In this document: positions 1 to 64,000 of the stretch, one piece after another | Layout of the letters: every line of letters begins with the position of its first letter | Numbering within the stretch: the first letter of the stretch is position 1 | NCBI GenBank assembly: GCA_965208105.1 | Contig: OZ242318.1 | Location: forward strand, 2,688,001 to 2,752,000 | Direction of reading: 5' to 3' | From: Candidatus Latescibacterota bacterium | GTDB taxonomy: Bacteria > Latescibacterota > UBA2968 > UBA8231 | Length of the DNA stretch: 64,000 nt | Translations under genes and position numbers: made by a program | The notes under the pieces: generated by a model | What the model saw: the letters and a program-made list of their open reading frames with translations, nothing else | Databases searched by the model: none | Told to the model about the DNA's origin: nothing

Positions 1-308
1 GTATTCCGCCTGGAGGCCCGGTCTTCGCGCTCCCAGGAGGTTTGCAGGCGGCTTGAAGAGCGAGTCTCGACCACGGCGGCGGTCAGAAAGCCGGTGGCTG
101 CCGCGCCGAAGCCGAGGGCCTTCCATGGCTTCCCGTTGTAGTTCTGGCCCCAGCCAGGCAAAACGGCTGATCGCAGCATGGCGCGGTGGGGATCAGGCCG
201 CCGCAGACTATCCCCGGCCGCCGGCTCGGAGCCCGGTTGCGCCGCAGCGATGCAGACCGGCGTGAGAAGAAGGGCCGACAGAGCCGGCAGCAGCGAGCAC
301 CGCCCCAT
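1..308 (-). CDS. DUF5683-like membrane protein, partial (runs off window start)
   Basis: Manual translation from ATG at 308: MGRCSLLPALS...AMLRSAVLPGWGQNYNGKPWKALGF, containing the SAVLPGWGQxYN motif; no stop before position 1. Confidence 0.6.
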   Translation of the reverse strand, partial: MGRCSLLPALSALLLTPVCIAAAQPGSEPAAGDSLRRPDPHRAMLRSAVLPGWGQNYNGKPWKALGFGAAATGFLTAAVVETRSSSRLQTSWEREDRASRRN

Positions 309-324
309 CGGCCGCGCGATGCTT

Positions 325-1266
325 TCAGCGCAACGGGCACCCGAGCCGGATGCCTTCCTCGATTTGATAGCCAAGTACGAATGCCTTTCCTTCCATTCTG
401 GACTTTCCCGGCGGCTGTACTTCGGTGAGAAGCAAGGCCCCGTCTCCAGCCCGCACCACCAGGCCCTGGCGCGAGTCTGCCCTGAGTACCGTGCCGGGCT
501 CGCCCTCCAGACTGGAATCCAGCCTCAGGGCGCGGTGCACTTTCAGCAGACCCGTACCCCATTCAGTGAAAGCCCCCGGCACGGGATTCGCGCCTCGGAT
601 AAGGTTGCGCACGACCTCGGCCGGCTGGCTCCAGTCGATGCGGCCGTCTTCCTTGCCCACCTTGGGAGCCCAGCTTACTCCCGACCGGGGCTGCGGCCTG
701 GGATTCAGAGTACCCTGTTGGAGTCCATCCACGGATTTCACCAGCAGGTCGGCTCCCAGGTCCTGCAGGCGCCCCTCCAGCTCACCCGCGGTTTCCTCCG
801 GGCCTATGGCAACACTCTGCTGCATGAGGATGTCCCCCGCGTCCAGCCGCGCGTCGATCAGAATGGTAGTTATCCCGGTCGTTCGTTCGCCGTTGACCAG
901 CGCCCGGATGATCGGGGCCGCTCCACGGTAGGCCGGCAGCAACGAAGGGTGCAGGTTGAGCGCGCCAAGGGCGGGGATTTCAAGCAGTTGGGGTGGCAAT
1001 ATGGAGAAGGCCACGACCACGAAGAGGTCGGGCTCGTATGCGGCCAGCCGCGCTGCCAGCCCGGGATCACTCAGATTTTTTGCCTGGAGTAGCTCGAGGC
1101 CGAATTCGCGCGCGCTCAGGGCGACCGGAGGAGGGGTCGGCCTGCGCCCGCGCCCGCGGGGTCGGTCGGGATTGGTCAGAACTGCCGAGATCTCGTGCGC
1201 GCTGGCAGCCAGCCGCTGCAGGGAGGGAACAGCAAAATCCGGCGTGCCCATGAAAACCAGCTTCAT
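325..1266 (-). CDS. fmt: methionyl-tRNA formyltransferase
   Basis: MKLVFMGTPDFAVPSL N-terminus; NLHPSLLPAYRGAAPI motif. Confidence 0.97.
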   Translation of the reverse strand: MKLVFMGTPDFAVPSLQRLAASAHEISAVLTNPDRPRGRGRRPTPPPVALSAREFGLELLQAKNLSDPGLAARLAAYEPDLFVVVAFSILPPQLLEIPALGALNLHPSLLPAYRGAAPIIRALVNGERTTGITTILIDARLDAGDILMQQSVAIGPEETAGELEGRLQDLGADLLVKSVDGLQQGTLNPRPQPRSGVSWAPKVGKEDGRIDWSQPAEVVRNLIRGANPVPGAFTEWGTGLLKVHRALRLDSSLEGEPGTVLRADSRQGLVVRAGDGALLLTEVQPPGKSRMEGKAFVLGYQIEEGIRLGCPLR

Positions 1267-1281
1267 CCTGCCGCCAGTTGC

Positions 1282-1614
1282 TCACTTGTTTTGGGCGCCG
1301 GATCTAACCCGCGAAACCGCGGAGCGCGAAAGCTCGATCCTCACGTTTTCGGCGATTTTTACTACGATGACGTCGTCTTTGAGGTTGGTGATGATGCCGT
1401 GAATACCGCCGCTCGTGACGATGGCGTCGCCCTTCTGCAACTCGTCGATCATCTTCTGCTGGTTCTTCTGCTTCCTCATCTGGGGGCGCAGAATGAACAG
1501 GTACAGGACCAGGAACATGAGGACGAAGGGGAGCAGCGAAGCAATGGGGCTTGCGCCTCCCCCCTCTCCGGGAGACGAGCCCATGGCATGTGCCGCGTCG
1601 ATAAGATTGAACAA
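1282..1614 (-). CDS. yajC: preprotein translocase subunit YajC
   Basis: TM helix followed by ILRPQ..QK and GDAIVTSGGIHG; adjacent to tgt. Confidence 0.95.
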   Translation of the reverse strand: MFNLIDAAHAMGSSPGEGGGASPIASLLPFVLMFLVLYLFILRPQMRKQKNQQKMIDELQKGDAIVTSGGIHGIITNLKDDVIVVKIAENVRIELSRSAVSRVRSGAQNK

Positions 1615-1674
1615 GGCATGATCCTTTCTGTGGGCGGGGGACTGGATTGGACTATGCAGGAAATTTAGGAAAAA

Positions 1675-4033
<2,359 letters not shown>

Positions 4034-4092
4034 TGGAAATCTTCGGAGAAATTGAACTCAATTCTGAAGGGTATCCGAAACCACCGGACAAA

Positions 4093-4767
4093 TCACCAGT
4101 TGTGAGTTCTGTGATGGTTCTTTGCAGCCCCCCAGGAGATTGAAGGGGACATTGGCTTGGCCCCTCCCTGGAACCCGCCGCAGTCCCCGCTCAGGGGATC
4201 GTCGATCCAGCGGATCATCTTCCAGAGACCATCTTCGGCCAGGCGCAGCTTGTAGTTCATGATCTGGTCGACGTCGAAGCCGTCGCCGTTTTCGTCGAGC
4301 AGGGTCATGATTACCCTGCCGCGGAATACCTCCCAGTCCTCGTCCGGGTGTCCGTCTGGATCATCCTCGTGCTGTTTGGGGTACTCCGGTCCAAGTTCGC
4401 GGCTGCGCTTGATGGGCTTGAACTCGAAGTCGAAGGTGACGAATATGTCGAAAATTCCGGGTTTGTCACTATCGCGGCTTCCACCCATTATCTCCAGTTC
4501 TTCCTCTTTTCCGTTCTCCAGGACGATATCTCCCTGGCAGTCCTCCTCGGTGAACCAGAAATCCTCGTCCAGCAGCGTTTCGTACAGATCCTTGTCGCGG
4601 TCGCGCATGGCCCGGTTCAGGTTGTCCATGAGGATCTCGGGGGTCTCGGTCGAGGGCGCCGGAGGCTTTGTAATGCCTGTCGAAGTGTGCTTTTTCGGGG
4701 CGAAGGGGTTGGAGCATGCGCACAGGACCAGGAAAGAGAGGAGAATTTGTAAAACGATGAATTTCAT
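4093..4767 (-). CDS. hypothetical lipoprotein
   Basis: MKFIVLQILLSFLVLCAC signal peptide with lipobox; acidic mature domain. Confidence 0.7.
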   Translation of the reverse strand: MKFIVLQILLSFLVLCACSNPFAPKKHTSTGITKPPAPSTETPEILMDNLNRAMRDRDKDLYETLLDEDFWFTEEDCQGDIVLENGKEEELEIMGGSRDSDKPGIFDIFVTFDFEFKPIKRSRELGPEYPKQHEDDPDGHPDEDWEVFRGRVIMTLLDENGDGFDVDQIMNYKLRLAEDGLWKMIRWIDDPLSGDCGGFQGGAKPMSPSISWGAAKNHHRTHNW

Positions 4768-4784
4768 GATGCTCAGCTCTTCCC

Positions 4785-5543
4785 CTAATGGCCAAACTCT
4801 GCCCGGAGTTCGCCCCAGGAGCGCTTGGCCGGTGCGGCATCGCGCTGGTCCTGCCAGCGCTGTATCGCCCACACCGGGTTTTCCACCGTCGGGGTTACCA
4901 GATCCACCGCCATCCGGCCTTTGATCGAGATGATTCCGCCAGGCTCCCCCGTGTCCAACAGCTCGGGGAAATCGACTTCATACGGGAATACATAGGTTTC
5001 GAGCAACCCTTCCTCGGTGAGAATTCTTTCGTCCTTCGACGCTTCGTACCAACGGTGGAAGCGGATGGCATCGACGCTTCGAGGATCGAGCAGCGCAAGT
5101 ACGAAGCGGCGTTCCTGCTCGCGTGTCCACAGGGTATCGCGGTTGGCATTGTAGACTTCGGGATGCAGCTGGATGTCCTGGGCGTCCGGCAAAAAGAAAA
5201 AGTCCTCGCTGAGCTGGTCCATGTACTGGTTCGGACTGCGGGCTTGGGGCCGGGCTTCGAAGACTATCCGGACGTTGGCCAGAACGTTTTCCGGGCGCGT
5301 CGGCTCCAACAGCAAGAGACGTTCTCCGCTGGGACAATCCGGCGTCTGGACGGAAAAGGGATTGCCTCCGGAGGTCCTCTCCACTGGGATTTCGGCGCCG
5401 CGGCAATGGGGAAAAAGGTTCGGGTCGGTGTCCTCCGTGCAACGGCAATCCGCCTGGACGCCGTCGTCCAGGCCGCAGCCGGCAAAGGCCATGGCCCACC
5501 CGATGACCAATGGAGCTGAGAGGAGGTGCGACCGGACACCCAT
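4785..5543 (-). CDS. hypothetical lipoprotein, probable paralogue of 4093-4767
   Basis: Start at MGVRSHLLSAPLVIGWAMAFAGC (lipobox); shares PE..N, Y...L.EDF.F and W...RW.D motifs with its neighbour. Confidence 0.65.
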   Translation of the reverse strand: MGVRSHLLSAPLVIGWAMAFAGCGLDDGVQADCRCTEDTDPNLFPHCRGAEIPVERTSGGNPFSVQTPDCPSGERLLLLEPTRPENVLANVRIVFEARPQARSPNQYMDQLSEDFFFLPDAQDIQLHPEVYNANRDTLWTREQERRFVLALLDPRSVDAIRFHRWYEASKDERILTEEGLLETYVFPYEVDFPELLDTGEPGGIISIKGRMAVDLVTPTVENPVWAIQRWQDQRDAAPAKRSWGELRAEFGH

Positions 5544-5551
5544 TTCCCATT

Positions 5552-6529
5552 TCAGAATCTGAATGGAACCGGAGTAAAGCAAAGAGCGAAGACAGCCAGG
5601 CAAAGGTAGCCGAGGCGTCGGCGTCGGGGGTCGAGGGGAGTGCCGGGATCGCGCGTCGATGGATGGTCCCTGCCCAGCAACAGGAGCAGGAAAGCCAGCG
5701 CCAGCCAAACGGGCGATCCCTGCAGGCCGCCCCACAAAGGTGATAAAATATTGAATAGTCCCAGACCCAACAAGGCGGCAAAAGTGAGGCGTCCGATGAG
5801 GCGGTGGCGGCGCCCGAAGAGGGCGTAGACGATATGACCGCCGTCGAGCTGCCCGACGGGAAAGAGATTGAATGCAGTGATGAAAAGGCCGACCCAGCCG
5901 GCAAATGCCACGGGACTCAGCAGCACCATCTGGTCGGGAACGACCTCCGGCAGGAAGAGGGCGGACAGCCCCCTGAAGATGAGGGGAGCTCCCAGTTGGA
6001 TCGGCTCCCAGTGGAAGTATCTCTCCTGGACGAGGGTTGACTGAGGAAGGCCGATCACGCAGGCAGCCAGGGCAATGACGAGGCCGGCCAGGGGGCCGGC
6101 GGCGCCGATGTCGAGCAATGCCCTGTTGTTCGGAATCGGGGAGCGAATTTTGATGACCGCTCCCAGGGTTCCGAGAAACGAGAAGTAGGGCAAGGGTATG
6201 AAATAGGGCAGGGAGGCCCTGACGCCCCATCTGCGGGCGGCAAAGTAATGACCGAACTCGTGAGCCGTGAGCACGCCGAGCAATGTCGCCGCAAAGGGAA
6301 TGCCCTCGACCAGGTGGGGAAGCGAAGCCATGCCTGCAAATACATTGGCACCCTGCTGCATGGCTCCGGCTGCGACCATGGAGAAGAGGGTCAGCACGAA
6401 GAGAACGACGTGCTTCCAGGGCCGGCTCCCGCCGCTGGCGGGCGGCTTGCCCCGGGACCTGACAGCGGATGCAATCTCTGCCTGGACGGACCCCAAAATA
6501 GCAGGCCGGTCCTTGCGCCATGGATTCAA
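5552..6529 (-). CDS. site-2 protease (peptidase M50) family membrane protein
   Basis: AHEFGH, AGPLAG and NLFPVGQLDGGH motifs; multiple TM helices. Confidence 0.92.
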   Translation of the reverse strand: MNPWRKDRPAILGSVQAEIASAVRSRGKPPASGGSRPWKHVVLFVLTLFSMVAAGAMQQGANVFAGMASLPHLVEGIPFAATLLGVLTAHEFGHYFAARRWGVRASLPYFIPLPYFSFLGTLGAVIKIRSPIPNNRALLDIGAAGPLAGLVIALAACVIGLPQSTLVQERYFHWEPIQLGAPLIFRGLSALFLPEVVPDQMVLLSPVAFAGWVGLFITAFNLFPVGQLDGGHIVYALFGRRHRLIGRLTFAALLGLGLFNILSPLWGGLQGSPVWLALAFLLLLLGRDHPSTRDPGTPLDPRRRRLGYLCLAVFALCFTPVPFRF

Positions 6530-6535
6530 GGAATC

Positions 6536-7483
6536 TCAACCTCCCCGGTGCAACTGCAGCGCGAAGCGGTGAGCTTCGCCCAGGGCCGATTTGAAAGGGG
6601 GGATGAAGGCGTATTCCAGAGTCCAGTTACTGGACCTGAGACCCATCCCCAGGGTCAGTTTCCGGTGGTGGGTGTTTTGATATCCCGCCCGCAGCACCAG
6701 GCGGGATCCGAGGGCAGTCTCGCCTCCCATGTGCAGGGTGGTCGGACGACCGGCGGCGCGATGGGTTGCTACGCTGAGGAGGATTGGGCCGAATCCGGCA
6801 TAGGTCAAGCCCAGGCGCCCCTGCATCGGGAGCCTGGTCGCCGTTCGATTCAGCTCGCTCATGCGTCCGAGGTTCCGCAGCGCAACTCCCGCGCGCATAT
6901 GGGGAAGGAAGGTGTACAGCAGGCCGAAATCCACGGCCGCACCAGTGGCTGTGCTGGTAAAGACACTCTCGCGGATCAGCTTGAAGTTGGCCCCCAGGCG
7001 CAGCTTTTTATTCCAGGCCCGGGCGTAGGCCATATTGATCACCCCGTTGTAGACGCCGAACCTTCCCAGGGGCCGGGCGCTCGGACCGGTGCGATGCTCG
7101 AGACCCTCCGCCTGTGAAACCTGGGCGGAAAATCCCACCACCCCGCGCCTGGAAACAAGAACCAGGGAGAAATGATCGTGACGAATGCCCTGGAAAAACT
7201 CGCTGTGAGTAAGCCCCACGCTTCCCCGGCCCCGGCCCTGCAAGGCCGCCGGGTTGTAGCTGATCGCCTCCATGTCCGGCAGCGCCGTCGAGGCTTCGGC
7301 CATGGCCGCGTTCCGCGCTCCGGAGCTGAGCAGCAAAAAGGGCAGGCCGCTGCCGATGGCCGAGCTCTGGACCGGCAGCCCCAGCATAGCGAGGGCAATC
7401 AGAAGGCATCCAGCTCCCGTGCTGGAACGCGCATTCAGTTTTGTATTCCTCCGGGCGCAGCCCTTTGGTTTTTCGCAGTCCAA
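6536..7483 (-). CDS. PorV/PorQ-family outer-membrane beta-barrel
   Basis: FLLLSSGARNAAMAEA..A...D..AISYNPAAL signature; C-terminal LGEAHRFAL. Confidence 0.8.
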   Translation of the reverse strand: MDCEKPKGCARRNTKLNARSSTGAGCLLIALAMLGLPVQSSAIGSGLPFLLLSSGARNAAMAEASTALPDMEAISYNPAALQGRGRGSVGLTHSEFFQGIRHDHFSLVLVSRRGVVGFSAQVSQAEGLEHRTGPSARPLGRFGVYNGVINMAYARAWNKKLRLGANFKLIRESVFTSTATGAAVDFGLLYTFLPHMRAGVALRNLGRMSELNRTATRLPMQGRLGLTYAGFGPILLSVATHRAAGRPTTLHMGGETALGSRLVLRAGYQNTHHRKLTLGMGLRSSNWTLEYAFIPPFKSALGEAHRFALQLHRGG

Positions 7484-7491
7484 TGGTTACC

Positions 7492-8448
7492 TCAAAAATT
7501 GGAAGTAAGGCCGAATATGCTGCCACCGCCGGCGCCCAGTTCTTCGGTGGCATAGGTGTAGTGAAACTGGAGCTTCTCCCGCCGCATGGGGCGCAGGGTC
7601 AGGCCCGTCGTGATCGAGCCCACCCCGCGGTCCGATCCCGGCACCCGGTGGAGACCGCCGCGCAAGGTCAGGGAGGAGTTGACTTCCCACTCCGTCCCCA
7701 GGTCGAGGTAGGCAGCGTCTCCAAAGTGGAGGTCGGCGGCCAGCAGCAGACTTTCCCGGAGGCGATGGGCAACCCCCACGGCAAACGTGGTCGCAAGGGG
7801 GTCATTGCTGGTGCTGACTCGCTGCCCGCCGCGGGGGACCTTCCAGCTCAACTCGGCGTTCAGGTTGCGCGCGGTGGCGGCCAGGATGGTCCGCCGGGTC
7901 AGGTGGATCTGCGTGCCCAGGTCAAATCCGTGGCCCTTGCCGGAGGCATCCTTGACGAAGGATGGGACCTTGACCCTGTGGCTGATAATCTTCATGGCTC
8001 CGCCCACCGCGATGCGGCCGCCCAGGCGCCTGCCCACCGCAACGTGGAAGGCATTCTCCAGGTTGTCCATCTCGCCGATGATGACGCCGCTGGCTGCCCT
8101 TTCCTCCAGTCCCCCCACACTGGCGTGCAACCAGGTGAAACCAAAGGCCAGCTCTCCGCGCAGGTTCAGGGTGCCGGAGATGCTGCTCTGGCGGCGGTCA
8201 AGGGAGAGGGGGCTGATCGACGTGGATAGGCCCCTGCTCCCCGTGCGGACCAGACCGGCGGGGTTCCAGTAGGGAGCGGAAGCGTCGTCGGCGACAGCGG
8301 CGAAGGCGTTGCCCATGCCGCGCCCGCGGGCACCCACGCCGGTCTCCAGAAAGGCGGCGGCGAAGCCGTCAGCGTGGGACGAAGCCGTGGAAAGCAGGCA
8401 GAATACCGAGGCGGTGAACTTCGCCCGCATGCGGGAAGATTTTTTCAA
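7492..8448 (-). CDS. PorV/PorQ-family outer-membrane beta-barrel
   Basis: FLETGVGARGRGMGNAFAAVADDASAPYWNPAGL signature; C-terminal Phe. Confidence 0.82.
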   Translation of the reverse strand: MKKSSRMRAKFTASVFCLLSTASSHADGFAAAFLETGVGARGRGMGNAFAAVADDASAPYWNPAGLVRTGSRGLSTSISPLSLDRRQSSISGTLNLRGELAFGFTWLHASVGGLEERAASGVIIGEMDNLENAFHVAVGRRLGGRIAVGGAMKIISHRVKVPSFVKDASGKGHGFDLGTQIHLTRRTILAATARNLNAELSWKVPRGGQRVSTSNDPLATTFAVGVAHRLRESLLLAADLHFGDAAYLDLGTEWEVNSSLTLRGGLHRVPGSDRGVGSITTGLTLRPMRREKLQFHYTYATEELGAGGGSIFGLTSNF

Positions 8449-10202
8449 TCCAGGACCACCACTTTCCCGAAGGCCTGTTTTCCGCCGCCCAGCTCGACCC
8501 GGTAGAAGTAGACCCCGTTGGCCACGGCGGCGCCGTCGTCGCCGCGGCCGTCCCAGTTCTCCCCGTGGTTGCGCTGCCCCTGGCGCTCCTCTGCGTCGAT
8601 CAGCGTGCGCACCAGGCGGCTGGCGAAGTCGTAGATCTTTATGGTGACCTGGTCGCCCTGGGCCATGCTGTAGTGGATGCGGGTCTGCTCGTCCTGCCTT
8701 GGAGCAAAGGGGTTTGGAGCGGCATAGGTGCGAACCCGGCCGCCCAGGGTGTAGAGGCTGTCGAGGGCATTGCCCCCGCCGATGAACCCGCCGGTATCGA
8801 TGGACAGGGTCTTAACCGGGGACTTGACGATCCTCCAGCTGACACCTTCGTCGGTACTGCGGCCCATCCCGGTCTCTGCCCCCGCCCACAGGAGCTCGTC
8901 CACCGTCTCCAGACCGACGAAGACGCCGCTGAGGCGGTCGCGGCTGACGGAGTCTTCGACCAGGACGTTCGACCAGGTTCGGCCCTGGTCCATGCTTGCA
9001 TACAATCCCTGGTTGGTGGCCGCCCACACCGCATTGTCGGTAAAGGCGAAATCCCACGCATAGGCCGAGTCCGTGCTCCCCTCGAGGACCGGGCCGACGA
9101 TCTCCCAGGTTTCGCCGTGGTCGCGGCTGAAGCTGATGGAGTTGATCTGGCCCGGGACCATGACCCGGTCGGTGACCTGCGCGCCGGCCCAGATCACGGT
9201 GCCGCCGTCCGGGAGGACCTGGCGGTCGAGGCTCACCACCCAGTTGGCCCCGATATTTCCAGGAATCGGGCTTCCTTCCTCGTCGAGGCGGACCTTGATG
9301 TTTTTCCAGGTGGCGCCGCCGTCGAAGCTGCGGGCGATGCCGCTGGATGTGCCGATCCAGACCGTGTCGCCGTAGGCCAGGACCGCGAAGGTGCGGTGGA
9401 GCAGCTCCTGGTTTCGCAGGCTGTCGCTGGCGGCGCGCAGGCTTTTGACCTCTTCTCCTGGCCCCCCAGCCTGCTCCAGGCTGTCGGCCCGGGCGGCGAC
9501 GACGACCGCCTCGGTTTCGTCGTCATCAAAGATTATTTCGCCGGCGCCGTCGGGAAGGACGCGCTCCCAGGTTCGGCCTGCGTCCGCGGAGCGAACTGAA
9601 GAACCGGAAAAGAAGGCAGCCCAGACCACGTCGCCCACCAGGGCCAGGCCGAAGCAGGCATTGTTGATTTCCGTAGTGGGCCCCCTGCCGAAGCCCGCTC
9701 TGGTGATGTCAAAGATGGCAGAGTTGGGGACGTGCTGCCAGGTGGCGCCGCTGTCGAAGGAGAAACTCAGGCCGCCGCTCACCTGCTTCTTTCCGATACT
9801 GGAAATGGTGGTATCGAAGAGGGTGGCGACCCAGACCGTGTCGCCCACCGCGTCCAGGGCGCTGACCGCTCCCCGGCCCAGGCCATTGGCCTCGGTGAAG
9901 GTCACCCAGTGGGCTCCTTCGAGACCGCTGGCCCGGTTGGGATCGAGGCGGGCCAGGCCGTTCTCGGTGCCCACCCACAAGTAGCGCCCGCTCCACTTCA
10001 TATCGCCGATGTCGGTGCCGATCAGTCCCGCGAATGGCTCCGCCGTTTCCCCGTCCTGGGAAAAGCGCAGTGGAACGGCGGCTTCCGCGCCGGTGGTCAG
10101 CCGGGGAGTGCCCGATGCACAGCACAGCAGGGCAGCCGCGGCGAGAAAGAACCGGAGGATGCCCCCGGGATTGAAATCACGGGTGCGGAAGTAAAGCTTC
10201 AT
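8445..10202 (-). CDS. secreted BNR/Asp-box beta-propeller protein with C-terminal FlgD-Ig/T9SS-like sorting domain
   Basis: Repeated SxDxGxTW Asp-boxes; C-terminal YAAPNPF...WDGR...GVYFYRV; start MKLYF at 10202 approximate. Confidence 0.8.
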   Translation of the reverse strand: MKLYFRTRDFNPGGILRFFLAAAALLCCASGTPRLTTGAEAAVPLRFSQDGETAEPFAGLIGTDIGDMKWSGRYLWVGTENGLARLDPNRASGLEGAHWVTFTEANGLGRGAVSALDAVGDTVWVATLFDTTISSIGKKQVSGGLSFSFDSGATWQHVPNSAIFDITRAGFGRGPTTEINNACFGLALVGDVVWAAFFSGSSVRSADAGRTWERVLPDGAGEIIFDDDETEAVVVAARADSLEQAGGPGEEVKSLRAASDSLRNQELLHRTFAVLAYGDTVWIGTSSGIARSFDGGATWKNIKVRLDEEGSPIPGNIGANWVVSLDRQVLPDGGTVIWAGAQVTDRVMVPGQINSISFSRDHGETWEIVGPVLEGSTDSAYAWDFAFTDNAVWAATNQGLYASMDQGRTWSNVLVEDSVSRDRLSGVFVGLETVDELLWAGAETGMGRSTDEGVSWRIVKSPVKTLSIDTGGFIGGGNALDSLYTLGGRVRTYAAPNPFAPRQDEQTRIHYSMAQGDQVTIKIYDFASRLVRTLIDAEERQGQRNHGENWDGRGDDGAAVANGVYFYRVELGGGKQAFGKVVVLD

Positions 10203-10248
10203 CAAGCTGAGCTGGGTTCTGAAATCAAGGAGAAAGGGGTCACGCAAT

Positions 10249-11076
10249 TCAGGAGTATATCGCCGCGCGGGCGCGCATTGCTTCAATGGCTTCGTAGCCG
10301 ATTCCGTAATCGCCGATGCGCGCCCCCTCGACATCGCCGTGGCTGTCGGACCCGCCGGACTTGAGCAAGCCGTAGCGGTTGGCGATCTGGGTATAGTAGT
10401 CGATCTGGGTGCGTTGGTGGCTGGGGTGGAAGACCTCGATGCCATCCAGGCCGCCGTCCACCAGCTCGGCGAGCAAGGGCTCCGGCAGATTGGCTCCGGG
10501 GTGGGCAAGGAACGTGACCCCTCCGATCTGGTGAACCAACTCGATTACTCCCTGCGCCGCAGTGTAGGGCTTGGGAACAAAGGCCGGGGCGCGGTTCCCA
10601 AGATAGCGATCGAAGGCCTCTTCCTTGCTGGTCACGAGGCCGCGATTTACCATGGTTGCGGCGATGTGCGGCCTGCCCAGGGGACTGGCGCCGGCCTCCC
10701 CGAGAACCTCCTCCAAGGTCATCTCCACGCCCAGGCTGTTCAGACGCTCCACTATGGAACTTCCGCGCTCGTGACGATGGCGGTGCAGGAAACCCAGGTG
10801 GTCGGCCAGCCGGGGGTTTTTCCACTCGAAGCAGTAGGCCAGGATATGGACCTCGCGCTCCCTGACGTGGGCACTGAGCTCGGTGCCGGGAACGACCTCG
10901 ATGTTCCGCCTGCGGCCGGTTTCCACCGCCTCGTCGATGCCGGCAACGGTGTCGTGGTCGGTGAGGCTCAAGGCCTGCAGGCCCGCGCCGTGGGCTTCCT
11001 CGACGGCCTGGGAAGGTGTTCGCAGGCCGTCCGAGCAAAACGAATGGATGTGAAGGTCGGCCAGGTTGTAGCGCAC
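10249..11076 (-). CDS. PHP-domain phosphoesterase (TrpH/YciV-like)
   Basis: ADLHIHSFCSDG, LTDHDT, EVHILAY, GRPHIA and GGSDSHG motifs; start approximate. Confidence 0.9.
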   Translation of the reverse strand: MRYNLADLHIHSFCSDGLRTPSQAVEEAHGAGLQALSLTDHDTVAGIDEAVETGRRRNIEVVPGTELSAHVREREVHILAYCFEWKNPRLADHLGFLHRHRHERGSSIVERLNSLGVEMTLEEVLGEAGASPLGRPHIAATMVNRGLVTSKEEAFDRYLGNRAPAFVPKPYTAAQGVIELVHQIGGVTFLAHPGANLPEPLLAELVDGGLDGIEVFHPSHQRTQIDYYTQIANRYGLLKSGGSDSHGDVEGARIGDYGIGYEAIEAMRARAAIYS

Positions 11077-11364
11077 GAATCGCCTTTGCAGCTCGGGATA
11101 TGGCCGCTCTTCGGTTTGCGGCTGTATATCCCAGAAAAACCATTGGATTACGAAATGCAAAAATAAGCACAAAACCCCTTTATCGCCACTTCACCCGCCA
11201 GTGCAAACCGTTCCGGAGATTTCCGGCCCCATATAACCCCGATTCTACATGACGGTGTTTCAAATTGCCGCCGCTGCCGTCTTCTTCAAGATCGAACATT
11301 GCCAGGGGGCACCCGGCCGGGAGTATTCTTCCCTGCCATCCAGATCAAATTCCGGCTCCCTGGA

Positions 11365-11643
11365 TCAGATGTAATTCAATCCCAGCTCCGCCACCAGTTC
11401 CCGGGTTGATTCGTCGAGAAGCGAGCAGATCAGGGTGACTCCCAGCTCGTTCTCCAGCCTGGCGGCAAAATTCTGCTGTTCGTCCCTGTAGTTGAGACGC
11501 TGAAAGCCGAGAACAGTTTCCTTGAAATCATTCGGCCGCTCATAGAGCAATAGCTGTGCCATTTCCGGCTGGTTCAGGGCGTCGGCGACGAACTCCTGGC
11601 CGAAAATCTCTTCGAGGGCTGTGCGAAGCTGGCGATGGAGCAT
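11365..11643 (-). CDS. small hypothetical protein
   Basis: MLHRQLRTALEEIFGQEF... has protein-like composition and is co-oriented with neighbours. Confidence 0.55.
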   Translation of the reverse strand: MLHRQLRTALEEIFGQEFVADALNQPEMAQLLLYERPNDFKETVLGFQRLNYRDEQQNFAARLENELGVTLICSLLDESTRELVAELGLNYI

Positions 11644-11939
11644 CAGAAAGGATAGACCTCGTCCAGTTGTTTGATCAGGCGGGGCTGTTGGCGGCACCCC
11701 GCCCCATGGTCGATGACGACGGCAATGGCGGTGCGGTGGCGCCACAGGGCCACCACCAGGCCCGGGTCAATGGGCAACTGCCGCATTTCCAGGCGAAAAA
11801 TGATGAAGGCGCCTATCAGATTCTTGAGCATGGCCGAGATTCCCTTCAGGACCTGGAGATGGGCAGCCGGCTGGGCAGGGCTCGTCCCGGACAGCCTCTC
11901 CGCGTCGTATTGTTGCCCGCCGGACCGCCGGCGGCCTCT

Positions 11940-12908
11940 TCAGGAGAAATAAGGCGCAATGTTCTTCTCGATGCGATCGGAGATCGGAACTGTGTCCAAT
12001 TCGGAAGAAAAGGACTCGCCCGTGACGCGTTCGAACAGATCGATGTAGCGCGCCGCCACCTGGGTGCGGATTTCCTCATCCAGCTCGGGAATGTTGTCGT
12101 CGGAGATGTTGCGCTCTTTGAGCCAAAGGCGCAAGAACTCCTTGTCCAGGCTCTCGGGCTCCTCACCGCGGGAGTGGCGCTCCTCGTAGGAATCAGCCAC
12201 CCAGTAGCGCGATGAGTCCGGAGTGTGGATTTCGTCGGCGACCGTGACCCGGCCCTGCCGGTCGAGCCCCATTTCGTACTTTGTGTCCACCAGAATAAGG
12301 CCCTGCCGGGCGGCCAACTCCGTTCCACGCGCAAAGAGGGCCAGGGCGATCTCCTCGACCTGCCCCCAGGTGTCCCTGGACACCAGCCCGCGTTCGAGAA
12401 TCTGCTGGGGAGAAATGGACTCGTCGTGGTCCTCGGCCTTGGTGGTCGGCGTAATGATCGGCTCGTCGAAGGGCTGGTTCTTCACCATGCCGTCGGGCAG
12501 GTCGACGCCGCAAAATTTGCGTACTCCCTTGTTGTAGTTGGTCCACACCGAGGTATCGGTACTTCCGGTGAGGTATCGGCGCACGACGATCTCCACGGGG
12601 AGCATGTCGAGTTCCTCGGCAACGGTGACATTGGGGTCCGGAACCGCAATCACCTGGTTGGGAGCAATATCGGAGGTTTGGTCGAACCAGTAGCGGGCGA
12701 TGCGATTGAGGACCTGTCCCTTCAAGGGAATGGTTCCGAGAACGTGGTCAAAGGCACTCTGGCGATCGGTGGCGATGAGGATGCGTTTGTCCTCGAGCAG
12801 GTACATGTCTCTGACCTTGCCCTGCCTGTAGTACTGCTGCCAGGATTCGTAGCGGGCTTCAAGCAGGCAGTTGTCGAGCTGGGATTCGATTTGCTCCTTC
12901 GATATCAT
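11940..12908 (-). CDS. purC: phosphoribosylaminoimidazole-succinocarboxamide synthase
   Basis: GKVRDMY, ATDRQSAFD, LVDTKYEMG, ADEIHTPDSSRYW and SLDKEFLR motifs. Confidence 0.96.
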   Translation of the reverse strand: MISKEQIESQLDNCLLEARYESWQQYYRQGKVRDMYLLEDKRILIATDRQSAFDHVLGTIPLKGQVLNRIARYWFDQTSDIAPNQVIAVPDPNVTVAEELDMLPVEIVVRRYLTGSTDTSVWTNYNKGVRKFCGVDLPDGMVKNQPFDEPIITPTTKAEDHDESISPQQILERGLVSRDTWGQVEEIALALFARGTELAARQGLILVDTKYEMGLDRQGRVTVADEIHTPDSSRYWVADSYEERHSRGEEPESLDKEFLRLWLKERNISDDNIPELDEEIRTQVAARYIDLFERVTGESFSSELDTVPISDRIEKNIAPYFS

Positions 12909-13322
12909 GGTTCCGGGCTCCTTGTTGTGTTTGTGCAGCACGGTGCCGGCAACGGGAGGATTGCGGCTGTTCAACCTTGATTTTCCCGGTTAATATAGGA
13001 GATTTGCCGGCGAAATCCACTCGGCTGCTCCGGTTGCCTGCTGCCCTCTTCTGGCTTTCCGGCCCGCTGCCGAACCGAATTCACCCAACCCTGCCGGGAA
13101 GTCGGCAACGCGGCAGCCGGGCTGTTTTCGGCGCTTGATCAATCTGGGGCCGGTCCTATGTTTCCCGGAGTGACGCGTACCGAGCCCTGGAGTAGATTGC
13201 ATGGACCCATTGGAGGTGGCCGGTCCCCAATTGCGGCATGCGGTGACCGTGGGCCTGGCCGCAGGCTCGCCGCCCGCTGCTGGATCTCGAGCCAAACCCC
13301 GCAAGGATAAATGGAGGCATGA

Positions 13323-13796
13323 ATGTGGTCGCGGATTTCGGCGTCTGTGATGATCGCCGCTTTGTGGGGCTGCGCGGACAGGGCGGAAATCGGTGAAACC
13401 GCAGCCTATGTCGCCCGGGTGAAGAAACTCCACCATTACAACCAGGAGATCCAGACCCGCATCGACTACTTCGCCGACCTCCATCTCGATGCCGGAGAAG
13501 CAGAGATGGAATCCGTGCGCACCTTGATTGAAGATTACGCCAGGGAGGTGAAATTATTGGGGGGACCCGATGATCCGGCTCTCCGGAGAATTCACGAACT
13601 GTACGTCCGCTCCCTCGAGGAATTCCTGGATCCGGGCAAGGATCGATCGGAGGGACCTGGGCAGCGGCGCCGTGCAGTCGCCCCAGGGTTGCGGCAGTTG
13701 CGGCGGAATATCAGAGACCTGGTTCACCCGGGTTTAAGGGTGCTGCTGGCGCGACGCAACCTGGATGGGGACGAATACGATTTGCGATGGCCCTAG
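13323..13796 (+). CDS. hypothetical lipoprotein
   Basis: GGAGG RBS; MWSRISASVMIAALWGC lipobox; ends in TAG at 13794-13796. Confidence 0.65.
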   Translation: MWSRISASVMIAALWGCADRAEIGETAAYVARVKKLHHYNQEIQTRIDYFADLHLDAGEAEMESVRTLIEDYAREVKLLGGPDDPALRRIHELYVRSLEEFLDPGKDRSEGPGQRRRAVAPGLRQLRRNIRDLVHPGLRVLLARRNLDGDEYDLRWP

Positions 13797-15346
13797 ACCT
13801 TATGTATTGACGGAGATATGAAAGACCTCCTCCGATTTCGGTTTTCGGGGGTTATCTTTGGGAAAACGGAGTTCACCCAAAGACCTATCCCCAGCGAAAA
13901 GGAGGAGGCCATGCGTAAATCTACGAAATTCGTCGCCTTGGACATACATAAAGATTCGATCACCGTCGCCCTGGCCGGTGAAGGCCTCCAAGGGCCAAAG
14001 CTGTATGGAACGATACCGTCTACGGGCGCTGCGTTGTCCAAGCTGGCGGGCCAACTGGCCCGTGGTGGGACCTCGTTGCGGTTTTGCTACGAGGCCGGAC
14101 CCTGCGGCTACGGCGTCTACCGTCAGCTCACAGCCCTGGGGCACGCCTGCACGGTGGTGGCGCCCTCGCTGATCCCGCGTCGGCCGGGCGACCGCATCAA
14201 GACCGACCGCCGCGATGCTGTGTCTCTGGTGCGGCTTTTCCAACACGGCGAGTTGACCCCCGTGTGGGTGCCCGACGAAGCGCAGGAGGCGATGCGCGAT
14301 CTGGAGCGCTGCCGGGAAGACTTCAAGCACGCCGAGCGCCGCGTGCGCCAGCGGCTGAACAGCTTCTTGCAGCGCCACGGCCGGATCTACTCCGGGCGCA
14401 GTCGCTGGACCCAAGCCCACTTTCGCTGGCTGCAGACCCAGCGCTTCGATCATCCGGCCCAGCAGATCGTCTTTCAGGAATACGTGGACGCGGTACAGGA
14501 AGCCCAAGGTCGGATCCAGGGGTTGGACCAGGCCCTGCAGCAGGCGCTGGAGGGATGGTCTTTGGAAGGGGAGACGCGGGCTATGAGGGCGCTGCGCGGG
14601 GTAGACACGCTCACCGCGGTTACGACCCTGGCCGAGTTGGGGGACCTCACCCGCTTTGACTCGCCGCGCCAACTGATGGCCTTCGTCGGTCTGGTCCCCA
14701 GCGAGCATTCCAGCGGCTCCCGCCAAAAGCGAGGGGCGATCACCAAGGCGGGCAACGCCCACGTGCGGCGCGTGCTGGTGGAAGCGGCCTGGTGCTATCG
14801 CTTTCCCGCCCGCAAGACGGCCGCCTTGCAACGACGCGCCGAACAGACCGCACCCCCCATACAGGCCATCGCCTGGAAGGCACAGAAACGCCTGTGTGGA
14901 CGCTATCGACGGCTGAGTGGGCGAGGGATGCCGAAGAACAAGGTGTGCTGCGCGATCGCGCGGGAGCTTTTGGGTTTCATCTGGGCCATCGCCTGGGAGC
15001 AGAAACGCCCCGGCCGCCTCGTGGCCAGGAGACCTCGGATCGCCGCCTGATAAGCTCATCGTCTCAGAAGCCGGCATAGGACCTTTGCTCATGTAAATCG
15101 AAACGGGACAGAAGGGACCGGTCAGGAGAATCCTCGAAGACACTATGAGGCGCCTTTTCAGGCTGACCCTCGACCATAGACTGAGGCCGCTCCGCGACGC
15201 ACCCAGGACAGGCGGTAGCCAACCCGCGAATATCAGTCGGATCAACCGTCGCTACAGCGTCCCTTCTGTTGCCGAACAAACTCATGCAAAGATAACACCC
15301 GAAATGACCACCCCGGAGGGGGTTGACAACCGTCAATACATATCAG
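13795..15346 (+). mobile_element. IS110-family element, IS1111-like
   Basis: Perfect 13-bp subterminal IRs TATGTATTGACGG (13801-13813) and CCGTCAATACATA (15330-15342); AG dinucleotide at both boundaries; about 290-bp non-coding region 3' of the transposase. Confidence 0.88.
13911..15050 (+). CDS. IS110-family transposase/recombinase
   Basis: VALDIHKDSI, CYEAGPCG, IKTDRRDA, GLVPSEHSSG and ITKAGN motifs; GGAGGAGG RBS. Confidence 0.95.
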   Translation: MRKSTKFVALDIHKDSITVALAGEGLQGPKLYGTIPSTGAALSKLAGQLARGGTSLRFCYEAGPCGYGVYRQLTALGHACTVVAPSLIPRRPGDRIKTDRRDAVSLVRLFQHGELTPVWVPDEAQEAMRDLERCREDFKHAERRVRQRLNSFLQRHGRIYSGRSRWTQAHFRWLQTQRFDHPAQQIVFQEYVDAVQEAQGRIQGLDQALQQALEGWSLEGETRAMRALRGVDTLTAVTTLAELGDLTRFDSPRQLMAFVGLVPSEHSSGSRQKRGAITKAGNAHVRRVLVEAAWCYRFPARKTAALQRRAEQTAPPIQAIAWKAQKRLCGRYRRLSGRGMPKNKVCCAIARELLGFIWAIAWEQKRPGRLVARRPRIAA

Positions 15347-15507
15347 TGTCCCGTCGCAGAGATAGGTTGACGCAATTGGGCCGCCGAGGCGCCCGGCTCA
15401 CAAGGCGCCTGAGCGAGTCGTACCAGTGGTGTACGGCGAGTGAAGGCAACGCCGTGAGCCGGGATGGATCGGGGGAATAATGGCGACATATCTCTGCGAC
15501 GGGACAC
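15346..15507 (+). mobile_element. 162-bp MITE, copy 1
   Basis: Terminal IRs GTGTCCCGTCGCAGAGATA...TATCTCTGCGACGGGACAC; near-identical to copies at 17194 and 36011. Confidence 0.9.
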
Positions 15508-15517
15508 TGGCAGATTA

Positions 15518-16999
15518 TCAGGGAAGCAGGCGAGGTCGGATGAGAGGTACCCGGAATTGCAGTGCGGACATGAGACCGCTATAGAGAAAGCCGGCGTGGA
15601 AGAGCAGAAGGAAAGGCAGACCCAGGTAGAGATCGACCGACCATGCGCTGTAGAGAATGAAGCCGAAGTAGACGGCCATGGACAACTCGAGGAAGGCCTG
15701 CGCGTTTCTGCGAGCGCTGTATTTCCATTTCCTGACCGAGCTGTCCCGGTGAACCACTCCGTATTTGGGAGTGCGTCTGAAATCGCTCTTATGGCCGATC
15801 AACCCCTCGACCACCGCCCGGGAGTTGTTGATGCACAGGCTCATCCCCAGGGCCATCAGCAAGGGCAGATACTTGATCTGTGCCTTCCAGTTGGAATAGA
15901 GAGCCCGCTGTGAGGCAATGTAAAAACCGGAGATGGCCATGGTCGCCAGGGTGAACAGGGGCAGGTCGACGATGAGCAAGCGCTCCCACCCCAGGTGTGA
16001 ACGGATATTCACCACCGGCAGGCTCAGCAGGGCCACCAGGAGCATCAGGATATAGCAGATGTTGGTGGTGAGATGGAAAGTCGCCTCGATTTTCACCCTG
16101 AGGGGGAAGCTGCTGCCCCAGATTCGCGGCAGCAGCTTCTTTGCCGTCTGCGCCGAACCTTTGGTCCAGCGGTGCTGCTGCAACTTGAAGGCGTTTATTT
16201 CGACGGGGATTTCTCCAGGAACCGAAATCTGGGGCACATAGAGAAACCTCCAGCCTGCCAGTTGGGCCCTGTAGCTCAGGTCCAGGTCCTCGGTAAGGGT
16301 ATCGTGCTGCCAACCTCCGGCATCGACGATTGCCCGCTTCCTCCAGATGCCGGCGGTGCCGTTGAAATTGAAGAAGCGACCGGAGCGGTTGCGCGCCGTG
16401 TGCTCGATCATGAAGTGGCCGTCGAGGAAAATCGATTGTATTCGGGTCAGCAGGGAGTAACGGCGGTTGAGATGGCTCCAGCGCATCTGCACCATCCCGA
16501 TCCGGGGATCGGTGAAATAGTGGATGACCTCGTGCAGAATCCCGGGTGGAGGAACGAAGTCGGCGTCGAAGATGAGAACAAACTCCCCCTTGGCCTTTTC
16601 AAGGCCGGCCGCCAGGGCTCCGGCCTTGAAACCCCTGCGCGAACCGCGGTTCATGTACTCGATGTCGAGCCCCTTGCCGGCGAGGCGGCGGGTAATTTCG
16701 CGGGCCTTCTCACAGGTCTCGTCCCGGGAGTCGTCCAGGACCTGTATTTGCAAGCGGTCGCTGGGATATTCGATTCTGCTTACCGCTCCAAGAAGTCGTT
16801 CTACGACGTGAAGCTCGTTGTAGAGGGGAAGTTGAATGGTGACGGAGGGCAGGGTTTCGAAGCGCTCGCGGGGAAGAACGGGAGCGTCCTGGTGCTTGTA
16901 GAACAAGTGCAGAATCAGGTAGCGGTGGGCACCATAAATAGATAGCAGGCCTATCACCATGCAGTATAGGATCAGGATGGAACTTTCCCAGAATGTCAT
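15518..16999 (-). CDS. GT2 processive glycosyltransferase (cellulose-synthase-like)
   Basis: QLPLYNE, GFKAGAL, FDADF, TEDLDLS and QQHRW (D,D,D,QxxRW) motifs; C-terminal TM helices. Confidence 0.92.
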   Translation of the reverse strand: MTFWESSILILYCMVIGLLSIYGAHRYLILHLFYKHQDAPVLPRERFETLPSVTIQLPLYNELHVVERLLGAVSRIEYPSDRLQIQVLDDSRDETCEKAREITRRLAGKGLDIEYMNRGSRRGFKAGALAAGLEKAKGEFVLIFDADFVPPPGILHEVIHYFTDPRIGMVQMRWSHLNRRYSLLTRIQSIFLDGHFMIEHTARNRSGRFFNFNGTAGIWRKRAIVDAGGWQHDTLTEDLDLSYRAQLAGWRFLYVPQISVPGEIPVEINAFKLQQHRWTKGSAQTAKKLLPRIWGSSFPLRVKIEATFHLTTNICYILMLLVALLSLPVVNIRSHLGWERLLIVDLPLFTLATMAISGFYIASQRALYSNWKAQIKYLPLLMALGMSLCINNSRAVVEGLIGHKSDFRRTPKYGVVHRDSSVRKWKYSARRNAQAFLELSMAVYFGFILYSAWSVDLYLGLPFLLLFHAGFLYSGLMSALQFRVPLIRPRLLP

Positions 17000-17193
17000 C
17001 TTTCTATCATGGGAAATGAGGTGTGGATAGTGTCCCCTCCCGATACTTCCATGCGGCTACCCGGCAACGGCATCCTGACCGGAGGCGCGGGGCTGATCCG
17101 CCCGAATTCATCAACGCGGCTCCTCCGCGCGCCCCGCATGCCTGGCGTCTTCAGCCGGTCAGATTCTGCAGCTATTCCCGAGGCGACGCCCTA

Positions 17194-17355
17194 GTGTCCC
17201 GTCGCAGAGATATGTTGCCATTATTCCGCCGATCCATCCCGGCTCACGGCGTTGCCTTCCCTCGCCGTACACCACTGGTACGACTCGCTCAGGCGCCTTG
17301 TGAGCCGGGCGCCTCGGCGGCCCAATTGCGTCAACCTATCTCTGCGACGGGACAC
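17194..17355 (-). mobile_element. 162-bp MITE, copy 2
   Basis: Reverse complement of copy 1; flanked by CTA| and |TAG (TA duplication); abuts the secA stop codon. Confidence 0.9.
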
Positions 17356-20300
17356 TAGGCGGCGCGGCCGCAGCATTTTTTGAACTTCTTTCCGCTGCCA
17401 CAGGGACACGGCGCGTTGCGGCCCACTTTGGGCTGGGCACGCACCGGTTGGCGCACGGCCGGTGCCTCCCGGGCGCTGCCCGACGCGGAGATCCGGCTAT
17501 CGTTGCGGGCGGTGCCAGGGCTGGCCGGAGTGCTGCCGAAACCCAGGTTTGTAGCCTCGCGATGGGTGGAGCTGTAGTCACCGGCGGGAATCTGGCGCTG
17601 GCCCAGGTCAGTGGCATCAAAATCGATACGCAGCCTGAAGATGTGCCGCAGGGTCTCCTGCTCGATCCTGGCGATCAGACTTTCGAAGAGATCGTATGCC
17701 CCTTTCTTGTACTCGATCAGGGGGTTTTTGCCCCCCACGCCGGCAAAGCCCACACCCTCCTTGAGCTCGTCCATTTCATACAGGTGCTCCTGCCAGCATG
17801 TATCGATGGTGTGGAGCACGATGGCCTTCTCCACCTCCCGGAAAGAATCCTCGCCGACCAGATCCAGGCGCCGGCGGTAGGACTCCTGCACGCTGTCGTT
17901 GAGTTGGCTGCGCAACTCGTCGTATGAGATGTTGGCGCGCTCTTCCTCCGCCGTGGGAAGCCCCATGAAAAAGGTATTGCCGATTTCGCCCTGCAGGCCC
18001 TTCCAGTCCCACTCTTCCGAGTAGACCTGTGGATCCACATATCCCTCCAGGCACGAGTCTACCGTGGACTCAACCATCTCGGCGACCTGTTCGGCGGCGG
18101 TATCGTGCTCCAGGAGATCGTTGCGGCGGTTGTAGATGACCTGGCGCTGCTGGTTCATTACGTCGTCGTAGTCGAGCAGGTGCTTGCGGATCTCGAAATT
18201 TCGCGCCTCGACCTTTTTTTGCGCCCGCTGGATGGACCTCGTGACCATCGAGTGCTCGATTACCTCCCCCTCCTCCGCCCCCAGGCGGTCCATGACCGAG
18301 GCGATGCGTTCGGATCCGAAGAGGCGCATCAGATCGTCCTCGAGAGAAAGAAAAAAGCGCGAGGAACCCGGATCGCCCTGGCGGCCGGCTCGACCGCGCA
18401 GCTGTCGGTCGATGCGGCGAGCGTCATGGCGCTCGGTACCGATCACCTGCAAGCCGCACGGGTTCTCAACCAGGTGAGCGCGCAGGGTCTCGCCCGAGGG
18501 CATGCGGTCGTCCAGGGTAAGCGCCGACTCGAGCAGTTGTCGGTCCACCCGGACCACCGAAGGATCCAGCTTGATGTCGGTTCCGCGGCCGGCCATGTTG
18601 GTGGCAATGGTCACGGTGCCGGGTTGTCCGGCCTGGGTGATGATCTGGGCCTCCTTTTCGTGGTAGCGGGCATTGAGGAGCTGATGTTTAACCCCGTTGC
18701 GCGTCAGCATGCGGCTTAGAAGCTCGGAGACCTCCACCGAAATGGTGCCTACGAGTACGGGCAGCTTCAGGTCATGCAGCCGGCCGATCTCGTCGATGAT
18801 CGCATTGTACTTCTCGCGCTTGGTGCGGTAAATCAGATCGTCCATGTCCACCCGGCGGACGGGCCGATTGGTCGGCACGACCACCACTTCAAGATTGTAG
18901 ATCTTGTAGAGCTCCTCCGATTCCGTTTCGGCAGTCCCGGTCATTCCGGCCAGCTTGTCGTACATGCGGAAGAGGTTCTGCAGGGTAATGGTGGCGATTG
19001 TCTGGGTTTCCTGCTGGATCTTGACCCCTTCCTTTGCCTCCAGGGCCTGGTGCAGGCCATCGGAAAAACGCCGCCCCGGCTGCGGCCGGCCGGTCGACTC
19101 GTCGACGATCACCACCCGACCGTCATCCGTGACCATGTACTGGACGTCTTTTTCAAAGAGGGTGTAGGCGCGCATGAGCTGGTTGATATTGTGAACCGCC
19201 TCGCTTTTCCGGGCGTGGTTGCGATAGGCTTCCTCCTCCCCGAGCGCGCGCTCGTCAGGGTCAAGGTTCTCGTCGCGCTGAATTCGGTCGATGTCAGCGC
19301 TGATGTCGGGAAGTATGAAGAGGGCCTGTTCGTCGGGTGAGAGCAAATCCCGCCCCTTGTCGGTCAGATCGATGGTATGGCTCTTCTCGTCGACCACGTA
19401 GTAAAGGGCCTCGTCGAGCTCGCCCATGCGCTTGTCGCGCATGTAGTCGGCTTCCACCCTGGCAATCAGGCGCTTGGTGCCCTCCCCCTGCAGGATCTTC
19501 ATCAGGCGGCGGTTCTTCGGAGCACCGCGCACCGCCCGGAAAAGGTCAATCCCCACATCGTAGTCGTCCTCCTCCTCCAGGCGCTTTTTCTCCGTGTTGG
19601 CGATGACCCTGTTCACCAGGGAAGTCTGGGCACGCAGGAGCTTCTGTACAAGAGGCTTGAGGTCGCCGTAGCGGTTGCTCGATTCCGGCACCGGACCGGA
19701 GATAATCAGGGGGGTGCGCGCATCGTCGATCAGGTTGGAGTCCGCCTCGTCAATGATGGCGAAGTTGAACTCCCGCTGCATTATGTCCTGGCGCCGGGAG
19801 GCCATGTTGTCGTAGAGATAGTGGAAGCCTACCTGGTCCTTGGTGGCGTAGACGATGTCGGCGGCATAGGCTTCCTTCCAGGTAGACTCCTCCCAGGAGT
19901 ACTCCTCGGGGACACCTTCCGGCACGGGCAGGTAATAAGCTTCGGCACCCCCCGTCTGGTGCGCGTCCTGGATAATTCCAACGGACATGCCAAGGAAGTT
20001 GTAGATCGGCCCCATCCACATGGCGTCGCGCTTGGCCAGGTAATTGTTGTGAGTGACCAGGTGGACACCGCGTCCGGACAGGGCATTGAGGTATAGTGGC
20101 ATGGTGGCCACCAGGGTCTTGCCCTCGCCGGTGGCCATCTCGGCTATCTTCCCCTGGTGCAAAACCTCGCCGCCGAAAAGCTGAACGTCGTAGGGGACCA
20201 TTTCCCACTCCATCGTTTCACCCATCACATCCCACTTCCGCCCCAGCAGCCGGCGGCATGTCTCGCGCACGAGGGCGAAGGTGCTGGGCAGAATTTCGTC

Positions 20301-20609
20301 GAGGACCTCAGCCTCAATCCGGCGGATCTCCCGCTCCAGAGCGTCGAATTCGTCGTTGAGCCGCTCGCGCTCGTCGGGGTCCATGTCGGAACGGAGTTTG
20401 TCCGCCAGGGCGCTGGATTGGCCGGCGCGGTCTCCGATGCGGGCTCGAAGCCGGGCTCTGAACTCGGCGGTTTTGGCCTGGAGCTGTGCTGGGCTCAAGG
20501 GCGCGTATGCCGTTTCGAATTCCTTGATCGCCTCGATTCGGGGAGCGCTTTTCCTGAACTGGCGATCAGCCTGCGATCCGAACGCTTTTTTAAAGATTGC
20601 TCCTAGCAT
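17355..20609 (-). CDS. secA: preprotein translocase ATPase SecA
   Basis: EMATGEGKT, IIDEADS, ATNMAGRGTDI and QLRGRAGRQGDPG motifs; C-terminal SEC-C GRNAPCPCGSGKKFKKCC. Confidence 0.98.
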   Translation of the reverse strand: MLGAIFKKAFGSQADRQFRKSAPRIEAIKEFETAYAPLSPAQLQAKTAEFRARLRARIGDRAGQSSALADKLRSDMDPDERERLNDEFDALEREIRRIEAEVLDEILPSTFALVRETCRRLLGRKWDVMGETMEWEMVPYDVQLFGGEVLHQGKIAEMATGEGKTLVATMPLYLNALSGRGVHLVTHNNYLAKRDAMWMGPIYNFLGMSVGIIQDAHQTGGAEAYYLPVPEGVPEEYSWEESTWKEAYAADIVYATKDQVGFHYLYDNMASRRQDIMQREFNFAIIDEADSNLIDDARTPLIISGPVPESSNRYGDLKPLVQKLLRAQTSLVNRVIANTEKKRLEEEDDYDVGIDLFRAVRGAPKNRRLMKILQGEGTKRLIARVEADYMRDKRMGELDEALYYVVDEKSHTIDLTDKGRDLLSPDEQALFILPDISADIDRIQRDENLDPDERALGEEEAYRNHARKSEAVHNINQLMRAYTLFEKDVQYMVTDDGRVVIVDESTGRPQPGRRFSDGLHQALEAKEGVKIQQETQTIATITLQNLFRMYDKLAGMTGTAETESEELYKIYNLEVVVVPTNRPVRRVDMDDLIYRTKREKYNAIIDEIGRLHDLKLPVLVGTISVEVSELLSRMLTRNGVKHQLLNARYHEKEAQIITQAGQPGTVTIATNMAGRGTDIKLDPSVVRVDRQLLESALTLDDRMPSGETLRAHLVENPCGLQVIGTERHDARRIDRQLRGRAGRQGDPGSSRFFLSLEDDLMRLFGSERIASVMDRLGAEEGEVIEHSMVTRSIQRAQKKVEARNFEIRKHLLDYDDVMNQQRQVIYNRRNDLLEHDTAAEQVAEMVESTVDSCLEGYVDPQVYSEEWDWKGLQGEIGNTFFMGLPTAEEERANISYDELRSQLNDSVQESYRRRLDLVGEDSFREVEKAIVLHTIDTCWQEHLYEMDELKEGVGFAGVGGKNPLIEYKKGAYDLFESLIARIEQETLRHIFRLRIDFDATDLGQRQIPAGDYSSTHREATNLGFGSTPASPGTARNDSRISASGSAREAPAVRQPVRAQPKVGRNAPCPCGSGKKFKKCCGRAA

Positions 20610-20671
20610 TTTGTCACCTCTATGGTGACTCCCGGGAAAGCTGGCGTCCCGGGAGCGATCCATTCAGGCCT

Positions 20672-21418
20672 TCAGCGTCCACTGGCCAGGCGCTGGGCAA
20701 GCACGGCGGGCAGGCCTGCTGCGAGAATTTTTCTTTGCGCCGCGCCGATGTCGTAGGCGACGCGGACGAATTCCAGGGTCTGGCGCTCGTCGTCCCAGAT
20801 CAGAAAGCAACTGCGCGAGTCTCCGTCGCGGGGCTGACCGACACTGCCGACGTTGACCAGGTAGCGCCGGTTCTCCTCGATTGCGAAGGCCTCTGCCGGA
20901 ATTCCGGCCATTTCCACCTGGGTCCGGTCCTGGATACATGCAAAGGGATGGTGTGAATGACCAACAAAACAAAAACGGGCATCGGTGGCATTCAGGGCGT
21001 CTATGGCGTCGGCGCGGGACAGCACGTATTTCCAAAGGCCGGGACAGCGCGGTTCGGCATGGACAAAGAGGGCGTCCCCGAAGGACCTGGTCAGGGGAAG
21101 AGCGGCCAGGTAGTCGCGCTCGGACGGTGCCAGTTGATCCGCGGTCCAAATGGCCGCCTGGCGAGCATGCTGGTTGAAATAACCCAGGTCCACCAGGCCG
21201 ACCGCCGCAGCGTCGTGATTGCCGAGCAGGGTCTGGTCGGTCAGGCGCCTGATCTGTTCGAGACAGGCCTTGGGATCAGCCCCGTACCCGACGATATCCC
21301 CAAGGCAGATCCACCTGTCGATGCAGTGCTGACCCGCCGCACCGCAAACCGCCTGCAAAGCCTCGAGGTTGGCGTGGATATCCGAGAGTATGGCCGTGCG
21401 CATGGATCGATATTCCAC
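20672..21418 (-). CDS. calcineurin-like metallophosphoesterase
   Basis: SDIHANLEAL, LGDIVGYG, GNHD, GHSH and NVGSVGQPRD motifs. Confidence 0.92.
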   Translation of the reverse strand: MEYRSMRTAILSDIHANLEALQAVCGAAGQHCIDRWICLGDIVGYGADPKACLEQIRRLTDQTLLGNHDAAAVGLVDLGYFNQHARQAAIWTADQLAPSERDYLAALPLTRSFGDALFVHAEPRCPGLWKYVLSRADAIDALNATDARFCFVGHSHHPFACIQDRTQVEMAGIPAEAFAIEENRRYLVNVGSVGQPRDGDSRSCFLIWDDERQTLEFVRVAYDIGAAQRKILAAGLPAVLAQRLASGR

Positions 21419-21424
21419 CAGGAT

Positions 21425-21889
21425 TCAGAGCGGCAGTCCTTTCTGGCGGACAATGGCGTCGAGGATGCCGTTGATGAACGCATAGGACTGTTCGGTGCTG
21501 TAGGTCTTGGCCAACTCGATCGCCTCGTCGATGGAAACCCGCACAGGAATGTCGGTGAAGTAAAGTATCTCGGTCAGGGCAAGTTGCAGGATGATCCAAT
21601 CGATCCGGGCAATGCGCTCCTTGCGCCACTGGGTGGCGGTGGAGCTGATCAATTCTTCCAGCTCAGGGGCGTGGGCGCCAACCCCGTGAATGATTTCGGA
21701 GGCGAAGGCGAGCACCGGGACGGAAAGGTCCAGGGACCCCGCCAGTTGGCCCATGCTCGCATCGATGTCACCGGGCGAAGAGGCGTCCCAGTAGAGTGCC
21801 TGCAGGGCAAGCTGGCGAGCGCCGCGGCGGTTGTCCGGGGGCGCCTCGTCCACTCCCAACAACGCTTCGATTTCCCCTTCTACAACCAT
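21425..21889 (-). CDS. nusB: transcription antitermination factor NusB
   Basis: RRGARQLALQALY, IDEAIELAK and FINGILD motifs; follows ribH. Confidence 0.93.
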   Translation of the reverse strand: MVVEGEIEALLGVDEAPPDNRRGARQLALQALYWDASSPGDIDASMGQLAGSLDLSVPVLAFASEIIHGVGAHAPELEELISSTATQWRKERIARIDWIILQLALTEILYFTDIPVRVSIDEAIELAKTYSTEQSYAFINGILDAIVRQKGLPL

Positions 21890-21890
21890 G

Positions 21891-22358
21891 TCAGGAGAGG
21901 TTATCCATCAGACTGGCCATCTCGATGGCGTTGAGCGCCGCGTCCCAGCCGCGGTTGCCCGCGCGGGCACCGGCGCGCTCGATGGCCTGTTCCACGTTGT
22001 CCGTGGTGACAACCCCAAAGGTAACCGGGGTGCCGCCATCGAGCCCTACCCGGGAAATTCCCTTGGCGACCTCGGCGGCAACGAAATCGAAGTGGGGGGT
22101 GTCACTGCGGATGATTGCGCCCAGGCAAATGACGGTGGCAAAGCGACCGGTGGCAACCATTTTCTGGGCTACTACGGGTAGCTCGAAGGACCCCGGGACC
22201 CAGGCAATCTCGATGTCCTCCTCCACTGCGCCGTGGCGCTGCAGGCAATCCAGGGCGCCATCGAGGAGCTTTGCAGTGATAAGCTGATTGAAACGGCTTA
22301 CAACGATGGCGAACCTTTGCCCCTGTGCGGCCAGGTTGCCTTCATGCACTTTTGGCAT
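21891..22358 (-). CDS. ribH: 6,7-dimethyl-8-ribityllumazine synthase
   Basis: [16 protein letters not shown] and TPHFDFV motifs; start MPKVHEG. Confidence 0.96.
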
Positions 22359-23634
22359 TGTCTCGGTCTCTCCTGTCGTCCAGTTCCATTTCCGCATCCG
22401 CGTCGGTTTGCAAGAGAGTGGTATGTCCCATGCGGTCGTACTTGGTGCGCAGGTAACGGAGATTGTGGGGATTGGGCGAGGCCTGGATGGGCACTTGCTC
22501 GACAACCGTGAGGCCGTATCCCTCAAGTCCTACGCGCTTTTGGGGGTTGTTGGTCAGGAAGCGGACCCGGCGCAACCCCAGGTCATAAAGCACCTGGGCG
22601 CCAATGCCATAATCCCGCGTGTCCACCGGAAGGCCCAGGGCGCGGTTGGCCTCGATCGTATCCAGCCCCTGGGTGCGCTGCAGTTCGTAGGCCTTCAGCT
22701 TGTGAAGAATGCCGATGCCGCGCCCTTCGTGGTGCTGGATGTAGACAACCACTCCCCTTCCCTCCGCGGTGATCATTTCCAGGGAGCATTGCAGCTGGTC
22801 GCCGCAATCACACAAAAAGGATCCCAGGGCATCTCCGGTCAGGCAGCCGGAGTGCATTCGCACCAGTGTATCCTGGCCGCTGCTGACGTCCCCCATTACC
22901 ATGGCGAGGTATGGAGTGTCGTCCACCAGACTGCGGTAGGCATAGAGCTCGAATGTGCCGAACCGGGTGGGCATGGTGGAGCTGGACTCCAGTACGATCA
23001 GCTTCTCACTGCGGCGGCGATAGGCTATCAGGTCCTTGATGGTGGAGATTTTGAAGTTGAACCTGCGTGCGAAATCAAGCAAGTAGGGGGTGGAGGCGAG
23101 GGCCCCGCTGTCGTCGAGAATGGCCGAGATCAGACACGCCGGCTGGCACCCTGCCATCAAAGCCAGGTCAACAGAAGCCTCCGTATGTCCGGCGCGCTTG
23201 AGCACGCCGCCGTTCTGGGCCTGAAGCGGGGTCATGTGACCGGGCTGGACAAAATCGGCGGACCTGCTGTTCGGGTCGGCCAGGGCCTTCACCGTCAGGG
23301 CACGCTCCCTGGCGGAAATTCCCGTGCCCTCGACCTTCACCGCGTTTACGGTCCCCATGACCGAGGCGCCTCTGGGCCCCTGGCCTCCGGGCATCCTCTC
23401 CAGCTCCAGGGACTCAATCCGTTCCTTGCTGAGGGTTACGCTGAGGGGTCCGCCTGCCCGGCGCATCATGAAGTTGACGGCCTCGGGGGTGGCCAGTTCG
23501 GCAAGCATTATCAACTCACCCTCGCCGACGAGTTCGGTGCCGTCGACGTCGAGAGCGCGCTCGTCCACCAGCACGACCATGGTTCCGTTCTGCAAGTCGT
23601 CCAGGACTTCCTCTATGGTATTGAAGTCAGGCAT
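22342..23634 (-). CDS. ribBA: RibBA-type fusion: degenerate DHBP synthase domain plus GTP cyclohydrolase II
   Basis: [22 protein letters not shown] and TNNP intact in the RibA domain; RAGHTEA present in the RibB domain. Confidence 0.9.
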
Positions 23635-23673
23635 GGCATAAGGACCCGCGGCAACCCGCCGGCCCATCCTGTT

Positions 23674-24318
23674 TCAAGCGAACCCCGTCTCGCGCAACTG
23701 TTCGAAAGTCAATCCCCGGCCGGACTCTCCCCTGGTTTGAAGCAGTCGCTCGACGTAGCGGGCGATGATATCCACCTCCAGGTTGACCGGATCGCCCTTG
23801 TGGCGGCGGGACAGGTTTGTATGGCTAAATGTATGTGGAATAATGCTTACCGTAAAGCCCTTGCCACCTGCCTCCACCACCGTCAAGCTGATACCGTCTA
23901 CGGCAATGGAACCTTTGGAGGCAATGTAGTGCTGCAACTCCGAGGGGGTTTCGATTTCAAGGATCCAGCTGTTGCCTTCGCGCTGCAAGCGGCGGATGCG
24001 GCCGACGCCGTCGACGTGGCCGAGAATCAGGTGGCCTCCAAGCCGGTCCTGAAGCTGCAGGGAACGCTCCAGATTCACCCCGGTACCGGCCCGCAACCCT
24101 CCCAGCGTGGTGCGCTTAAGTGTCTCCTCCACCGATTCCACGGAAAAACTGCAGGAACCAAGGTCGACCACTGTCTGACAAACCCCGTCGATGCAAATGC
24201 TGTCGCCGACGCGAAGATCCGCCAGGGTGCGGCGGGCGCCGATTTCGAGGCGCTGAAACTCGCCCCGGCGCCGAAGCTGGCGGACCACTCCGACTTCTTC
24301 GATCAACCCTGTGAACAC
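23674..24318 (-). CDS. ribE: riboflavin synthase
   Basis: MFTGLIEE, VNLERSL, GGHLILGHVDG and KGSIAVDGISLTV motifs. Confidence 0.96.
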   Translation of the reverse strand: MFTGLIEEVGVVRQLRRRGEFQRLEIGARRTLADLRVGDSICIDGVCQTVVDLGSCSFSVESVEETLKRTTLGGLRAGTGVNLERSLQLQDRLGGHLILGHVDGVGRIRRLQREGNSWILEIETPSELQHYIASKGSIAVDGISLTVVEAGGKGFTVSIIPHTFSHTNLSRRHKGDPVNLEVDIIARYVERLLQTRGESGRGLTFEQLRETGFA

Positions 24319-25400
24319 GGGTACCTTACCTTTGCAGTGTAGAGAATATCGGAGCCCAGACGCCGGGTTTCAACTTCTTCCAGTTGGATGGCGTCTTCCA
24401 CCTTCCTGATTCCCAGGTCGGCAACGGCGCCGATGCCTCTACCCAGAATGCTCGGTGCGAGGTAAACCATCACCTGGTCCACCACGCGGTCTCGCAAGGC
24501 AGCAGCGGCCAGTTGGCTGCCACCCTCGATCATGATACTCGTCATGCCTTGCGCGGCCGCCCTGGCCAGGGGCAGGTGAAGATCGATGCGCTGGTTTTCA
24601 TCGGCATCGAAGGTCCACACCTCTACCCCGCGGGCGGCGAAGGACCGGCGCCTCTCCGATGGAGTGGAATCAGCCGTAAGGAGAATGGCCCCCGCGCGCC
24701 GAAAGACGCGGAAGCCAGGCTCCAGGGTCAGGCGGCCGTCGACGACCATGGGCCGGGGATCCCTGCCCTTTGCGTGGCGGACATTCAACCGTGGATCGTC
24801 GGCGGCCACAGTGCCTGCGCCTACCATGACGGCGTCGACCCAGCTGCGCCACCGGTGGGCGTGGGCGCGAGCCTTCGCACCGGTGATCCAGCGCGCCTCT
24901 CCGCCACATGCGGCGATTTGTCCGTCCAGGGTTTGGGCAAGCTTGAGGATTACCTGTGGCATGCCCGAGCTGCGATGCTTGACGTAGGCGGCGTTCTGGC
25001 GCCTGGCCTGGGTTTCGAGAAGGCCGACCTCGACGGCAATGCCAGCGTCCCGCAGTTGCCGCAGGCCGGCGCCATTGACCCTGGAATCGGGGTCCTGCAT
25101 GGCGCAGACCAGGCGCTCGATCCCCGCCGCGATCAGGGCATGGCTGCAGGGGGGAGTGCGGCCGTGGAACGAGCAGGGCTCCAGGGTACTGTAAAGGGTG
25201 GCGCCGCGAGCCCGGTGCCCGGCCTGGTCCAGCGCATGGACCTCCGCGTGCGGTCCTCCCACCTGGAGATGGGCGCCCTCTCCAAGGACCTGGCCGGCAA
25301 GCACGACCACCGCACCTGCCAGGGGATTGGGGCTGACCCGGCCGCGGCCTCTTTCCGCCAGGCGCAGGGCCCGGCGCATGTAGGCCTCATCCTCCCTCAC
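24303..25400 (-). CDS. ribD: riboflavin biosynthesis deaminase/reductase
   Basis: PNPLAG, HAE, TLEPCS.HGRTPPC and IEGG motifs. Confidence 0.96.
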   Translation of the reverse strand: MREDEAYMRRALRLAERGRGRVSPNPLAGAVVVLAGQVLGEGAHLQVGGPHAEVHALDQAGHRARGATLYSTLEPCSFHGRTPPCSHALIAAGIERLVCAMQDPDSRVNGAGLRQLRDAGIAVEVGLLETQARRQNAAYVKHRSSGMPQVILKLAQTLDGQIAACGGEARWITGAKARAHAHRWRSWVDAVMVGAGTVAADDPRLNVRHAKGRDPRPMVVDGRLTLEPGFRVFRRAGAILLTADSTPSERRRSFAARGVEVWTFDADENQRIDLHLPLARAAAQGMTSIMIEGGSQLAAAALRDRVVDQVMVYLAPSILGRGIGAVADLGIRKVEDAIQLEEVETRRLGSDILYTAKVRYPCSQG

Positions 25401-27472
25401 TTCGCGTGCAGGATCAGTTGTTGAGCGCCGATGTTGTCGAGCTGGTCCCAGGCCTGCACCGCGATGACATGTTCACCGGGAGACAGATCCGTCAACGTGA
25501 ATTGCGCGGTCTCGACGCGGCTGTCGAAGACCCCATCCGCGGGGGCGATCTGGTGGACGCGCTCGCCGTAGTCAATGGTGTACTGCGCCTTGCGGACGGG
25601 GGTGATGCTGTCCTCGATTTCCACCTCGATTATCGTCCCGCCATCACCCCCGGAGCGCAGAACAATGACGGGAGGACTGTTGTCTATGGGGAAAGGCTGG
25701 CTGATGCGCTCGGACTCCAGTGCATCCCTGTCCGGGTTTTCCGGCCGGTCCGAGGCAACCAGCCTGATCAGGGTGGGTCCCTCGGGCATGGTTTCCGTAT
25801 CCCAGATCACCGAAGTCTGGGTCAGGCCCTCCTTTGCCAGCTTCCACTGCTTTTGTCCAACGCTGCGCAGGTAGATGCTGTAGGTCAGTTCGTCGCCATT
25901 GGGGTCCTGTGCCTGCCAGCGCACGAGGCGCAGGCTCTTCGGCTGAGGTGGAGCCCGGCGCGGGGGCTGAGCCTGGCCGGGGTTGGCTCCGGCGGCCTGC
26001 TGATTGCTGTTGTTCGCTCCGCCGGGGCTGTGCCGGTAGGGATAGGTTTCCAGCTTGAGGATCTCAGGTCTTAAATTGGTTTGCTGCCCCGATATCGTGA
26101 CCTCTTTGAGCACGGGTGTCGTATTTTCGTCAGACGACTTGAGAAGGGCGCGGTACTGCAGAAAGCGCGCGGCAGGGCTGTCGATCGGCATCCCGCTCCG
26201 AGCCAGCTGCGGCGACCACTGGCTCCAGGTCTCATCCGGTTCGGCGCTGTTGCCGGAGCGGGTCTGAAAGGCAATCTCGGTACCCCCGGGAATCTCCGCG
26301 CGCCAACTCAGGTGCCCCCAGCGCGAATGCAGCAGAAAGTCTTCCACCGACGAATCGAAATGGCCTTCGCTGCGGTGCCCTGATTCCAGGCGCCAGAGCT
26401 GGCCGGCCTGAGCCATGCCTGCGTATGTAATCCCCATGGAGGATTGCAGCAGGCGGCTGGGGTTGTGCTCTTCGAATTGCACCAGGGAGGTGGGATCTCC
26501 CGACCGGTCGAAGCGGAGGAGCTGGGCAGGCTTGGAAACTGCGGCCATCAGGCTGCCCCGGCGGTCCACGATCAGGTCGAAGATGGTGGTCTCTTCGTCC
26601 TCCCAGACGGGGTGGACCGCGCCCCGCCGGTCAATGCGGTAGAGGACGGAGGTAATTGGAGGCCCGCCATCTTCTCGGACAGGCGCCAATGCACTGGCAT
26701 AGAGATGGCCGTCAGATGCGGCGACCAGGTCGGTCACCTCCTTCTGGTCGACCTCGCCGAGGAGACGGGTCTCGCCATCGAGATCGATGGCATAGATGCG
26801 CCCGGCCCCCGACGTGCCCGCATAAAGGCGCCCTGGCCCAGCCTGCAGGGTCATTACGTGCCGGTCGGGCGGGTCGTAGAGGACCTCCGCTTCGCCGCCA
26901 GGCGGTATGGAAAGCACCTTCCCTCCCTCGCCGGTGGCCGCGAAGAGCCGGCCTTCCGCCCCGAAGGCAAGGTCCCAGACATAGTGCTCGCCGGTGTGGG
27001 TCAGGGTAGTTGCTCTGCCTTCGAGATCGATCTTGTAGATCAGGCCGTCGGGAGCCGTCCCGGCGTATAGATGTCCGTCGGGACCCATGGCCAATGCGTG
27101 AATGGCGATTTCGGGCGAGTCGAAGAGAAGCTCGCTCTGACCGGCCGCATCCACCTTGAAAACCTTCCCCGCGTCGCCTGTGCCTGCATATATGGTCCCG
27201 TCCGGACCTTCCTCCAGGGACCAGATGCGCTCGGCATCGAGTGCGGCAACTCTCTTCAGCTCAGGTGCGAGTCGCAACAAACCGTCTTGGGAAATCGAAA
27301 TCCCCATGGCCTCACCTGAAGCGAACGCTTTCAGGCCGTGCTGTTGCCAGATATTGGGGCGCACAGCCTGAGCCGATGCGGTCAGCGCGAGAATTGAAGC
27401 CAGCCCGGCATAGAGCCCCATGGAGATGTCCGCTCCCAGGCACCGGTCCCTCAAGCAGGTGATGAAATTCAT
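25397..27472 (-). CDS. secreted beta-propeller protein with C-terminal Ig/FN3-like domains
   Basis: Repeated G.LYAGT...G.IY blades; signal peptide; directly downstream of the S55 peptidase gene. Confidence 0.7.
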   Translation of the reverse strand: MNFITCLRDRCLGADISMGLYAGLASILALTASAQAVRPNIWQQHGLKAFASGEAMGISISQDGLLRLAPELKRVAALDAERIWSLEEGPDGTIYAGTGDAGKVFKVDAAGQSELLFDSPEIAIHALAMGPDGHLYAGTAPDGLIYKIDLEGRATTLTHTGEHYVWDLAFGAEGRLFAATGEGGKVLSIPPGGEAEVLYDPPDRHVMTLQAGPGRLYAGTSGAGRIYAIDLDGETRLLGEVDQKEVTDLVAASDGHLYASALAPVREDGGPPITSVLYRIDRRGAVHPVWEDEETTIFDLIVDRRGSLMAAVSKPAQLLRFDRSGDPTSLVQFEEHNPSRLLQSSMGITYAGMAQAGQLWRLESGHRSEGHFDSSVEDFLLHSRWGHLSWRAEIPGGTEIAFQTRSGNSAEPDETWSQWSPQLARSGMPIDSPAARFLQYRALLKSSDENTTPVLKEVTISGQQTNLRPEILKLETYPYRHSPGGANNSNQQAAGANPGQAQPPRRAPPQPKSLRLVRWQAQDPNGDELTYSIYLRSVGQKQWKLAKEGLTQTSVIWDTETMPEGPTLIRLVASDRPENPDRDALESERISQPFPIDNSPPVIVLRSGGDGGTIIEVEIEDSITPVRKAQYTIDYGERVHQIAPADGVFDSRVETAQFTLTDLSPGEHVIAVQAWDQLDNIGAQQLILHAK

Positions 27473-27476
27473 GGAT

Positions 27477-29258
27477 TCACGGCTTTCCCAGGGTCAGATC
27501 CAGGGTCTGTGCCCCGGAAAGGACGTACTCGGTACGGATGCGCTTTCGCAGGACGACTTGACCGTGGACCGGCCCAAGATGGCCCGAGGAACGCTCCTCC
27601 TCGAGAATGGAGCGGACCGAGGGCGGCAATCCGGGGAGCTCCCTGCCCTCGAGGGTGAGACTTGGTCCGCTGCGGTAGAGTTCGACGATCAACTCGTCGT
27701 TGCGTTCGTGGTACTCCATCAATTCCAGCAAATGGCCACTGTCCCTAGGCCGAAAGCCGTCGGGCAGGCGCGCCCGCTCCCACCTTTCGCCGGCCGCGCC
27801 GCTTCCGACGCGCAGAAGCAGAGGCCCTGCCTCCAGGTCTGAGGGCAAGGCGAGTTCCAGCCGTTGCTCGACAGGCGGGCGGCGGTAAGGCTGCAGGACG
27901 ACCTCGAGGTCAAGGGTCTCACCAACTTCGAGGTCCGGATTTACAACGCGCACGGAGCGCACCACGGCGCCTTCGATATTTTCGCTCAGCTCCAATTCAA
28001 ATCGCAGCTCATCCAGTTCCAAGCCATGGAAAGGGGATTTGGCGAGGATGTTCAACGGCCTCATCACTTCCTCTGCGGCGTTGAAGACGGCGGCGGGTCC
28101 ACCGTAGACCTGCTCCCACTGCACACTGCGGCCGTCGCTGAGTTGAATATGGGCACGCATCAGCAAGGTGGAGGCGCCGAACAGCTTCTCCGCGGTCTCC
28201 ACGGTTTTGAGCAATACGAACCAGGCAAGGCGCGGCGTCAAGTCCCGGTGGCGAAGGAGTTCAAAACGGTAGGGCTCGACCATTGCGCTCGTGGCGACCC
28301 CGATCTCCACCGGCAGCATGTCGGGAACGGCGCCCAGCATCCCGGCAATGGCGGCGACGCGATCCTGGCGAATGGCCCCCACCGGGCGGGTGGCGGCCCC
28401 GAGCTTGAAGGAAAGAAACCGGCTGGGAATTACGTCGTAAATGTAGGCCTGGGTCATCGGCATGTCCGTGGAGCCGCTGAGCATCATGGGATGGCCAAAA
28501 GCGAGGATGCGGTCGCCGTCGACATGGGTCAGGGTACCGATGCCCGTGGCACTGAGGTCGCCGGCGATCAGTTGAACTCCGATTGCCGCCCCGGGTAGGA
28601 AGGGAATCTCTCCCTTGTCCTGGGCCTGCCCGCCCGGACTGGCCTGGACCCGCAGGCCCAGAGGCCGCAGGATATCTCCAAGGACCGCGGCATCGCCAGC
28701 GCTGATACCCGTGACCCACACGGGGGTGGCCAGAGGTTCGAGGGCAACCGGGCCGTGAACCTCCAGGTTTCCGAGGGTCTCTTCTACGAGGGCGGCCGCG
28801 GTTGAATCCAGCTCGAGATGCGCCCGGACGCGCTGCTCCTCGGGAAGAGGATCCATGCTCCGATCCATAACCTGGAGCATCTCGTGGACAGGAGTGATGC
28901 CGCAGATCGGAACTTTGGAAAAGGGAAAGGCATAGGCCACTGCGCCGATCATACGGCCATCGATGTAGACCGGACTGCCGCTCATTCCGGCAATAACCCC
29001 GGTTCGCCCCAGGGGACCGCCGGAGAGACGGGCGAGAATCAGGTCGCGCTTCGGACCGAGAATGCCCTGGGCGACACCGAGAATCTCCGCCGCGAAGGTG
29101 TCGATGGCGGCACCTTGAAAAACTGTTTTGCCGATGCCCCGCATACCACGGCGCAGTTCGCCGGCTGCCATGAAATCGGCCGCCGCCGGGAGCTGCGCGG
29201 GGATTCCCGGACCGAGCGACAGAAGGACGAGCATCGAGATGCCCTGGCGCAAACGCAA
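27477..29258 (-). CDS. SpoIVB peptidase S55 domain protein
   Basis: GVIAGMSGSPVYIDGRMIGAV and LAFGHP motifs. Confidence 0.88.
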   Translation of the reverse strand: MRLRQGISMLVLLSLGPGIPAQLPAAADFMAAGELRRGMRGIGKTVFQGAAIDTFAAEILGVAQGILGPKRDLILARLSGGPLGRTGVIAGMSGSPVYIDGRMIGAVAYAFPFSKVPICGITPVHEMLQVMDRSMDPLPEEQRVRAHLELDSTAAALVEETLGNLEVHGPVALEPLATPVWVTGISAGDAAVLGDILRPLGLRVQASPGGQAQDKGEIPFLPGAAIGVQLIAGDLSATGIGTLTHVDGDRILAFGHPMMLSGSTDMPMTQAYIYDVIPSRFLSFKLGAATRPVGAIRQDRVAAIAGMLGAVPDMLPVEIGVATSAMVEPYRFELLRHRDLTPRLAWFVLLKTVETAEKLFGASTLLMRAHIQLSDGRSVQWEQVYGGPAAVFNAAEEVMRPLNILAKSPFHGLELDELRFELELSENIEGAVVRSVRVVNPDLEVGETLDLEVVLQPYRRPPVEQRLELALPSDLEAGPLLLRVGSGAAGERWERARLPDGFRPRDSGHLLELMEYHERNDELIVELYRSGPSLTLEGRELPGLPPSVRSILEEERSSGHLGPVHGQVVLRKRIRTEYVLSGAQTLDLTLGKP

Positions 29259-29640
29259 AGTGGAATCTCTCCCCTCAAAAGGCTTGAAATCTATGCAGCA
29301 CCATCCTGAAAGTCAAGCTCTGCCAGAGCGGATCGAAAGCTGTAACAGCTTGATAAAAAGCAAGATGTAACCCTCCTCCGTTTGCCTCCGGTGCCATTCT
29401 CCCGCTTCCAGGATTACCTGGGGGCAGCCGATTTCAGGACTCGAGGCGATGTTGGAGATTTCCGCCGCCCCGGGGACGAAGAGTGATCGGCAACGGCAGC
29501 AGCCATCGAGGCGTGGACAAGGTTGCCGGTGGACCCCATTTTTCTTACAGGCTCTTTGCAGCAACTCGGCCACATTGCGCCAACCCAATCCACCCGAGGT
29601 CGTTTCCTCGCAGCTCGGCCCCAATGAAGACTCGAATACG

Positions 29641-30555
29641 GTGAACCCCCTTCTGGAAAAAATAAAACAGGGCATGGCGCGGACCAGGAAGGCGATGTCC
29701 GGGAGGATTGCCGCCCTGGTGCCTGCGGCAGGCCACCTGGACGAGGACGCCGTAGACGAGATCGAAGCCCTTCTCATCGCCGCGGACGTGGGGCTCGATA
29801 CCGCGGTGGAGATCATCGACGAAGTGCGCGCCCGCCGGGACAAAATCGTCCGTCCCGAAGACCTGACCGAACTGCTGAAAGCCGAAGTTGCCCGGGTCTT
29901 CGCGCCGGATCCGCCATTCTCCTTCGCGGCACCTCCGGCGGGAAGCCCTTGCGTGATCCTCGTAGTCGGGGTGAACGGGACGGGCAAAACCACCACTGCA
30001 GGCAAATTGGCCAAGCGCTACGTTGGCGCCGGCCGAAAAGTCCTGTTGGCAGCCTGCGATACCTTCAGAGCGGCGGCCATATCCCAGTTGGAAGTGTGGG
30101 CCGAGCGCGCCGGGGCCGACATGGTGCGCCCCCGGCCGGGGGCCGACCCTGGGGCCGTGGCATTCGACGCACTGGCTGCGGCACGGGCAAGAAAGATGGA
30201 CGTGCTGATAGTGGACACCGCCGGCAGGCTCCACAACAAGGTAAATCTGATGGAGGAGCTGAAGAAGATCCGGCGGTCACTGAGCAAACAGGATCAGGCT
30301 GCGCCGCACGAGACGCTTCTGGTACTGGACGCAACGACGGGGCAGAACACCCTGTCGCAGGCACGCGAGTTCGACCGTGCTACTGGATTGAGCGGATTCG
30401 TGCTGACCAAGTTGGACGGCACGGCAAAAGGGGGAATCGCCATTGCCCTGCGGCGCGAATTGCAGATTCCCGTGAAACTGGTAGGGGTAGGGGAAGGATC
30501 GGATGATTTGCACCCCTTCAACGGAGAGACCTTCGCCCAGGCCCTGTTCGAATAG
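29641..30555 (+). CDS. ftsY: signal recognition particle receptor FtsY
   Basis: GVNGTGKTTT, DTFRAAA, DTAGR and TKLDGTAKGG motifs; GTG start at 29641. Confidence 0.97.
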   Translation: MNPLLEKIKQGMARTRKAMSGRIAALVPAAGHLDEDAVDEIEALLIAADVGLDTAVEIIDEVRARRDKIVRPEDLTELLKAEVARVFAPDPPFSFAAPPAGSPCVILVVGVNGTGKTTTAGKLAKRYVGAGRKVLLAACDTFRAAAISQLEVWAERAGADMVRPRPGADPGAVAFDALAAARARKMDVLIVDTAGRLHNKVNLMEELKKIRRSLSKQDQAAPHETLLVLDATTGQNTLSQAREFDRATGLSGFVLTKLDGTAKGGIAIALRRELQIPVKLVGVGEGSDDLHPFNGETFAQALFE

Positions 30556-30679
30556 CCCGGGAATTCCACCCGGAGCGCCGCCTCCCGGCCCGGTTTACCT
30601 CCCACATGCCCGACCCCGCGCCCTGCTTTTCGGCAGCTTCGGCGCCTTCGATTCTCCATCGGATTTCCGTTGAGGCGCA

Positions 30680-31804
30680 TCAGAGGAGCTGCGCGGTTGT
30701 TTCAAGCGCATTGCCGATCTCCTCTATGACAGTTGTATCTTCCTCCTCCTGCAATGCCTCCCGGAGCGCCAGGCGCGCTTCCTCGCCCCCCAGTCTGCCC
30801 AGGGCCCATGCCGCGTGACCTCTCACCAGGGGCTCTTCATCTCCCAATGCCCTGACCAGAGCGGGAACCGCCCTCCGGTCTCCCGAATTGCCCAGGGCCA
30901 CCGCCACGTTGCGCAGCAGGCCGCGGCGCTTGGGCCGCTTGGCGGGACTGCGGCGAAACTGGGAATTGAAAGCTTGGGGATCCATGGCGAGCAGGCGGGT
31001 CAGGGAAGGGACGTCGAGGCCGGAGCGAGCTCGGAAAGCCGGCTCGGACGCGGCTTCCGCTTTGCGATTCCAGGGACACACGTCCTGGCAGATGTCGCAG
31101 CCGAAAATCCAGTTGCCCATCGCGGACCGCAGGCCGGGGGGAATGGGACCCTTGAGTTCGATGTTGAGGTAGGCGATGCAACGGCTCGCATCGAGGACGT
31201 AGGGCTCGGGAAAGGCCTGGGTGGGACAGGCCTCCAGGCAGCGGGTGCAAGTTCCGCAGTGGTCCGTGGCCGGTTCGTCCCACTCCAATTCGAGATCGAG
31301 AACTATTTCGGCCAGGAAGAAGTAGGACCCCTTCCGGGTGTTTATCAGGCAGGTATTCTTGCCCCACCAGCCCAGGCCGGCGCGCTGCCCCAGCTCGCGC
31401 TCGAGGACCGGAGCCGTGTCGACATAGACCCGGCCTGATACCGCTTCCCCGGCGGCCTCCACGATGAAGTCCCACAACTCGAAAAGGCGCTCCTTGACCA
31501 GGTCGTGGTAATCGTCGCCGCGAGCGTAACAGGCCACCGAACCCCGCAGTGGAGATGCCGCAGCCGGCGTCTCCTGGAAATAGTTCATCCCCAGGCAGAT
31601 CACCGTTTTCGCACCGGGCACCAGTTTCCCCGGGTCAAAGCGCTTTTCCATGTTCCGTGCCAGGTAGTCCATTTCCCCGGCGAATCCCAGGGCTACCCAC
31701 CTGGCGTAGAACTGTGCTCCGGGGAGAGGATCCGCGGGAGCAAAGCCTACCAGGTCGAAGCCCAGTCCTCCGGCCTGGCGCCGAATTTTCTCAGTGAGGT
31801 TCAC
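30680..31804 (-). CDS. queG: epoxyqueuosine reductase
   Basis: YARGDDYH, VDTAPVLER, CGTCTRCLEACPT and FGCDICQDVCPWN motifs; HEAT-like tail. Confidence 0.95.
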   Translation of the reverse strand: MNLTEKIRRQAGGLGFDLVGFAPADPLPGAQFYARWVALGFAGEMDYLARNMEKRFDPGKLVPGAKTVICLGMNYFQETPAAASPLRGSVACYARGDDYHDLVKERLFELWDFIVEAAGEAVSGRVYVDTAPVLERELGQRAGLGWWGKNTCLINTRKGSYFFLAEIVLDLELEWDEPATDHCGTCTRCLEACPTQAFPEPYVLDASRCIAYLNIELKGPIPPGLRSAMGNWIFGCDICQDVCPWNRKAEAASEPAFRARSGLDVPSLTRLLAMDPQAFNSQFRRSPAKRPKRRGLLRNVAVALGNSGDRRAVPALVRALGDEEPLVRGHAAWALGRLGGEEARLALREALQEEEDTTVIEEIGNALETTAQLL

Positions 31805-31812
31805 GCCTGGAC

Positions 31813-33117
31813 TTACCGGAACAACCCGGTGATGTGGTGAAAGACCATCTGGTTGAGATCGTTGAAAGTGACCAGCACCATGATGAAGAGCAGGATGACC
31901 AGGCCAACCTGCTGCACGATTTCGCGCTGGCGCAGGGAAAGGGGGCGGCGCATCACGGCCTCGAGAGAGAGGAAGAGAAGGTGACCGCCGTCGAGCACTG
32001 GTATGGGCAGGAGGTTGACCACCGCCAGGTTGACGCTGAGGATTGCCAGAAAGCTGATGAAGTGTTCCAGTCCCCTGGCCGCCGTCTGGCCGGCCAGCTG
32101 GGCGATGCGCAGCGGTCCGGCCAATTCGCCGGGGGAGCGTTCTCCCTGGAAGAGCTCAGCCAGGAAACCGAGTATGAGCCACGAAAAGTTGTATGTGCTC
32201 CTGGCTCCCATCACGAGGGCATCCGCCGTCCCGATGGAGGCGCGGGCAGCCGGAACGCCGATTCCGATCTGACCGATGGTTTCACCCCCGTCAACCCGGG
32301 CGACCGGTGTGACCTTGGCGCGCATCATGCGGCCGCCGCGCTCCCAGACAAGCTCGATCTCCTCATCGGGATGGAGACGGATCGCCGTGCTCATCTGGCT
32401 CCAGCTGTATACCGGCCTGCCGGCTACCATTGTGATGCGGTCCCCCTCCTGCAGGCCGATTTCGGCGGCCGGCATATCCATTATCACGCGGCCCACTACG
32501 GAGGGCGGCACGACCTCAAAACCGTAGGCCTCGGATCCTGCGGCCGGCAGTTGGAAACTCAACACCTCGTCACTGCGTTCCACATCCACGAAAACTTCTC
32601 CGGAAGACGCCGATTCAAGCGCTTTGAGAAGTTCGTACTCATTGCGGACCATTCTGTCGCCAACGCGAAGAACCCGGTCGCCTTCTTGAATGCCGGCCGC
32701 CGCACTGGCTGATCCTGCGCGAGGCACGACAACCGTACTGTCGATCGTATCGATTCCGTACGCCAGGAAGAGGGCGATGAGGGCGACGAAGGCAAAGAGG
32801 AAGTTCATGAAGGGGCCGGCGGCAATCACCGCCATGCGCACCCAGATCGGCTTGGAAGGGAACTCCCACGGCTCGCCCTTGGTTGTCTCGGAGCCCACGT
32901 CGGCCATGCCCGCGACCTTGACGTAACCGCCGAAGGGAATCCAGGAAAGACAGTACTCGGTCTCACCTACCCGGACACCCACCATCTTCGGCGGAAATCC
33001 AAGGGAAAAGCGCTCGACCCGGATGCCGGCCTTTTTGGCCACCAGGAAATGGCCCAGCTCGTGGACGAAGACGAGGATCCCCAGAGCGACGATAAACCAG
33101 ATAATCGTTTCAATCAT
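31813..33117 (-). CDS. rseP: RIP metalloprotease RseP
   Basis: HELGH, PFGGYV, PDZ domains and NLLPIPVLDGGH. Confidence 0.95.
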   Translation of the reverse strand: MIETIIWFIVALGILVFVHELGHFLVAKKAGIRVERFSLGFPPKMVGVRVGETEYCLSWIPFGGYVKVAGMADVGSETTKGEPWEFPSKPIWVRMAVIAAGPFMNFLFAFVALIALFLAYGIDTIDSTVVVPRAGSASAAAGIQEGDRVLRVGDRMVRNEYELLKALESASSGEVFVDVERSDEVLSFQLPAAGSEAYGFEVVPPSVVGRVIMDMPAAEIGLQEGDRITMVAGRPVYSWSQMSTAIRLHPDEEIELVWERGGRMMRAKVTPVARVDGGETIGQIGIGVPAARASIGTADALVMGARSTYNFSWLILGFLAELFQGERSPGELAGPLRIAQLAGQTAARGLEHFISFLAILSVNLAVVNLLPIPVLDGGHLLFLSLEAVMRRPLSLRQREIVQQVGLVILLFIMVLVTFNDLNQMVFHHITGLFR

Positions 33118-33123
33118 TTTTTG

Positions 33124-33963
33124 TCAGACCTCGAAAATGGCGAGGAGCTCTATGTACAAATACGCCAGCGGAAAGGCAAAGAAATAAGAATCGAACCGAT
33201 CGAGCATCCCCCCGTGACCCGGAATCAGCGGAGCCGTGTCTTTGACTCCCGCATCGCGTTTGATGGCCGATTCGACCAGATCCCCGAGCTGTCCGCCGAC
33301 GCTGGTCAGCAGGAGGAGACCTGCGAGTTGAACGGTCCCCGTCGAAGGCAGAAACTGGTGGAACAGCAGTGGAGTCAACCCGCCTGCGACCCCCGCGGCG
33401 AATCCGACCAGAGTCTTTCCCGGACTGATGGCCGGCGCCAGTTTTCTCCTGCCCCAGAGACGGCCGAAGATGTAGGCTGCCGTATCGGTGAGCCAGATAC
33501 AAATGAACAGGGCCATCACCAGATGTGTGGCCTCGGTGCGCTGTTCGGAACCGGCGGCGCTCATTATCAGGAGAGGAGCGCTTCCCAGAAATCCCGAGTA
33601 AATCGTACCTCCCAGGGTGAGCGAGGCGTTGCCGGCAAAGCCTTCGGTACCCTGCCGCAGGGAAACCACAAAGCAGACCAGGGCAATGGCCACCAGCACC
33701 AGCGCGAACTTTCCCGGGCCGGCGAAATAGATATAGGCGCACAGCCCCAGGGTCAGCAAGAGGCCCCCATACCTGGCCGGACGATGACCCCCTTTGGCGG
33801 CCAGCAGGGAAAACTCCCAGTTGCCGCGGCCGGCGATCAGCAGCACCAGCAGAAAGAGAGTCCAGTCCCGGAACCAGACGAGAAAGAGGATGCATGGCAC
33901 GAAGACGCAGATCGAAGCACAGCGCAACGCCATGTCGGGAACCCGCCCGCCGATGCCAGTCAC
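33124..33963 (-). CDS. cdsA: phosphatidate cytidylyltransferase
   Basis: ISPGKT and GDLVESAIKRDAGVKD...PGHGGMLDRFDS motifs. Confidence 0.95.
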   Translation of the reverse strand: MTGIGGRVPDMALRCASICVFVPCILFLVWFRDWTLFLLVLLIAGRGNWEFSLLAAKGGHRPARYGGLLLTLGLCAYIYFAGPGKFALVLVAIALVCFVVSLRQGTEGFAGNASLTLGGTIYSGFLGSAPLLIMSAAGSEQRTEATHLVMALFICIWLTDTAAYIFGRLWGRRKLAPAISPGKTLVGFAAGVAGGLTPLLFHQFLPSTGTVQLAGLLLLTSVGGQLGDLVESAIKRDAGVKDTAPLIPGHGGMLDRFDSYFFAFPLAYLYIELLAIFEV

Positions 33964-33970
33964 GCCCGGA

Positions 33971-34729
33971 TCAGGCGCCCCCGAATCGCCGGTGGCGCCG
34001 CTGGTATGTCCTGATGGCCTCGTAGAGATGCTGGCGGCGGAAGTCGGGCCAGTACACGGGAGTAACCCAGATTTCCGTATAGACGGTCTGCCAGGTTAAA
34101 AAATTGCTCAGGCGCATCTCTCCACTGGAGCGGATAAGCAGATCCGGATCCGGGAGACCAGCCGTGTATAGCGCGCCGCTGATGGCCTCTTCATCTATAT
34201 CCTGCGCCCGAAGCCGTCCTTTTTCTACAGCGGCAACCAGGTGCTTGAAAGCGTCCACCAATTCGCTGCGGCCGCCGTAGTTGAGGGCAAGGTTGAGCAC
34301 CAGGCCCGTGTTGCCGGCGGTGTCTTCCAGGCTCCTCCTGAGGGCGGTCCGAACCGATTCAGGCAGGCCATCCAGGCGTCCTATGGCGTTCAGACGCACG
34401 TTGTTATTGTTGAGTTCCGGCACCTCGCTGCGCAAGGTCTCGCGAAGCAGTTGCATGAGGCTCTGGACCTCGGTTCGGGGTCGACTCCAGTTTTCGGTTG
34501 AAAACGAGTAGAGGGTCAGCACCTGGATGCCCAGTTCTCCACAGGCCCGGACGACATCGCGCACTGATTCGCGGGCACAGGGATGTCCCTCGGTTATGGG
34601 CAGGTTGTGCTCCACCGCCCAGCGCCGGTCGCCATCCATGATTATGGCGATGTGGCGCGGCAGGTTGCCCTGCTCTTTGAGCTTCCGTTGAATCAGAGTG
34701 TCTTCTTGGGGATCCAACTTCTCATCCAT
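33971..34729 (-). CDS. uppS: undecaprenyl diphosphate synthase
   Basis: PRHIAIIMDG, FSTENWSRP, NYGGR and RSSGEMRLSNFL motifs. Confidence 0.95.
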   Translation of the reverse strand: MDEKLDPQEDTLIQRKLKEQGNLPRHIAIIMDGDRRWAVEHNLPITEGHPCARESVRDVVRACGELGIQVLTLYSFSTENWSRPRTEVQSLMQLLRETLRSEVPELNNNNVRLNAIGRLDGLPESVRTALRRSLEDTAGNTGLVLNLALNYGGRSELVDAFKHLVAAVEKGRLRAQDIDEEAISGALYTAGLPDPDLLIRSSGEMRLSNFLTWQTVYTEIWVTPVYWPDFRRQHLYEAIRTYQRRHRRFGGA

Positions 34730-34944
34730 TGCGAAGGTGGCCGGACTTCGGGACAGACAGGGCCAACCCTTGAGAACACGGTCAAATTATTGAATTTATG
34801 TACTCTGTGCGAAATAGTCAATCAAGGTCCGGAGAGCCGCGATACGGAGTTGCGGACCGCAACTTGACATCCGAATTGCCCCCTTGTATTATGCAATCTT
34901 CAGGGTTATCCAATGGATCCACCATCACGCCAGGAGGCCGTCAG

Positions 34945-35262
34945 GTGATTTACGAACTGAGGATATACCGCTTGCACAAAGGAAAGAAGAAGATCTTTTT
35001 GGAGGAGTTCCGGAAAGCCCGGCGCTTCATGAAGAAATACGGCGTCACCTTCGTTGCTGCATGGGAAAACCTGGACCGGGAAGACGAGTTCGTCTGGATG
35101 CGTTCTTTCACCTCCACCTCGGCCCGGGACAAAGCCATCGATGCCTACTACAGCAGCCCGGAGTGGATGAAAATCGTCAAGCGCATACGCTCGACCATCC
35201 GTCGGCGCGAAATCCGGATCATGAAGGCCTTGCCTCGTTCGGCCCCGGCAACTCGCAGGTGA
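34945..35262 (+). CDS. NIPSNAP-family protein
   Basis: IYELRIY N-terminus; FVWMRSF and YYSSPEW motifs; AGGAGG RBS. Confidence 0.8.
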   Translation: MIYELRIYRLHKGKKKIFLEEFRKARRFMKKYGVTFVAAWENLDREDEFVWMRSFTSTSARDKAIDAYYSSPEWMKIVKRIRSTIRRREIRIMKALPRSAPATRR

Positions 35263-35294
35263 AACCTTTTTCCGGCACCTGAAGAGAGTCCGAG

Positions 35295-36011
35295 ATGTCC
35301 AGGACAGCGGTTATCTGTGGAGTCGGCCCCGGTTTGGGCGCAGCGCTGGTGCGGCGATTCGCGCGCGGAGAATATAATGTAGGTATGGTGGCCCGGTCCG
35401 CCGGCTATATCCAGAGTCTGGCGGCGGAGTTTGGGCAGGGAGGCGCCAGGGTCCTTCCCGTGACGGCGGATATCACCTCACCCAGCCAGGTTGCCCGGGC
35501 ATTTGCTCAGGTGCGCGAGGAGCTGGGTGCGGTCGACGTGTTGATAAACCACGCCGGCAACGCCGCCTGGAAGGGCTTCTTCGACCTGACACCCGAAGAC
35601 TTTGAGCTCTCCTGGCGGGTCTGCGCCTATGGCTCCCTGCTCTGCTGTAAAGAAGCCGCCGGCGACATGGTATCCAGGAACGGCGGCGCCATCCTCTTCA
35701 CCGGCGCTACCTCTGCCGTCCGCGGCCGGCCGGGGGCGCTCGCCTTCAGCAGCGCCAAGTTCGCCGTCCGCGGCCTTGCCTGGTCCCTCGCCCGCGAGTT
35801 GGGGCCTCGGGGCATCCACGTCGCCCATATCATCATCGACGGGGTCCTCGATACTCCCCGGGTGCGCGCGGGGGAATCCCTGGCGGAGGACGGTCCTCTT
35901 ATCGGGGTCGACGCCGCCGCCGGTGCATACTGGGACCTGGTGCAGCAGGACCGAAGCGCCTGGACCTTCGAGATCGACCTGCGTCCCCACGACGAGGACT
36001 TTTTCACCTAG
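35295..36011 (+). CDS. short-chain dehydrogenase/reductase
   Basis: GVGPGLG, FTGAT..RG, FSSAKFAVRGLA and HVAHIIIDG motifs. Confidence 0.92.
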   Translation: MSRTAVICGVGPGLGAALVRRFARGEYNVGMVARSAGYIQSLAAEFGQGGARVLPVTADITSPSQVARAFAQVREELGAVDVLINHAGNAAWKGFFDLTPEDFELSWRVCAYGSLLCCKEAAGDMVSRNGGAILFTGATSAVRGRPGALAFSSAKFAVRGLAWSLARELGPRGIHVAHIIIDGVLDTPRVRAGESLAEDGPLIGVDAAAGAYWDLVQQDRSAWTFEIDLRPHDEDFFT

Positions 36012-36172
36012 TGTTCCGTCGCAGAGATAGGTTGACGAAATTGGGCCGCCGAGGCGCCCGGCTCACAAGGCGCCTGAGCGAGTCGTACCAGTGGTGTACG
36101 GCGAGTGAAGGCAAGGCCGTGAGCCGGGATGGATCGGCGGAAAAATGGCAACATATTTCTGCGACGGGACAC
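36011..36172 (+). mobile_element. 162-bp MITE, copy 3
   Basis: Same element; flanked by CTA| and |TAG; begins inside the TAG stop codon of the SDR gene. Confidence 0.9.
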
Positions 36173-36352
36173 TAGCGCCTGCTGGCCCGATTTCACCTGA
36201 ATCTGGCCGCCGCCGCGTTGCCCTGGTTCGTATGCTAACTTTCTCGCGCAGGCAACAGCAGCCCTGATCCGCTTGCCGGAGCGTCCAGGTTTCCTGCCAG
36301 TCCCTGCTGAGCGAGTATTCGCCAAGGCCACACCTTCCACAATGGGGAAACA

Positions 36353-37354
36353 ATGCTCGAAATCGGCCCCGTGAAAGCAAATCCCGGCCTGCTGCTGGCC
36401 CCCATGGAAGATGTCTCCGGCCTTCCATTCAGGATGGTCTGCAAGAGCCTGGGAGCCGACATCGTCTACACCGAGTTCGTCAACGCCGAGGGCCTGGTCC
36501 GCGAGGACCCGGATGGGCCGCGCCGCACCTCCGCCAAGCTGAAGTTCCTCGAGGCCGAACGACCCATCGGAATACAGATCTACGGAGCTTCCGAGCTCTC
36601 GATGGAGAAGGCCGCCCGGATTGCCGGCTCGAGGGAACCGGACCTTATCGACATCAACTGCGGCTGCTGGGTGAAGAATGTGGCTCTGCGCGGGGCCGGA
36701 GCAGGCCTCCTCCGTGATTTGCCGCGCATGCGGGAGGTGGTTTCCAGGGTTGTGCGGGCAACCCGCCTGCCGGTTACGGTGAAAACCCGGTTGGGCTGGG
36801 ACGCGGAGAGCATCCGGATAGTCGAGGTGGCGCGCATGCTCGAAGGGGAAGGAGTGCGAGCCCTGGCCTTGCATTGCCGCACCCGGGCGCAGGGCCACAG
36901 GGGCGCGGCGGACTATTCATGGATCCCAAAGATCAAGGCCGCAGTCTCCATTCCCGTAATCCTGAACGGCGACGTCACCTCCCCCGAGGACGTCGGGGAT
37001 GCCTTCGCCGGCACCGGCTGCGACGCCGTGATGATCGGCCGCGGCGCCATACGCCACCCCTGGATCTTCCGCGAGGCGAGGCACTACCTGGATAGCGGCG
37101 AACGGCTGCCGCCGCCGACCCTCAGGGAACGCTCGGACCTCTGCCTGAATCACCTCGAGCTCGCCGTGGAGCACGAGGGCGAACGCGGGGCCCTGATCTC
37201 CATGCGGCGCCACTATGCCGGCTATTTCAGGGGATTGCACGGGGCCTCCCGGCTGCGCGCCGAGCTTGCAAACCTCCGCGACCTGGGGCAGCTGCGGGAT
37301 CGCCTCTGCCAACTGCGCGAGTCGGCTTCCGAGCGCGCCACGGCAGCCGCCTGA
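36353..37354 (+). CDS. dusB: tRNA-dihydrouridine synthase
   Basis: LAPMED, IDINCGC, PVTVKTRLGW, NGDV and VMIGRG motifs. Confidence 0.9.
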   Translation: MLEIGPVKANPGLLLAPMEDVSGLPFRMVCKSLGADIVYTEFVNAEGLVREDPDGPRRTSAKLKFLEAERPIGIQIYGASELSMEKAARIAGSREPDLIDINCGCWVKNVALRGAGAGLLRDLPRMREVVSRVVRATRLPVTVKTRLGWDAESIRIVEVARMLEGEGVRALALHCRTRAQGHRGAADYSWIPKIKAAVSIPVILNGDVTSPEDVGDAFAGTGCDAVMIGRGAIRHPWIFREARHYLDSGERLPPPTLRERSDLCLNHLELAVEHEGERGALISMRRHYAGYFRGLHGASRLRAELANLRDLGQLRDRLCQLRESASERATAAA

Positions 37355-37441
37355 ATTGCCCGGACCGCGGCCATTCGAGTGACGCTTCCACCGCTTCGCA
37401 CCGACCTGCCAGGTTCCCGGACGGGGTTCGGTCGAGGAGCA

Positions 37442-38401
37442 TCAACGTGGCTCGGTATCGACCGGCTCTGCCGGTCCCCGCTCACCTGAGCTCATCAGGG
37501 CCCGCCATTCGCCCACCTTGCCGTGGGCCGAAAGAATCGCCTCCAGCAGGTGGCGCACGGCTGGACCGAAATAGCGCCCGCGGCGCCAGGCCACCCCGAT
37601 CTCGCGGGCGAAGCTCACTCCGTCCACGCCGACTGCAAGCAAGGCTCCCTTATCCAGCGACTCCGCCACGGTCGCATGCGGCAGAAAGGAAATACCCAGA
37701 CCGGCCTCGACCAGCTTGCGCATGGCCTCCGGACTGCGCATCTCCATGACGACGCGCGGGTTGAGTCCCGCTTCGGCGAAGCGGTTGTCGACGATCTTGC
37801 GCGAGACCGAATCGGCGTAAAAGAGTATCAGTCCTTCCCCTGCCACCTCCTCCAGGCTCACCGTGGAGCGCCCGGCAAAACGGTGCTCGCCCCCTACGAC
37901 CAGGGGCATGGCGTCCTGAAATATGGCGATGGTTTCGATGCGGGGATGGTGAAAAGGTTGCGAGATCAGGGCAAACTCCGAGCGGCTCATGAGAAGGTCT
38001 TCGACCAGGTATCGGGAGGGAGCTACCTGAATCGACAGCTCCAGCTCGGGAAATTCAGCCATGTAGGCTTTGAGAATTTCCGGCAGCAGATAGATCACCG
38101 CCGCGTCGATCGCTCCGAACTGAAATCCCTCCCCCGGCCTGGTGCCGCGGCGGCTCAGCCGGCCTTCCACCTCCACCAGCAGGTCTTCGACCTGCTGGGC
38201 GTAGGTCATCAAGGTCCGGCCCTCCATGGTGAGAACCACCTGACGGCTGCTGCGGTGGAAGAGTTTCACCCCCAGGCGGCGCTCGAGCTCAGCGATGCCA
38301 CTGCTCACCGTCGGCTGGGTCACGTTCAGGATTCGCGCGGCCTGGGTAAACCCCCCACTGCGCGCCACGGCCAGAAAGTAACGCAGGTGGTGGAGATTCA
38401 T
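37442..38401 (-). CDS. LysR-family transcriptional regulator
   Basis: LRYFLAVA...FTQAA..LNVTQPTVS HTH; substrate-binding domain. Confidence 0.95.
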   Translation of the reverse strand: MNLHHLRYFLAVARSGGFTQAARILNVTQPTVSSGIAELERRLGVKLFHRSSRQVVLTMEGRTLMTYAQQVEDLLVEVEGRLSRRGTRPGEGFQFGAIDAAVIYLLPEILKAYMAEFPELELSIQVAPSRYLVEDLLMSRSEFALISQPFHHPRIETIAIFQDAMPLVVGGEHRFAGRSTVSLEEVAGEGLILFYADSVSRKIVDNRFAEAGLNPRVVMEMRSPEAMRKLVEAGLGISFLPHATVAESLDKGALLAVGVDGVSFAREIGVAWRRGRYFGPAVRHLLEAILSAHGKVGEWRALMSSGERGPAEPVDTEPR

Positions 38402-38480
38402 ATGACCGCCTTTCTTTGAACAATAGAAATTTTTTATTTATAATATAATAATTATTGATTAGATCAATTCATTGAATCCC
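38402..38480. promoter_or_regulatory. AT-rich divergent promoter region between lysR and ino1
   Basis: Extremely AT-rich stretch (ATAGAAATTTTTTATTTATAATATATAATTATTG) between divergent genes, as is typical of LysR operator regions. Confidence 0.55.
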
Positions 38481-38534
38481 CTATCTTCTTCTTTCGGATC
38501 CCGACAACCGACAATCGAAGGAGAGATGGTCATC

Positions 38535-39848
38535 ATGAACCAGTCTGTAAACATCGAAAAAGCAGAAGGGAAACTCGGCGTACTCATCCCCGGCATGGGG
38601 GCCGTGGCCACCACTTTCATCGCCGGCGTCGAAGCCATCAAGGCAGGCCTGGGCGATCCGATCGGCTCGCTGACCCAGATGGGTACCATCCGGCTCGGCA
38701 AGCGCACGGAAAAACGCACGCCATTGATCAAGGACTTTGTCCCCCTGGCGGGACTGGACGACCTGGTCTTCGGCGGCTGGGACGTTTTCGCCGACAATGC
38801 TTACGAGGCCGCCAGCCACGCCGGGGTCCTGAGACAGGAGACCCTGGACCAGCTCAGGGACCCGCTCAGCAGCGTCGAGCCCTGGCCGGCGGTCTTCAAC
38901 AGCCAGTACGTGCGCCGGCTGCAGGGCCCTCATGTCAAGAGCGCCTCTACAAAGTGGGATCTGGCCCAGGAAGTCCGCCAGGACATCCGGCGCTTCAAGG
39001 ACGACGAAGGTCTGGAGCGGATGGTGATGATCTGGTGCGGGAGCACCGAGGTATTCCTCTCCGAGACCGACGTACATGCCGGGGTCGAGGCTTTCGAGCA
39101 GGGACTGAAGAGGAACGACGAGAGCATCGCCCCCAGCATGATCTATGCCTACGCCGCCCTTTCAGAGGGCGTGCCATTTCTCAACGGCGCTCCCAATCTC
39201 TCCGTGGACCTTCCCGCCATGGTGGAACTGGCGCGGGAAACCGGCACTCCCATAGGGGGTAAGGACTTCAAGACGGGCCAGACCCTGATGAAGACTCTCC
39301 TGGCGCCGGGGTTCAAGGCCCGCATGCTGGGATTGCGAGGCTGGTTTTCAACCAATATCCTGGGCAACCGGGACGGGGAGATTCTGGACGATCCCGACTC
39401 GTTCAAAACAAAGGAAGAGAGCAAGCTCGGGGTGCTCGAGCACATCCTGCAGCCCTACCTCTATCCCGAGCTCTACAGCGACATCTATCACAAAGTCCGC
39501 ATCAACTACTACCCCCCCAGGGGCGACGAAAAGGAAGGCTGGGACAACATCGACATCTTCGGCTGGCTGGGATACCCCATGCAGATCAAGGTGGATTTTC
39601 TCTGCCGCGACAGCATTCTGGCCGCCCCCCTGGTCCTCGACCTGGTCCTCTTTGCCGATCTGGCACAGCGCTCCGGCCTGCGCGGCATCCAGGAATGGCT
39701 GTCCTTCTACTTCAAGAGCCCCATGGCCGCTCCGGAGCTCTACCCCGAGCACGATCTGTTCATCCAGTTGATGAAACTCAAGAACACGCTGCGCTATCTC
39801 CGCGGAGAAGACCTGATTACCCACCTGGGACAGGAGTACTACGACTGA
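38535..39848 (+). CDS. ino1: myo-inositol-1-phosphate synthase
   Basis: GMGAVATT, GKDFKTGQT, NILGNRDG and RDSILAAP motifs. Confidence 0.95.
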   Translation: MNQSVNIEKAEGKLGVLIPGMGAVATTFIAGVEAIKAGLGDPIGSLTQMGTIRLGKRTEKRTPLIKDFVPLAGLDDLVFGGWDVFADNAYEAASHAGVLRQETLDQLRDPLSSVEPWPAVFNSQYVRRLQGPHVKSASTKWDLAQEVRQDIRRFKDDEGLERMVMIWCGSTEVFLSETDVHAGVEAFEQGLKRNDESIAPSMIYAYAALSEGVPFLNGAPNLSVDLPAMVELARETGTPIGGKDFKTGQTLMKTLLAPGFKARMLGLRGWFSTNILGNRDGEILDDPDSFKTKEESKLGVLEHILQPYLYPELYSDIYHKVRINYYPPRGDEKEGWDNIDIFGWLGYPMQIKVDFLCRDSILAAPLVLDLVLFADLAQRSGLRGIQEWLSFYFKSPMAAPELYPEHDLFIQLMKLKNTLRYLRGEDLITHLGQEYYD

Positions 39849-40031
39849 CGGCGGCGCGGCGCATCTCTTCCGATTCCTGCCACGATTGTAGTGGCCAGTG
39901 GCCCCTCGGCTATTAGGTCACGATCCCGCTGCAATTGCCGGCCGGATCGCGCCCTTGTTCCCGCCCCGAACCCCGCTGAACCTTTGCCCGCCGACGTCCG
40001 CCTTATCTTATGGAGAGAGGGCAGACGACAC

Positions 40032-41444
40032 ATGACCCGTCCGAGTGACCAACTGTTGGCAGAGCAAGTGCGCCAGGGCAGCGAGGCCGCCTTCGTGCGG
40101 CTGATCCGGCGCCACGAGCGCACCCTGGCGCGGCTGATTCGGTACCGCACCGGTTTCGGCGACCAAGTGCAGGACGTGCTGCAGGAGACCCTGGTCCACG
40201 CCTGGAGCGGCCTGCGCCGGGACACCCCCCGCGACGTGAAGCCCTGGCTGCTGCAGGTGGCCCGCAACCGCTGCCGCGATTACTTCCGCTCGACCCAGCG
40301 CCGCGAGCTCTTCGTCGAGACCGAGGCTCTGGCGTCCATGGTTAACCGCTTTGGCGTGGCCCAGACACGGCGGCGGAAAGCCGCCGCGGCCGTCGTCGAG
40401 GCCATGGAGGAGGTCCCCGAGCGCGAGCGGGCCGCCCTGCGCGCCTTTTACCTGGACGGTCTGAGCATTGCCGAAATAGCCGCCCGCCACCGCTGTCCCG
40501 TCGGCACTGTCAAGCGCCGCCTGTCCCACGGGCGCGAGCGGATCCGCACGGTGCTGGGCGTCACCCCCAAGACGAGGAGCAAGATCATGAGCACTGACCG
40601 AAAGCGGCCCTTCCCCCCGTACCGGCCCGAAATACGGATTGAACCGAGCCGGGAGGAACCTTTCCGCCTTGACCTCAAAGAGATGGCCTGGTGGTTCGTC
40701 GTGCCGCAAGTGGGAGACCGCGTCCGCTGGGCCGTCTACGAACCCCTCAAAGAAGGCGACGCGCCCTGGAGGCTGTCTGAAACCGTCTCACTGGCGGCCC
40801 AACGACCTGCGGTCATCCACGGCCGTTCTTGCGTCGAAGTCGAGGTGGAGAACCTGTTTTTCTTCCGGAAGGGAATGATGTGCTACAGGAACAAGACACC
40901 CCCGGAAGAAGACCGTATGACCAAGGTGTGGGGCTGTCTGGCCGAGAACGCGGTGGAATGGATCGCCGTGGAATCGCTGCGCCCCGACGGCACGCGGGAA
41001 CTGACGACTTTCCTCGACGAAGGATTCCACGACGACTGGGACCGTTCGCCACGGCTGGTCGAGGACCGCGGCTGCCTGCGGTCACAGGCGGACGGCTCGT
41101 TCGCCAGACAGCCCGGCACCTCCCAAATTACCGGGGCCGGGGTGTTCGACGTGCAGATCGGCGGGCAGCACTTTACCTGCCTGCGCGTCTTTGACGTCGA
41201 GAAGGAGGCCACCGAGCGCGATGTCATGATCGAAGCCTATATCACCCGCGCCGGACGCACAGTGCTGGACCGCCGCTACAACGGCAACCGCTGGGCTAAA
41301 AGAGGCGCCCCACCGCACAATAGGGGCGAGGCCATGACCTGGGAAGAGGACCTGCCCGCCAACGACCGCATAGTCATCGACGGAGTGACCTACGTGCATT
41401 TCTACGACAAACTGACGGACCTGGCCTGCGGCATCGCCGGATGA
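40032..41444 (+). CDS. ECF sigma-70 factor with long C-terminal extension
   Basis: DVLQET, WLLQVARN and GLSIAEIA...PVGTVKRRL motifs, followed by about 280 extra residues. Confidence 0.85.
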   Translation: MTRPSDQLLAEQVRQGSEAAFVRLIRRHERTLARLIRYRTGFGDQVQDVLQETLVHAWSGLRRDTPRDVKPWLLQVARNRCRDYFRSTQRRELFVETEALASMVNRFGVAQTRRRKAAAAVVEAMEEVPERERAALRAFYLDGLSIAEIAARHRCPVGTVKRRLSHGRERIRTVLGVTPKTRSKIMSTDRKRPFPPYRPEIRIEPSREEPFRLDLKEMAWWFVVPQVGDRVRWAVYEPLKEGDAPWRLSETVSLAAQRPAVIHGRSCVEVEVENLFFFRKGMMCYRNKTPPEEDRMTKVWGCLAENAVEWIAVESLRPDGTRELTTFLDEGFHDDWDRSPRLVEDRGCLRSQADGSFARQPGTSQITGAGVFDVQIGGQHFTCLRVFDVEKEATERDVMIEAYITRAGRTVLDRRYNGNRWAKRGAPPHNRGEAMTWEEDLPANDRIVIDGVTYVHFYDKLTDLACGIAG

Positions 41445-41839
41445 AAAGGCAGGGCCTGGCCGGACTGGCATGGTGTATCCACCGCCTTCGTAGTTCGGTT
41501 ACATGGCCGGCCGACGGGTAGCCAGGAAATATGGTCATCCGAATCCCGGGAGAAAAACGGCCGGCAAAAACCGCTGACGCGCCCATTGCGCTTCATTTTT
41601 GCCCTGTCCTACTTGCCGCATGCGGCGGGATAAATCCAGGACCGCGGGCGCAATTTCCAGAGCTTGACAACTTCAACCTCGGCCGCGTCTTTTTGCTGGT
41701 GTCCGCGCCGATACCACCCTCTGTTCCGGTCGCCTGGGCGCTGGCCATTGCTCTTGTATGACGATCAGGTATCGAATATGACGATTGAGTGGCGCACAAG
41801 GGTCGGACGCCGCGGCTCTGCAACCCCGGGCTGGTCTGC

Positions 41840-42877
41840 ATGAAGTGGGTGTTGTGGATTGCGCTGCTCCTGGTCCTGGCGGTCCTGGCCGGACTGCCGA
41901 TCCGCATCCCCTACTCCATAGAGGCTCAGGGCAAGATCGTGCCGCAACGGGAGTGGACCCTGGTGCGCCAGCAGGAGGGCACCCTGGTGGCCACCCTGCG
42001 CAACAACCTGCGGGGAGCCGTGGAGCGCTACACAGTAATGGGATTCGACCGCGGGGACCGGGTGACTTTCCAGAAGAATCCGCTGGTGGTGGAAGGGGCC
42101 GCCATCGACCTGGGCGATACCCTGGGAGTCTATCGCTCCGAGGAGCTGCAGCGGCAGTGGATCCAGCTCAAAGGGGAGCTGGCCGACGAGCTGGCCCGGA
42201 CCGCGGTGGACGAGAGCGGCAGGAAGGAGCCCATCGTGTGGGCGGCTCGCATCGAGCTCGAGCGTAGTCGGACCCAACGAATTTGGCAAGAAAGGGAAGT
42301 CGATCGGCTCCGCAAGCTGTGGCAGCGCCAACTGATAAGCGACGCCGAACTGGATCAGGCGCGCAACGTCCTGGACCAGCAACGCCTGCAGGAAGAGTGG
42401 GCCGAGGCCCAGGTGCAGGTGGTCGAGAGCGGCTCGAAAGAGCAGGAGCTGGAGTGGCGGCGGAGCCGCATCCTGGCCATGCAGGAAGAGCTGGGCATTC
42501 TGGGCACGCGGCTCGAAAAAGCGGTGATCCGCGCTCCCATCGGCGGGCTGGTCTCCACCCTGGCCAGCGGAGACACCATCGCCGTGGTCTACGACACCAC
42601 CTCCTTCATCTCGCTGATGCCGGTGCCCTGGCAGGAGCGCGGCAACGTGGCGCGGCGGCAGCAGGTCGAGATTCCGCTGGCGGGCAAGGTGCTGCCGGCG
42701 ACGATCGTCCACCTGGGGCGGACGGCCCGCTCCGTCGGCGGCCAGCAGTACTTCGCCACCAAGGCCCTCATCAAGGGCGGCCGCGGCCTCCTGGCGCCCG
42801 GGCTGGTGGTCCCTTGCGCCATCGTCGCCGCGCCCCTGTCGCCGTGGCAATACCTCCTGCGTCTGCTCCGCTCCTGA
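41840..42877 (+). CDS. HlyD/membrane-fusion-protein-like periplasmic adaptor
   Basis: N-terminal TM, coiled coil with LISDAELDQA, and IRAPIGGLV lipoyl half-motif. Confidence 0.7.
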   Translation: MKWVLWIALLLVLAVLAGLPIRIPYSIEAQGKIVPQREWTLVRQQEGTLVATLRNNLRGAVERYTVMGFDRGDRVTFQKNPLVVEGAAIDLGDTLGVYRSEELQRQWIQLKGELADELARTAVDESGRKEPIVWAARIELERSRTQRIWQEREVDRLRKLWQRQLISDAELDQARNVLDQQRLQEEWAEAQVQVVESGSKEQELEWRRSRILAMQEELGILGTRLEKAVIRAPIGGLVSTLASGDTIAVVYDTTSFISLMPVPWQERGNVARRQQVEIPLAGKVLPATIVHLGRTARSVGGQQYFATKALIKGGRGLLAPGLVVPCAIVAAPLSPWQYLLRLLRS

Positions 42878-42905
42878 GCCTGCTGGAGGACGCGGAGCCG
42901 GAGCC

Positions 42906-43730
42906 ATGACCCGCCTCGAATACAAATACCTGGTGCCGGAGGAAGCTCTGGCGGACGTGCGCCGCCGCATCTCACCCCACGTCGAACCCGACAGTCACGC
43001 CAGCACTGGGGAGGGCTACACCGTGCGCAGCGTCTACTTCGACACCGCCGACCTGGACTTCTACTACCAGAAGGAATCCGGCATTCAGCACCGACGCAAA
43101 CTCCGGGTCAGAGGCTACGGCGACGGGTCCGGCGACGCCCTGGTTTTCCTCGAAATCAAGCGCAAAAACGACATGTCCATCTCCAAGGCCAGGGCCCCGT
43201 TCTACTACCGCCACTGGCCTTCACTGTTCGCCAGCGGAGACCTCACTCGTTTCGTGCACAACCCGGGGGCCGACGCCCAGGTCCTGCGCGACGGCCACAG
43301 CTTCTTTTTCCACCTGCACCGCTACTCCCTGATGCCCACGGTGCTGGTGTGCTACGAGCGCGAAGCCTTCTTCGGCAAGTACAAACCGGGGCTGCGGGTG
43401 ACCCTGGACAAGAATCTGCGCAGCGCCCCGTACCCGGGTCTGCAGGACCTTTTCGCCAAAAACCACCAGAAACGCTCCCTGGAGGGACACTTCATCATCG
43501 AGGTGAAGTTCAACGAGGGCATGCCCGTCTGGCTGAAAAGCCTGCAGGAGCACCACCGCCTGCAGCGCCAGGCCCTGTCCAAGTACGTGATTGCTCTCGA
43601 CGAACAGGGCATACCGCGGCGCTCGGGAACATTCTCCACCTGGGCGCACCATCGCCACGGCAACGATGCGGGCAGCAGGAAAATCGGATCTTCTGCGACT
43701 GCCGGGCACCATTGGGGTGAGAGCGGATGA
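42906..43730 (+). CDS. VTC (polyphosphate polymerase-like, CYTH fold) domain protein
   Basis: RLEYKY, VRSVYFDT, RRKLRVRGY, LEIKRK, YEREAF, RVTLD, IIEVKF and SKY motifs. Confidence 0.9.
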   Translation: MTRLEYKYLVPEEALADVRRRISPHVEPDSHASTGEGYTVRSVYFDTADLDFYYQKESGIQHRRKLRVRGYGDGSGDALVFLEIKRKNDMSISKARAPFYYRHWPSLFASGDLTRFVHNPGADAQVLRDGHSFFFHLHRYSLMPTVLVCYEREAFFGKYKPGLRVTLDKNLRSAPYPGLQDLFAKNHQKRSLEGHFIIEVKFNEGMPVWLKSLQEHHRLQRQALSKYVIALDEQGIPRRSGTFSTWAHHRHGNDAGSRKIGSSATAGHHWGESG

Positions 43731-44407
43731 ACGGCTTCCCCGAATTCCAGTCCCTGCTTTCCTTCGATCTCACCCCGGGGCAGGTCGTACGCCATCTTGC
43801 GGTGGCTTTTCTCTGCGGGTTGCTGGTCTCCCGGTTCTACGCCTGGATCACCCGGCGCCCCGTCCACTCCCGCACCTTCACCAGCTCGCTGATCGCCCTG
43901 ACCATGGTCACCGCCATCGTCATCATGGTCATCGGCAACAACCTGGCGCGCGCCTTCGGCCTCGTGGGCGCCATGTCCATCATCCGCTTTCGCACCGCGG
44001 TCAAGGACATTCAGGACATCGTCTTCATCTTTTTCAGCCTGACCGTGGGCATGGCCGCGGGGGTGGGAATGTACGCCGTCGCTCTTCTCGGCAGCGGCCT
44101 CATCGGATCGATCATGCTCGGTCTGTCGCGGCTCGGCAGCTATGCCCAGCAAAAACGGGAGTACATGGTGCTCATGAGCTTCGAGCCCGACGGCAGCGAC
44201 GAGGCGCCCTACCTGCCTGTGCTCAAGGACCACTGCCGGCGCCATCAACTGGTGAACGTCAAATCGCAGGAGGAGAGCGACACCCTGGAACTGTCTTATT
44301 ACGTCCACCTGAAGGACGAGGACCGCAGCGACGATCTCATTCGGGAGCTGCGCGGTCTCCAGGGCATGAAGAACGCCAGCCTGTTTTTTGACGAAGAGTA
44401 CTACTGA
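43727..44407 (+). CDS. DUF4956-family membrane protein
   Basis: IGNNLARAFGLVGAMSIIRFRTAVKD motif; ATGA overlap with the VTC gene. Confidence 0.9.
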   Translation: MNGFPEFQSLLSFDLTPGQVVRHLAVAFLCGLLVSRFYAWITRRPVHSRTFTSSLIALTMVTAIVIMVIGNNLARAFGLVGAMSIIRFRTAVKDIQDIVFIFFSLTVGMAAGVGMYAVALLGSGLIGSIMLGLSRLGSYAQQKREYMVLMSFEPDGSDEAPYLPVLKDHCRRHQLVNVKSQEESDTLELSYYVHLKDEDRSDDLIRELRGLQGMKNASLFFDEEYY

Positions 44408-44556
44408 CGGTAAGTGCCGCAATCGAGAGGCCCCTGCGCTCCCGCATGCCGCCGCTTCGCCTGTCCCTTCCCGCGGAAATACCCTCCGAATGCTCCCGCC
44501 CCCTGGCTCTCCGCCGCACTCGGCCTCGCCTGCAGAACAACAATATCAACTGTCTG

Positions 44557-46245
44557 CTAGCGGACTACAACCAACTTGCGCGCCAGCGAACCCATCCCTG
44601 TCCGCAAGCGGTAGATGTAGACTCCCGAAGAAACCTCGGCGCCCTTCTCGTCGCGGCCGTACCAGCGCACCGTGTGCGTTCCCCTGGAATGGAACCCCTT
44701 GGCCAGGGTGGCGATTTTCTGGCCGGCCAGGTTGTAGAGGGACAGGTCCGCGCGAGCCTCCCGGGGCAGAGTGAAACGGATGGCGACGCTGCCGTTGAAG
44801 GGGTTGGGAAAGCCGGCGGACAAAGCGGGTAGAGCGGGATGGCCGGGGCTGGACGAGGAGACCGCCGTGTCGGGCCCGCGGACCAGCACCAGGTCCTCCG
44901 GGGCGATGTCGGCCACCCGGCGCGCCTGCTCGATGAAGTGGTCGTCGAGCCAGTCCAGGCGTTGTCCCAACCACTTTTTGAGATAGGCCACCTCCTCGGC
45001 GTGGGTGCGGCCAATGAAGTCGTTGGGCCAGACGTAGCGTCCCAGGATGGGCCAGCGCTCGAAGTTGCGCTCCTGGGCCTCCTGCAGAACCGCCGCCAGG
45101 CTGTCGATGTGGGAATCCAGTTCGTCCCCGCTCAAAACCCCTCTGCGGTGGGCATGCCAGCGATTCGCCAGGGTGTCGATGAAAGCCTCGTCCTGGAGCA
45201 GGCGGCGCCACCAGAACCAGAAGGGAGTTGAAATCCAGGTAGCCCCATTGGCGATTTGCAGGCGGTGGGTGGACGGCCGTTGCAGCTCCAGGCTGGGATG
45301 GACGTTGTAGTTGACGTTGCCCAGGGCAATGTTGAAATCCCACACCGGCCCCATGGTCAGCTTGCCTCCGGCGCTGTCCCTGTCCTTGTGCATGAAAAGG
45401 CTCAGGCGGTAGGCGTCGACGTTCTTGACTACTTCGTTGACGATGAGATAATCGGCAAAAGAGGCCAGGTCTAGATAGCGGCCATAGTCTCTCCGCGATC
45501 CTGCCAGGACCGCCTCCAAACTGTCGGTGTAGGCGCGAATATAGGCTTCCTGCTCGGGATTTATATTTTCCCCCGTGGGGTAGTAATACAGGTAAAAAAG
45601 GCGATTCCCCTTGAAGGCGTAGGCCGAGTACCATCCGGGGTCAACGCCTTCGATATAGCGGTCGACCCGGATGATATAGCCCCCGGTCACGTCGTCTCCG
45701 TCCACTTCGTCGGGGTCGAGGCGGGCGATGGCGACGCGGTCACCGTCGCGCTTGATTTTTTCAAGAAGCACATAGACGCCGAGATAGTCGCCGTCGATGA
45801 CCACTTCGCAGAAGCGGCTGCGGCTGGCATAGGCCCCCATCCGGCGCGCCATCCAGTACACAAGGGCGTTGCGAAGGAGTGATTTGTCGCTGTACGGTCC
45901 GTAGAGAATCCAGTCGTTTTCCTGGGGCAGCCCCAAAAGGGAGACGTTGCGGTTTTCGCCGTCAGCCTGCCGGGTTTCCAGCGCATAGGATTTCTTTGGG
46001 AAACTCTGGGTGCTGGCCCCCCTGACCTCAATGGCGATGGGTCCCTCGCCTCCGTCATAGGGGTCGCCCAGCCTGTTGCGCTGCCCCGGACCATTGTCGA
46101 TCACCCCCATCCAGGCGTCGATCTTGGGCTCGTCGGGAATGGACCGGCCGCCGGTGTCGATGACCACGATGGGCAGGTTGGAGGAGGTGAGGTCGGCCTC
46201 GGCGGCCGCGGGCAGGAGGACGATCAGCAAAAAGATCAAGGGCAT
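44557..46245 (-). CDS. secreted CotH kinase-family protein with C-terminal FlgD-Ig sorting domain
   Basis: EVRGASTQSFPKKSY, DKSLLRN, YLGVY and GPVWDFN motifs; tail FPNPFN...GVYIYRL. Confidence 0.9.
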   Translation of the reverse strand: MPLIFLLIVLLPAAAEADLTSSNLPIVVIDTGGRSIPDEPKIDAWMGVIDNGPGQRNRLGDPYDGGEGPIAIEVRGASTQSFPKKSYALETRQADGENRNVSLLGLPQENDWILYGPYSDKSLLRNALVYWMARRMGAYASRSRFCEVVIDGDYLGVYVLLEKIKRDGDRVAIARLDPDEVDGDDVTGGYIIRVDRYIEGVDPGWYSAYAFKGNRLFYLYYYPTGENINPEQEAYIRAYTDSLEAVLAGSRRDYGRYLDLASFADYLIVNEVVKNVDAYRLSLFMHKDRDSAGGKLTMGPVWDFNIALGNVNYNVHPSLELQRPSTHRLQIANGATWISTPFWFWWRRLLQDEAFIDTLANRWHAHRRGVLSGDELDSHIDSLAAVLQEAQERNFERWPILGRYVWPNDFIGRTHAEEVAYLKKWLGQRLDWLDDHFIEQARRVADIAPEDLVLVRGPDTAVSSSSPGHPALPALSAGFPNPFNGSVAIRFTLPREARADLSLYNLAGQKIATLAKGFHSRGTHTVRWYGRDEKGAEVSSGVYIYRLRTGMGSLARKLVVVR

Positions 46246-46264
46246 GGGACCCGGGGCATTCTCC

Positions 46265-49200
46265 TTACTTCACCAGCACCATTTTGCGCGTCTGCTGCAG
46301 CCTGCGGTGGCTCCCGTGGTCGAGGCGGAGCCGATAGAAGTAGACGCCGCCAGGCCAATGGGAAGCGTTCAGGACAAAGCGGTGGAATCCGGCTCCCTGT
46401 GGCGTGTTCTCGTGCAGATCGGCCACTCTCTGGCCCAGCAGGTTGAAGACGCTCAGGCTGACCCGGCCTGCGCGGGGCAAGATGTATTCGATGCGGGTGC
46501 TGGGATTGAAGGGATTGGGATAGTTCTGCTCCAGCACAAAGCGGCACGGCAGCCCGGGGCCGGCGGCCGGCTCGAGTACCGAATTTGCCGCCACGATGAC
46601 GGTGGAATCTGCCCGCCCCAGGGGCACCCCGCCCACGCCGGCGCTGAAGCCGGGGGAATCGGGCAGCAGGAAATAGCGGGCGTCGAAGCGGGGGATCCCC
46701 GCGATGTTGCCGTCGCGCCCGTCGAACTCGGGATCGTTGGTGAGCGAATGGGAAATATCCAAGGCCCCCTCCAGGGGGCCGTCGATAAGGTGGACGAAGT
46801 TGAGAACATTGTCCCCGTTGCCGTAGAGCACGCTGTTGGTCACGGTCATTTTGTCGCGATAGGTCCATCCGTCCCAGTTATAATCGTCGCCGATGCGTAG
46901 TCCCACGTTGTTGCCCACGGCCACCGAGTGGTCGATGAATACGTGCGGGCCGTCGTCGTACTCGTATTCGGTGTATCCGGCTTCGAAGCCCTGGTCGTTG
47001 TTGAGGGCAACGGTGTTGAAAATCCGCAAGGTATCGCCACCGGAGGCGGCAATGCCCTCGTGGGCAAAGTCCTCGATCCAGCAGTTGGACACCTGCAGGC
47101 GGGCGCCGTGGTGGTCGATGCCGTCGTCCTTGCCGGTGACGAAGTAGCAGTTGTCGATCACCGAGTAGCGGGGGAAGCGGGCGTTGACGTAGTCGACGTG
47201 CAACCCGTCCGTGTCGATGTCCTCCTCGTAGATCCCGTCGTCGTTGGGCAGGTTCATGAAGTGGCTGTCGCGGTAGGACAGGAGAGTGAGGACGAATTCG
47301 CCACCGTGGTGGACGAAGGAGGAGACGGAGTTGGAAATGGAGGCCACGGAGTTGGAGCAGCCGAAGACCTTGCCCGGCGAGTTGAGGAAGAAGCACTGGT
47401 CGAACTCGAAGGTGGAATTGAGCTTGCCGAAAAAGATGTGCTGACGGCCGGTGTGCCACATTCCACGGGTATGGTCGCCGCCGCCGTTGAGCACCATGCA
47501 GTAGCGGAAGTCGGCCTCCGCTCCGGTGAACTCCATGCCTCCCCAGGGCTCGGGCCAGTCGGCGGAGGTGAGGACCACCGGCGCCGCGGCAGTGCCTCTG
47601 GCAGAGACCCGGCCGCGGACGAAGAAGTTGACCCGCGCTCCCACGGCCACCCAGGCGCCCGCCTCCAGAATCAGGTGGGTGTTATCAGGCACGGTGATAT
47701 CGCCGGTGACCAGGTGGTCGGCCCCCGCGTCCCAGACCACCTCTCCGACGGGCAGTCTGCCGGCGTGAACCTTCACCGGACGCGCGGAGACGGCGATATC
47801 CCTGGAGGCGGAGGCCACTGCTTCGTTTCCCACCTCCAGTACGAAACCCCTTTCTGCCATCAGTCCCACGCCGGTGCCGGCGCCGCGCTTGATGGCGATG
47901 GCGGTATCTGCCCTTACCCCGGAAAAACGCACCTGCATGGGGCTTTGCTCGGTGGGCTCAATGCCTCCGTCCGGGCCGCGCAGGCGCACCACATAGGGAA
48001 ATTGCCGGCCGGCGGGGACGCTTTGCGGAGCAACGAGTTCCGCGCTGATGCCGGCCGCCACCGCGGGAAGGAAAAGGGCCTTCACCTTCAGGTCTGCCGC
48101 CGGGGTCAAGGTGATGGCGGGCTGGTCCGGCAACTGTGGGTCGGACCAGCCGGCGAAGCGGTGGCCCGGCGCCGGCCGTGCCTGCAACGGCAGGGGGACC
48201 TGGAGAAAGTAGGTCCCCGACCAGGGATAGGCGCTGGGTACGACCGTGTTCACCTGCACCTCTCCGGGGCCTTCCACTTCCACGGTCAACAGGGCTTGTC
48301 CGTCGAGCTCGAAGAATTCCTCCATTTGGCGACGCACCACGACAGGCCGACGGTGGACGAAGTCCTCCATGAGCCCCACGTTTCGTTCCCAGGTTGCCAC
48401 GCTGCTGTCCCAGCGCTCGACCTCCGCGGGAATTTCCGCGGCTATGGTCTGCGCCAGCGAATCGATCAAGACTTGCACCTGGGGTCCGGAAAAGGTCGTG
48501 TTGAATAGGTCGGCAAAGCGGTTGATGAACCTGGTCCGGAAGGACTGGTTGGCCAGCAGCCTCTTCGTGAGCAGGCGGTCCAACTCGCGGTTGAGAGGAT
48601 TGAACAGGGTGGTGAAGCCGTTCCAGTCGGCATTGTCGAATGTCCGGTCCGCGTCCCAAATAGTCCACTGCCACGGGCGGTCCGGATCCTTTTCCCTGAA
48701 GGCGTACACCCCGTAGGCCCAATTGCGGTAGTGGATGGCGTGGACGAGGGCCTGCAGGTCGATGAAATTGTCCAGATCGAGGTAGCAGCTGGCCGATGCC
48801 AGCAGATCATCGTCCACCAGGCTGTGGTCGGCGAAAAACCGCAGCATTGCGTCCCATTTGTCCTTGTCGCCGTGGACCAGTTCGGTCGAGTCCCAGCGGG
48901 TGCGCACCAGGTCGATGGCCTCGTAGCCCAGATGGTCCTGGACGAAATCCTCGTCCACGTTCTGCTTGAGGTCGTAAATTCCCGTGAACTCCGCGTTGAG
49001 GTAGAGCACGGCAAAACGGCTCCGCGGAGTCAGGCCGCCGGTCCGGGACCACAGCTCTGAGGCCAGCGGATCGTGCAGCAGGGTCCCCCCGCGGTTGGTG
49101 AATCTCTCGGTGGGCTCCAGGCTGTCGTCGTAGCCCGAGCGCAGAACCAGGCGGTTGAACCGGGTTACCCAGTCCCCGGGATGTAGAGGGTACTCCAGGT

Positions 49201-50200
49201 CGTCGGCCCCGTAACCGCCGCGAAAATAGGCGCGGAAGGATTTCTTGCGGTATTCCCTGGGCCCGGTGTTGCCCTGCAGGCGGAGACCGGCCGGCACCTG
49301 GAAACCGAGTCCTCCTTCCTCGAAAAAGGCCAGTTCGACAAAGCGCTCCCAGGCCCGTCCGGGCCGGTCGTTCACCAGGATTCCGCGTTCGGGGTCGTGC
49401 AGATTGGCCGGATCGGTGAGAACGGCCATGACCGGCAGGGCGTGCTCGGCGCCGACAAGGAATATCCGCGCCACCACGGTGCTGGGCAGGGCCCCGGCGG
49501 CAAAGGAACGTGCCTTGAAAACCACCGTCCGGGTTATGGAGACCGGTCCGCTGTAGAGGGGAGAAGAGGCGGTGGGATCGGAGCCGTCCAGGGTATAGCG
49601 CACTTGATCGCCGGAGTCTGCCGGCTGCGCCGAGACCGCCGCTGCATCGTCGAACATGCCGCTGGCCGGGGCTATTGCGGGGGGACGCACAAAAGTGCTG
49701 AAGCCACGGCTGTTCGCCGCCCCGGGAGTGGGCTCGGGCATGTAGCCCCGGGAGATATCATTGGAAGGACGGCCATAGGAGACATCCCGCAGTTGCTGCG
49801 GAAAAGAGAGGCTGTCCACCAGGCTCGTCCCGTCAGCGGCGATGAGGACGACCTGCTCGCCGTCTTTGCTGAGGCGAAAGGGGAGATGGTCGGCTCCGGC
49901 CTCGGGCTCGCCGTCGGCGTAGAGCAGGCGGTAACCCCCCGCCGGTACGGTGGTGCGGTGGGCCTGGCCCGCGGGGATCTGCCAGAGGGCTTTGTCGGGC
50001 CAGTCGTCGACAATGAAGTATCCGGCCAGATCCACCTCGGCCTCGCCGCGGTTGTGGATCTCGATCCAATCCTCGTATTGGCCGCGGGGGCCGGCGTGAG
50101 CGGTCACGTTCGAAGCCATGATCTCGTTGAGGGACAGGCTCGACCGGGCCGCACCGGGAAGCAGCAGGAAGAACAGGATGAAGGTGTTTCGCCCGTACAT
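46265..50200 (-). CDS. large secreted CotH kinase (lamin-tail domain, FN3-associated domain, CotH, beta-helix, sorting domain)
   Basis: LNEIMASN..DWIEIHN, YTLDGSDP, RLQG..KKSF and WDAD motifs; GKDDGID beta-helix; NYPNPFNPST tail. Confidence 0.88.
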   Translation of the reverse strand: MYGRNTFILFFLLLPGAARSSLSLNEIMASNVTAHAGPRGQYEDWIEIHNRGEAEVDLAGYFIVDDWPDKALWQIPAGQAHRTTVPAGGYRLLYADGEPEAGADHLPFRLSKDGEQVVLIAADGTSLVDSLSFPQQLRDVSYGRPSNDISRGYMPEPTPGAANSRGFSTFVRPPAIAPASGMFDDAAAVSAQPADSGDQVRYTLDGSDPTASSPLYSGPVSITRTVVFKARSFAAGALPSTVVARIFLVGAEHALPVMAVLTDPANLHDPERGILVNDRPGRAWERFVELAFFEEGGLGFQVPAGLRLQGNTGPREYRKKSFRAYFRGGYGADDLEYPLHPGDWVTRFNRLVLRSGYDDSLEPTERFTNRGGTLLHDPLASELWSRTGGLTPRSRFAVLYLNAEFTGIYDLKQNVDEDFVQDHLGYEAIDLVRTRWDSTELVHGDKDKWDAMLRFFADHSLVDDDLLASASCYLDLDNFIDLQALVHAIHYRNWAYGVYAFREKDPDRPWQWTIWDADRTFDNADWNGFTTLFNPLNRELDRLLTKRLLANQSFRTRFINRFADLFNTTFSGPQVQVLIDSLAQTIAAEIPAEVERWDSSVATWERNVGLMEDFVHRRPVVVRRQMEEFFELDGQALLTVEVEGPGEVQVNTVVPSAYPWSGTYFLQVPLPLQARPAPGHRFAGWSDPQLPDQPAITLTPAADLKVKALFLPAVAAGISAELVAPQSVPAGRQFPYVVRLRGPDGGIEPTEQSPMQVRFSGVRADTAIAIKRGAGTGVGLMAERGFVLEVGNEAVASASRDIAVSARPVKVHAGRLPVGEVVWDAGADHLVTGDITVPDNTHLILEAGAWVAVGARVNFFVRGRVSARGTAAAPVVLTSADWPEPWGGMEFTGAEADFRYCMVLNGGGDHTRGMWHTGRQHIFFGKLNSTFEFDQCFFLNSPGKVFGCSNSVASISNSVSSFVHHGGEFVLTLLSYRDSHFMNLPNDDGIYEEDIDTDGLHVDYVNARFPRYSVIDNCYFVTGKDDGIDHHGARLQVSNCWIEDFAHEGIAASGGDTLRIFNTVALNNDQGFEAGYTEYEYDDGPHVFIDHSVAVGNNVGLRIGDDYNWDGWTYRDKMTVTNSVLYGNGDNVLNFVHLIDGPLEGALDISHSLTNDPEFDGRDGNIAGIPRFDARYFLLPDSPGFSAGVGGVPLGRADSTVIVAANSVLEPAAGPGLPCRFVLEQNYPNPFNPSTRIEYILPRAGRVSLSVFNLLGQRVADLHENTPQGAGFHRFVLNASHWPGGVYFYRLRLDHGSHRRLQQTRKMVLVK

Positions 50201-50399
50201 TTTGGCCTGGACTTCGAAGCGGCAGCCGCTTCCCGGCGGAAATTTCAGGACCGCTTTTCAGGGAGAAAAGGAGATTTTTCGTACTTCGAGTGAAGCGGGC
50301 ACAGCTCTTCCCGCCGGAGTGGCGGCTCACCTTCGAACAACTGCCACGAACCTAGCAACAACAAACATGGCAGTCAAGAAAGGAAGCACATGGCATGGC

Positions 50400-50489
50400 T
50401 CATAACGTCTTGCCGATTTGCCAACCGCCAAGCGGTTGCTGAAGGCCAAGGCGCGATCGGCGCCGCAGCGCAACCCCGATGTGTTACAT
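50400..50489 (-). repeat. attC-like site 1
   Basis: + strand TCATAAC...GTTGCTGAAGGCCAAGGCGCGA...GTTACAT. Confidence 0.8.
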
Positions 50490-50509
50490 GATATGCTCAA
50501 CCAATTCAA

Positions 50510-50860
50510 TCAATTGTCTTCATCTACGGCGAGATCTACAAGGAGTTCCAACTCTGTCGTCGATCCACGCACCCAGGTATCCTTCTTGAACTGTTGATGA
50601 AAGGCATCAATCTCATGCTTTGACTGCTTGACCACATGGCGGGCGCGCTGCAGGTCTTCGGACCGCATGTACGAGAGGAGATATACCTCGTCATTTAACG
50701 TCAGCAAGAACCAGGATTCGACTTTCACTCCTTCTTCGCGTAATGTAGCCAACGCTTCGTCCTTGCGCTCGTTTATGGTGCTTGCCCATGCTACCACCCC
50801 ATCCTCAGAATTCTCCTTAAGCCTTCTCAATGTTGCCTTTACGTCCACGTCAACCTCCAT
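50510..50860 (-). CDS. cassette: DUF6176-like protein
   Basis: EALATLREEGVKVESWF...YLLSYMR...IDAFHQQFK. Confidence 0.65.
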   Translation of the reverse strand: MEVDVDVKATLRRLKENSEDGVVAWASTINERKDEALATLREEGVKVESWFLLTLNDEVYLLSYMRSEDLQRARHVVKQSKHEIDAFHQQFKKDTWVRGSTTELELLVDLAVDEDN

Positions 50861-50874
50861 GTTTTCGGCATTTC

Positions 50875-50970
50875 AAGTAACGTTCCCGCCGCTTGTGAAG
50901 CTGCCGGAGCGAAGCGGAGGCAGTTTGGTCCGGAGTGCCGCAGGCACGGAGCACAAGCGGCGTGTTACAC
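50875..50970 (-). repeat. attC-like site 2
   Basis: + strand AAGTAAC GTTCC CGCCGCTTGTG...CACAAGCGGCG T GTTACAC. Confidence 0.85.
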
Positions 50971-51085
50971 GTTGCCGTGGCCGGGGGAGGGAAGGTTCTG
51001 CCCAAACAGTAAGGGCGCTGCCTCTATCAAAACAAGAAGACTTCCATAGAGATTCTTGCCAAATGAGCCATTCAGCGGGCACCTT

Positions 51086-51980
51086 TTATCCTATCTGCTG
51101 ACGCACTGCAGAGATGATGTTTTTCATCAACATGACGTTGGTCATTGGGCCAGTGCCTCCAGGTACGGGAGTGATCATGCCTGCAACCTGCACAGCCTCA
51201 TCGAAGTCCACATCGCCGCACATCTGACCGTCCACGAAATTGACACCGAAATCGATCACCACTGCGCCAGACTTGATCCACCCACCCTTGATCATCCTGG
51301 CTTGACCTACGGCCGCACACAGGATATCGGCCGTGCTGCACACCGTAGCCAGGTCCTCAGTACGTGAATGGCATATTGTCACTGTGGCGTTTTCTCTTAA
51401 AAGCAGAAGAGCCATCGGCTTGCCCACGATGTTCGAGCGACCTACAACTACCACCAGCTTACCTTGGAGTTCCACATCGTACCGCTTAAGGATCTCTAAC
51501 CCTCCGGCGGGCGTGGCCGGTACAATAAATGGTCCGACCATAGGTGGCCGACCCACAGGCGCCACTTGGGCCAGTCCTCCAGTGTTCTCTGGATGCACAC
51601 CGTCTACGTCCTTGCCTGGAGACAACGCATCTTTGACAGCTGCCTCGTCGATTCCCTTGGGCAGGGGCTCTTGAATCAAAATGCCATGTACGGCCGGGTC
51701 GGTGTTTAACTTGGCAACCACGGTCACAATGTCATCTTGGGTAGAAGTATCTGGTAAGGCGTGGAGTTGGAAACCCAATCCTTGATTGCCAAAAGACTTC
51801 CCCAGAACATTGGCATAGCTGACCGAGGGCATAGCTGACCGAGGCCCGATCCTCCCCGGCACGCAAGACCGCCAGCGTTGGCTTATCTCCGTGCTGCTCT
51901 GCGAAGGCGGAAACCTCCGCTTCGATCTCCCTACGCATTGATTTTGCCAGCTTGCGGCCATCCAGGATCTTTGCAGCCAT
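51086..51980 (-). pseudogene. folD: cassette: bifunctional methylene-THF dehydrogenase/cyclohydrolase, frameshifted
   Basis: MAAKILDGRKLA..SVSY in one frame; KDVDG, GRSNIVGKP and TPVPGGTGPMT in another; 16-bp tandem duplication at 51812-51843. Confidence 0.9.
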
Positions 51981-52035
51981 CTTAACCCTCTCCTTCCCCC
52001 CTCTCAGGTTAATCTCTGTAAACGTTTTGGCAGCC

Positions 52036-52668
52036 CTACAGTTTGCTTACCACGAACTCGTAAACCTCGTCGCTCAGAGCTGGTTTGCTTTCCAGCAAAG
52101 CGTCCAGCTTGGTCTGATTCTCCTTGACGAAAGCTTCGTCGTTGATCCAGCTCAGGTTGATGAGAACATTAAGAGCAGCACTGCGCAGCCCAATCTCGGC
52201 CATCAACACGGCTACCCCAGCGTCGCTGACTACGTTCGTGTTGCCCTTCTCGGCCGCGGGACGACACAAGTCCATCACCCGGATGCATGCCTCAGCTACC
52301 TGCATTGGAACGTCAGCAGCAGCCTTTAGGGCTTCCTCCATCGCCGCAGCACGGGCTGCCTTCTGCTCATTGGTTTCGCCTGGCATCTTCATCGCTTGGG
52401 AGACTTGGGTATAGGCATGGATGTCGGCCTCCAGCAGATCTGTGAGCAGACGGCGTAGTTCTTCCGACTGCTCCAGCAGGCCTGCGATGTCCTCTTGGAC
52501 ACCGGCGTACTGCTTCTTACCGGTGGTCAGATTGCAGACCATGCTGATCAGGGCAGCGCCCAGAGCTCCTGATAGAGCAGCCACGCTGCCCCCACCTGGA
52601 GTTGGTGCGGAACTTGACAGTTCATCCAGGAAGATCCTCACGGGCTTGTCGATCAATCTTTCAGTCAT
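52036..52668 (-). CDS. fchA: cassette: formimidoyl-THF cyclodeaminase / methenyl-THF cyclohydrolase (FTCD_C family)
   Basis: LSSSAPTPGGGSVAAL and GNTNVVSDAGVA...ALNVLINL motifs. Confidence 0.88.
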   Translation of the reverse strand: MTERLIDKPVRIFLDELSSSAPTPGGGSVAALSGALGAALISMVCNLTTGKKQYAGVQEDIAGLLEQSEELRRLLTDLLEADIHAYTQVSQAMKMPGETNEQKAARAAAMEEALKAAADVPMQVAEACIRVMDLCRPAAEKGNTNVVSDAGVAVLMAEIGLRSAALNVLINLSWINDEAFVKENQTKLDALLESKPALSDEVYEFVVSKL

Positions 52669-52732
52669 TGTGTACTCCTTCTGGCCACCTCATCAGTCTA
52701 TGATCATCGAGGGGGTAGTAGGCCACGGTTTC

Positions 52733-52822
52733 GTATAACGTCTCACAATTCACGAGGTCGCGGATGCGACTTGCCGAAGGCCAAGTGCCGAATGGCGCGC
52801 AGGGTGAATTGCTGTGTTATCG
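52733..52822 (-). repeat. attC-like site 3
   Basis: + strand GTATAAC..CAATTCAC...GTGAATTG..GTTATCG. Confidence 0.82.
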
Positions 52823-52890
52823 GTTGTGGATATCTGAGTACATGGTTGATACCTCTTGGCCACTGTGACATGTGGACCGCAGCGATGGCA

Positions 52891-53415
52891 CTACTTAGAT
52901 TCGGCGTCTTCAATGAGACGAAAGCCCATCTTAAGGTTCATGGATTGGGACGCACAATTCTTCGAACTAAAGCCAGTACGTATAAACCTATAACCCTGTG
53001 AGAGCGCGTAGCTTATACCCTTCCACTTCAACGTAGTGGCGATACCTTGCCGCCTATTTTGGGGTCGTACCCCGGTCATGCACTGACAGATTTCGCATGA
53101 AATCCCCTGTGATTTGATCATGTAGCTGTATCCAACATAGTTACTCTCACTTTTTGCTATGAAAATGGTGTTCCAATCATCAAATCGTTCCAGGTATTCT
53201 TCTAAGGTCCAATCAGGTTTCACATGGACGACCAGAGCAAGATCGTAGAGACAGAGAAGATGATCAGGATTCCTGCTAGCCTCCTCGGCCAAAGAGGTAA
53301 ATGAAATACCTTGGGCAAGAACTCGTTGGATAGCCGATTCGCCTTGTGACAGATCGACCGTACCCAGGTCAAGCACAGCCTCGAGTTTTGTGGGCTCAGA
53401 GTTGGTAGTGGTCAT
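52891..53415 (-). CDS. cassette: GNAT acetyltransferase
   Basis: TGVRPQNRRQGIATTLK motif A; N...SMNLKMGF. Confidence 0.85.
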   Translation of the reverse strand: MTTTNSEPTKLEAVLDLGTVDLSQGESAIQRVLAQGISFTSLAEEASRNPDHLLCLYDLALVVHVKPDWTLEEYLERFDDWNTIFIAKSESNYVGYSYMIKSQGISCEICQCMTGVRPQNRRQGIATTLKWKGISYALSQGYRFIRTGFSSKNCASQSMNLKMGFRLIEDAESK

Positions 53416-53445
53416 ATGCTATGGTCCTCTATCCATATCCATTGC

Positions 53446-53513
53446 CGATAACGTTTTCCGTGGCCTCGAACCGCGAAGCGGTTGCGCGAAGGCCGGGCAC
53501 GGACGTGTTATGT
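53446..53513 (-). repeat. attC-like site 4 (short)
   Basis: + strand CGATAAC...CCGCGAAGCGG...GGGCACGGACGTGTTATGT; the TAA stop of the upstream ORF lies within the core. Confidence 0.85.
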
Positions 53514-54089
53514 GACGTGGGACAACACTTTTCGCGATTTCAATGCTGCAAGTACTTGGGCCATGAGCTCCTCCAAGCTACACCACCCATCCAAAATGAG
53601 ATCGCTGTTGGCCTTGTCTCGGTAGGTATCCAAGTACGGATACCGAGCTCGCTCCAAATAGTTCGACATGTCGTCACGCAGTTTCCTCAGTTTCTCGTTG
53701 GCGGATTGGCTGCTGCTGGAACCGTAGTCCCGCAAGATGCGCCGAGCCATAGCGACGTCAAGAGGCGTGTCGACAAATACCGCTAAATCAATGAGATCAC
53801 GGAAACGAGTGTGACCGCGGCCGAATGGAAAATCCAGAACAATCTGTTTCGCAATTCCTCTTTGCACCTCAGCGACAACTGCTGCGTGCATGCCAGGACA
53901 GTCGAACTCTTCGACGTCACCACCACGTCGGCCCCACTCGTAAAAATCGTCTGGATACACGTTGGATTCGTCGAACTCATCAAACTGAAAGAGAACCGAG
54001 TCCGGCAATTCATCGTGGAGGGCAATCGACAGAGCCGTTTTGCCACCACCAGAGACAGAGTTAACCGAGATAATAAATGGCTTCGTCAT
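53508..54089 (-). CDS. cassette: P-loop nucleoside/uridine-kinase-like protein
   Basis: SVSGGGKT Walker A; FVDTPLDVAMARRILRD. Confidence 0.8.
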   Translation of the reverse strand: MTKPFIISVNSVSGGGKTALSIALHDELPDSVLFQFDEFDESNVYPDDFYEWGRRGGDVEEFDCPGMHAAVVAEVQRGIAKQIVLDFPFGRGHTRFRDLIDLAVFVDTPLDVAMARRILRDYGSSSSQSANEKLRKLRDDMSNYLERARYPYLDTYRDKANSDLILDGWCSLEELMAQVLAALKSRKVLSHVT

Positions 54090-54125
54090 CGGCGGTCTAG
54101 ACAGGAAGTATTCTCAACTCATGTC

Positions 54126-54210
54126 ACATAATTTTTTCGCCGTGCCCGAACCGCGAATGCGGCTGCGCGAAGGCGCGTCAGCGCCGAAGCCGGGCATGGA
54201 CGTGTTAACT
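54126..54210 (-). repeat. attC-like site 5 (core AAC changed to AAT)
   Basis: Body matches sites 7, 10 and 13 but begins ACATAAT TTTTTC; SDR stop codon lies in the other core. Confidence 0.8.
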
Positions 54211-55131
54211 GCCGTTGCTAAGGTCCATCGACATAGCTCGGCGGATTGCAGTGGATCGAGCTGTATGACTACCACGTCCCAATTCCGTTTGGTGGAATGG
54301 TTTGGGACGAGATCCATCTATGTCTACAAAACCGTATTCCTTGGCTAATTCACCAACAATCAAGATCTGTCCGGTTTTGTTCAGGATCTCGGGATCAGCT
54401 GCCAATGCACGTATCGCTCGCCCCGTGTACTGTGGCGACTCTGTAAACAGCAACTTTTCTTTAAAGATGTACTTCATCACACCCTCGGTTCGCACATAGC
54501 CAGGCCAAAGCGAAACGCATGCTACACCATACTCCTTAAACGTAACTGCCATCTCAATCGCCAATTTATCTGTTGCCAACTTTGAAGCGAGATAGTAGAC
54601 GTCGCCCGGGCCTTCTTGTGAACTATAATTGGAAATATTGACGATCAATCCACTACCTGTATGTATCATGAGCGGTGCGGCATAGGTACTGGCGACGTAA
54701 TGTGAGCGAAGTCCTACATCGTGCGTGGCATCCCATTGTTCGATAGGGTGCTCCCAGAATGGACCTGAGTAGTACACGTCTCTGTGGGCATTCTCATACC
54801 CCGACCAAACGTTGTTCACGAGGATGTCTATATGACCTTGCTCGTCCTCAATCCGTTTGAATACGGCCTTCACCTGATCGTCTTTTCGGTGGTCGCACCG
54901 GCAGGGAATCCCCTTTCCTCCCAAACGCGATACTTCACGGGCCGTGGCGGTCAGAGACCCTTCCACAGGAACGGTCTGGTCGCCTGATTTCATGGTGCGA
55001 CCGGTGATATAGACGGTGGCTCCGGCTTCCCCCAAGGCCAAGGCCACTCCTTTGCCAACGCCTCGACTGGCCCCGGTCACTACGGCGATCTTGCCTGCTA
55101 GTGGCAGGCCGCCTGTCTGACTTTTCGGCAC
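54205..55131 (-). CDS. cassette: short-chain dehydrogenase (DHRS1-like)
   Basis: VTGASRGVGKG, ILVNNVW, YLASK and SLWPGYVRTE motifs. Confidence 0.9.
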   Translation of the reverse strand: MPKSQTGGLPLAGKIAVVTGASRGVGKGVALALGEAGATVYITGRTMKSGDQTVPVEGSLTATAREVSRLGGKGIPCRCDHRKDDQVKAVFKRIEDEQGHIDILVNNVWSGYENAHRDVYYSGPFWEHPIEQWDATHDVGLRSHYVASTYAAPLMIHTGSGLIVNISNYSSQEGPGDVYYLASKLATDKLAIEMAVTFKEYGVACVSLWPGYVRTEGVMKYIFKEKLLFTESPQYTGRAIRALAADPEILNKTGQILIVGELAKEYGFVDIDGSRPKPFHQTELGRGSHTARSTAIRRAMSMDLSNGS

Positions 55132-55207
55132 GGCTTTGCCTCCTGCTTATCAGCGTAGTGAAGTGAGAGGAGGAAGCAATAAGATTGTTTTCTCCCCATG
55201 CAATGGC

Positions 55208-55348
55208 CGTTAACGTTGTGCCGGTTTGCGAACCTGGCGCGTCCCGAAGGGCTGGCGCGAGCTTTGCCCTGCAAAGCGAGTGACAGAAGCCAGGTTGCCG
55301 AAGGCCAAGACGGCGAAGGCCGCCGCAGCGCGAAACGTGCTGTCACCC
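55208..55348 (-). repeat. attC-like site 6 (long; core GTT changed to GTC)
   Basis: + strand CGTTAAC GTTGTGCCGGTTTGCG...multiple hairpins...CGAAACGTGCT GTCACCC. Confidence 0.75.
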
Positions 55349-55382
55349 GCTGTGCGGATAGGCTCTCCTACCAAGGTCCGGT

Positions 55383-55859
55383 TCATGGCCTTGAATGAGC
55401 AAGAGCTTGATTAGTAATTGTCTGCTGATTCCGAAGTATGAGATCCCGCTGCTCAGGCCAGAGAAAAGCTGGCAGATTCTGAATCGGGTGCCACCACATA
55501 CCAGTGTGCCATTCGCTATCCGTTGGAATGCCGTCGATCTGTTCAGTTAAAAAGAGGAAATAGTGAATGATCAACCATAAGTCTCGATTGTAGGAAAGCC
55601 GCTCAAGGACGTCTAGCCTGCCCAGGAGCCTAACCTCATCCAAGCCGGTTTCCTCATGAATCTCGCGGATCGCGGCGTCGACAACGTCCTCTCCTGACTC
55701 CACACCGCCTTTGGGTAGGACGAACTCCTCGATGGACTTCTCGCGTGCTAACGCAACAAGCACATCACCTTCGTCGATGCGGACGACAACCCCTCCGCTC
55801 GTCTGGCGCTCAGGGATTCCGGCGGGTCTTCGATACCAGGAATCGTCGATTACTGTCAT
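55383..55859 (-). CDS. cassette: NUDIX hydrolase
   Basis: LPKGGVESGEDVVDAAIREIHEETG Nudix box. Confidence 0.92.
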   Translation of the reverse strand: MTVIDDSWYRRPAGIPERQTSGGVVVRIDEGDVLVALAREKSIEEFVLPKGGVESGEDVVDAAIREIHEETGLDEVRLLGRLDVLERLSYNRDLWLIIHYFLFLTEQIDGIPTDSEWHTGMWWHPIQNLPAFLWPEQRDLILRNQQTITNQALAHSRP

Positions 55860-55913
55860 CTAGTGGCTCGTTCGGAATCTCAGGAATGTTTCGATTTCCA
55901 CAGAACGCATTGC

Positions 55914-55995
55914 GGGCAACGTTCTCGCCGTGCCCGAACCGCGAATGCGGTTGCGCGAAGGGCATAGCCCGAAGCCGGGCATGGACGTGTTATAG
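55914..55995 (-). repeat. attC-like site 7
   Basis: + strand GGGCAAC GTTCTCGCCGTGCCCG...CGGGCATGGACGT GTTATAG. Confidence 0.88.
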
Positions 55996-56039
55996 GAAAT
56001 GCCAGCTGATGCGCCGAAGTAATTCTCAGAGGATTAAGC

Positions 56040-56612
56040 CTAACCCCTAATCTGGATTTCCCAGTTCGATCTGTCCATAACATAGATCGCGCCCTCCCAC
56101 CACTTATCAGACCGGAGTAGGCACTTCTCCCTGATTTCGGCCAGCCTGAATCCAAGACGTTCAGGTGTTGCCCGACTTGCCTGGTTGACAGTCGCAGCGC
56201 AGACCGTCACTGTGCCCAAACGTAGCTCCGTAAATGCAATATCAAGTAGTGACTTGCAGCACTTGGTTATGATCCCCTTTCCTCTGTAGGATTTAAAGAG
56301 CCAGTAGCCAAGGTCCCCAGTATCTCCGACTTTGATTCCAGAAATCCGACATGTTCCAGCGACTTTCCCTCCTAGTTCGACCGCCCCTCCGAGCCGGGTG
56401 GAGGCCTTCAGGGCTTCGTTCACACGATCAATCTCCGCATGGAGGTCCGCAATGTTTTCCATCGTGTTGATCGAATGAATCCAAAATAAGTCATCTTTCT
56501 CATTTTCGATCAGGTTATATAACTTGGCAACATCAGTCTTGGAATAGGGCCTGATGCACAGCCCATCCTCGACCTGAATGGTTTGCGTGCAATCGTATGT
56601 AGTTGCGGCCAT
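56040..56612 (-). CDS. cassette: RimJ/RimL-type GNAT acetyltransferase
   Basis: LGYWLFKSYRGKGII and NQASRATPERLGF motifs. Confidence 0.88.
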   Translation of the reverse strand: MAATTYDCTQTIQVEDGLCIRPYSKTDVAKLYNLIENEKDDLFWIHSINTMENIADLHAEIDRVNEALKASTRLGGAVELGGKVAGTCRISGIKVGDTGDLGYWLFKSYRGKGIITKCCKSLLDIAFTELRLGTVTVCAATVNQASRATPERLGFRLAEIREKCLLRSDKWWEGAIYVMDRSNWEIQIRG

Positions 56613-56669
56613 GAGATCCCCTCAGTCAGGAGGTTTTAAAAGATCGCATATGTCCAAAATTTGGCTTTC

Positions 56670-56755
56670 CTATAACGTTTGGCCGGTTTGCGAACTTGCC
56701 GAAGGCAAGTTGGGCGAAGGGGCGAACGCCCCGAGCCGCAGACGGCCTGTTATGC
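56670..56755 (-). repeat. attC-like site 8
   Basis: + strand CTATAAC GTTT GGCCGGTTTGCG...CGCAGACGGCC T GTTATGC. Confidence 0.85.
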
Positions 56756-56812
56756 GGTCGTAGGGGTTCGAGGTCTCCAACCAGACGCGGGCGGCCACAT
56801 AGCATCAGTTCT

Positions 56813-57631
56813 TCACTTGTTCTTGCCCACTGTCAGGAGATGCAGGCTCACGCCCAGAAGTACTGACTCTTCTTCTATCAAGCGGAGGGCTTCCAGAATG
56901 ATCTCTTGCCGTTCTGGGTCTAACCAACGCTCGTCGAAATCCCCCAAGAGCCACGCTGGCCCTTCTAGCCCGACGGTTCTCAAATGATTAAATCCCGCTT
57001 CTTCGATTTCCTCTTGTAGTTCCTCTGGCCTGTGGAAGTATGCTGTCGTGAAATAATGGGGGTCTTCCTTCGGATTAAGGTGTTTTCCATCTCTCAAGTC
57101 TCTTTCCACAATTTCACGAAACTCTGGATCAGATAAAAAACCCCGTTTCAATCCGTCGAGAAGGGATGCGAACCGTGAAATGGCAGCACAACAAACCAAG
57201 CCACCCTTCTTTAGGACTCGGCGAGCTTCCTTGAGCGCCTGGATCCGATCCGATCGATCTGGAAGGTGATACAGCGGTCCAAGCAGGAGCACTACATCCA
57301 TCGATTCAGACTCGAAGTCAAGCTCTCTGGCGTCTCCCTGGCTGATGCTGGCAAGAAGTGGTCCGCCTTCCCGGGTCTTGGCCTGCTCCACGTGGAGGGG
57401 CACAATGTCAATCAGATGGACTTTGTACGATTCTTCTGCCAGCCAAAAGGAGTAAGCACCTGGCCCTCCTCCGACGTCCAGGATTTGAGCCGGTGGAGGC
57501 GGTAAATATCTCAGCAGAACTTCCTTCGTCCTTTCGAACTCCACACGGGAAGTTCCCTCGGCCAGGCGAGTCGCCTCGTCTTTGACAGTCTCGTAATGTC
57601 TGACCACCTTCGGATCCATCAGTTGCTCCAA
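56813..57631 (-). CDS. cassette: class I SAM-dependent methyltransferase
   Basis: ILDVGGGPG, GDAR, LLGPLYHL and RVLKKGG motifs. Confidence 0.92.
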   Translation of the reverse strand: MEQLMDPKVVRHYETVKDEATRLAEGTSRVEFERTKEVLLRYLPPPPAQILDVGGGPGAYSFWLAEESYKVHLIDIVPLHVEQAKTREGGPLLASISQGDARELDFESESMDVVLLLGPLYHLPDRSDRIQALKEARRVLKKGGLVCCAAISRFASLLDGLKRGFLSDPEFREIVERDLRDGKHLNPKEDPHYFTTAYFHRPEELQEEIEEAGFNHLRTVGLEGPAWLLGDFDERWLDPERQEIILEALRLIEEESVLLGVSLHLLTVGKNK

Positions 57632-57688
57632 TACTGGGCGTCTGCCCGCTACGACGATAAATTAAATGACCCTTCGAACCCCTATGCC

Positions 57689-57778
57689 GCCTAACGGTTT
57701 ACCGGTTGCCGAACCCGCGTAGCGTGTTGCCGAAGGCCAAGCGCCGAATGGCGCGCAGCGTGAATTGCTGTGTTATAC
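57689..57778 (-). repeat. attC-like site 9
   Basis: + strand GCCTAAC...TTGCCGAAGGCCAAG..GTGAATTGCTGT GTTATAC; right half shared with site 3. Confidence 0.8.
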
Positions 57779-58350
57779 GACGGCATCTTCACCAAGACCC
57801 TCGACAATGTCGGTCACAGCGAAATCTGGATGTGTCAATACAATCCACGATGGTAAACCCAATCGCTTCCATAGCGCGAAGGGATCCAAGTCTGAAATTC
57901 GGCTCACGAAAAGTGAAATCACGGTTCCATGGGCAACCGCCACCACGTTCCTTTGTGCGAATTTGCGTAGTACTTCCTCAATGGCCTGGGAAAATCTAGT
58001 GTGAGCAGCGTCCGCGGTCTCGTTGCCTAGAACCAGCTCAGTCGGCCGCGAGAAGAGATCGGCGATCGATCGAAGGTCGATTTCTCCAGAAAATCAACGC
58101 CCCGACGGTCGTGCTCATGTAACCCGTCGACCTCGTGAAGCGGCACTTCGAGAAAGGAGGCTATGATCTCCCCAGTTTGGGTGGCCTTTGGCTCGGGACT
58201 AGTGACAACTACATCTGGGTCGCATTGTGACAATCTTTTCGCAAGCGACTGAGCACGATCTCTCCCCTCGGGTGAAAGTTGCCACTCACGAGCAGGAACT
58301 GCAGATTCAATCTGAGGCAGCGAATGCTTTACCAGGGTAAGACGACTCAT
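57773..58350 (-). pseudogene. cassette: histidine phosphatase (phosphoglycerate mutase-like), frameshifted
   Basis: LVKHS..SPEPKA..GLHEH in one frame; IADLF..GNET..VAVAHGTVI..GLP in another, ending in TAA inside the att core; shift at the GATC repeat near 58064-58072. Confidence 0.82.
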
Positions 58351-58381
58351 ATGTTGAAGTTCGTCTTCTCAAAAGGCTGTC

Positions 58382-58464
58382 GTATAACGTTCTCGCCGTG
58401 CCCGAACCGCGAATGCGGTTGCGCGGAGGGCGAACGCCCGAAGCCGGGCACGGACGTGTTAGCG
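58382..58464 (-). repeat. attC-like site 10
   Basis: + strand GTATAAC GTTCTCGCCGTGCCCG...CGGGCACGGACGT GTTAGCG. Confidence 0.88.
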
Positions 58465-58526
58465 GATGGCTGCTCCGAAGTGGCCTGCCGGGATGGCAGG
58501 CCACAACACCGCTAATTCGGTGGTTC

Positions 58527-59402
58527 CTACCACCGCCTTCTGGTACGTGCCAATCCTCTCTTGGTAATACCAATACTCCCAGTCCATTCTTCTCTGTGCA
58601 GGGCGGCCAAGCTGTCTACTTCCAGTATGAGTTCCTCCAGCGCCTTGAGACCTTGATCCGGTGCATCCAGAAGGATTCGCTTTAGCCGATGAGCGAAATC
58701 AGGAGGTTTCAGATCCATCTCATCGACGATTTCGTCCAGCCTCTTGATGGGTTCCGGGACCGGCAAGTAAATCCGGTTGAGGCCCAACATCGCGCGGACC
58801 AAGCGCTTCTCAGCATCTACAATCGCGTCGTAGAGTCCGAGGATATCACCTCTTGCAAGCAGCATATCCACGTTGCTGAATAGCCGCCCAAAGTCCAAGT
58901 TTCGTTCCAGCATGACCAGAGTGAGTCCATCAGGGTATGCGTCTGCCCGTGACTTCCAATCGAAAGCCAAGCTTTGCCCTGCAACTGGGACAGAATGTTG
59001 GACGGAATACAACCTCAGCTGTGCGTCCTCGTCTGGGTCGCAACGGTTGATCACCCGATCCAGAAAGTCCTCCATTGTTGAGACCAGGAACGTGCTTGTA
59101 TGTGCGGGAAACCCCGAGAACTCCATCTGCTCTTCCCACTCAATATCGTCCTCATCCAGGCACTTGAGCTCCGCGCCACAGCTCCGGACAGAACTCACTC
59201 GCTCTTCCTCGGTAGGTGCCGCAGAGTAGTACACGTCAATCTCAATATCTGAAAACTCGTCTGCGGTACCTCTACCAACGGAACCAGCAACCATCACAAC
59301 TTCTGTCTTGGGGTTGTTCGAGTAGGCGTAGGCAATCTTCTTAGCAAGATCAAAGCGCCACTTCGTGGCAGGGTTCATGGTCGACAATATCTCGTGTGCC
59401 AT
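58527..59402 (-). CDS. cassette: nucleotidyltransferase-domain protein
   Basis: AGSVGRGTADEFSDIEI pol-beta motif plus helical C-terminal domain. Confidence 0.82.
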   Translation of the reverse strand: MAHEILSTMNPATKWRFDLAKKIAYAYSNNPKTEVVMVAGSVGRGTADEFSDIEIDVYYSAAPTEEERVSSVRSCGAELKCLDEDDIEWEEQMEFSGFPAHTSTFLVSTMEDFLDRVINRCDPDEDAQLRLYSVQHSVPVAGQSLAFDWKSRADAYPDGLTLVMLERNLDFGRLFSNVDMLLARGDILGLYDAIVDAEKRLVRAMLGLNRIYLPVPEPIKRLDEIVDEMDLKPPDFAHRLKRILLDAPDQGLKALEELILEVDSLAALHREEWTGSIGITKRGLARTRRRW

Positions 59403-59446
59403 GGGCGACCAGGACGGTCGCCCGTACTCTTAGCGAGCAGCATTTC

Positions 59447-59537
59447 CGCTAACGTTTCGCCGGTTTGCGAACCCGCACAGCGGGTTGCCGAAGGCCAAGG
59501 CGCGACCAGCGCCGCAGCGCAAAACGTGCTGTTAAAC
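59447..59537 (-). repeat. attC-like site 11
   Basis: + strand CGCTAAC GTTTCGCCGGTTTGCG...CGCAAAACGTGCT GTTAAAC. Confidence 0.85.
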
Positions 59538-59547
59538 GACGTGCTAC

Positions 59548-60246
59548 TCACTCCCCGCAAGAAATCCCATGTTCGCCGAGGATCAAAGAGGAAACGACAC
59601 CATTGGTGCTCTTGCTTCGTTTTCGGAGCAACTTGACGTGATCCCGGTGTGGATCTTCACACTGTCCTCTATCCCATTCCACTTGGAACCTGTACCGACC
59701 TGTTTCTTTGACGAGGAAGGCTTCATGAGGTCTATGCCAAGGAAAAGGAGCTGTGGTAAGACTCTCCCTTGTGAAATTGGGTTGCGCAGCAAGCTCGACT
59801 ACGGTCCAATCTTTCACGTCTGGTGCCAGGACCAGTCTTGCTGCAGATCGCAGTGACTTAAAAGTGAAGCCATCCGCATCTCGTCGTATGCCGCTGTGTC
59901 CAGACAGGCGACCTCGATCGGCAAGGTGATACCAACGGGCGATTTTGGGTCTGCGCGGATTTCGCAGATCGTAAATAGTGATTTGGTCCATCATAAAGAC
60001 TATCAAGTAATGTCCGTAATGAGCATAGCCGTCTACGTTGAAGCCGATCTCCGTTTTTACGCTGCCAGCGACATGCAGGTCCGTAGAGTCATTGAGGATC
60101 ACGACGTTGAACTGTCTTCTAACAGGTTCGGGACCGGCGAAGGTGTCGAAAATGAAAAGATCGTCGAATGCGTAGATATCCAGATCATGATCTGCATGGA
60201 TGATACTGGGCAGGACTAGATAACCGACAAAAACCCAGCGTTTCAT
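59548..60246 (-). CDS. cassette: hypothetical exported protein
   Basis: Single ORF filling the cassette; MKRWVFVGYLVLPSIIHA signal-like start. Confidence 0.65.
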   Translation of the reverse strand: MKRWVFVGYLVLPSIIHADHDLDIYAFDDLFIFDTFAGPEPVRRQFNVVILNDSTDLHVAGSVKTEIGFNVDGYAHYGHYLIVFMMDQITIYDLRNPRRPKIARWYHLADRGRLSGHSGIRRDADGFTFKSLRSAARLVLAPDVKDWTVVELAAQPNFTRESLTTAPFPWHRPHEAFLVKETGRYRFQVEWDRGQCEDPHRDHVKLLRKRSKSTNGVVSSLILGEHGISCGE

Positions 60247-60278
60247 TCACAGTCCCTTATAGTCATGTCTTGCATGTC

Positions 60279-60368
60279 GTTTAACGTTTCACGGTTTGTG
60301 AACCCGCGAAGCGGGTTGCCGAAGGCCAAGGCGCGATTGCGCCGCAGCGCAACACCGTGCTGTTGTGC
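60279..60368 (-). repeat. attC-like site 12
   Basis: + strand GTTTAAC GTTTCACGGTTTG...CAACACCGTGCT GTTGTGC. Confidence 0.85.
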
Positions 60369-61058
60369 GACGTGAAACCATCTCTCACGCAACTGCGTTT
60401 TTCGCTATCCGAAAGATCTGACTGGAATTTTCGATGAAGAACTCGCTGAAATCGACGACGGCACGTGAACGTTCGAAACCCTCGTCGTGGAGGTAGAAAC
60501 GCACCACCTGCTGGGGCCAAAGCGCGACGACCGTCCAGGGCAGAAGCTCGCATTCTTGCGAGCATAGCCGACCACCTCCTGTTGCGTAGCATCGCAACAA
60601 ATTTTCCAAGTACTGCAGTTCAGGGACTCTTGTTGCGGACCACCGAAAATCTTCATAGTGGTCAATTGGGACTGGCCAACCGCACGCGACTCCAAGAAAA
60701 TGTGCAAGATCAAGAGTTCGCGGCGCCAATCGGGCATGGTCCCAGTCAACAATGCTTGCGACGATGTCGCCAGCAAAGCGGCAATTGAAATGGCAGTAAT
60801 CGCCGTGAATAGGCTCAGAAGATAGACCCTCCCACCGTAGCCGACTCATCTCTCGCCAAGCGATTTTCAGATGTTCTTCGAGCATGTTGATTGTTTCTAG
60901 AAGATCGGACCCGATTTGCCCTTGAGCTTCCTCTAGCCGGGTGGCGGACAACTCAAATGGATCATTCTTCCATCGTTTTCCGCCAATTTGCAAGGTTTTC
61001 GTAATTCGGTGAAGTGCACCCAGGCTCTTCGCGCAGCTGCTCACTTGTGCTGCCGCTA

Positions 61059-62214
61059 GTGCTCTGTTAAGGATTCAGGCTTGTACTTTTTCGTACATGT
61101 TGGTATCATGGGGACATATGTCCATTTTTCTGGGAGGGTCCTGCCATGTGCCTCCATGCTCGAACACCGGATGCTGCCGAATCGAAAGAACTGGGCCGAT
61201 GGCTGAAGCGGCCACGCAATGCCGTACAGATGCGACGAGGGCAATTGATCTCCCTCAGTGCCCAGGGTATGCGGGTCCAGGAGCTGTCGGCGACGCTGCA
61301 TCTGCACGAGGAATACATCCGCTCCCTGGTCCGACGATACAACGAGGAAGGGCTGGCGTCGCTTCGCACGCGAGCCCACCCGGGGCGCACCCCAGCGCTG
61401 ACGCCCGAAGACGAGTCCGTGGTGGTGGAGATCGCCAAGATGCCCCCTCGGGCTTTCGGCCAACCCTTCAACCAGTGGTCGCTGCGCAAGCTGACCGACT
61501 GTCTGGTCGGGCGCAAGATGATCCCCAAGGTCTCGCACGTGACCATCGCCAAGGTCTTGGACCGGCATAAGGTCACCTACCAACGTACCCGCACCTGGAA
61601 GGAGTCGAAGGATCCGGATTTCTCCTCGAAAAAAAACGCATCGACCGCCTCTACCGGCGTGCGCCGAAGGACTCGGTCGTAGTCTGCTTCGACGAAATGG
61701 GGCCCGTGCAGATCAAGCCCCATGCCGGCTCCTCCTGGGCGCCGCAGAAGCACCCGGTGCGGCACCGAGCCACCTACACCCGGCACGCCGGGGTCAGCTA
61801 TTTCTTCGGCGCCTACAACGTCCACGAGGACGTCCTGTGGATGCATCACAAGCGAAAGAAGCACGCCTCGGAGGTGCTCACTTTCCTCAAGGCCATCCGG
61901 CACCGCTACCGCAAGGCCCAACGCATCTACCTCGTTCTGGACAATTTGTCGACGCACGCGACCCCAAAGATTCGGCAATGGTGTCGGCAGCATCGAGTCT
62001 CCCTCGTCTTCACCGCTACCAACGCCTCCTGGATGAACCGTCTCGAATGCCATCTGACCGCCGCCCACTACTTCGTCATCAAGAACAGCGACCCAAGGGA
62101 CCATCGAGACATCGGCCAGCGCATGCAGGAATACCTCGTATGGAGAAATCGAAACCAGGACGATGCCAAGCTCGCCAAAATACAAAATTCAATGCCCACT
62201 CTTTAACAGCGCAC
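61059..62214 (+). mobile_element. IS630-family insertion sequence
   Basis: IRs GTGCTCTGTTAAGGA and TCTTTAACAGCGCAC; TA duplication (61057-61058, 62215-62216) in a CTAG target. Confidence 0.92.
61146..62206 (+). CDS. IS630 transposase (orfA/orfB joined by -1 frameshift)
   Basis: HTH orfA with WSLRKL; A8 run at 61629-61636; -1 frame gives VCFDEMGP, VLDNLSTH and SWMNRLE (DDE). Confidence 0.88.
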
Positions 62215-62622
62215 TAGCTGAGGCGAATATCCGCGTCCGACATAGTCGAACAGCGTGAAATGGCGATCGGCGTGCCGACAAACGCGCTGACCATCTGTTG
62301 TCTGGTGAATCTTCGGAGTTGGCGAAAATTCCCCACGACAAGATTCCTGAAGGTCCAGACAGAAATTGCGCTCTTCCGCGGATTCGACGAACTGAGGCCA
62401 TTCCTTGAGGAAGAACCTACCTTGCGCCGTTGAGAACTCTACGACGAGACGGTTGCCCCATACAACTAGCTGAGTCACCCTCTTATTTGTGTCGCCCAGC
62501 CCGTACTCGCTTAGAACACGACTGAGAACGTCAAGGTCACTATAGGAAAGGTCGTAGTTGAATTTCTGCGGCAAATTGTAGGAGTCCCCTTGGACTTGAA
62601 GCTTGTCCTAAGATTTCATGTC

Positions 62623-62705
62623 GCACAACGTTCTCGCCGTGCCCGAACCGCGAACGCGGTTGCGCGAAGGGCGCATGCCCGAAGCCGGGCACGGACGTGT
62701 TATGC
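62623..62705 (-). repeat. attC-like site 13
   Basis: + strand GCACAAC GTTCTCGCCGTGCCCG...CGGGCACGGACGT GTTATGC. Confidence 0.88.
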
Positions 62706-62723
62706 GATACTGGCGTGCGACGT

Positions 62724-63236
62724 CTATTCCTCACCACTCCAGTAGTTTCCCGTCAGACCTTCTTTGACCTGTGTCCACACTGTCAGACCCTCACGTTCTT
62801 CACTCAAAGGTCCCTTATCAACCGCCAATGTACCACTCAGCGAAACCTTATCGCTGTCTGGATAATAACACGTGTCGAACTCAGGATTGTTTGATATTAC
62901 CAGATACTCGAAGTCGCTGTCGCCGACGTTTGTCAGCTGGTGCGCAACGCCAGGTTGACATTGAACTGCGTCGCCAGCTGCGAGATCGAGTGTCCCTTCC
63001 GCGAATCGCATCGTGGCTGATCCCCTGATCACGAGATAAAACTCCCACTGTGTCCCGTGCGCATGATAGGTGAAAGCCTTCTTCCCAGGTGGGACAATGT
63101 AGTTGTCTACTTCGAAGGGCCTCTTTGCTTCCAGGTCACCAATAGCCTTGCTCAAGCTCCTCTCGATTTTGCAATAGCGACTCTTGGGAGACTCGAGTCT
63201 CCTCTTTTCAATTTCCTCTATGTTGATCTTCTTCAT
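62724..63236 (-). CDS. cassette (first in array): cupin-domain protein
   Basis: PPGK...YHAH....EFYLV..G and PGVAHQLTN cupin motifs; YYPDS. Confidence 0.88.
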   Translation of the reverse strand: MKKINIEEIEKRRLESPKSRYCKIERSLSKAIGDLEAKRPFEVDNYIVPPGKKAFTYHAHGTQWEFYLVIRGSATMRFAEGTLDLAAGDAVQCQPGVAHQLTNVGDSDFEYLVISNNPEFDTCYYPDSDKVSLSGTLAVDKGPLSEEREGLTVWTQVKEGLTGNYWSGEE

Positions 63237-63292
63237 ACCTGTTCCAACCTCTGTTGATCTTGAAGGTTACCTTCCGTGCCATCCGCCAGTTC

Positions 63293-63332
63293 GCATAACT
63301 ACTTTTAATATGCGAACTATTGGTTCGCATAT
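63293..63332 (-). other. attI-like head site
   Basis: Last GCATAAC core is not followed by an attC body; instead an AT spacer and the perfect IR ATATGCGAAC-N5-GTTCGCATAT. Confidence 0.55.
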
Positions 63333-63361
63333 ATGCCATCGCGAGTTACTTATGTGACAAA

Positions 63362-63390
63362 AAGGTACCTGGTAGCGCAAACAGTCGCAA
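63362..63390 (-). promoter_or_regulatory. candidate cassette promoter (Pc-like)
   Basis: Minus strand TTGCGA-N17-TACCTT pointing into the array; motif resemblance only. Confidence 0.3.
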
Positions 63391-63641
63391 TCAAAATCCC
63401 CAAGGCGTATGCTTTACGTAATTCTTTGAAGTAGTTTGGATAGCACGACTTTCCCGAGGTCCAGCACACTTGGCACGCATTTCATTGGCGAGGGTCACAT
63501 CCGTTTGGCCTGGGAAAACGCACGATGCGGAGCGGATGGAGCACATAAAGGGCGTTACTAGGGAGTCGGTCTGGGGACAGGCCGTGGGGCGCTACGGGGT
63601 GTGAGTGCCTGGCACAGGATCGAAGCGGCTACTGCTATGCT

Positions 63642-64000
63642 TCATTCCAGTTGCGCCGCCAGCTCTTCTGCCGGATAGGTGAGGATTTCGGCGAGGGTCG
63701 GGTGGTAGTGGGGCATGCGGGCAAGATCCTCGACCGTGCCGCGGAAGTAGAGGAGGGCGACCAGTTCGTGAATCAGCTCCGCAGCCTGGGGACCGACGAC
63801 ATGGGCGCCGAGCACTTCGCCGCCGCGCGGCCGGCAAAGCAGTTTGACGTGGCCGTGGGTTTCACCCAGGCACATGGACTTGCCGTGGTCGTCGAAGGGA
63901 TAAGAGGCCACCAGGTAGGGAATTCCGCTCTCCCGGCACTGCTTTTCGCCGAGACCGACGCTGGCAACCGCTGGATCGGTGAAGATCACCGAGATATTGA
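63642..64000 (-). CDS. pyridine nucleotide-disulfide oxidoreductase C-terminus (Lpd/MerA-like), partial
   Basis: IFTDPAVASVG, GEVLGAHVVGPQAAELIHE and HYHPTLAE dimerisation domain. Confidence 0.85.
   Translation of the reverse strand, partial: NISVIFTDPAVASVGLGEKQCRESGIPYLVASYPFDDHGKSMCLGETHGHVKLLCRPRGGEVLGAHVVGPQAAELIHELVALLYFRGTVEDLARMPHYHPTLAEILTYPAEELAAQLE

Follow-up and report, generated by a model that had tools for sequence, protein, structure and literature searches.

The window, i.e. the whole 64,000-nucleotide stretch of DNA that was analysed, contains a 1,550-bp insertion sequence (IS) of the IS1111 type that directly abuts the end of a MITE (Table 1). The IS consists of a recombinase gene with 114 bp of non-coding DNA on its 5' side (13797-13910) and 296 bp on its 3' side (15051-15346). 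Its insertion point is exactly where CTAG meets the 160-bp MITE's first base, with CCCTAG/ACCTTATG as the left and ATATCAG/TGTCCCGTCGCAG as the right junction (slash, junction), in agreement with the preliminary description, which had placed an IS1111-like element precisely at a MITE terminus. The span given there, 13794-15360, included the element but overran it, by 3 nt into the left flank and by 14 nt into the MITE; the true span is 13797-15346, which becomes 13795-15344 when the shared AG is counted with the left end. This AG (13795-96) is the core dinucleotide common to both junctions, and TAG at 13794-96 is, as had been proposed, the stop codon of an ORF at 13323-13796. In-silico excision of 13797-15346 produced CCCTAGTGTCCCGTCGCAG. 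The 17-mer at the excised site, CTAGTGTCCCGTCGCAG, was found uninterrupted at 17191-17207, which confirmed that deletion of the IS restores an intact MITE junction. Searching for this 17-mer with up to two mismatches gave six matches, which were the ends of three MITEs, with 0 expected (100 shuffles).

Table 1. Positions of the insertion sequence, its predicted guide RNA and the MITE copies in the window.
Feature	Positions	Strand	Remarks
Left half of target, CTAG flank of MITE	13793..13796	+	nCTAG directly left of element in 12/12 copies
IS1111-type insertion sequence, 1,550 bp	13797..15346	+	12 copies, 96-100% identity, identical ends
Left subterminal inverted repeat TATGTATTGACGG, 12-13 bp	13801..13813	+	Preceded by extension AGACCT(T)
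DEDD transposase/recombinase gene, 379 aa	13911..15050	+	Pfam, NCBIfam; AGGAGG 5 nt upstream
Predicted bridge/seekRNA-like structured RNA	15107..15270	+	P1 (15107-17 with 15260-70) encloses target loop, then donor loop
Target-loop 5' strand	15136..15146	+	Guide GACACTA (15139-45), reverse complement of TAG+TGTC
Target-loop 3' strand	15172..15182	+	Same sense as left flank + core + first IS base
Donor-loop 5' strand CACCCAGGACAG	15200..15211	+	Partly complementary to core + IS left end (G.CCT); weakest-supported of the four strands
Donor-loop 3' strand	15228..15246	+	Guide ATATCAG (15230-36), last 7 nt of element
TTGACA, outward-facing at right end	15323..15328	+	Candidate -35 of a circular-form junction promoter, read by eye
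Right subterminal inverted repeat CCGTCAATACATA	15330..15342	+	Followed by (A)TC + core AG
160-bp MITE, IS-bearing	15347..15506	.	Left terminal repeat TGTCCCGTCGCAGAGATA, right half of target
Unoccupied copy of same MITE	17195..17354	.	CTAG on both sides
Unoccupied copy of same MITE	36012..36171	.	

The recombinase carries the domains PF01548 (DEDD_Tnp_IS110; residues 8-155, E 1.3e-12) and PF02371 (Transposase_20; residues 226-296, E 1.6e-22) and scored 262 bits with the NCBIfam model NF033542, 'IS110 family RNA-guided transposase' (cut-off 140). Its translation contains GLVPSEHSSG, corresponding to the motif GL-P----S(t)G that PMC11187229 gives for the IS1111 C-terminal domain. The same source describes IS1111 ends as subterminal inverted repeats of 11-13 bp with extensions of 7 or 6 bp on the left and 3 bp on the right. 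The window element has 12-bp repeats, ATGTATTGACGG and CCGTCAATACAT (13 bp if one more T/A pair is counted), and, with AG assigned to the left end, the extensions AGACCTT (7) on the left and ATC (3) on the right. With these domains, the motif, the subterminal repeats, the long 3' non-coding region and site and orientation specificity without target duplication, the element is a member of the IS1111 family (within the ISfinder 'IS110 family'). Its recombinase, in an element known from sequence alone, has 379 aa, as compared to the 330-350 aa quoted for the family in PMC11187229. In some relatives the abutted ends read TTGACA-17-CATAAT; by eye, the window element has a 19-nt spacing and a poor -10. 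A sigma-70-like promoter scan of 13700-15450 gave 0 sites.

The closest named transposase found was that of the ISEc45 family, with 48.2% identity over 94% of the protein. This family also has subterminal repeats and a 3' non-coding region of about 260 bp (read by eye on L117), but its end sequences and repeats are different. In its DEDD recombinase, subterminal repeats, long downstream non-coding region and lack of target duplication, the window element resembles the IS1111 elements described with a 3' seekRNA or bridge RNA, such as ISEc11, ISPa11, ISKpn4 and ISPst6 (PMC11187229, PMC11208160). In the survey reported by Durrant et al. 2024 (PMC11208160), 93.0% of IS1111 elements were predicted to have a bridge RNA in the right end. 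Unlike in ISEc11, ISPa11, ISKpn4 and ISPst6, the target here is a MITE end and not a REP, an attC site or a short linear site.

The 4.85-Mb genome contains 12 copies of the IS. The preliminary description had proposed examining whether other copies sit at the same kind of site, and 10 of the 12 do: they are found at CTAG/TGTCCCGTCGCAG ends of the same 160-bp MITE, all with CTAG/TGTCCC, and the MITE ends they abut read TGTCCCGT(C/G/A)GCAGA. In all ten the IS has its right end towards the repeat. The other two copies are at CTAG/TGTT and CTAG/TGG, sites that the same guides match in part; one of them is placed outside a second MITE-like element, at a distance of 4 bp, and the other is at a rearranged repeat or rearrangement breakpoint. 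CTAG precedes and TG follows the IS in all 12 copies, and AG alone is common to both sides.

The target itself is a MITE by its short length (160 bp), non-coding content, 18-nt terminal inverted repeats, flanking duplication and high copy number. Altogether 88 repeat pairs about 160 bp apart and 92 BLAST intervals no shorter than 150 bp were counted in the genome. The 4 nt directly left of the IS recur just past the far end of the 160-bp MITE in 8 of the 10 MITEs that carry an IS. No repeat pair around a transposase-sized element, which could represent an autonomous parent, was recognised in the genome (5 pairs were 0.8-5.2 kb apart).

The use of another transposon's end as the insertion site, in one orientation, is shared with the IS1111-type elements IS4321 and IS5075. 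These insert at a position inside the 38-bp repeat of a plasmid-borne transposon. The site used here is different, being the junction between flanking CTAG and the repeat of a 160-bp non-autonomous element with about 90 chromosomal copies. The recombinase has 24.6-24.9% amino-acid identity to those of IS4321 and IS5075 over 79% of the protein, and the end-targeting habit therefore does not come from a close shared ancestor. A full-text literature search for IS110/IS1111 elements that target MITEs gave none among the matches listed, which is not proof of absence.

Alignment of the 3' non-coding region with homologues predicts an RNA of about 165 nt with two internal loops, on the same strand as the recombinase gene. 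The model has 40 pairs in 7 helices. Over 41 aligned homologues 93.4% of the cells were paired, as compared to 37-46% when the partners were slid, and compensatory changes were found in 24 of the 40 pairs (9-12 with slid partners); these values were reached by 0 of 500 shuffles. The strand of the RNA is fixed by its G-U pairs. The structure comes from the alignment alone, as the single-sequence fold of the non-coding region was uninformative (z = -0.39), and an Rfam scan of 13000-16000 gave no match at E<=1. In public runs, the RNA-library contigs X15 and X16 cover 13820-15371 at 90-95% likeness, a match for which the multi-copy nature of the element, DNA carry-over or relatives may account; the single-copy flank was covered by no RNA-library contig.

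The two loops contain the strands that appear to read the DNA. In the target loop, GACACTA covers the core and the first 4 nt of the MITE. The preliminary description had put forward GACACTA (15139-15145) as target guide and ATATCAG (15230-15236) as donor guide; both are located as given and both gained comparative support, but one guide had been missed, namely a third one in the 3' strand of the target loop, by which the left flank is read. This guide is CTCTAGA in nine copies and CCCTAGA in one, and two copies, one of them that in the window, have CCATAGA. Directly after the core it has A, identical in 41 of the 41 aligned RNAs to the base with which the IS left end begins, which resembles the handshake-guide idea for IS621 (PMC11208160, PMC13626964). 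The donor-loop 3' guide equals the last 7 nt of its own element in 39 of 41 homologues. Among them are the three aligned elements that end in ATACCAG, and it is in these three alone that the guide becomes ATACCAG. The donor-loop 5' strand is partly complementary to the left end (3-5 of 5 positions), with a match at 3 of 5 after the core G.

Invariance of GACACTA among homologues with different targets, which by the preliminary description would have refuted its reading, was not seen. At this position 34 distinct 9-nt sequences were found among 46 homologous non-coding regions, and the sequence follows the right flank of its own element. The covariation between guides and flanks was determined from 39 distinct element/flank pairs. 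The mean match run of the target-loop 5' strand with its own right flank was 3.92, as compared to 1.14 (max 1.90) with shuffled flanks, and that of the 3' strand with its own left flank was 2.62, as compared to 1.25 (max 1.74); in both cases 0 of 5000 shuffles reached the observed value, statistics that overstate independence owing to the relatedness of the homologues. In 32 of 42 scorable rows, guide and flank agreed at no fewer than 4 of the 6 variable positions. As an example, L101, from another genus and with 81% nucleotide identity, has AAGACACTA and CACTAGA as its guides, with CACTAG/TGTCCTGTCGCAGAAATA as its insertion site. Among the copies in the genome, T at -5 was found in 4 of 9 sites of copies with a TCTAG guide, against a background of 18%, which was not significant (p=0.065).

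Five matches of at least 6 nt to the target or donor were found in the non-coding region. Four candidate segments were rejected as guides, because they lie in helices or at invariant positions common to homologues with other targets. These were ACGGGACA (15103-10), which is complementary to the MITE end and belongs to the outer stem P1; CCGTCGC (15246-52), which is helix P6; CAACCGTC (15243-50), a conserved donor-loop/P6 sequence; and GTCCC (15259-63), the 3' strand of P1.

The CCATAGA guide raises the possibility that the mechanism is as described but that the family is now inactive in this genome, with the window copy decaying and reliant on RNA from other copies. The window copy and one other have A at 15176, where the 10 other copies have C; at the insertion site of the window copy, CCCTAG, the corresponding base is the C of CTAG, a mismatch to this A. 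The genome has 7 ends that are flanked by ATAG. In addition, the recombinase gene is broken in 2 of the 12 copies. Neither the excision joint (13796 to 15347) nor the joint of abutted ends was present in the contigs of four public runs, and the assembly had 0 abutted-end junctions and 0 empty-site duplicates. However, contigs miss rare forms, so the absence of these joints in the public runs is uninformative, and the 379-aa ORF is intact in 10 of the 12 copies, including the window copy, at 96-100% identity between copies. We therefore consider present inactivity unlikely, although not far-fetched.

A different explanation is that the recombinase protein itself recognises the terminal repeat of the MITE, and that the non-coding region is a leader or terminator in which matches to the target are incidental. 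By our hand estimate about one bare 7-mer match is expected by chance between the 296-nt region and the 32-nt target on both strands, and ACGGGACA, CCGTCGC and CAACCGTC did turn out to be conserved structural parts. As bare k-mers GACACTA and ATATCAG are thus not above chance, and their significance comes from the comparative analysis only. There, the loop strands change with the flanks while the protein and the ends stay nearly the same, as in L028 and L029 (AGGCTCCTA with GAGCCT as compared to AGACTCCTA with GAGTCT). Moreover, the match extends over just 4 nt of the MITE, and copies exist at CTAG/TGT or CTAG/TG outside the MITE, as would be expected with a short guide but not if an 18-bp repeat were recognised. 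Recognition by the protein alone is therefore very improbable.

Even less credible is the reverse order of events, in which the MITE inserts at IS ends, IS and MITE spread jointly, or homologous recombination between MITEs spreads the IS: the single arrangement of IS and MITE and the copy at the rearrangement breakpoint would fit it, but 109 of the 216 unoccupied terminal-repeat-like ends (226 in the genome, 10 occupied) carry CTAG and no IS, the MITE family is present in 13 of 24 family genomes and the IS in 7 of 24, both MITE ends are used (one 3 times, the other 7 times), the DNA left of the IS is unique in each copy with CTAG alone in common and so offers no homology for copying the IS by recombination, and without a MITE repeat at the left end of the IS the transposase of the MITE could not move the pair.

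Taken together, the anatomy, the copy distribution and the covariation in both RNA structure and guide-flank pairs argue that the IS very probably chooses its insertion site with an RNA from its own 3' non-coding region, by a two-loop guide mechanism, and the earlier reading of guide-directed targeting of MITE ends is supported. The RNA (about 15107-15270) would fold into an outer stem around two internal loops. GACACTA would pair with the top strand of TAG/TGTC, and the target-loop 3' strand, which in most copies reads (C/T)CTAG-A, with left flank and core on the bottom strand, so that the two strands would jointly specify about 8-9 bp, CTAG followed by TGTC. The loop strands are complementary to both target strands, overlap at the core and covary with the target. 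CTAG is rare in the host genome, and 72 of the 87 CTAGTGTC sites are at MITE ends; such a guide would thus bring the IS between the flanking CTAG and the terminal repeat, in one orientation, with recombination at the AG core and without target duplication. As the guides read no more than 4 nt of the MITE proper, the apparent MITE specificity comes from CTAG being rare, and it is not exclusive, with 2 of the 12 copies found elsewhere. On the donor side, ATATCAG in the 3' strand may read the element's own right end and core, and the 5' strand partly matches the core and left end; in this way the RNA would recognise the ends of an excised circle where they abut. By analogy with the work on IS621, ISEc11, ISPa11 and ISKpn4, the RNA would be produced, bind the recombinase and bridge the circular donor to the target.

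The arrangement of the guides is like that of IS1111 types, in which the top-strand guide lies 5' of the bottom-strand guide and the two overlap on the target (order as given by Siddiquee et al. 2024, PMC11187229). It also resembles the IS621 bridge RNA as described in PMC11208160 and PMC13626964, with two loops, a strand for each side of a dinucleotide core and the target loop before the donor loop. Unlike in IS621, the RNA lies downstream of the gene, at the right end (left end in IS621), the core is AG (CT in IS621), a long outer stem encloses both loops, and the strand order within the loops is that of IS1111 types. The element is clearly a new example of an already described mechanism, RNA-guided targeting of the IS1111 type; the mechanism itself is not new and is left unchanged by these results.

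The 34 target-loop sequences with their genomic sites on one conserved scaffold form a clean set of natural data on guide RNAs of the IS1111 type, on which far less work exists than on that of IS621. The set fixes the reading from loop to DNA, with core AG, about 4-6 nt on the right and 2-4 nt on the left, and for engineering it adds a further natural scaffold with an AG core.

For the host, MITE ends may have been selected as targets since they are numerous and harmless, the 'safe, multi-copy target' of the preliminary description. An inverted copy of the right flank was found 63-161 bp downstream in 10 of 51 assessable homologous loci, in six genomes labelled Desulfobulbaceae, Gammaproteobacteria and Halomonas, and a relative from a different genus within the host family has inserted at the MITE family of the window. 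Both observations support a possible, if somewhat doubtful, reading in which the element belongs to a cross-phylum IS1111-type clade of 'transposon-end hunters', hyperparasites that track MITE families across bacteria. In such a clade the target loop would keep the (C/T)TAG half-site, which is the flanking duplication of one MITE superfamily of about 130-160 bp, while the other half would be re-written to the resident terminal repeat of each host. In this uncultured lineage one mobile element uses the ends of another as landing pads, and its apparent specificity for a repeat family would come from a short guide that reads CTAG, a tetranucleotide that the genome otherwise avoids.

The IS held a single long ORF, on the plus strand. 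Taking the ATG at 13911 (AGGAGG 5 nt upstream), it encodes a recombinase of 379 aa with the Pfam domains PF01548 (E 1.3e-12) and PF02371 (E 1.6e-22), a pair typical of IS110/IS1111 recombinases. The protein scored above the NCBIfam cut-off for 'IS110 family RNA-guided transposase' (262 bits vs 140) and contained the GL-P----SG motif of the IS1111 family as GLVPSEHSSG; the nearest named recombinase found was of the ISEc45 family (48.2% identity). Subterminal inverted repeats at the element ends matched perfectly over 12 bp (ATGTATTGACGG / CCGTCAATACAT; 13 bp if an additional pair is counted) and were located 7 nt from the left tip and 3 nt from the right tip when the shared AG is assigned to the left. 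Non-coding DNA amounted to 114 bp before the gene and 296 bp after it. According to Siddiquee et al. (PMC11187229), subterminal repeats, extensions and a longer 3' non-coding region set IS1111 apart from IS110 proper. A promoter scan found no promoter-like site inside the IS. In two copies of a gammaproteobacterial relative (L039 and L041, ~2922-3016) the right end was doubled, tip and subterminal repeat together, at a distance of 77 bp, with the inner duplicate terminating in ATATCAA.

Directly to the right of the IS lies a 160-bp repeat, which we call a MITE for its small size, lack of coding sequence, repeated occurrence and duplication-like CTAG flanks. The 17-mer CTAGTGTCCCGTCGCAG gave 6 matches in the window with up to 2 mismatches allowed, vs 0 expected. 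In the host genome, a single contig of 4.85 Mb, BLAST with the MITE returned 138 intervals, of which 92 had a length of 150 bp or more, and 88 facing repeat pairs were found ~160 bp apart. Altogether 226 repeat-like ends were detected, with CTAG before 109 and the IS's right end before a further 10; the IS thus occupied 10 of 119 CTAG-flanked MITE ends. No autonomous parent of the MITE was found in the host genome. The predicted ORF left of the IS had no Pfam match.

Features of the element, its predicted guide RNA and the associated repeats (slash in flanks, insertion junction)
Feature	Window position	Host genome position	Detail
Predicted 157-aa ORF	13323-13796		target TAG serves as its stop codon
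IS	13797-15346		left boundary ...GGCCCTAG, right boundary TGTCCCGTCGCAGAGATA...
RNA outer stem	15107-17 with 15260-70
RNA first internal loop			closed by GGAG/CUCC and CCUC/GAGG helices; inner hairpin within
RNA second internal loop			closed by GCGACG/CGUCGC; own small hairpin
Target-loop 5' strand	15136-46		G-AAGACACTA-U
Target-loop 3' strand	15172-15182		family consensus CGA-nn-(C/T)TAG-A
Donor loop	15200-15237
Donor-loop 3' guide	15230-36		ATATCAG
MITE adjoining the IS	15347-15506		160 bp, 18-nt terminal inverted repeats
Further MITE copy	17195-17354
Further MITE copy	36012-36171
Ten-copy repeat	~61446 onward	2749446-	at least ~0.9 kb, 99% identity
Truncated ten-copy repeat		3964967	IS copy abuts here
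Second MITE-like element, copy 1		2091337-2091450	locus L109, ~3050-3170
Second MITE-like element, copy 2		2758958-2759072
IS non-coding fragment (L015)		4001325-4001432, minus strand	108 bp, 85% identity, element positions 1268-1377
Relative, 5' strand AGGCTCCTA			right flank TAG/GAGCCT
Relative, 5' strand AGACTCCTA			right flank TAG/GAGTCT
Relative, 5' strand TACCTACTA			right flank TAG/TAGGTG
Relative, 5' strand GGAAATCTA			right flank TAG/ATTTCT
Relative, 5' strand ACCGGGCTA			right flank TAG/CCCGGG

The genome contained 12 copies of the IS (96-100% identity), with an intact recombinase ORF in 10, a frameshift in one and a 120-bp deletion in another. CTAG was present on the left side of all 12, and 10 had the MITE on the right, always with the right IS end against the repeat; one MITE end was used by 3 copies and the other by 7. 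In 8 of the 10 IS-bearing MITEs the same 4 nt stood to the left of the IS and past the far MITE end, a pattern expected from an IS that split an existing CTAG-MITE-CTAG unit. The two stray copies occupied 6- and 5-nt prefixes of TAGTGTC. One was at CTAG/TGTT, 4 bp outside a second MITE-like element starting GTGTCCTGC; this element is ~113 bp long, has two copies with the ends GTGTCCTGCAAAT.../...GGACGCAACAC and is flanked by TA(G). The other, at CTAG/TGGTCGC, had as its right flank an internal part of the ten-copy repeat, probably another mobile element, and it sits at a rearrangement, since the left flank does not carry on this repeat. At one MITE with a full IS copy at its near end, the L015 fragment was located just past the far end, possibly left over from a second insertion there. 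Neither an abutted-end (circle) junction nor an empty-site duplicate was found in the assembly.

For the predicted guide RNA, 80 loci that encode relatives (57-85% amino-acid identity) were collected across many phyla, from genomes and MAGs. Two end-motif patterns located both ends in 58 of them. After removal of 2 that lacked the true right end and addition of the window element, there were 57 elements with 47 distinct non-coding regions, which aligned over a conserved block of ~180 nt. RNAalifold on 41 sequences predicted 40 pairs in 7 helices. Paired cells reached 93.4% vs 37-46% when the 3' partners were slid by 1-3 columns, changes on both sides were seen at 24 pairs vs 9-12, and none of 500 shuffles matched the observed values. 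Many of the pairs are G-U, which puts the RNA on the same strand as the recombinase gene. The single-sequence fold of the non-coding region was no better than shuffles, and Rfam held no matching model. RNA-library contigs from public runs overlapped the IS including the non-coding region with 90-95% likeness and may be of DNA origin; no informative joints were seen in these runs, which are served as contigs.

The reverse complement of the target-loop 5' strand reads TAG+TGTC+TT, covering three bases at the end of the left flank, AG core included, and the first four MITE bases. In relatives, other sequences stood at this alignment position and matched their own right flanks: at least 4 of 6 variable positions agreed in 32 of 42 scorable rows, and several of the remaining rows agreed by eye after a one-base register shift. 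The 3' strand is same-sense with the left flank, and the flanks AATAG, AAGTAG, TTAG and TAAG occurred with AATAGA, AAGTAGA, TTAGA and TAAGA. A permutation test was done on 39 distinct element/flank pairs from the 47 rows, leaving out 1 row without the region, 6 flanks cut by contig ends and 1 duplicate; these pairs are not 39 independent events, because related elements have guides and targets in common, although the 5' strand has 34 distinct sequences. The mean match run from the core was 3.92 into the right flank vs 1.14 shuffled (maximum 1.90) and 2.62 into the left flank vs 1.25 shuffled (maximum 1.74), with 0 of 5000 shuffles reaching either value. The order was the same as that reported for IS1111-type seekRNAs in PMC11187229: of two guides that overlap on the target, the one complementary to the top strand is the more 5'.

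Among the 12 genome copies the target 5' strand was identical, and the 3' strand, where the RNA varied most, read CTCTAGA in nine, CCCTAGA in one and CCATAGA in two including the window copy. The RNA of the window copy would thus mismatch the C of CTAG at its own site (CCCTAG); either the mutation followed the insertion, or the RNA of another copy placed this one. Seven MITE ends in the genome have an ATAG flank that would fit the CCATAGA variant. At position -5, C was found in 3/3 copies with a CC guide (background 37%) and T in 4/9 with a TC guide (18%), which is only suggestive of a guide-matching base (p about 0.05-0.07).

The donor-loop 3' guide was the same as the last 7 nt of the element in 39 of 41 aligned elements, including three with ATACCAG in both end and guide. 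The donor-loop 5' strand, CACCCAGGACAG, is in part complementary to the core and left end, at G.CCT; family-wide, 3-5 of the left end's first 5 bases fit, a single mismatch recurs, and the strand is a probable fourth guide. The preliminary description had proposed GACACTA and ATATCAG as guides of a MITE-targeting IS. Both are guides, each in the loop expected for it from published models, and the observation and its interpretation were upheld. The window donor loop fits the right junction with the MITE (ATATCAG/TGTCC) better than abutted ends, which would read ATATCAG/ACCTT; its 3' strand reads ATATCAG-T, and its 5' strand, when reverse-complemented, C-TGTCC-T. The same 5' strand was seen in L019-L022, which have different right flanks, and the fit may be a coincidence or an ancestral state.

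In 24 other genomes of the host family, many of them incomplete, the IS was detected in 7 genomes and the MITE family in 13; for 16 genomes from other families of the class, many also incomplete, the numbers were 2 and 1. A copy from another genus (L101, 81% nucleotide identity) had the guides AAGACACTA and CACTAGA at the site CACTAG/TGTCCTGTCGCAGAAATA, and one from the host genus (L100) had the guide AGCGCACTA at TAG/TGTGCCGTCC. Both ends were defined for 56 loci of the collection, and the flank was long enough for assessment in 51. In ten of the 51, which come from 6 genomes, the first 14 nt of the right flank recur in inverted form 63-161 bp downstream. These loci too are at the end of a MITE-like element, and they are the basis for a more speculative reading of the relatives as a MITE-hunting clade. 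Relatives (L025, L028, L029, L038-L042, L049, L056, L065 and L079) from MAGs labelled Desulfobulbaceae, Gammaproteobacteria, Halomonas, Actinomycetes and Salinisphaeraceae were all at CTAG/GAG(C/G/T)CTG..., mostly followed by TCGGA. Where flank was available this site was the end of a ~160-bp inverted-repeat element, so that one MITE family seems to be common to distant hosts.

IS4321 and IS5075, whose recombinases were about 25% identical to that of the window, reportedly set a precedent for the end of another transposon as target; a literature search for IS110-family elements targeting MITEs had nothing specific among the papers listed. By analogy with PMC11187229, PMC11208160 and PMC13626964, the mechanism can be taken as that of seekRNA/bridge RNA elements, and the element belongs to this already known kind. 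The two target strands would jointly read about CTAG+TGTC. CTAG is strongly under-represented in the genome (3298 hits with both strands counted, at 61.6% G+C), and ~250 of the hits fall at MITE ends. Because CTAG is scarce and 72 of 87 CTAGTGTC sites are at MITE ends, the programmed 8-mer occurs mainly at the MITE. For the element, MITE ends would be advantageous as neutral and numerous sites.

Follow-up and report, generated by a model that had tools for sequence, protein, structure and literature searches.

A conserved adaptor–VTC–DUF4956 operon beside genes for CotH proteins with type IX sorting domains: a possible polyphosphate synthase-exporter in Latescibacterota

A periplasmic adaptor, a stand-alone VTC domain and a DUF4956 membrane protein are encoded by one operon in a Candidatus Latescibacterota genome, convergent with two CotH genes, and the same families recur together across bacterial phyla. 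We propose that adaptor, VTC and DUF4956 may form an envelope-spanning polyphosphate synthase-exporter, a plausible reading that we hold tentatively. Linkage of CotH, VTC and DUF4956 has already been published; what is added here is the adaptor and the type IX secretion signals, both outside loci for the Pel polysaccharide.

The window, i.e. the whole stretch of 64,000 nt that was analyzed, contains all five genes where the first-pass annotation of this DNA had placed them, and its family assignments were borne out by the list of open reading frames (ORFs) together with Pfam and NCBIfam searches:

41789–42877, + strand: HlyD/MacA-like adaptor gene, 362 aa (weak HlyD_3 match, 22.3 bits; NCBIfam HlyD PRK03598, E 8e-13)
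42906–43730, + strand: VTC gene, 274 aa (Pfam PF09359, E 3e-41)
43727–44407, + strand: DUF4956 gene, 226 aa (Pfam DUF4956, E 1.5e-14, 54.5 bits)
44557–46245, − strand: CotH1 gene, 562 aa (Pfam CotH, E 8e-62, 210 bits; TIGR04183)
~44947–46032, − strand: CotH domain of CotH1 (Pfam)
~44566–44811, − strand: type IX secretion (T9SS) type A sorting domain of CotH1 (TIGR04183)
46265–50200, − strand: CotH2 gene, 1311 aa (Pfam CotH, E 1e-29, 104 bits; TIGR04183)
~49802–50152, − strand: lamin-tail domain of CotH2 (this and the following by Pfam/NCBIfam)
49472–49669, − strand: CHB_HEX_C domain of CotH2
48341–49285, − strand: CotH domain of CotH2
46883–47206, − strand: beta-helix of CotH2
46310–46522, − strand: T9SS sorting domain of CotH2

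The longest adaptor ORF opens with a GTG (41789); the first-pass annotation starts the gene at an in-frame ATG (41840), which would give a protein starting with MKW, followed by a membrane helix. Between adaptor and VTC lie 28 nt, with a GGAGGA motif upstream of the VTC ATG, and the DUF4956 start codon overlaps the VTC stop as ATGA, which was read directly from the sequence and confirms the coupling of these genes noted earlier. Adaptor, VTC and DUF4956 are one operon, with the adaptor as its first gene, since neighbors 5′ of the adaptor in related loci (53 scanned) are mostly 80–350 nt away. The convergence of this operon (+) with the CotH pair (−) was likewise confirmed, 150 nt separating the two. 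A promoter and terminator scan gave nothing above shuffled expectation. An ECF sigma factor is encoded upstream; being conserved near only five of the 80 loci described below, it was left out of the module.

The VTC protein matches PF09359 over residues 3–231 (141.8 bits vs. a cut-off of 23) and, by Pfam, consists of the VTC domain alone, without an SPX domain or a fused C-terminal VTC membrane domain. As single-sequence searches of the PDB were weak (E 0.026 for VTC; none for CotH1), profiles were used instead. The VTC profile (alignment A1) retrieved Vtc4 (3g3q, E 6e-15) at the top, followed by Vtc2 (3e-8) and Vtc3 (1e-6), and no other tunnel enzymes. K7, R67, R69, K85, Y150, R152 and E199 align with Vtc4 K200, R264, R266, K281, Y359, R361 and E426—positions that a preprint assigns to triphosphate or Mn binding (bioRxiv 2023.01.27.525886)—and are invariant in 35 homologs. 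Invariant counterparts were also found for the Vtc4 exit residues R196, K294, R373 and K428. An invariant S225-K226-Y227 comes, by an estimate extending past the end of the alignment, to about one residue from the S457/K458 spacing after the K428 equivalent; K458 is described as the lysine setting catalytic Vtc4 apart from Vtc2 and Vtc3. When a C-terminal VTC profile was run to align Vtc4 S457/K458, only chance matches and no Vtc4 were returned. The earlier call of a stand-alone VTC domain thus holds, with the residues of the Vtc4 catalytic tunnel kept wherever they can be aligned, and the protein is a putative polyphosphate polymerase. Its E5, in the first strand, stands where Vtc4 has Thr198; a glutamate at such a position recalls the motif of triphosphatase-type tunnel enzymes. 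A search for longer, fused VTC forms found none, a negative of little weight. Three longer DUF4956 forms, considered as VTC–DUF4956 fusions, were rejected and read as frameshift or gene-call artefacts, because their sequences either miss the invariant SKY or LEVKF motif or read through into a signal peptide further downstream.

Conservation was assessed in the 80 loci nearest to this VTC, obtained by a genome scan with a smaller alignment (A2; A1 was too diverse for this use), and the counts hence describe one subfamily. DUF4956 lies directly 3′ of VTC in 78 of these loci and an adaptor homolog directly 5′ in 69. The first-pass annotation had correctly included the adaptor in the operon; it is no loose neighbor but is conserved as strongly as DUF4956. 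A CotH gene occurs within 10 kb of VTC in 48 loci (22 of the 33 with full flanks) and within 2 kb in 38, which span many phyla and often have both genes on the same strand. It is absent within 10 kb from 32 loci (11 of the 33 with full flanks), suggesting that the core works without CotH. Beyond DUF4956, adaptor and CotH, no family was present in more than 12 of the 80 loci. ABC, RND or MFS pump families were neither conserved among the loci—MacB-type genes are found upstream at a single one (L075)—nor present in the window's operon, leaving DUF4956 as the sole candidate for an inner-membrane partner of the adaptor. Four loci are adjoined by phosphate-related genes, namely PHO4 (L022, L029), a phosphodiesterase (L032) and CYTH (L066).

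The adaptor is missing in all seven Chloroflexota loci (six of them with at least 1.9 kb of upstream sequence) and present in nearly all others. As far as is known, Chloroflexota have a single membrane; this absence fits a periplasm-spanning role. Among the 19 VTC places of 41 related genomes, 18 have a DUF4956 gene no more than 6 kb away and 13 a CotH gene no more than 10 kb away, and all eight strong adaptor matches fall on the VTC contig; VTC–DUF4956 cassettes lacking this adaptor type occur in the same bacterial family. Three of 14 control genomes encode VTC, and all three also encode CotH and DUF4956. CotH without a detected VTC was seen in five genomes (G010, G015, G018, G024 and G029) and in the control B. 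subtilis, and one genome (G014) has VTC with CotH not found. Chance is a very poor explanation for an arrangement that recurs both in related genomes and in different phyla, and the co-occurrence of VTC, DUF4956, adaptor and CotH, on which the initial idea of a common module turned, is conserved.

The adaptor profile (A3) matched MacA (3fpp, E 3.6e-10) as well as ZneB, AcrA, EmrA and HlyD in the PDB. Its AlphaFold2 model (pLDDT 90.5) comprises a membrane helix (residues 13–35), two hairpin helices (118–179 and 185–243) and beta domains, and Foldseek placed MacA (E 2e-13, probability 1.00) and EmrA at the top. What had been called an HlyD-like membrane-fusion protein therefore has a true MacA/EmrA-type fold, with membrane anchor, alpha-hairpin, lipoyl and beta-barrel domains. 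The adaptor fold, N-terminal membrane helix and long alpha-hairpin are shared with MacAB–TolC and EmrAB–TolC; unlike in these systems, there is no ABC, MFS or RND pump and no linked TolC-type gene, and VTC and DUF4956 take the pump's place. A TolC-type outer-membrane channel gene was not found in the window; about nine OEP genes are located elsewhere in the genome, and one of the 53 upstream neighbors scanned in related loci encodes an OEP (L017).

In the model of DUF4956 (pLDDT 87.2), five membrane helices precede a C-terminal beta-alpha-beta-beta-alpha-beta domain resembling ACT-like folds, including the C-terminal domains of MgtC proteins (7qa5, Z 8.4; 2lqj, Z 8.2). The family has an invariant core (GNNLARAFGLVGAMSIIRFRT) and an invariant IRFR motif, and in the predicted topology the ACT-like domain faces the cytoplasm, as do R87, R89 and K93. 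Neither sequence nor fold searches found a PDB relative of the five-helix bundle, only the C-terminal domain being matched. With no solved relative of the bundle, a role of DUF4956 as putative channel partner in the inner membrane is a guess.

Gene order, families, folds, residue conservation and synteny are observations; our inferences from them concern polymerization by VTC, channel formation by DUF4956, contacts between the proteins and any tie to CotH chemistry. In the proposed synthase-exporter, the cytoplasmic VTC tunnel domain would polymerize polyphosphate from the γ-phosphate of ATP, like yeast Vtc4, and the growing chain would cross an oligomer of the five-helix DUF4956, whose cytoplasmic ACT-like domain and invariant arginine ring may dock the enzyme and take up the chain. 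With its anchor in the inner membrane, the adaptor would form a periplasmic duct, from which the polymer would either enter an outer-membrane channel whose gene lies elsewhere or be set free in the periplasm. In yeast Vtc4, chain synthesis and translocation through a membrane channel are coupled, according to the above preprint (bioRxiv 2023.01.27.525886). The eukaryotic VTC complex (Vtc4/Vtc3/Vtc1; 3g3q, 7ytj, 8i6v) shares with our locus the catalytic tunnel domain, its key residues and this logic, which is here a proposal from the genes. It differs in that the bacterial enzyme lacks SPX and the fused three-helix VTC membrane domain, its membrane partner is an unrelated, separately encoded five-helix protein, a periplasmic adaptor is added, and the polymer would go out of the cell instead of into a vacuole. 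Several points weaken the exporter model: the lack of a linked outer-membrane channel, the presence of PPK1 in the genome, E5 of VTC, and the adaptor-free cassettes in the same family.

Both CotH proteins begin with a hydrophobic, signal-like segment and carry the T9SS sorting domain TIGR04183 (35.7 bits in CotH1, 32.6 in CotH2; cut-off 23), and the genome encodes a PorU sortase (632 bits; cut-off 420) and dozens of further sorting-domain matches. By these sequence features, CotH1 and CotH2 are type IX secretion cargo, in keeping with their original description as secreted proteins with C-terminal sorting domains. More generally, a hydrophobic N-terminus was found in 65 of 69 VTC-near CotH ORFs at the 80 loci, vs. 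one of 80 VTC proteins. Pfam matched the CotH domain over its full profile length in both proteins, and the CotH profile hit the Bacillus spore-coat kinase CotH (5jd9) with E 6e-50. Of the "two CotH kinases" announced initially, both have the domain and only CotH1 retains the active-site aspartate: its D277 and D303 correspond to the catalytic D228 and metal-binding D251 of B. subtilis, an equivalence drawn from published CotH residues and from 5jd9, in which the spacing is likewise 23 residues, and, as in its subfamily, the asparagine five residues past the catalytic aspartate is replaced by serine. CotH2 has N493 at the catalytic position, keeping the metal-binding D516, and its ortholog in locus L015 bears the same substitution. 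A B. subtilis CotH D228Q variant is reported to be inactive. Because asparagine replaces the catalytic aspartate, CotH2 is probably a pseudokinase; CotH1 is a possible kinase. CotH1 shares both catalytic aspartates with the Bacillus enzyme; unlike the latter, the window's proteins would leave the cell through Sec and the type IX system to reach an ATP-free place, and they carry extra surface domains. Latescibacterota are not known to sporulate.

Under the exporter model, these secreted proteins would act on the product, or together with it, at the cell surface, CotH2 as a pseudokinase or scaffold. That CotH proteins use exported polyphosphate is speculative. Specifically, we think it unlikely that polyphosphate exported via VTC, DUF4956 and the adaptor offsets the extracellular lack of ATP, with secreted CotH kinases using it as phosphoryl donor or attaching it to surface proteins or glycans and pseudokinases such as CotH2 serving as polyphosphate-binding scaffolds.

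CotH, polyphosphate-polymerase and DUF4956 genes (plus DUF4832) were described as accessory genes of Gram-positive Pel loci in Firmicutes and Actinobacteria (Whitfield 2020, PMC7112168). In S. intermedius (SIR_1592–1594), Pel-dependent aggregation is lost when the CotH or the DUF4956-like gene is mutated, according to a 2025 study (PMC12345266); this phenotype shows that the gene set acts outside the cytoplasm. The same study reports no CotH–VTC–DUF4956 synteny outside Pel loci; contrary to this, the synteny does occur outside them, in the present window and the 80 loci. The first-pass annotation knew of no functional characterization, which remains true of biochemistry—our literature search found none for any step of the module—but not of the synteny and the mutant phenotype, both of which are in print. 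Our locus resembles the Gram-positive set in linking the same three families with a secreted CotH, and differs from it in lacking Pel genes and DUF4832 and in adding the adaptor and type IX sorting signals. No contiguity with pelDEADAFG was apparent, no Pel family being detected among the scanned window ORFs, some of which have no Pfam match.

The Pel context and the aggregation phenotype favor a different reading, in which the module does not export free polyphosphate but makes or modifies a surface polymer that carries phosphate. VTC and DUF4956 would deliver phosphoryl groups to the far side of the membrane, enzymes of the CotH type would then phosphorylate a surface glycan or protein or add phosphate chains to it, and the adaptor would keep the complex in place at the envelope. 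The carbohydrate-type modules of CotH2 (CHB_HEX_C and beta-helix) agree with this, as does C. perfringens NELoc-2, where VTC, a membrane protein and CotH lie beside glycosyltransferase-type genes. However, the window has no Pel or polysaccharide gene next to the module and its nearest glycosyltransferase is ~25 kb away, none of the families conserved at the 80 loci is a glycan family, and CotH is absent nearby from the loci counted above; we consider this reading unlikely.

Still less probable, in our view, is that nothing is exported and VTC and DUF4956 regulate the balance of phosphate or cations locally at the membrane; an MgtC-like membrane protein would then be adjusted by a tunnel enzyme whose cytoplasmic reaction is the formation or cleavage of short polyphosphate or triphosphate. 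DUF4956 does share with MgtC/SapB the architecture of five membrane helices and a cytoplasmic ACT-like domain, and it matches both MgtC models at scores below their cut-offs (Pfam, 20.6 bits, E 6e-4, cut-off 31.4; NCBIfam MgtC/SapB, 36.7 bits, E 3e-9, cut-off 214), with an invariant core of its own. E5 of VTC and the phosphate-related neighbors at the four loci named above would suit such a role. Yet the VTC profile matches Vtc proteins only, and a regulator leaves unexplained the conserved periplasmic adaptor, its absence from Chloroflexota and the enrichment of exported CotH. Finally, that the CotH genes are independent surface-protein neighbors without a function in common with the operon is very improbable: their separate, convergent transcription unit, the genomes with only one of CotH and VTC detected, and the 32 loci without a nearby CotH would allow it, but not readily the 38 loci with CotH less than 2 kb from VTC, the 13 of 19 VTC places in relatives, the three VTC-bearing controls, or the linkage published for Firmicutes and Actinobacteria (PMC7112168).

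The listed sequencing runs containing this DNA are labeled sponge metagenomes, with no RNA runs among them. Polyphosphate storage has been reported for sponge microbiomes, and together with the label this may point to a habitat link. A 2026 preprint describes extracellular polyphosphate that Bacillus cereus forms independently of PPK and for which no pathway is known; the cassette cannot account for it, since this species has no VTC homolog.

To our knowledge, bacterial polyphosphate has been credited to PPK1 and PPK2 only. If the synthase-exporter model is true, a yeast-type polymerase joined to an export duct would constitute a third bacterial route to polyphosphate and the first dedicated exporter of the polymer. 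It would also hint at a role for secreted CotH kinases in non-sporulating bacteria, and could account for the part that the same genes play in Pel-dependent aggregation.

Reading of the open frames between positions 41789 and 50200 revealed five genes in two convergent units.

Features of the convergent locus
41789–42877, plus strand: adaptor, first plus-strand gene of the locus; 362 aa, faint similarity to HlyD
42906–43730, plus strand: VTC-domain protein; 274 aa (Pfam E 3e-41)
43727–44407, plus strand: DUF4956 protein; 226 aa (Pfam E 1.5e-14)
44557–46245, minus strand: CotH1; 562 aa, with CotH and C-terminal type IX secretion sorting domains
46265–50200, minus strand: CotH2; 1311 aa, with lamin-tail, CHB_HEX_C, CotH, beta-helix and C-terminal type IX secretion sorting domains

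A 28-nt gap separates the adaptor from the VTC gene, whose start is preceded by a GGAGGA motif and whose stop overlaps the DUF4956 start (ATGA); on the minus strand, CotH2 and CotH1 are spaced by 19 nt. The genome, a single 4.85-Mb contig with Candidatus Latescibacterota as its nearest named relatives, holds one VTC gene and no CotH genes beyond these two, and also encodes PPK1.

Scanning 185,579 species genomes, we took the 80 loci closest to the window's VTC, spanning Latescibacterota, Bacteroidota, Ignavibacteriota, Calditrichota, Zixibacteria, Rhodothermales, Chloroflexota, Planctomycetota and others. Profiles run against the ORFs of these loci placed DUF4956 directly 3′ of VTC in 78/80 loci and an adaptor-like protein directly 5′ in 69/80, with CotH within 10 kb in 48/80 (22 of the 33 with full flanks) and within 2 kb in 38, counts that describe the subfamily nearest this VTC. 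The co-occurrence of VTC, DUF4956, CotH and adaptor, named as a check in the first-pass annotation, is thus conserved. All-against-all clustering found no further family in more than 12 of the 80 loci, the minor recurring families being unrelated genes. Apparent VTC/DUF4956 fusions look like frameshift or gene-call artefacts.

Among 41 related genomes, VTC was detected in 15, CotH in 19 and DUF4956 in 24; within the window's own bacterial family, the same 13 genomes carry VTC and DUF4956, and some of these cassettes are without this adaptor. Outside the window's genome, 18 of 19 VTC places had DUF4956 within 6 kb; 13 had a CotH gene no more than 10 kb away on the same contig, and several misses fall on short contigs. 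All three VTC-positive genomes among 14 controls (Bacteroides thetaiotaomicron, Corynebacterium glutamicum and Methanosarcina acetivorans) also had DUF4956 and CotH, while Bacillus subtilis had CotH alone, without VTC or DUF4956. A second DUF4956-type gene (G000:C1:3609093-3609386; open frame of 333 aa) is distant from every VTC gene, and this same longer, VTC-independent DUF4956 type occurs in 8 of 12 sister-family genomes without a VTC match. In two related genomes, a CotH gene adjoining VTC has three in-frame TGA stops (G016:C1:3212287-3213205) and a VTC gene is divided between two frames (G008:C1:6638049-6638745), possibly decayed cassette copies.

Housekeeping genes (MIPS, ECF sigma factor, FolD and others) flank the locus in the window. 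The ECF-type sigma factor just 5′ of the operon (39891–41444, plus strand) has a C-terminal extension of ~300 aa and adjoins the myo-inositol-1-phosphate synthase gene (38472–39848, plus strand); a homologue lies near only 5 of the 80 loci. Directly past CotH2, G+C drops from ~0.62–0.65 to 0.52–0.56 and stays low throughout 50200–64000, a region of many small minus-strand genes, some with partial family-model matches (His_Phos_1 at 58027–58350, model positions 23–81 of 194; APH at 60385–61044, positions 100–215 of 239); these could be remnants of gene decay or part of an island. Of the public sequencing runs that contain at least half of the sampled words of 41789–46245, several carry the label sponge metagenome and belong to at least four coded studies; the matching runs listed comprise no RNA run.

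A profile of 35 VTC homologues matched only Vtc proteins in the PDB, best Vtc4 (E 6e-15, vs. 3e-8 for Vtc2 and 1e-6 for Vtc3). In the printed profile alignment (8i6v numbering), K7, R67, R69, K85, Y150, R152 and E199 align with Vtc4 K200, R264, R266, K281, Y359, R361 and E426, and R3, K94, R164 and K201 with R196, K294, R373 and K428; all 11 are invariant in the 35 homologues. According to the available text of the VTC cryo-EM preprint (bioRxiv 2023.01.27.525886), these Vtc4 residues bind triphosphate and Mn, their mutation lowers polyphosphate, and K458 alone sets catalytic Vtc4 apart from Vtc2 and Vtc3. The profile alignment ends before S457/K458, and a dedicated profile did not align that region to Vtc4; an invariant Ser-Lys-Tyr lies within ~1 residue of the expected spacing. 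Pfam found neither an SPX nor a membrane domain in the window's VTC protein.

In the DUF4956 model (pLDDT 87.2), five membrane helices are followed by a C-terminal beta-alpha-beta-beta-alpha-beta domain resembling ACT-like folds (Z 8–10), MgtC C-terminal domains among them; PDB sequence and fold searches found no solved relative of the helical part. The third helix and its flanks form the family's most conserved stretch. By the positive-inside rule, the ACT-like domain and invariant R87, R89 and K93 face the cytoplasm, the expected location of VTC.

One adaptor representative searched against Pfam gave no usable match. A 41-member profile matched MacA (E 3.6e-10) as well as ZneB, AcrA, EmrA and HlyD; in the AF2 model (pLDDT 90.5), an N-terminal membrane helix is accompanied by an alpha-hairpin of ~60 residues per arm and by beta domains, with MacA and EmrA as top Foldseek hits (E 2e-13, probability 1.00). 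Strong matches in relatives all lay on the VTC contig (8/8), seven at <700 nt. The adaptor is the opening gene of the operon; its upstream neighbours (n = 65) are mostly 80–350 nt distant. The 53 scanned for families (12 short ORFs left out) include six CotH, two PHO4 phosphate transporters and one TolC-type protein, which overlaps the adaptor in a Planctomycetota locus (L017); the window's genome has ~9 TolC-type genes, none within the window. Phosphate-related genes (PHO4 transporters, a type I phosphodiesterase, a CYTH protein, phytase-like beta-propellers) lie directly 5′ of the adaptor in loci L022, L029, L032, L066, L078 and L085, and the beta-propeller family occurs in 7/80 loci. All seven Chloroflexota loci lack the adaptor, six having enough upstream DNA to judge. 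If Chloroflexota have a single membrane, this absence is expected of a periplasm-spanning part.

A profile of 31 CotH domains matched B. cereus CotH (5jd9; E 6e-50), whose two conserved Asp are spaced by 23 residues; D228 and D251 in the B. subtilis protein have identical spacing, and its D228Q and D251A mutants are inactive, according to the available part of the published account. Across 35 domains compared, the first Asp is kept in 30 and the second in all. CotH1 keeps both (D277, D303) and, like its subfamily, has Ser instead of Asn five residues beyond the first. Because N493 replaces the first Asp, CotH2 is, judged by its sequence, probably a pseudokinase; the second (D516) is kept, and the CotH2 orthologue in locus L015 shows the same pattern. 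Of the 'two secreted CotH kinases' initially proposed, secretion holds for both, whose sorting domains score above the NCBIfam cut-off, and CotH1 is a possible kinase. By a crude heuristic, 65 of 69 CotH ORFs near VTC with an intact N-terminus start with a hydrophobic segment, vs. 1 of 80 VTC proteins. The genome encodes a PorU sortase and dozens of sorting-domain proteins, seen as matches to the part of the PorU model that covers this domain. A 687-aa BNR/sortilin-repeat protein with an FlgD_ig-type C-terminus (8445–10508, minus strand) is probably further type IX cargo.

Accessory genes of Gram-positive Pel polysaccharide operons comprise cotH, a polyphosphate polymerase gene, DUF4956 and DUF4832, as the accessible text of Whitfield et al. 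2020 (PMC7112168) describes. In the portion available of a 2025 paper (PMC12345266), mutants of the S. intermedius CotH and MgtC/ACT-type genes showed reduced Pel-dependent aggregation, and CotH-VTC-DUF4956 synteny is stated as not found outside Pel loci. C. perfringens NELoc-2 contains VTC, a membrane protein and CotH, and B. cereus is reported to produce PPK-independent extracellular polyphosphate and to have no VTC4 homologue (2026 preprint). Our literature searches (CotH with VTC, DUF4956 or polyphosphate; DUF4956; CotH kinases; bacterial VTC domains) returned no biochemical study, nor did they bring up any adaptor.

We tentatively propose, at chances a little short of even, that the operon makes and exports polyphosphate: VTC would synthesize the polymer at the membrane's inner face, from where it would leave the cytoplasm threaded via DUF4956 and the adaptor. 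That polyphosphate serves the secreted CotH proteins as phosphoryl donor, as once suggested, seems unlikely. At the surface, these proteins would act on or with the operon's product, and probably do.

Follow-up and report, generated by a model that had tools for sequence, protein, structure and literature searches.

An integron-type cassette array with an attI-like leader in Latescibacterota, and a candidate recombinase family without the IntI-specific insertion

The window analysed here is a stretch of 64,000 nucleotides from a Latescibacterota genome. It holds an array of 13 gene cassettes, all on the minus strand, each ending in a hairpin site with the form AAC...GTT (Table 1). GC content falls within the array, with bins of 0.51–0.57 (0.61 in the bin holding an insertion sequence, IS), compared to 0.63–0.67 in the four bins preceding it. 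A preliminary description had recognized 13 lower-GC, minus-strand units with AAC...GTT palindromes, and the site coordinates, site lengths, and GC bins bear this out. However, the 13 units do not each carry a single intact gene: one unit has two genes, and three genes are broken. The two-gene unit is cassette 12, in which nothing but a remnant 3′ core stands between FTCD_C and FolD. The broken genes are FolD, which carries 16 extra bases near 51812 that are missing from three other sequencing runs, the frameshifted His_Phos gene, and the APH gene, which is split by the IS. We take this IS to be IS630-like; it has a 100% identical copy in the 2-Mb array described below and three copies in the sister species. 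Three ORFs have their TAA stop codon inside the 5′ core, as had been described: the kinase-like gene, the SDR gene, and the C-terminal part of the histidine phosphatase gene. The Pfam matches also agree with the earlier view of the cargo as mostly small-molecule enzymes, with no toxin-antitoxin family among the Pfam matches of the array.

Table 1. Features of the cassette array, in window coordinates. Sites are numbered in coordinate order and lie on the minus strand.
Feature	Position	Strand	Content	attC-type site (number)	Basis
Cassette array	50263-63635	-	13 cassettes
Whole leader, including attI	63296-63548
Remnant of deleted insert-less recombinase gene	63525-63548	+	first codons
Array leader, conserved	63300-63548	-	~70% identical to the attI-to-recombinase-gene stretch at 2.06 Mb
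attI-like site	63296-63332	-	9-nt inverted repeat, 5-nt spacer, at 63308-63332; GTTA at 63299-63296		leader alignment
Cassette 1	62629-63298	-	cupin, ORF 62724-63236	62623-62706 (13)	Pfam + site model
Cassette 2	60285-62628	-	APH-like phosphotransferase, ORF pieces 62203-62574 and 60385-61044, split by IS	60279-60369 (12)	Pfam + site model
IS	61056-62217	+	DDE_3 transposase in two frames; inside cassette 2		Pfam
Cassette 3	59453-60284	-	232-aa protein, no Pfam family	59447-59538 (11)
Cassette 4	58388-59452	-	Polbeta-type nucleotidyltransferase (weak Pfam match)	58382-58465 (10)
Cassette 5	57695-58387	-	histidine phosphatase (His_Phos_1), frameshifted	57689-57779 (9)
Cassette 6	56676-57694	-	SAM methyltransferase	56670-56756 (8)
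Cassette 7	55920-56675	-	GNAT (Acetyltransf_3)	55914-55996 (7)
Cassette 8	55214-55919	-	NUDIX	55208-55348 (6), 141 nt
Cassette 9	54132-55213	-	SDR	54126-54211 (5), 3′ core ATT
Cassette 10	53452-54131	-	P-loop kinase (PRK-like)	53446-53514 (4), 69 nt
Cassette 11	52739-53451	-	GNAT	52733-52823 (3)
Cassette 12	50881-52738	-	FTCD_C cyclodeaminase and FolD	50875-50971 (2)
Remnant 3′ core in cassette 12	~52020-52030		between FTCD_C and FolD
Cassette 13	50406-50880	-	DUF6176	50400-50490 (1)

The 13 sites lie within 12.3 kb and are 69–141 nt long, including the 7-nt boxes at both ends. Like attC sites, they are imperfect palindromes that have AAC and GTT triplets and R and L boxes and vary in their central part. 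AAC stands at the start of 12 of the 13 and GTT at the end of 12 of the 13; among 84 such sites, the 5′ core reads TAAC in 68 and the 3′ core GTTA in 62. The palindromes are GC-rich, intergenic, and grouped in sequence families, three of which (4/5/7/10/13, 1/6/11/12, and 3/9, in the earlier numbering) had been noted before and are seen in the site alignment. Pairing in the inner stem is maintained by compensatory changes at all seven pairs, with 106 cells compared to 43 ± 6 after shuffling; none of 500 shuffles reached 106. Rfam returned no match for the window sites. No tyrosine recombinase was found in or adjoining the array when the last 14 kb of the window was searched, and the nearest of the four tyrosine recombinase loci in the genome is at least ~160 kb away, in keeping with the earlier report of flanks free of such genes. 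With at least two clustered attC sites and no integron integrase nearby, the array classifies as a CALIN, its sites being called by a sequence-specific covariance model built on the 13 window sites themselves. Judged by these sequence features, the stretch is an integron-type cassette array, and we infer its mechanism below.

At the head of the array is a conserved leader containing an attI-like site, i.e., an inverted repeat followed 8 nt on by the GTTA with which the first cassette starts. Eight leaders, five from this genome and three from the sister species, align as far as this GTTA and diverge beyond it; compared with the others, the window leader has 3 nt more in its attI spacer. A GGTTCG motif is conserved in the attC sites, where its distance from the 3′ GTT does not vary, and attI contains a similar motif; a hybrid leader with its joint at this motif was also seen. 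No sigma-70-type promoter was found in the window leader. The leader and attI-like site do not appear in the preliminary description.

The genome contains at least seven arrays of this type, with ~91 sites in total. The covariance model of the window sites identified 64 further sites at E ≤ 0.01, and 75 of the 77 matches fall within seven clusters. With filters off, the search returned 71 further sites, 50 of which adjoin a recombinase gene that we call sIntI. This 50-site array, at 2.01–2.06 Mb and 690 kb from the window array, sits beside the only IntI-like gene in the genome. The sIntI-linked array has attI next to the integrase gene and cassettes joined at GTT; the window array has the same arrangement minus the gene. 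A whole-genome search found no canonical intI, so the ordinary intI elsewhere in the genome that, together with strong canonical attC scores, would have removed the novelty was not seen.

Several observations bear on whether cassettes move. The sister species lacks the entire array at the syntenic locus, which measures 93 bp there and 13,373 bp here. At the DNA level, only one of the 13 window cassettes, cassette 13, has a homologue in that species, where it is placed in another array; the other 12 have none. Within the genome, cassette copies are 98.6–99.5% identical; cassette 7, for example, has a 98.6% identical copy in the 2-Mb array, with homology ending at both AAC|GTT cores. Such copies point to recent movement. 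One cassette follows an attC site in this genome and the attI palindrome plus GTT in the sister species. The crossover base is placed approximately, since the end of one duplicated cassette falls short of the G of the core. Runs from three other studies share distal cassettes and differ in gene content, and a contig of one metagenomic run (X7) has the attI palindrome directly followed by the GTT at 60285 and cassette 3; this and the other metagenome joints rest on contigs with short sides of 22–42 nt in repeated sites. The fixed cassette content among relatives that would have spoken against a cassette array was seen neither in the sister species nor in the other runs.

The sIntI gene best matches the integron integrase family TIGR02249, scoring 216 bits over a 254-residue piece, below the cut-off of 265; the match is split in two, leaving out model positions 180–234. 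Relative to VchIntIA (PDB 2a3v), which is also the top match of the predicted fold, ~42 residues are missing at the IntI-specific (I2) insertion. The best match in the genome is therefore not an integrase with that insertion. In an alignment with 36 canonical IntI sequences, the 42 insertion columns are empty in all 52 insert-less rows, whereas the catalytic-region motifs are kept, and the domain pair in relatives is the same as in IntI (Phage_int_SAM_4 and Phage_integrase). In recombinase trees, which were quick searches supported by SH-aLRT only, the 36 canonical rows form one clade (SH-aLRT 99.7) with the 52 insert-less rows as its sister. Estimates of dN/dS are 0.08–0.25 in 14 of 15 ortholog pairs, those with unsaturated dS, indicating that sIntI is under purifying selection. 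The gene is intact in the sister species. By contrast, the copy in this genome has a premature in-frame stop after ~57 codons, so an intact candidate enzyme is absent here; the array in this genome is probably frozen for now. The preliminary description had proposed looking for a tyrosine recombinase, with or without the insertion, beside homologous arrays, and the insert-less gene fits that description. In five of five genomes examined (G000, G001, G016, G014, and G010, this genome included), a divergent array begins, with its first site, 0.7–1.4 kb from the clade-1 gene, and second-clade genes have a site 1.4–2.4 kb downstream on the same strand in the two cases examined among those genomes. 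An IS91-linked tyrosine recombinase was considered as the identity of the widespread family and rejected: 23 neighboring ORFs from 11 loci gave no match to an IS91-type transposase.

Site geometry differs with the enzyme. In this genome, the spacers between R and L differ between the two arms by +3 nt in 38, +2 nt in nine, and +4 nt in five of 56 parsed sites. Canonical IntI exceeds the TIGR02249 cut-off in eight of 41 relatives, seven of them in the same family. Two of four such relatives have their own arrays, with spacer differences of 0 or +1 nt, and in all four the model gave no match at E ≤ 0.01 within 10 kb of canonical IntI. In the published attC model, unpaired spacers are nearly symmetric and extrahelical bases occur on one arm. 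As far as spacer geometry goes, the earlier label of “non-canonical” is supported. The same 3-nt asymmetry together with an insert-less recombinase occurs in Bacillota, Bacteroidota, and Ignavibacteriota. In other phyla, at least one such site lies downstream of the recombinase at 27 of 40 loci; 196 kb of downstream sequence contains 46 sites with +2 to +4 nt versus eight with −2 to −4 nt, and 376 kb of upstream sequence contains 12 versus two. By these comparisons, site type goes with enzyme type.

Of the two readings in the preliminary description, one was a CALIN-like array served in trans and the other a distinct integron-like system having its own recombinase. The two are supported jointly, since the array has no integrase, and the sole IntI-like gene, which lacks the insertion, lies far away beside an array of the same type. 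We consider it likely that the window holds an array of an integron-type capture system, with an attI-like head and 13 promoterless, co-oriented cassettes moved in trans by a recombinase acting on folded attC, sIntI being the best candidate. Cassettes would insert at the GTT of attI and be excised between attC sites. The recombinase, probably of the insert-less sIntI family, would recognize a folded single strand of attC, perhaps in a manner comparable to the action of Xer on the folded CTX-phage site. The outer (R) and inner (L) stems are spaced asymmetrically, with a conserved 3-nt difference, and this would set the choice of strand and register; in canonical IntI, the same role falls to extrahelical bases that the I2 helix holds.

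Other explanations deserve weighing. Ordinary, insertion-bearing IntI, since lost by the genus, could have built the arrays, with the insert-less gene a bystander or a decayed derivative. The broken sIntI and the three broken cassette genes would suit such a history, and because canonical IntI is present in eight of the 41 relatives, it may have acted in the past. Moreover, deletion of the insertion is reported to abolish IntI1 activity (Escudero 2020, PMC7790495, citing Messier and Roy 2001), and for this reason hairpin recombination by an insert-less enzyme stays a proposal. We nevertheless regard a purely ancestral origin as improbable: searches of this genome and the sister species turned up neither canonical IntI nor any fragment matching the insertion; the window site type is not found within 10 kb of any of the four canonical IntI genes examined, and two of these are accompanied by sites of another type; selection on sIntI is purifying, and the gene branches outside the canonical clade; the same pairing of gene and site occurs in phyla whose loci show no canonical IntI; and the near-identical cassette copies suggest that movement was recent.

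It is also conceivable, and in our view unlikely, that the insert-less enzyme runs the cassettes by Xer- or Cre-like recombination of double-stranded core sites (inner box, spacer, and GTT box), the palindromes serving, e.g., transcription termination or protection. At the place of the hairpin-reading insertion of IntI the enzyme is Xer-like, the perfect 9-5-9 inverted repeat of attI resembles a double-stranded core site, and both the fixed position of GGTTCG and the hybrid leader could be read in the same way. However, a core site would need neither stem conservation nor an arm difference, yet the stems are kept by compensatory change although sequence varies among families, the arms differ by a fixed 3 nt across phyla, and all arrays have one polarity relative to genes. 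Lastly, GC-rich intergenic palindromes in sequence families could be REP-like or regulatory elements inside a fixed, operon-like island of immobile cassettes. REP/BIME elements occur singly or in small groups, scattered among unrelated genes whose flanking order is stable; here, just two of 77 matches are single, against the scatter that had been named beforehand as the sign of such elements, the island is missing from the sister-species locus, single units recur elsewhere with core-bounded ends, gene content varies among runs, and eight arrays share leader and attI. These data already contradict the REP-like explanation, to which we give almost no weight.

A broader and more tentative possibility is that insert-less IntI-like recombinases are the enzymes of a second class of integrons, both ancient and widespread, which is the sister group of the classical class and extends across Latescibacterota, Bacillota, Bacteroidota, Ignavibacteriota, and others. 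Such enzymes would capture hairpin cassettes without the I2 helix, by means of the 3-nt arm asymmetry instead of extrahelical bases. Capture of cassettes as folded single strands would then be older than the I2 insertion, and the distribution of integrons would be far wider than present search tools indicate, extending to phyla in which they are said to be absent. In the current view, the I2 insertion enables recombination of folded attC (Cury 2016, PMC4889954; Escudero 2020, PMC7790495), and recombinases without it are accordingly not counted as integron integrases, even near attC. The discussion of integrase origins in Escudero 2020 (PMC7790495) describes a “lack of intermediates” as limiting reconstruction. 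Here, an insert-less sister family heads arrays of up to 50 cassettes with its own attI and attC geometry, shows natural cassette turnover, and is found in a bacterial family where canonical integrons of a different site type also occur. Because this family provides a natural pair of enzymes and sites, the need for I2 in hairpin recombination and the determinant of strand choice are directly testable. By implication, standard integron searches would miss a large share of cassette arrays or list them as orphan CALIN, with Bacillota and Bacteroidota among the phyla affected.

The closest known systems, under the IntegronFinder definitions, are sedentary chromosomal integrons and CALIN (Cury 2016, PMC4889954; Neron 2022, PMC9024848). 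In common with these, the arrays described here have co-oriented, mostly single-gene, promoterless cassettes; imperfect palindromes of the 57–141-nt class with AAC and GTT triplets; stop codons within the 5′ core; attI at the head, with junctions at GTT; one large array beside a divergent integrase gene plus several integrase-less arrays; site sequences that are homogeneous within the genome; and an IS within an array. They differ in that R-to-L spacers are unequal by 3 nt between arms, and in that integrase-less arrays retain a full attI leader and the first gene codons. They also differ in that the neighboring recombinase lacks the insertion required by those tools, so that every array here would be classed as CALIN at best. 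IntI itself is the best match of the insert-less family in sequence and fold, with the same domain pair and catalytic motifs, and is set apart by the insertion and the family score. Insert-less relatives of IntI are already known as proteins: Smyshlyaev 2021 (PMC8138268) describes an “integron-like” subgroup among the simple tyrosine recombinases, in an account that does not connect the subgroup with attC-type arrays, attI, or the movement of cassettes. Cury 2016 (PMC4889954) reports four intermediate recombinases, each with <3 attC sites, that were judged not to be IntI. In the open-access literature, we found no description of an insert-less recombinase with cassette arrays of this kind.

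A further comparison is with XerCD and CTX phage. There, Xer-like enzymes without the insertion use a folded hairpin as one partner, and irregular pairing in the center of the phage site restricts the reaction to one strand exchange. Whole phage genomes are integrated at dif by the host XerC and XerD; arrays, a gene-linked attI, and cassettes are absent. The action of XerCD on folded single-stranded CTX phage DNA is mentioned in Escudero 2020 (PMC7790495). The system proposed here would resemble it in the use of a folded hairpin by an enzyme without the insertion, and differs from it in having arrays, an attI beside a dedicated recombinase gene, and cassettes.

The array contains 13 sites on the minus strand (window 50400–62706), each opened by a (T)AAC core and closed by a GTT(A) core. 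The sites are 69–141 nt long, 7-nt boxes included, and every one lies immediately downstream of an ORF. The GC content of the array is 0.51–0.57, versus 0.63–0.67 in the four preceding bins. A preliminary description had read this region as an integrase-less cassette array built on non-canonical attC-like sites, either CALIN-like and served in trans or a distinct system; the array is real, and that reading was essentially right. Pfam matches bear out its list of cargo, mostly small-molecule-modifying enzymes, with toxin-antitoxin families absent. The ORF ends likewise place three stop codons within the 5′ core, and the three sequence families of sites it had named are seen in the site alignment. 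FTCD_C and FolD share one unit, with only a remnant 3′ core between them. The cassette genes for FolD, a histidine phosphatase and APH are broken, the last by an insertion sequence (IS) that has a 100% identical copy in the 2-Mb array of the source genome and three copies at 92–98% identity in the sister species (G001). FolD is read in two frames in the source genome (ORFs 51732–51980 and 51086–51961); 16 bases at about 51812–51828 are absent from contigs of three sequencing runs of other studies (X5, X6 and X7). The array's neighboring gene has a 1311-aa product that combines LTD, CotH and beta-helix domains with a type IX secretion sorting domain and is 90–94% conserved in the sister species.

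Rfam (E ≤ 1, window 45000–64000) returned no attC family and one chance-level 5.8S match, and RNAalifold predicted zero pairs from a MAFFT alignment of the 13 sites. The arms are too imperfect for an inverted-repeat search seeded at 9 nt, which did not pick the sites up. For single-strand folds, z-scores were modest, from −1.0 to −4.2. A covariance model was built from the 13 sites, with five outer and seven inner pairs set by hand. Scanned over the 4.85-Mb genome (150 of 4029 first-look candidates scored), as the preliminary description had proposed, it gave at least 77 matches at E ≤ 0.01; these are clustered, with two singles among them (see table). A filters-off search of 89 kb from six array loci yielded 71 sites, and the 2-Mb array accounts for 50. 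Two-sided changes occur at 7 of 7 inner-stem pairs among these 71 sites, in an alignment fitted to the model, which favors structure. The inner stem has 106 compensatory cells, a count that none of 500 shuffles equaled (43 ± 6) and that exceeds that of every slid partner. The sites are clustered and are not chance palindromes.

Coordinates of arrays, genes and leaders (model matches are among at least 77 in the source genome)
Feature	Genome or host	Coordinates	Detail
Model matches	Source genome	window	13
Model matches	Source genome	2.01–2.06 Mb	40
Model matches	Source genome	1.04 Mb	9
Model matches	Source genome	1.08 Mb	5
Model matches	Source genome	4.48–4.49 Mb	3
Model matches	Source genome	4.61 Mb	3
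Model matches	Source genome	0.29 Mb	2
IS in APH cassette	Source genome	window 61056–62217	DDE_3 transposase in two frames, split at run of T
Histidine phosphatase cassette gene	Source genome	window 57770–58350	Frameshift near 58050; pseudogene or assembly error
Array-adjacent gene	Source genome	window 46265–50200
attI-like site	Source genome	window 63289–63332
Best TIGR02249 match	Source genome	2061312–2062121
Leader of 1.046-Mb array (L122)	Source genome	G000:C1 about 1046785	Hybrid
Integrase-less leader (L117)	G001	5.757–5.767 Mb
Array headed by canonical IntI (L113)	G019	280–11756	Near-symmetric attC family, about 115 nt
Array headed by canonical IntI (L110)	G008	13492–15728	Near-symmetric attC family, about 115 nt
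3- to 8-site array, insert-less gene (L032)	A Desulfitobacterium	8422–12164
3- to 8-site array, insert-less gene (L059)	An Ignavibacteriota MAG	7116–12713
3- to 8-site array, insert-less gene (L063)	A Seonamhaeicola	8317–12341
3- to 8-site array, insert-less gene (L061)	A Paenibacillus	8688–9907

The 50-site array has its first site 0.7 kb away from the genome's best match to TIGR02249 (integron integrase), and the two are divergent. We refer to this insert-less IntI-like recombinase as sIntI. In the source genome, an in-frame stop interrupts its gene about 57 codons in; the open 254-residue part scores 216 bits against TIGR02249, below the cut-off of 265, with the match split in two around model positions 180–234, which are skipped, and the XerA and XerC/D models score lower. 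The G001 ortholog is an intact ORF of 312 residues. Among solved structures, it is most similar to VchIntIA (2a3v), with residues 27–190 matching 12–178 and residues 208–288 matching 238–318, leaving about 42 IntI residues unmatched. An AlphaFold model (pLDDT 84) lacks the helix of the insertion region, and its top fold match is 2a3v, followed by XerA. Aligned with 36 canonical IntI, all 52 insert-less rows have gaps throughout 42 insertion columns. Clade-1 orthologs (72–93% identity) have a divergent array 0.7–1.4 kb away in five of five genomes scanned (G000, G001, G016, G014 and G010, with G011 left out). For a second sIntI clade (53–58% identity), a same-strand site lies 1.4–2.4 kb downstream in two of two genomes scanned (G008 and G010). 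Among six clade-1 genes, dN/dS is 0.08–0.25 in 14 of 15 pairs, the remaining pair being saturated.

Full-length canonical IntI above cut-off occurs in 8 of 41 relatives and was found in neither the source genome nor G001. Within 10 kb of four canonical IntI genes, the site model had no match at E ≤ 0.01. The canonical IntI of two relatives, G019 and G008, head arrays of another site family, in which the outer–inner spacers differ by 0 or +1 nt. Of 84 sites in the source genome, a simple parser could read 56; in these, the 3′ spacer exceeds its counterpart by 3 nt in 38 cases, by 2 nt in 9 and by 4 nt in 5. G008 has both systems in one genome.

Eight leaders, five from the source genome and three from G001, align over 170–250 nt, a stretch containing a 9-5-9 inverted repeat plus GTTA, and diverge immediately past the GTTA. 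In each genome, an sIntI gene follows just one of the leaders. The window leader retains the first sIntI codons, after which the sequence breaks off. The integrase-less leaders of both species (L117 and the window leader) all end within the first few recombinase codons, and these truncated leaders have some sequence in common past the break. Comparison of the leaders suggests that one truncated module was copied to several loci. The window attI-like site has a spacer 3 nt longer than in the seven other leaders, and a third copy of the 9-nt arm, in direct orientation, right after GTT. The 1.046-Mb array has a hybrid leader, in which a GTTCGC motif common to both sides links the attI palindrome's left arm with the 3′ half of a second-family attC; the inner box, not the outer GTT, may have been the point of exchange here. 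A leader scan for sigma-70 promoters and terminators returned nothing; the promoter type of this organism may differ.

The flanks of the array (window 44862–50262 and 63636–64000) match G001 at 88–94%; they are 93 bp apart there versus 13,373 bp in the source genome. The DUF6176 cassette alone has a DNA homologue in G001, located in another array. A GNAT cassette of the window recurs in the 2-Mb array at 98.6% identity, with homology running from the AAC|GTT of the upstream site (the upstream sites differ) to the AAC of its own site. One cassette that lies behind an attC in the source genome is placed in G001 behind the leader palindrome instead, joined at GTT. For duplicated cassettes, the crossover could not be fixed to the exact base. 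Contigs from the three other runs, labeled as sponge and marine metagenomes, carry a flank and distal cassettes at 98–99% identity; one X5 contig has flank to 50392, i.e., within the segment missing from G001. In one X7 contig, the attI palindrome (63308) is followed by 5 letters and the GTT at 60285, so cassette 3 (a 232-aa protein) is first in line and cassettes 1 (cupin) and 2 (APH) are not between it and attI. This joint is what insertion at attI predicts. The joints are read from contigs and carry little weight; the attC-to-attC joints have sides of just 20–42 nt, within repeats, and other arrays may be their source. Uncovered stretches (57078–58145 and 58680–59213 in X7, 59748–60281 in X5 and X6) were not counted as absence. 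Recent activity is suggested by cassette copies that are 98.6–99.5% identical. With its enzyme gene broken, the source genome probably has a static array at present.

The SecA of the source genome is near those of Latescibacterota MAGs (65–73% identity). Beyond this lineage, a pattern scan of public genomes found 572 relatives of sIntI at 43–59% identity in many phyla. Linkage of this widespread family to IS91 was not supported: its neighbors vary, and an IS91-type transposase was absent from the 23 neighboring ORFs scanned at 11 loci. Of nine other-phylum loci inspected, five (Desulfitobacterium, Paenibacillus, Ignavibacteriota and two Flavobacteriaceae) have like-built AAC...GTT hairpin sites repeated downstream of the gene and on its strand; repeat search found no arrays in the other four (L030, L035, L072 and L043). 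According to published surveys, the groups of the four tabulated hosts have few or zero integrons. Because a simple hairpin scanner with stem ≥7 is noisy, with about 2 matches on each strand for every 10 kb of shuffled DNA, the stem threshold was raised to ≥8 and sites were compared by the sign of their asymmetry. The stricter scanner found at least one site in 27 of 40 loci having at least 1.5 kb downstream. Downstream sequence (196 kb) held 46 sites with +2 to +4 asymmetry versus 8 of opposite sign, and upstream sequence (376 kb) held 12 versus 2.

A tree of 92 rows (36 canonical IntI, 52 insert-less and 4 Xer-like) was built by a quick search with the insertion columns removed. The canonical rows comprise 6 from relatives and 30 of 80 public loci, taken for taxonomic spread, one more having been dropped for a stop; the insert-less rows comprise 10 from relatives and 42 of 80 public loci; the Xer-like rows come from the source genome and one relative. 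Canonical IntI form one clade (SH-aLRT 99.7), with the insert-less rows as sister when rooted on Xer. In an earlier 62-row tree, with canonical IntI of this bacterial family only, canonical IntI fell inside the insert-less group with weak support (86). The position of the insert-less family relative to canonical IntI is a lead, not a result.

These comparisons establish the anatomy and clustering of the sites, the attI junctions, the turnover of cassettes and the correspondence between type of site and type of enzyme. sIntI would be the recombinase of these cassettes and would act on a folded strand. A fixed 3-nt arm asymmetry may stand in place of the recognition by extrahelical bases and I2 that operates in classical integrons. 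On the folded site of CTX phage, Xer is restricted by irregular pairing, and the arm asymmetry may act likewise. The CTX-phage system is mentioned in Escudero 2020 (PMC7790495).

Parts of the same article describe I2 as necessary for cassette capture, with deletion of I2 killing IntI1, and intermediates as lacking (Escudero 2020, PMC7790495). Portions of Cury 2016 (PMC4889954) require the insertion profile to call IntI, report 50 insertion-less recombinases near attC sites, and conclude that these are not IntI; four of the 50 are intermediate between IntI and Xer, with <3 sites each. A section of Neron 2022 (PMC9024848) gives one complete integron and a few CALIN for Firmicutes. In the main text of open-access articles, we came across no account of arrays with an insert-less enzyme at their head. 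The window array is of integron type, with recombination presumably carried out by sIntI, but it differs from a canonical integron in the geometry of its sites and in a recombinase without the integrase insertion, the presence of which is one defining test.
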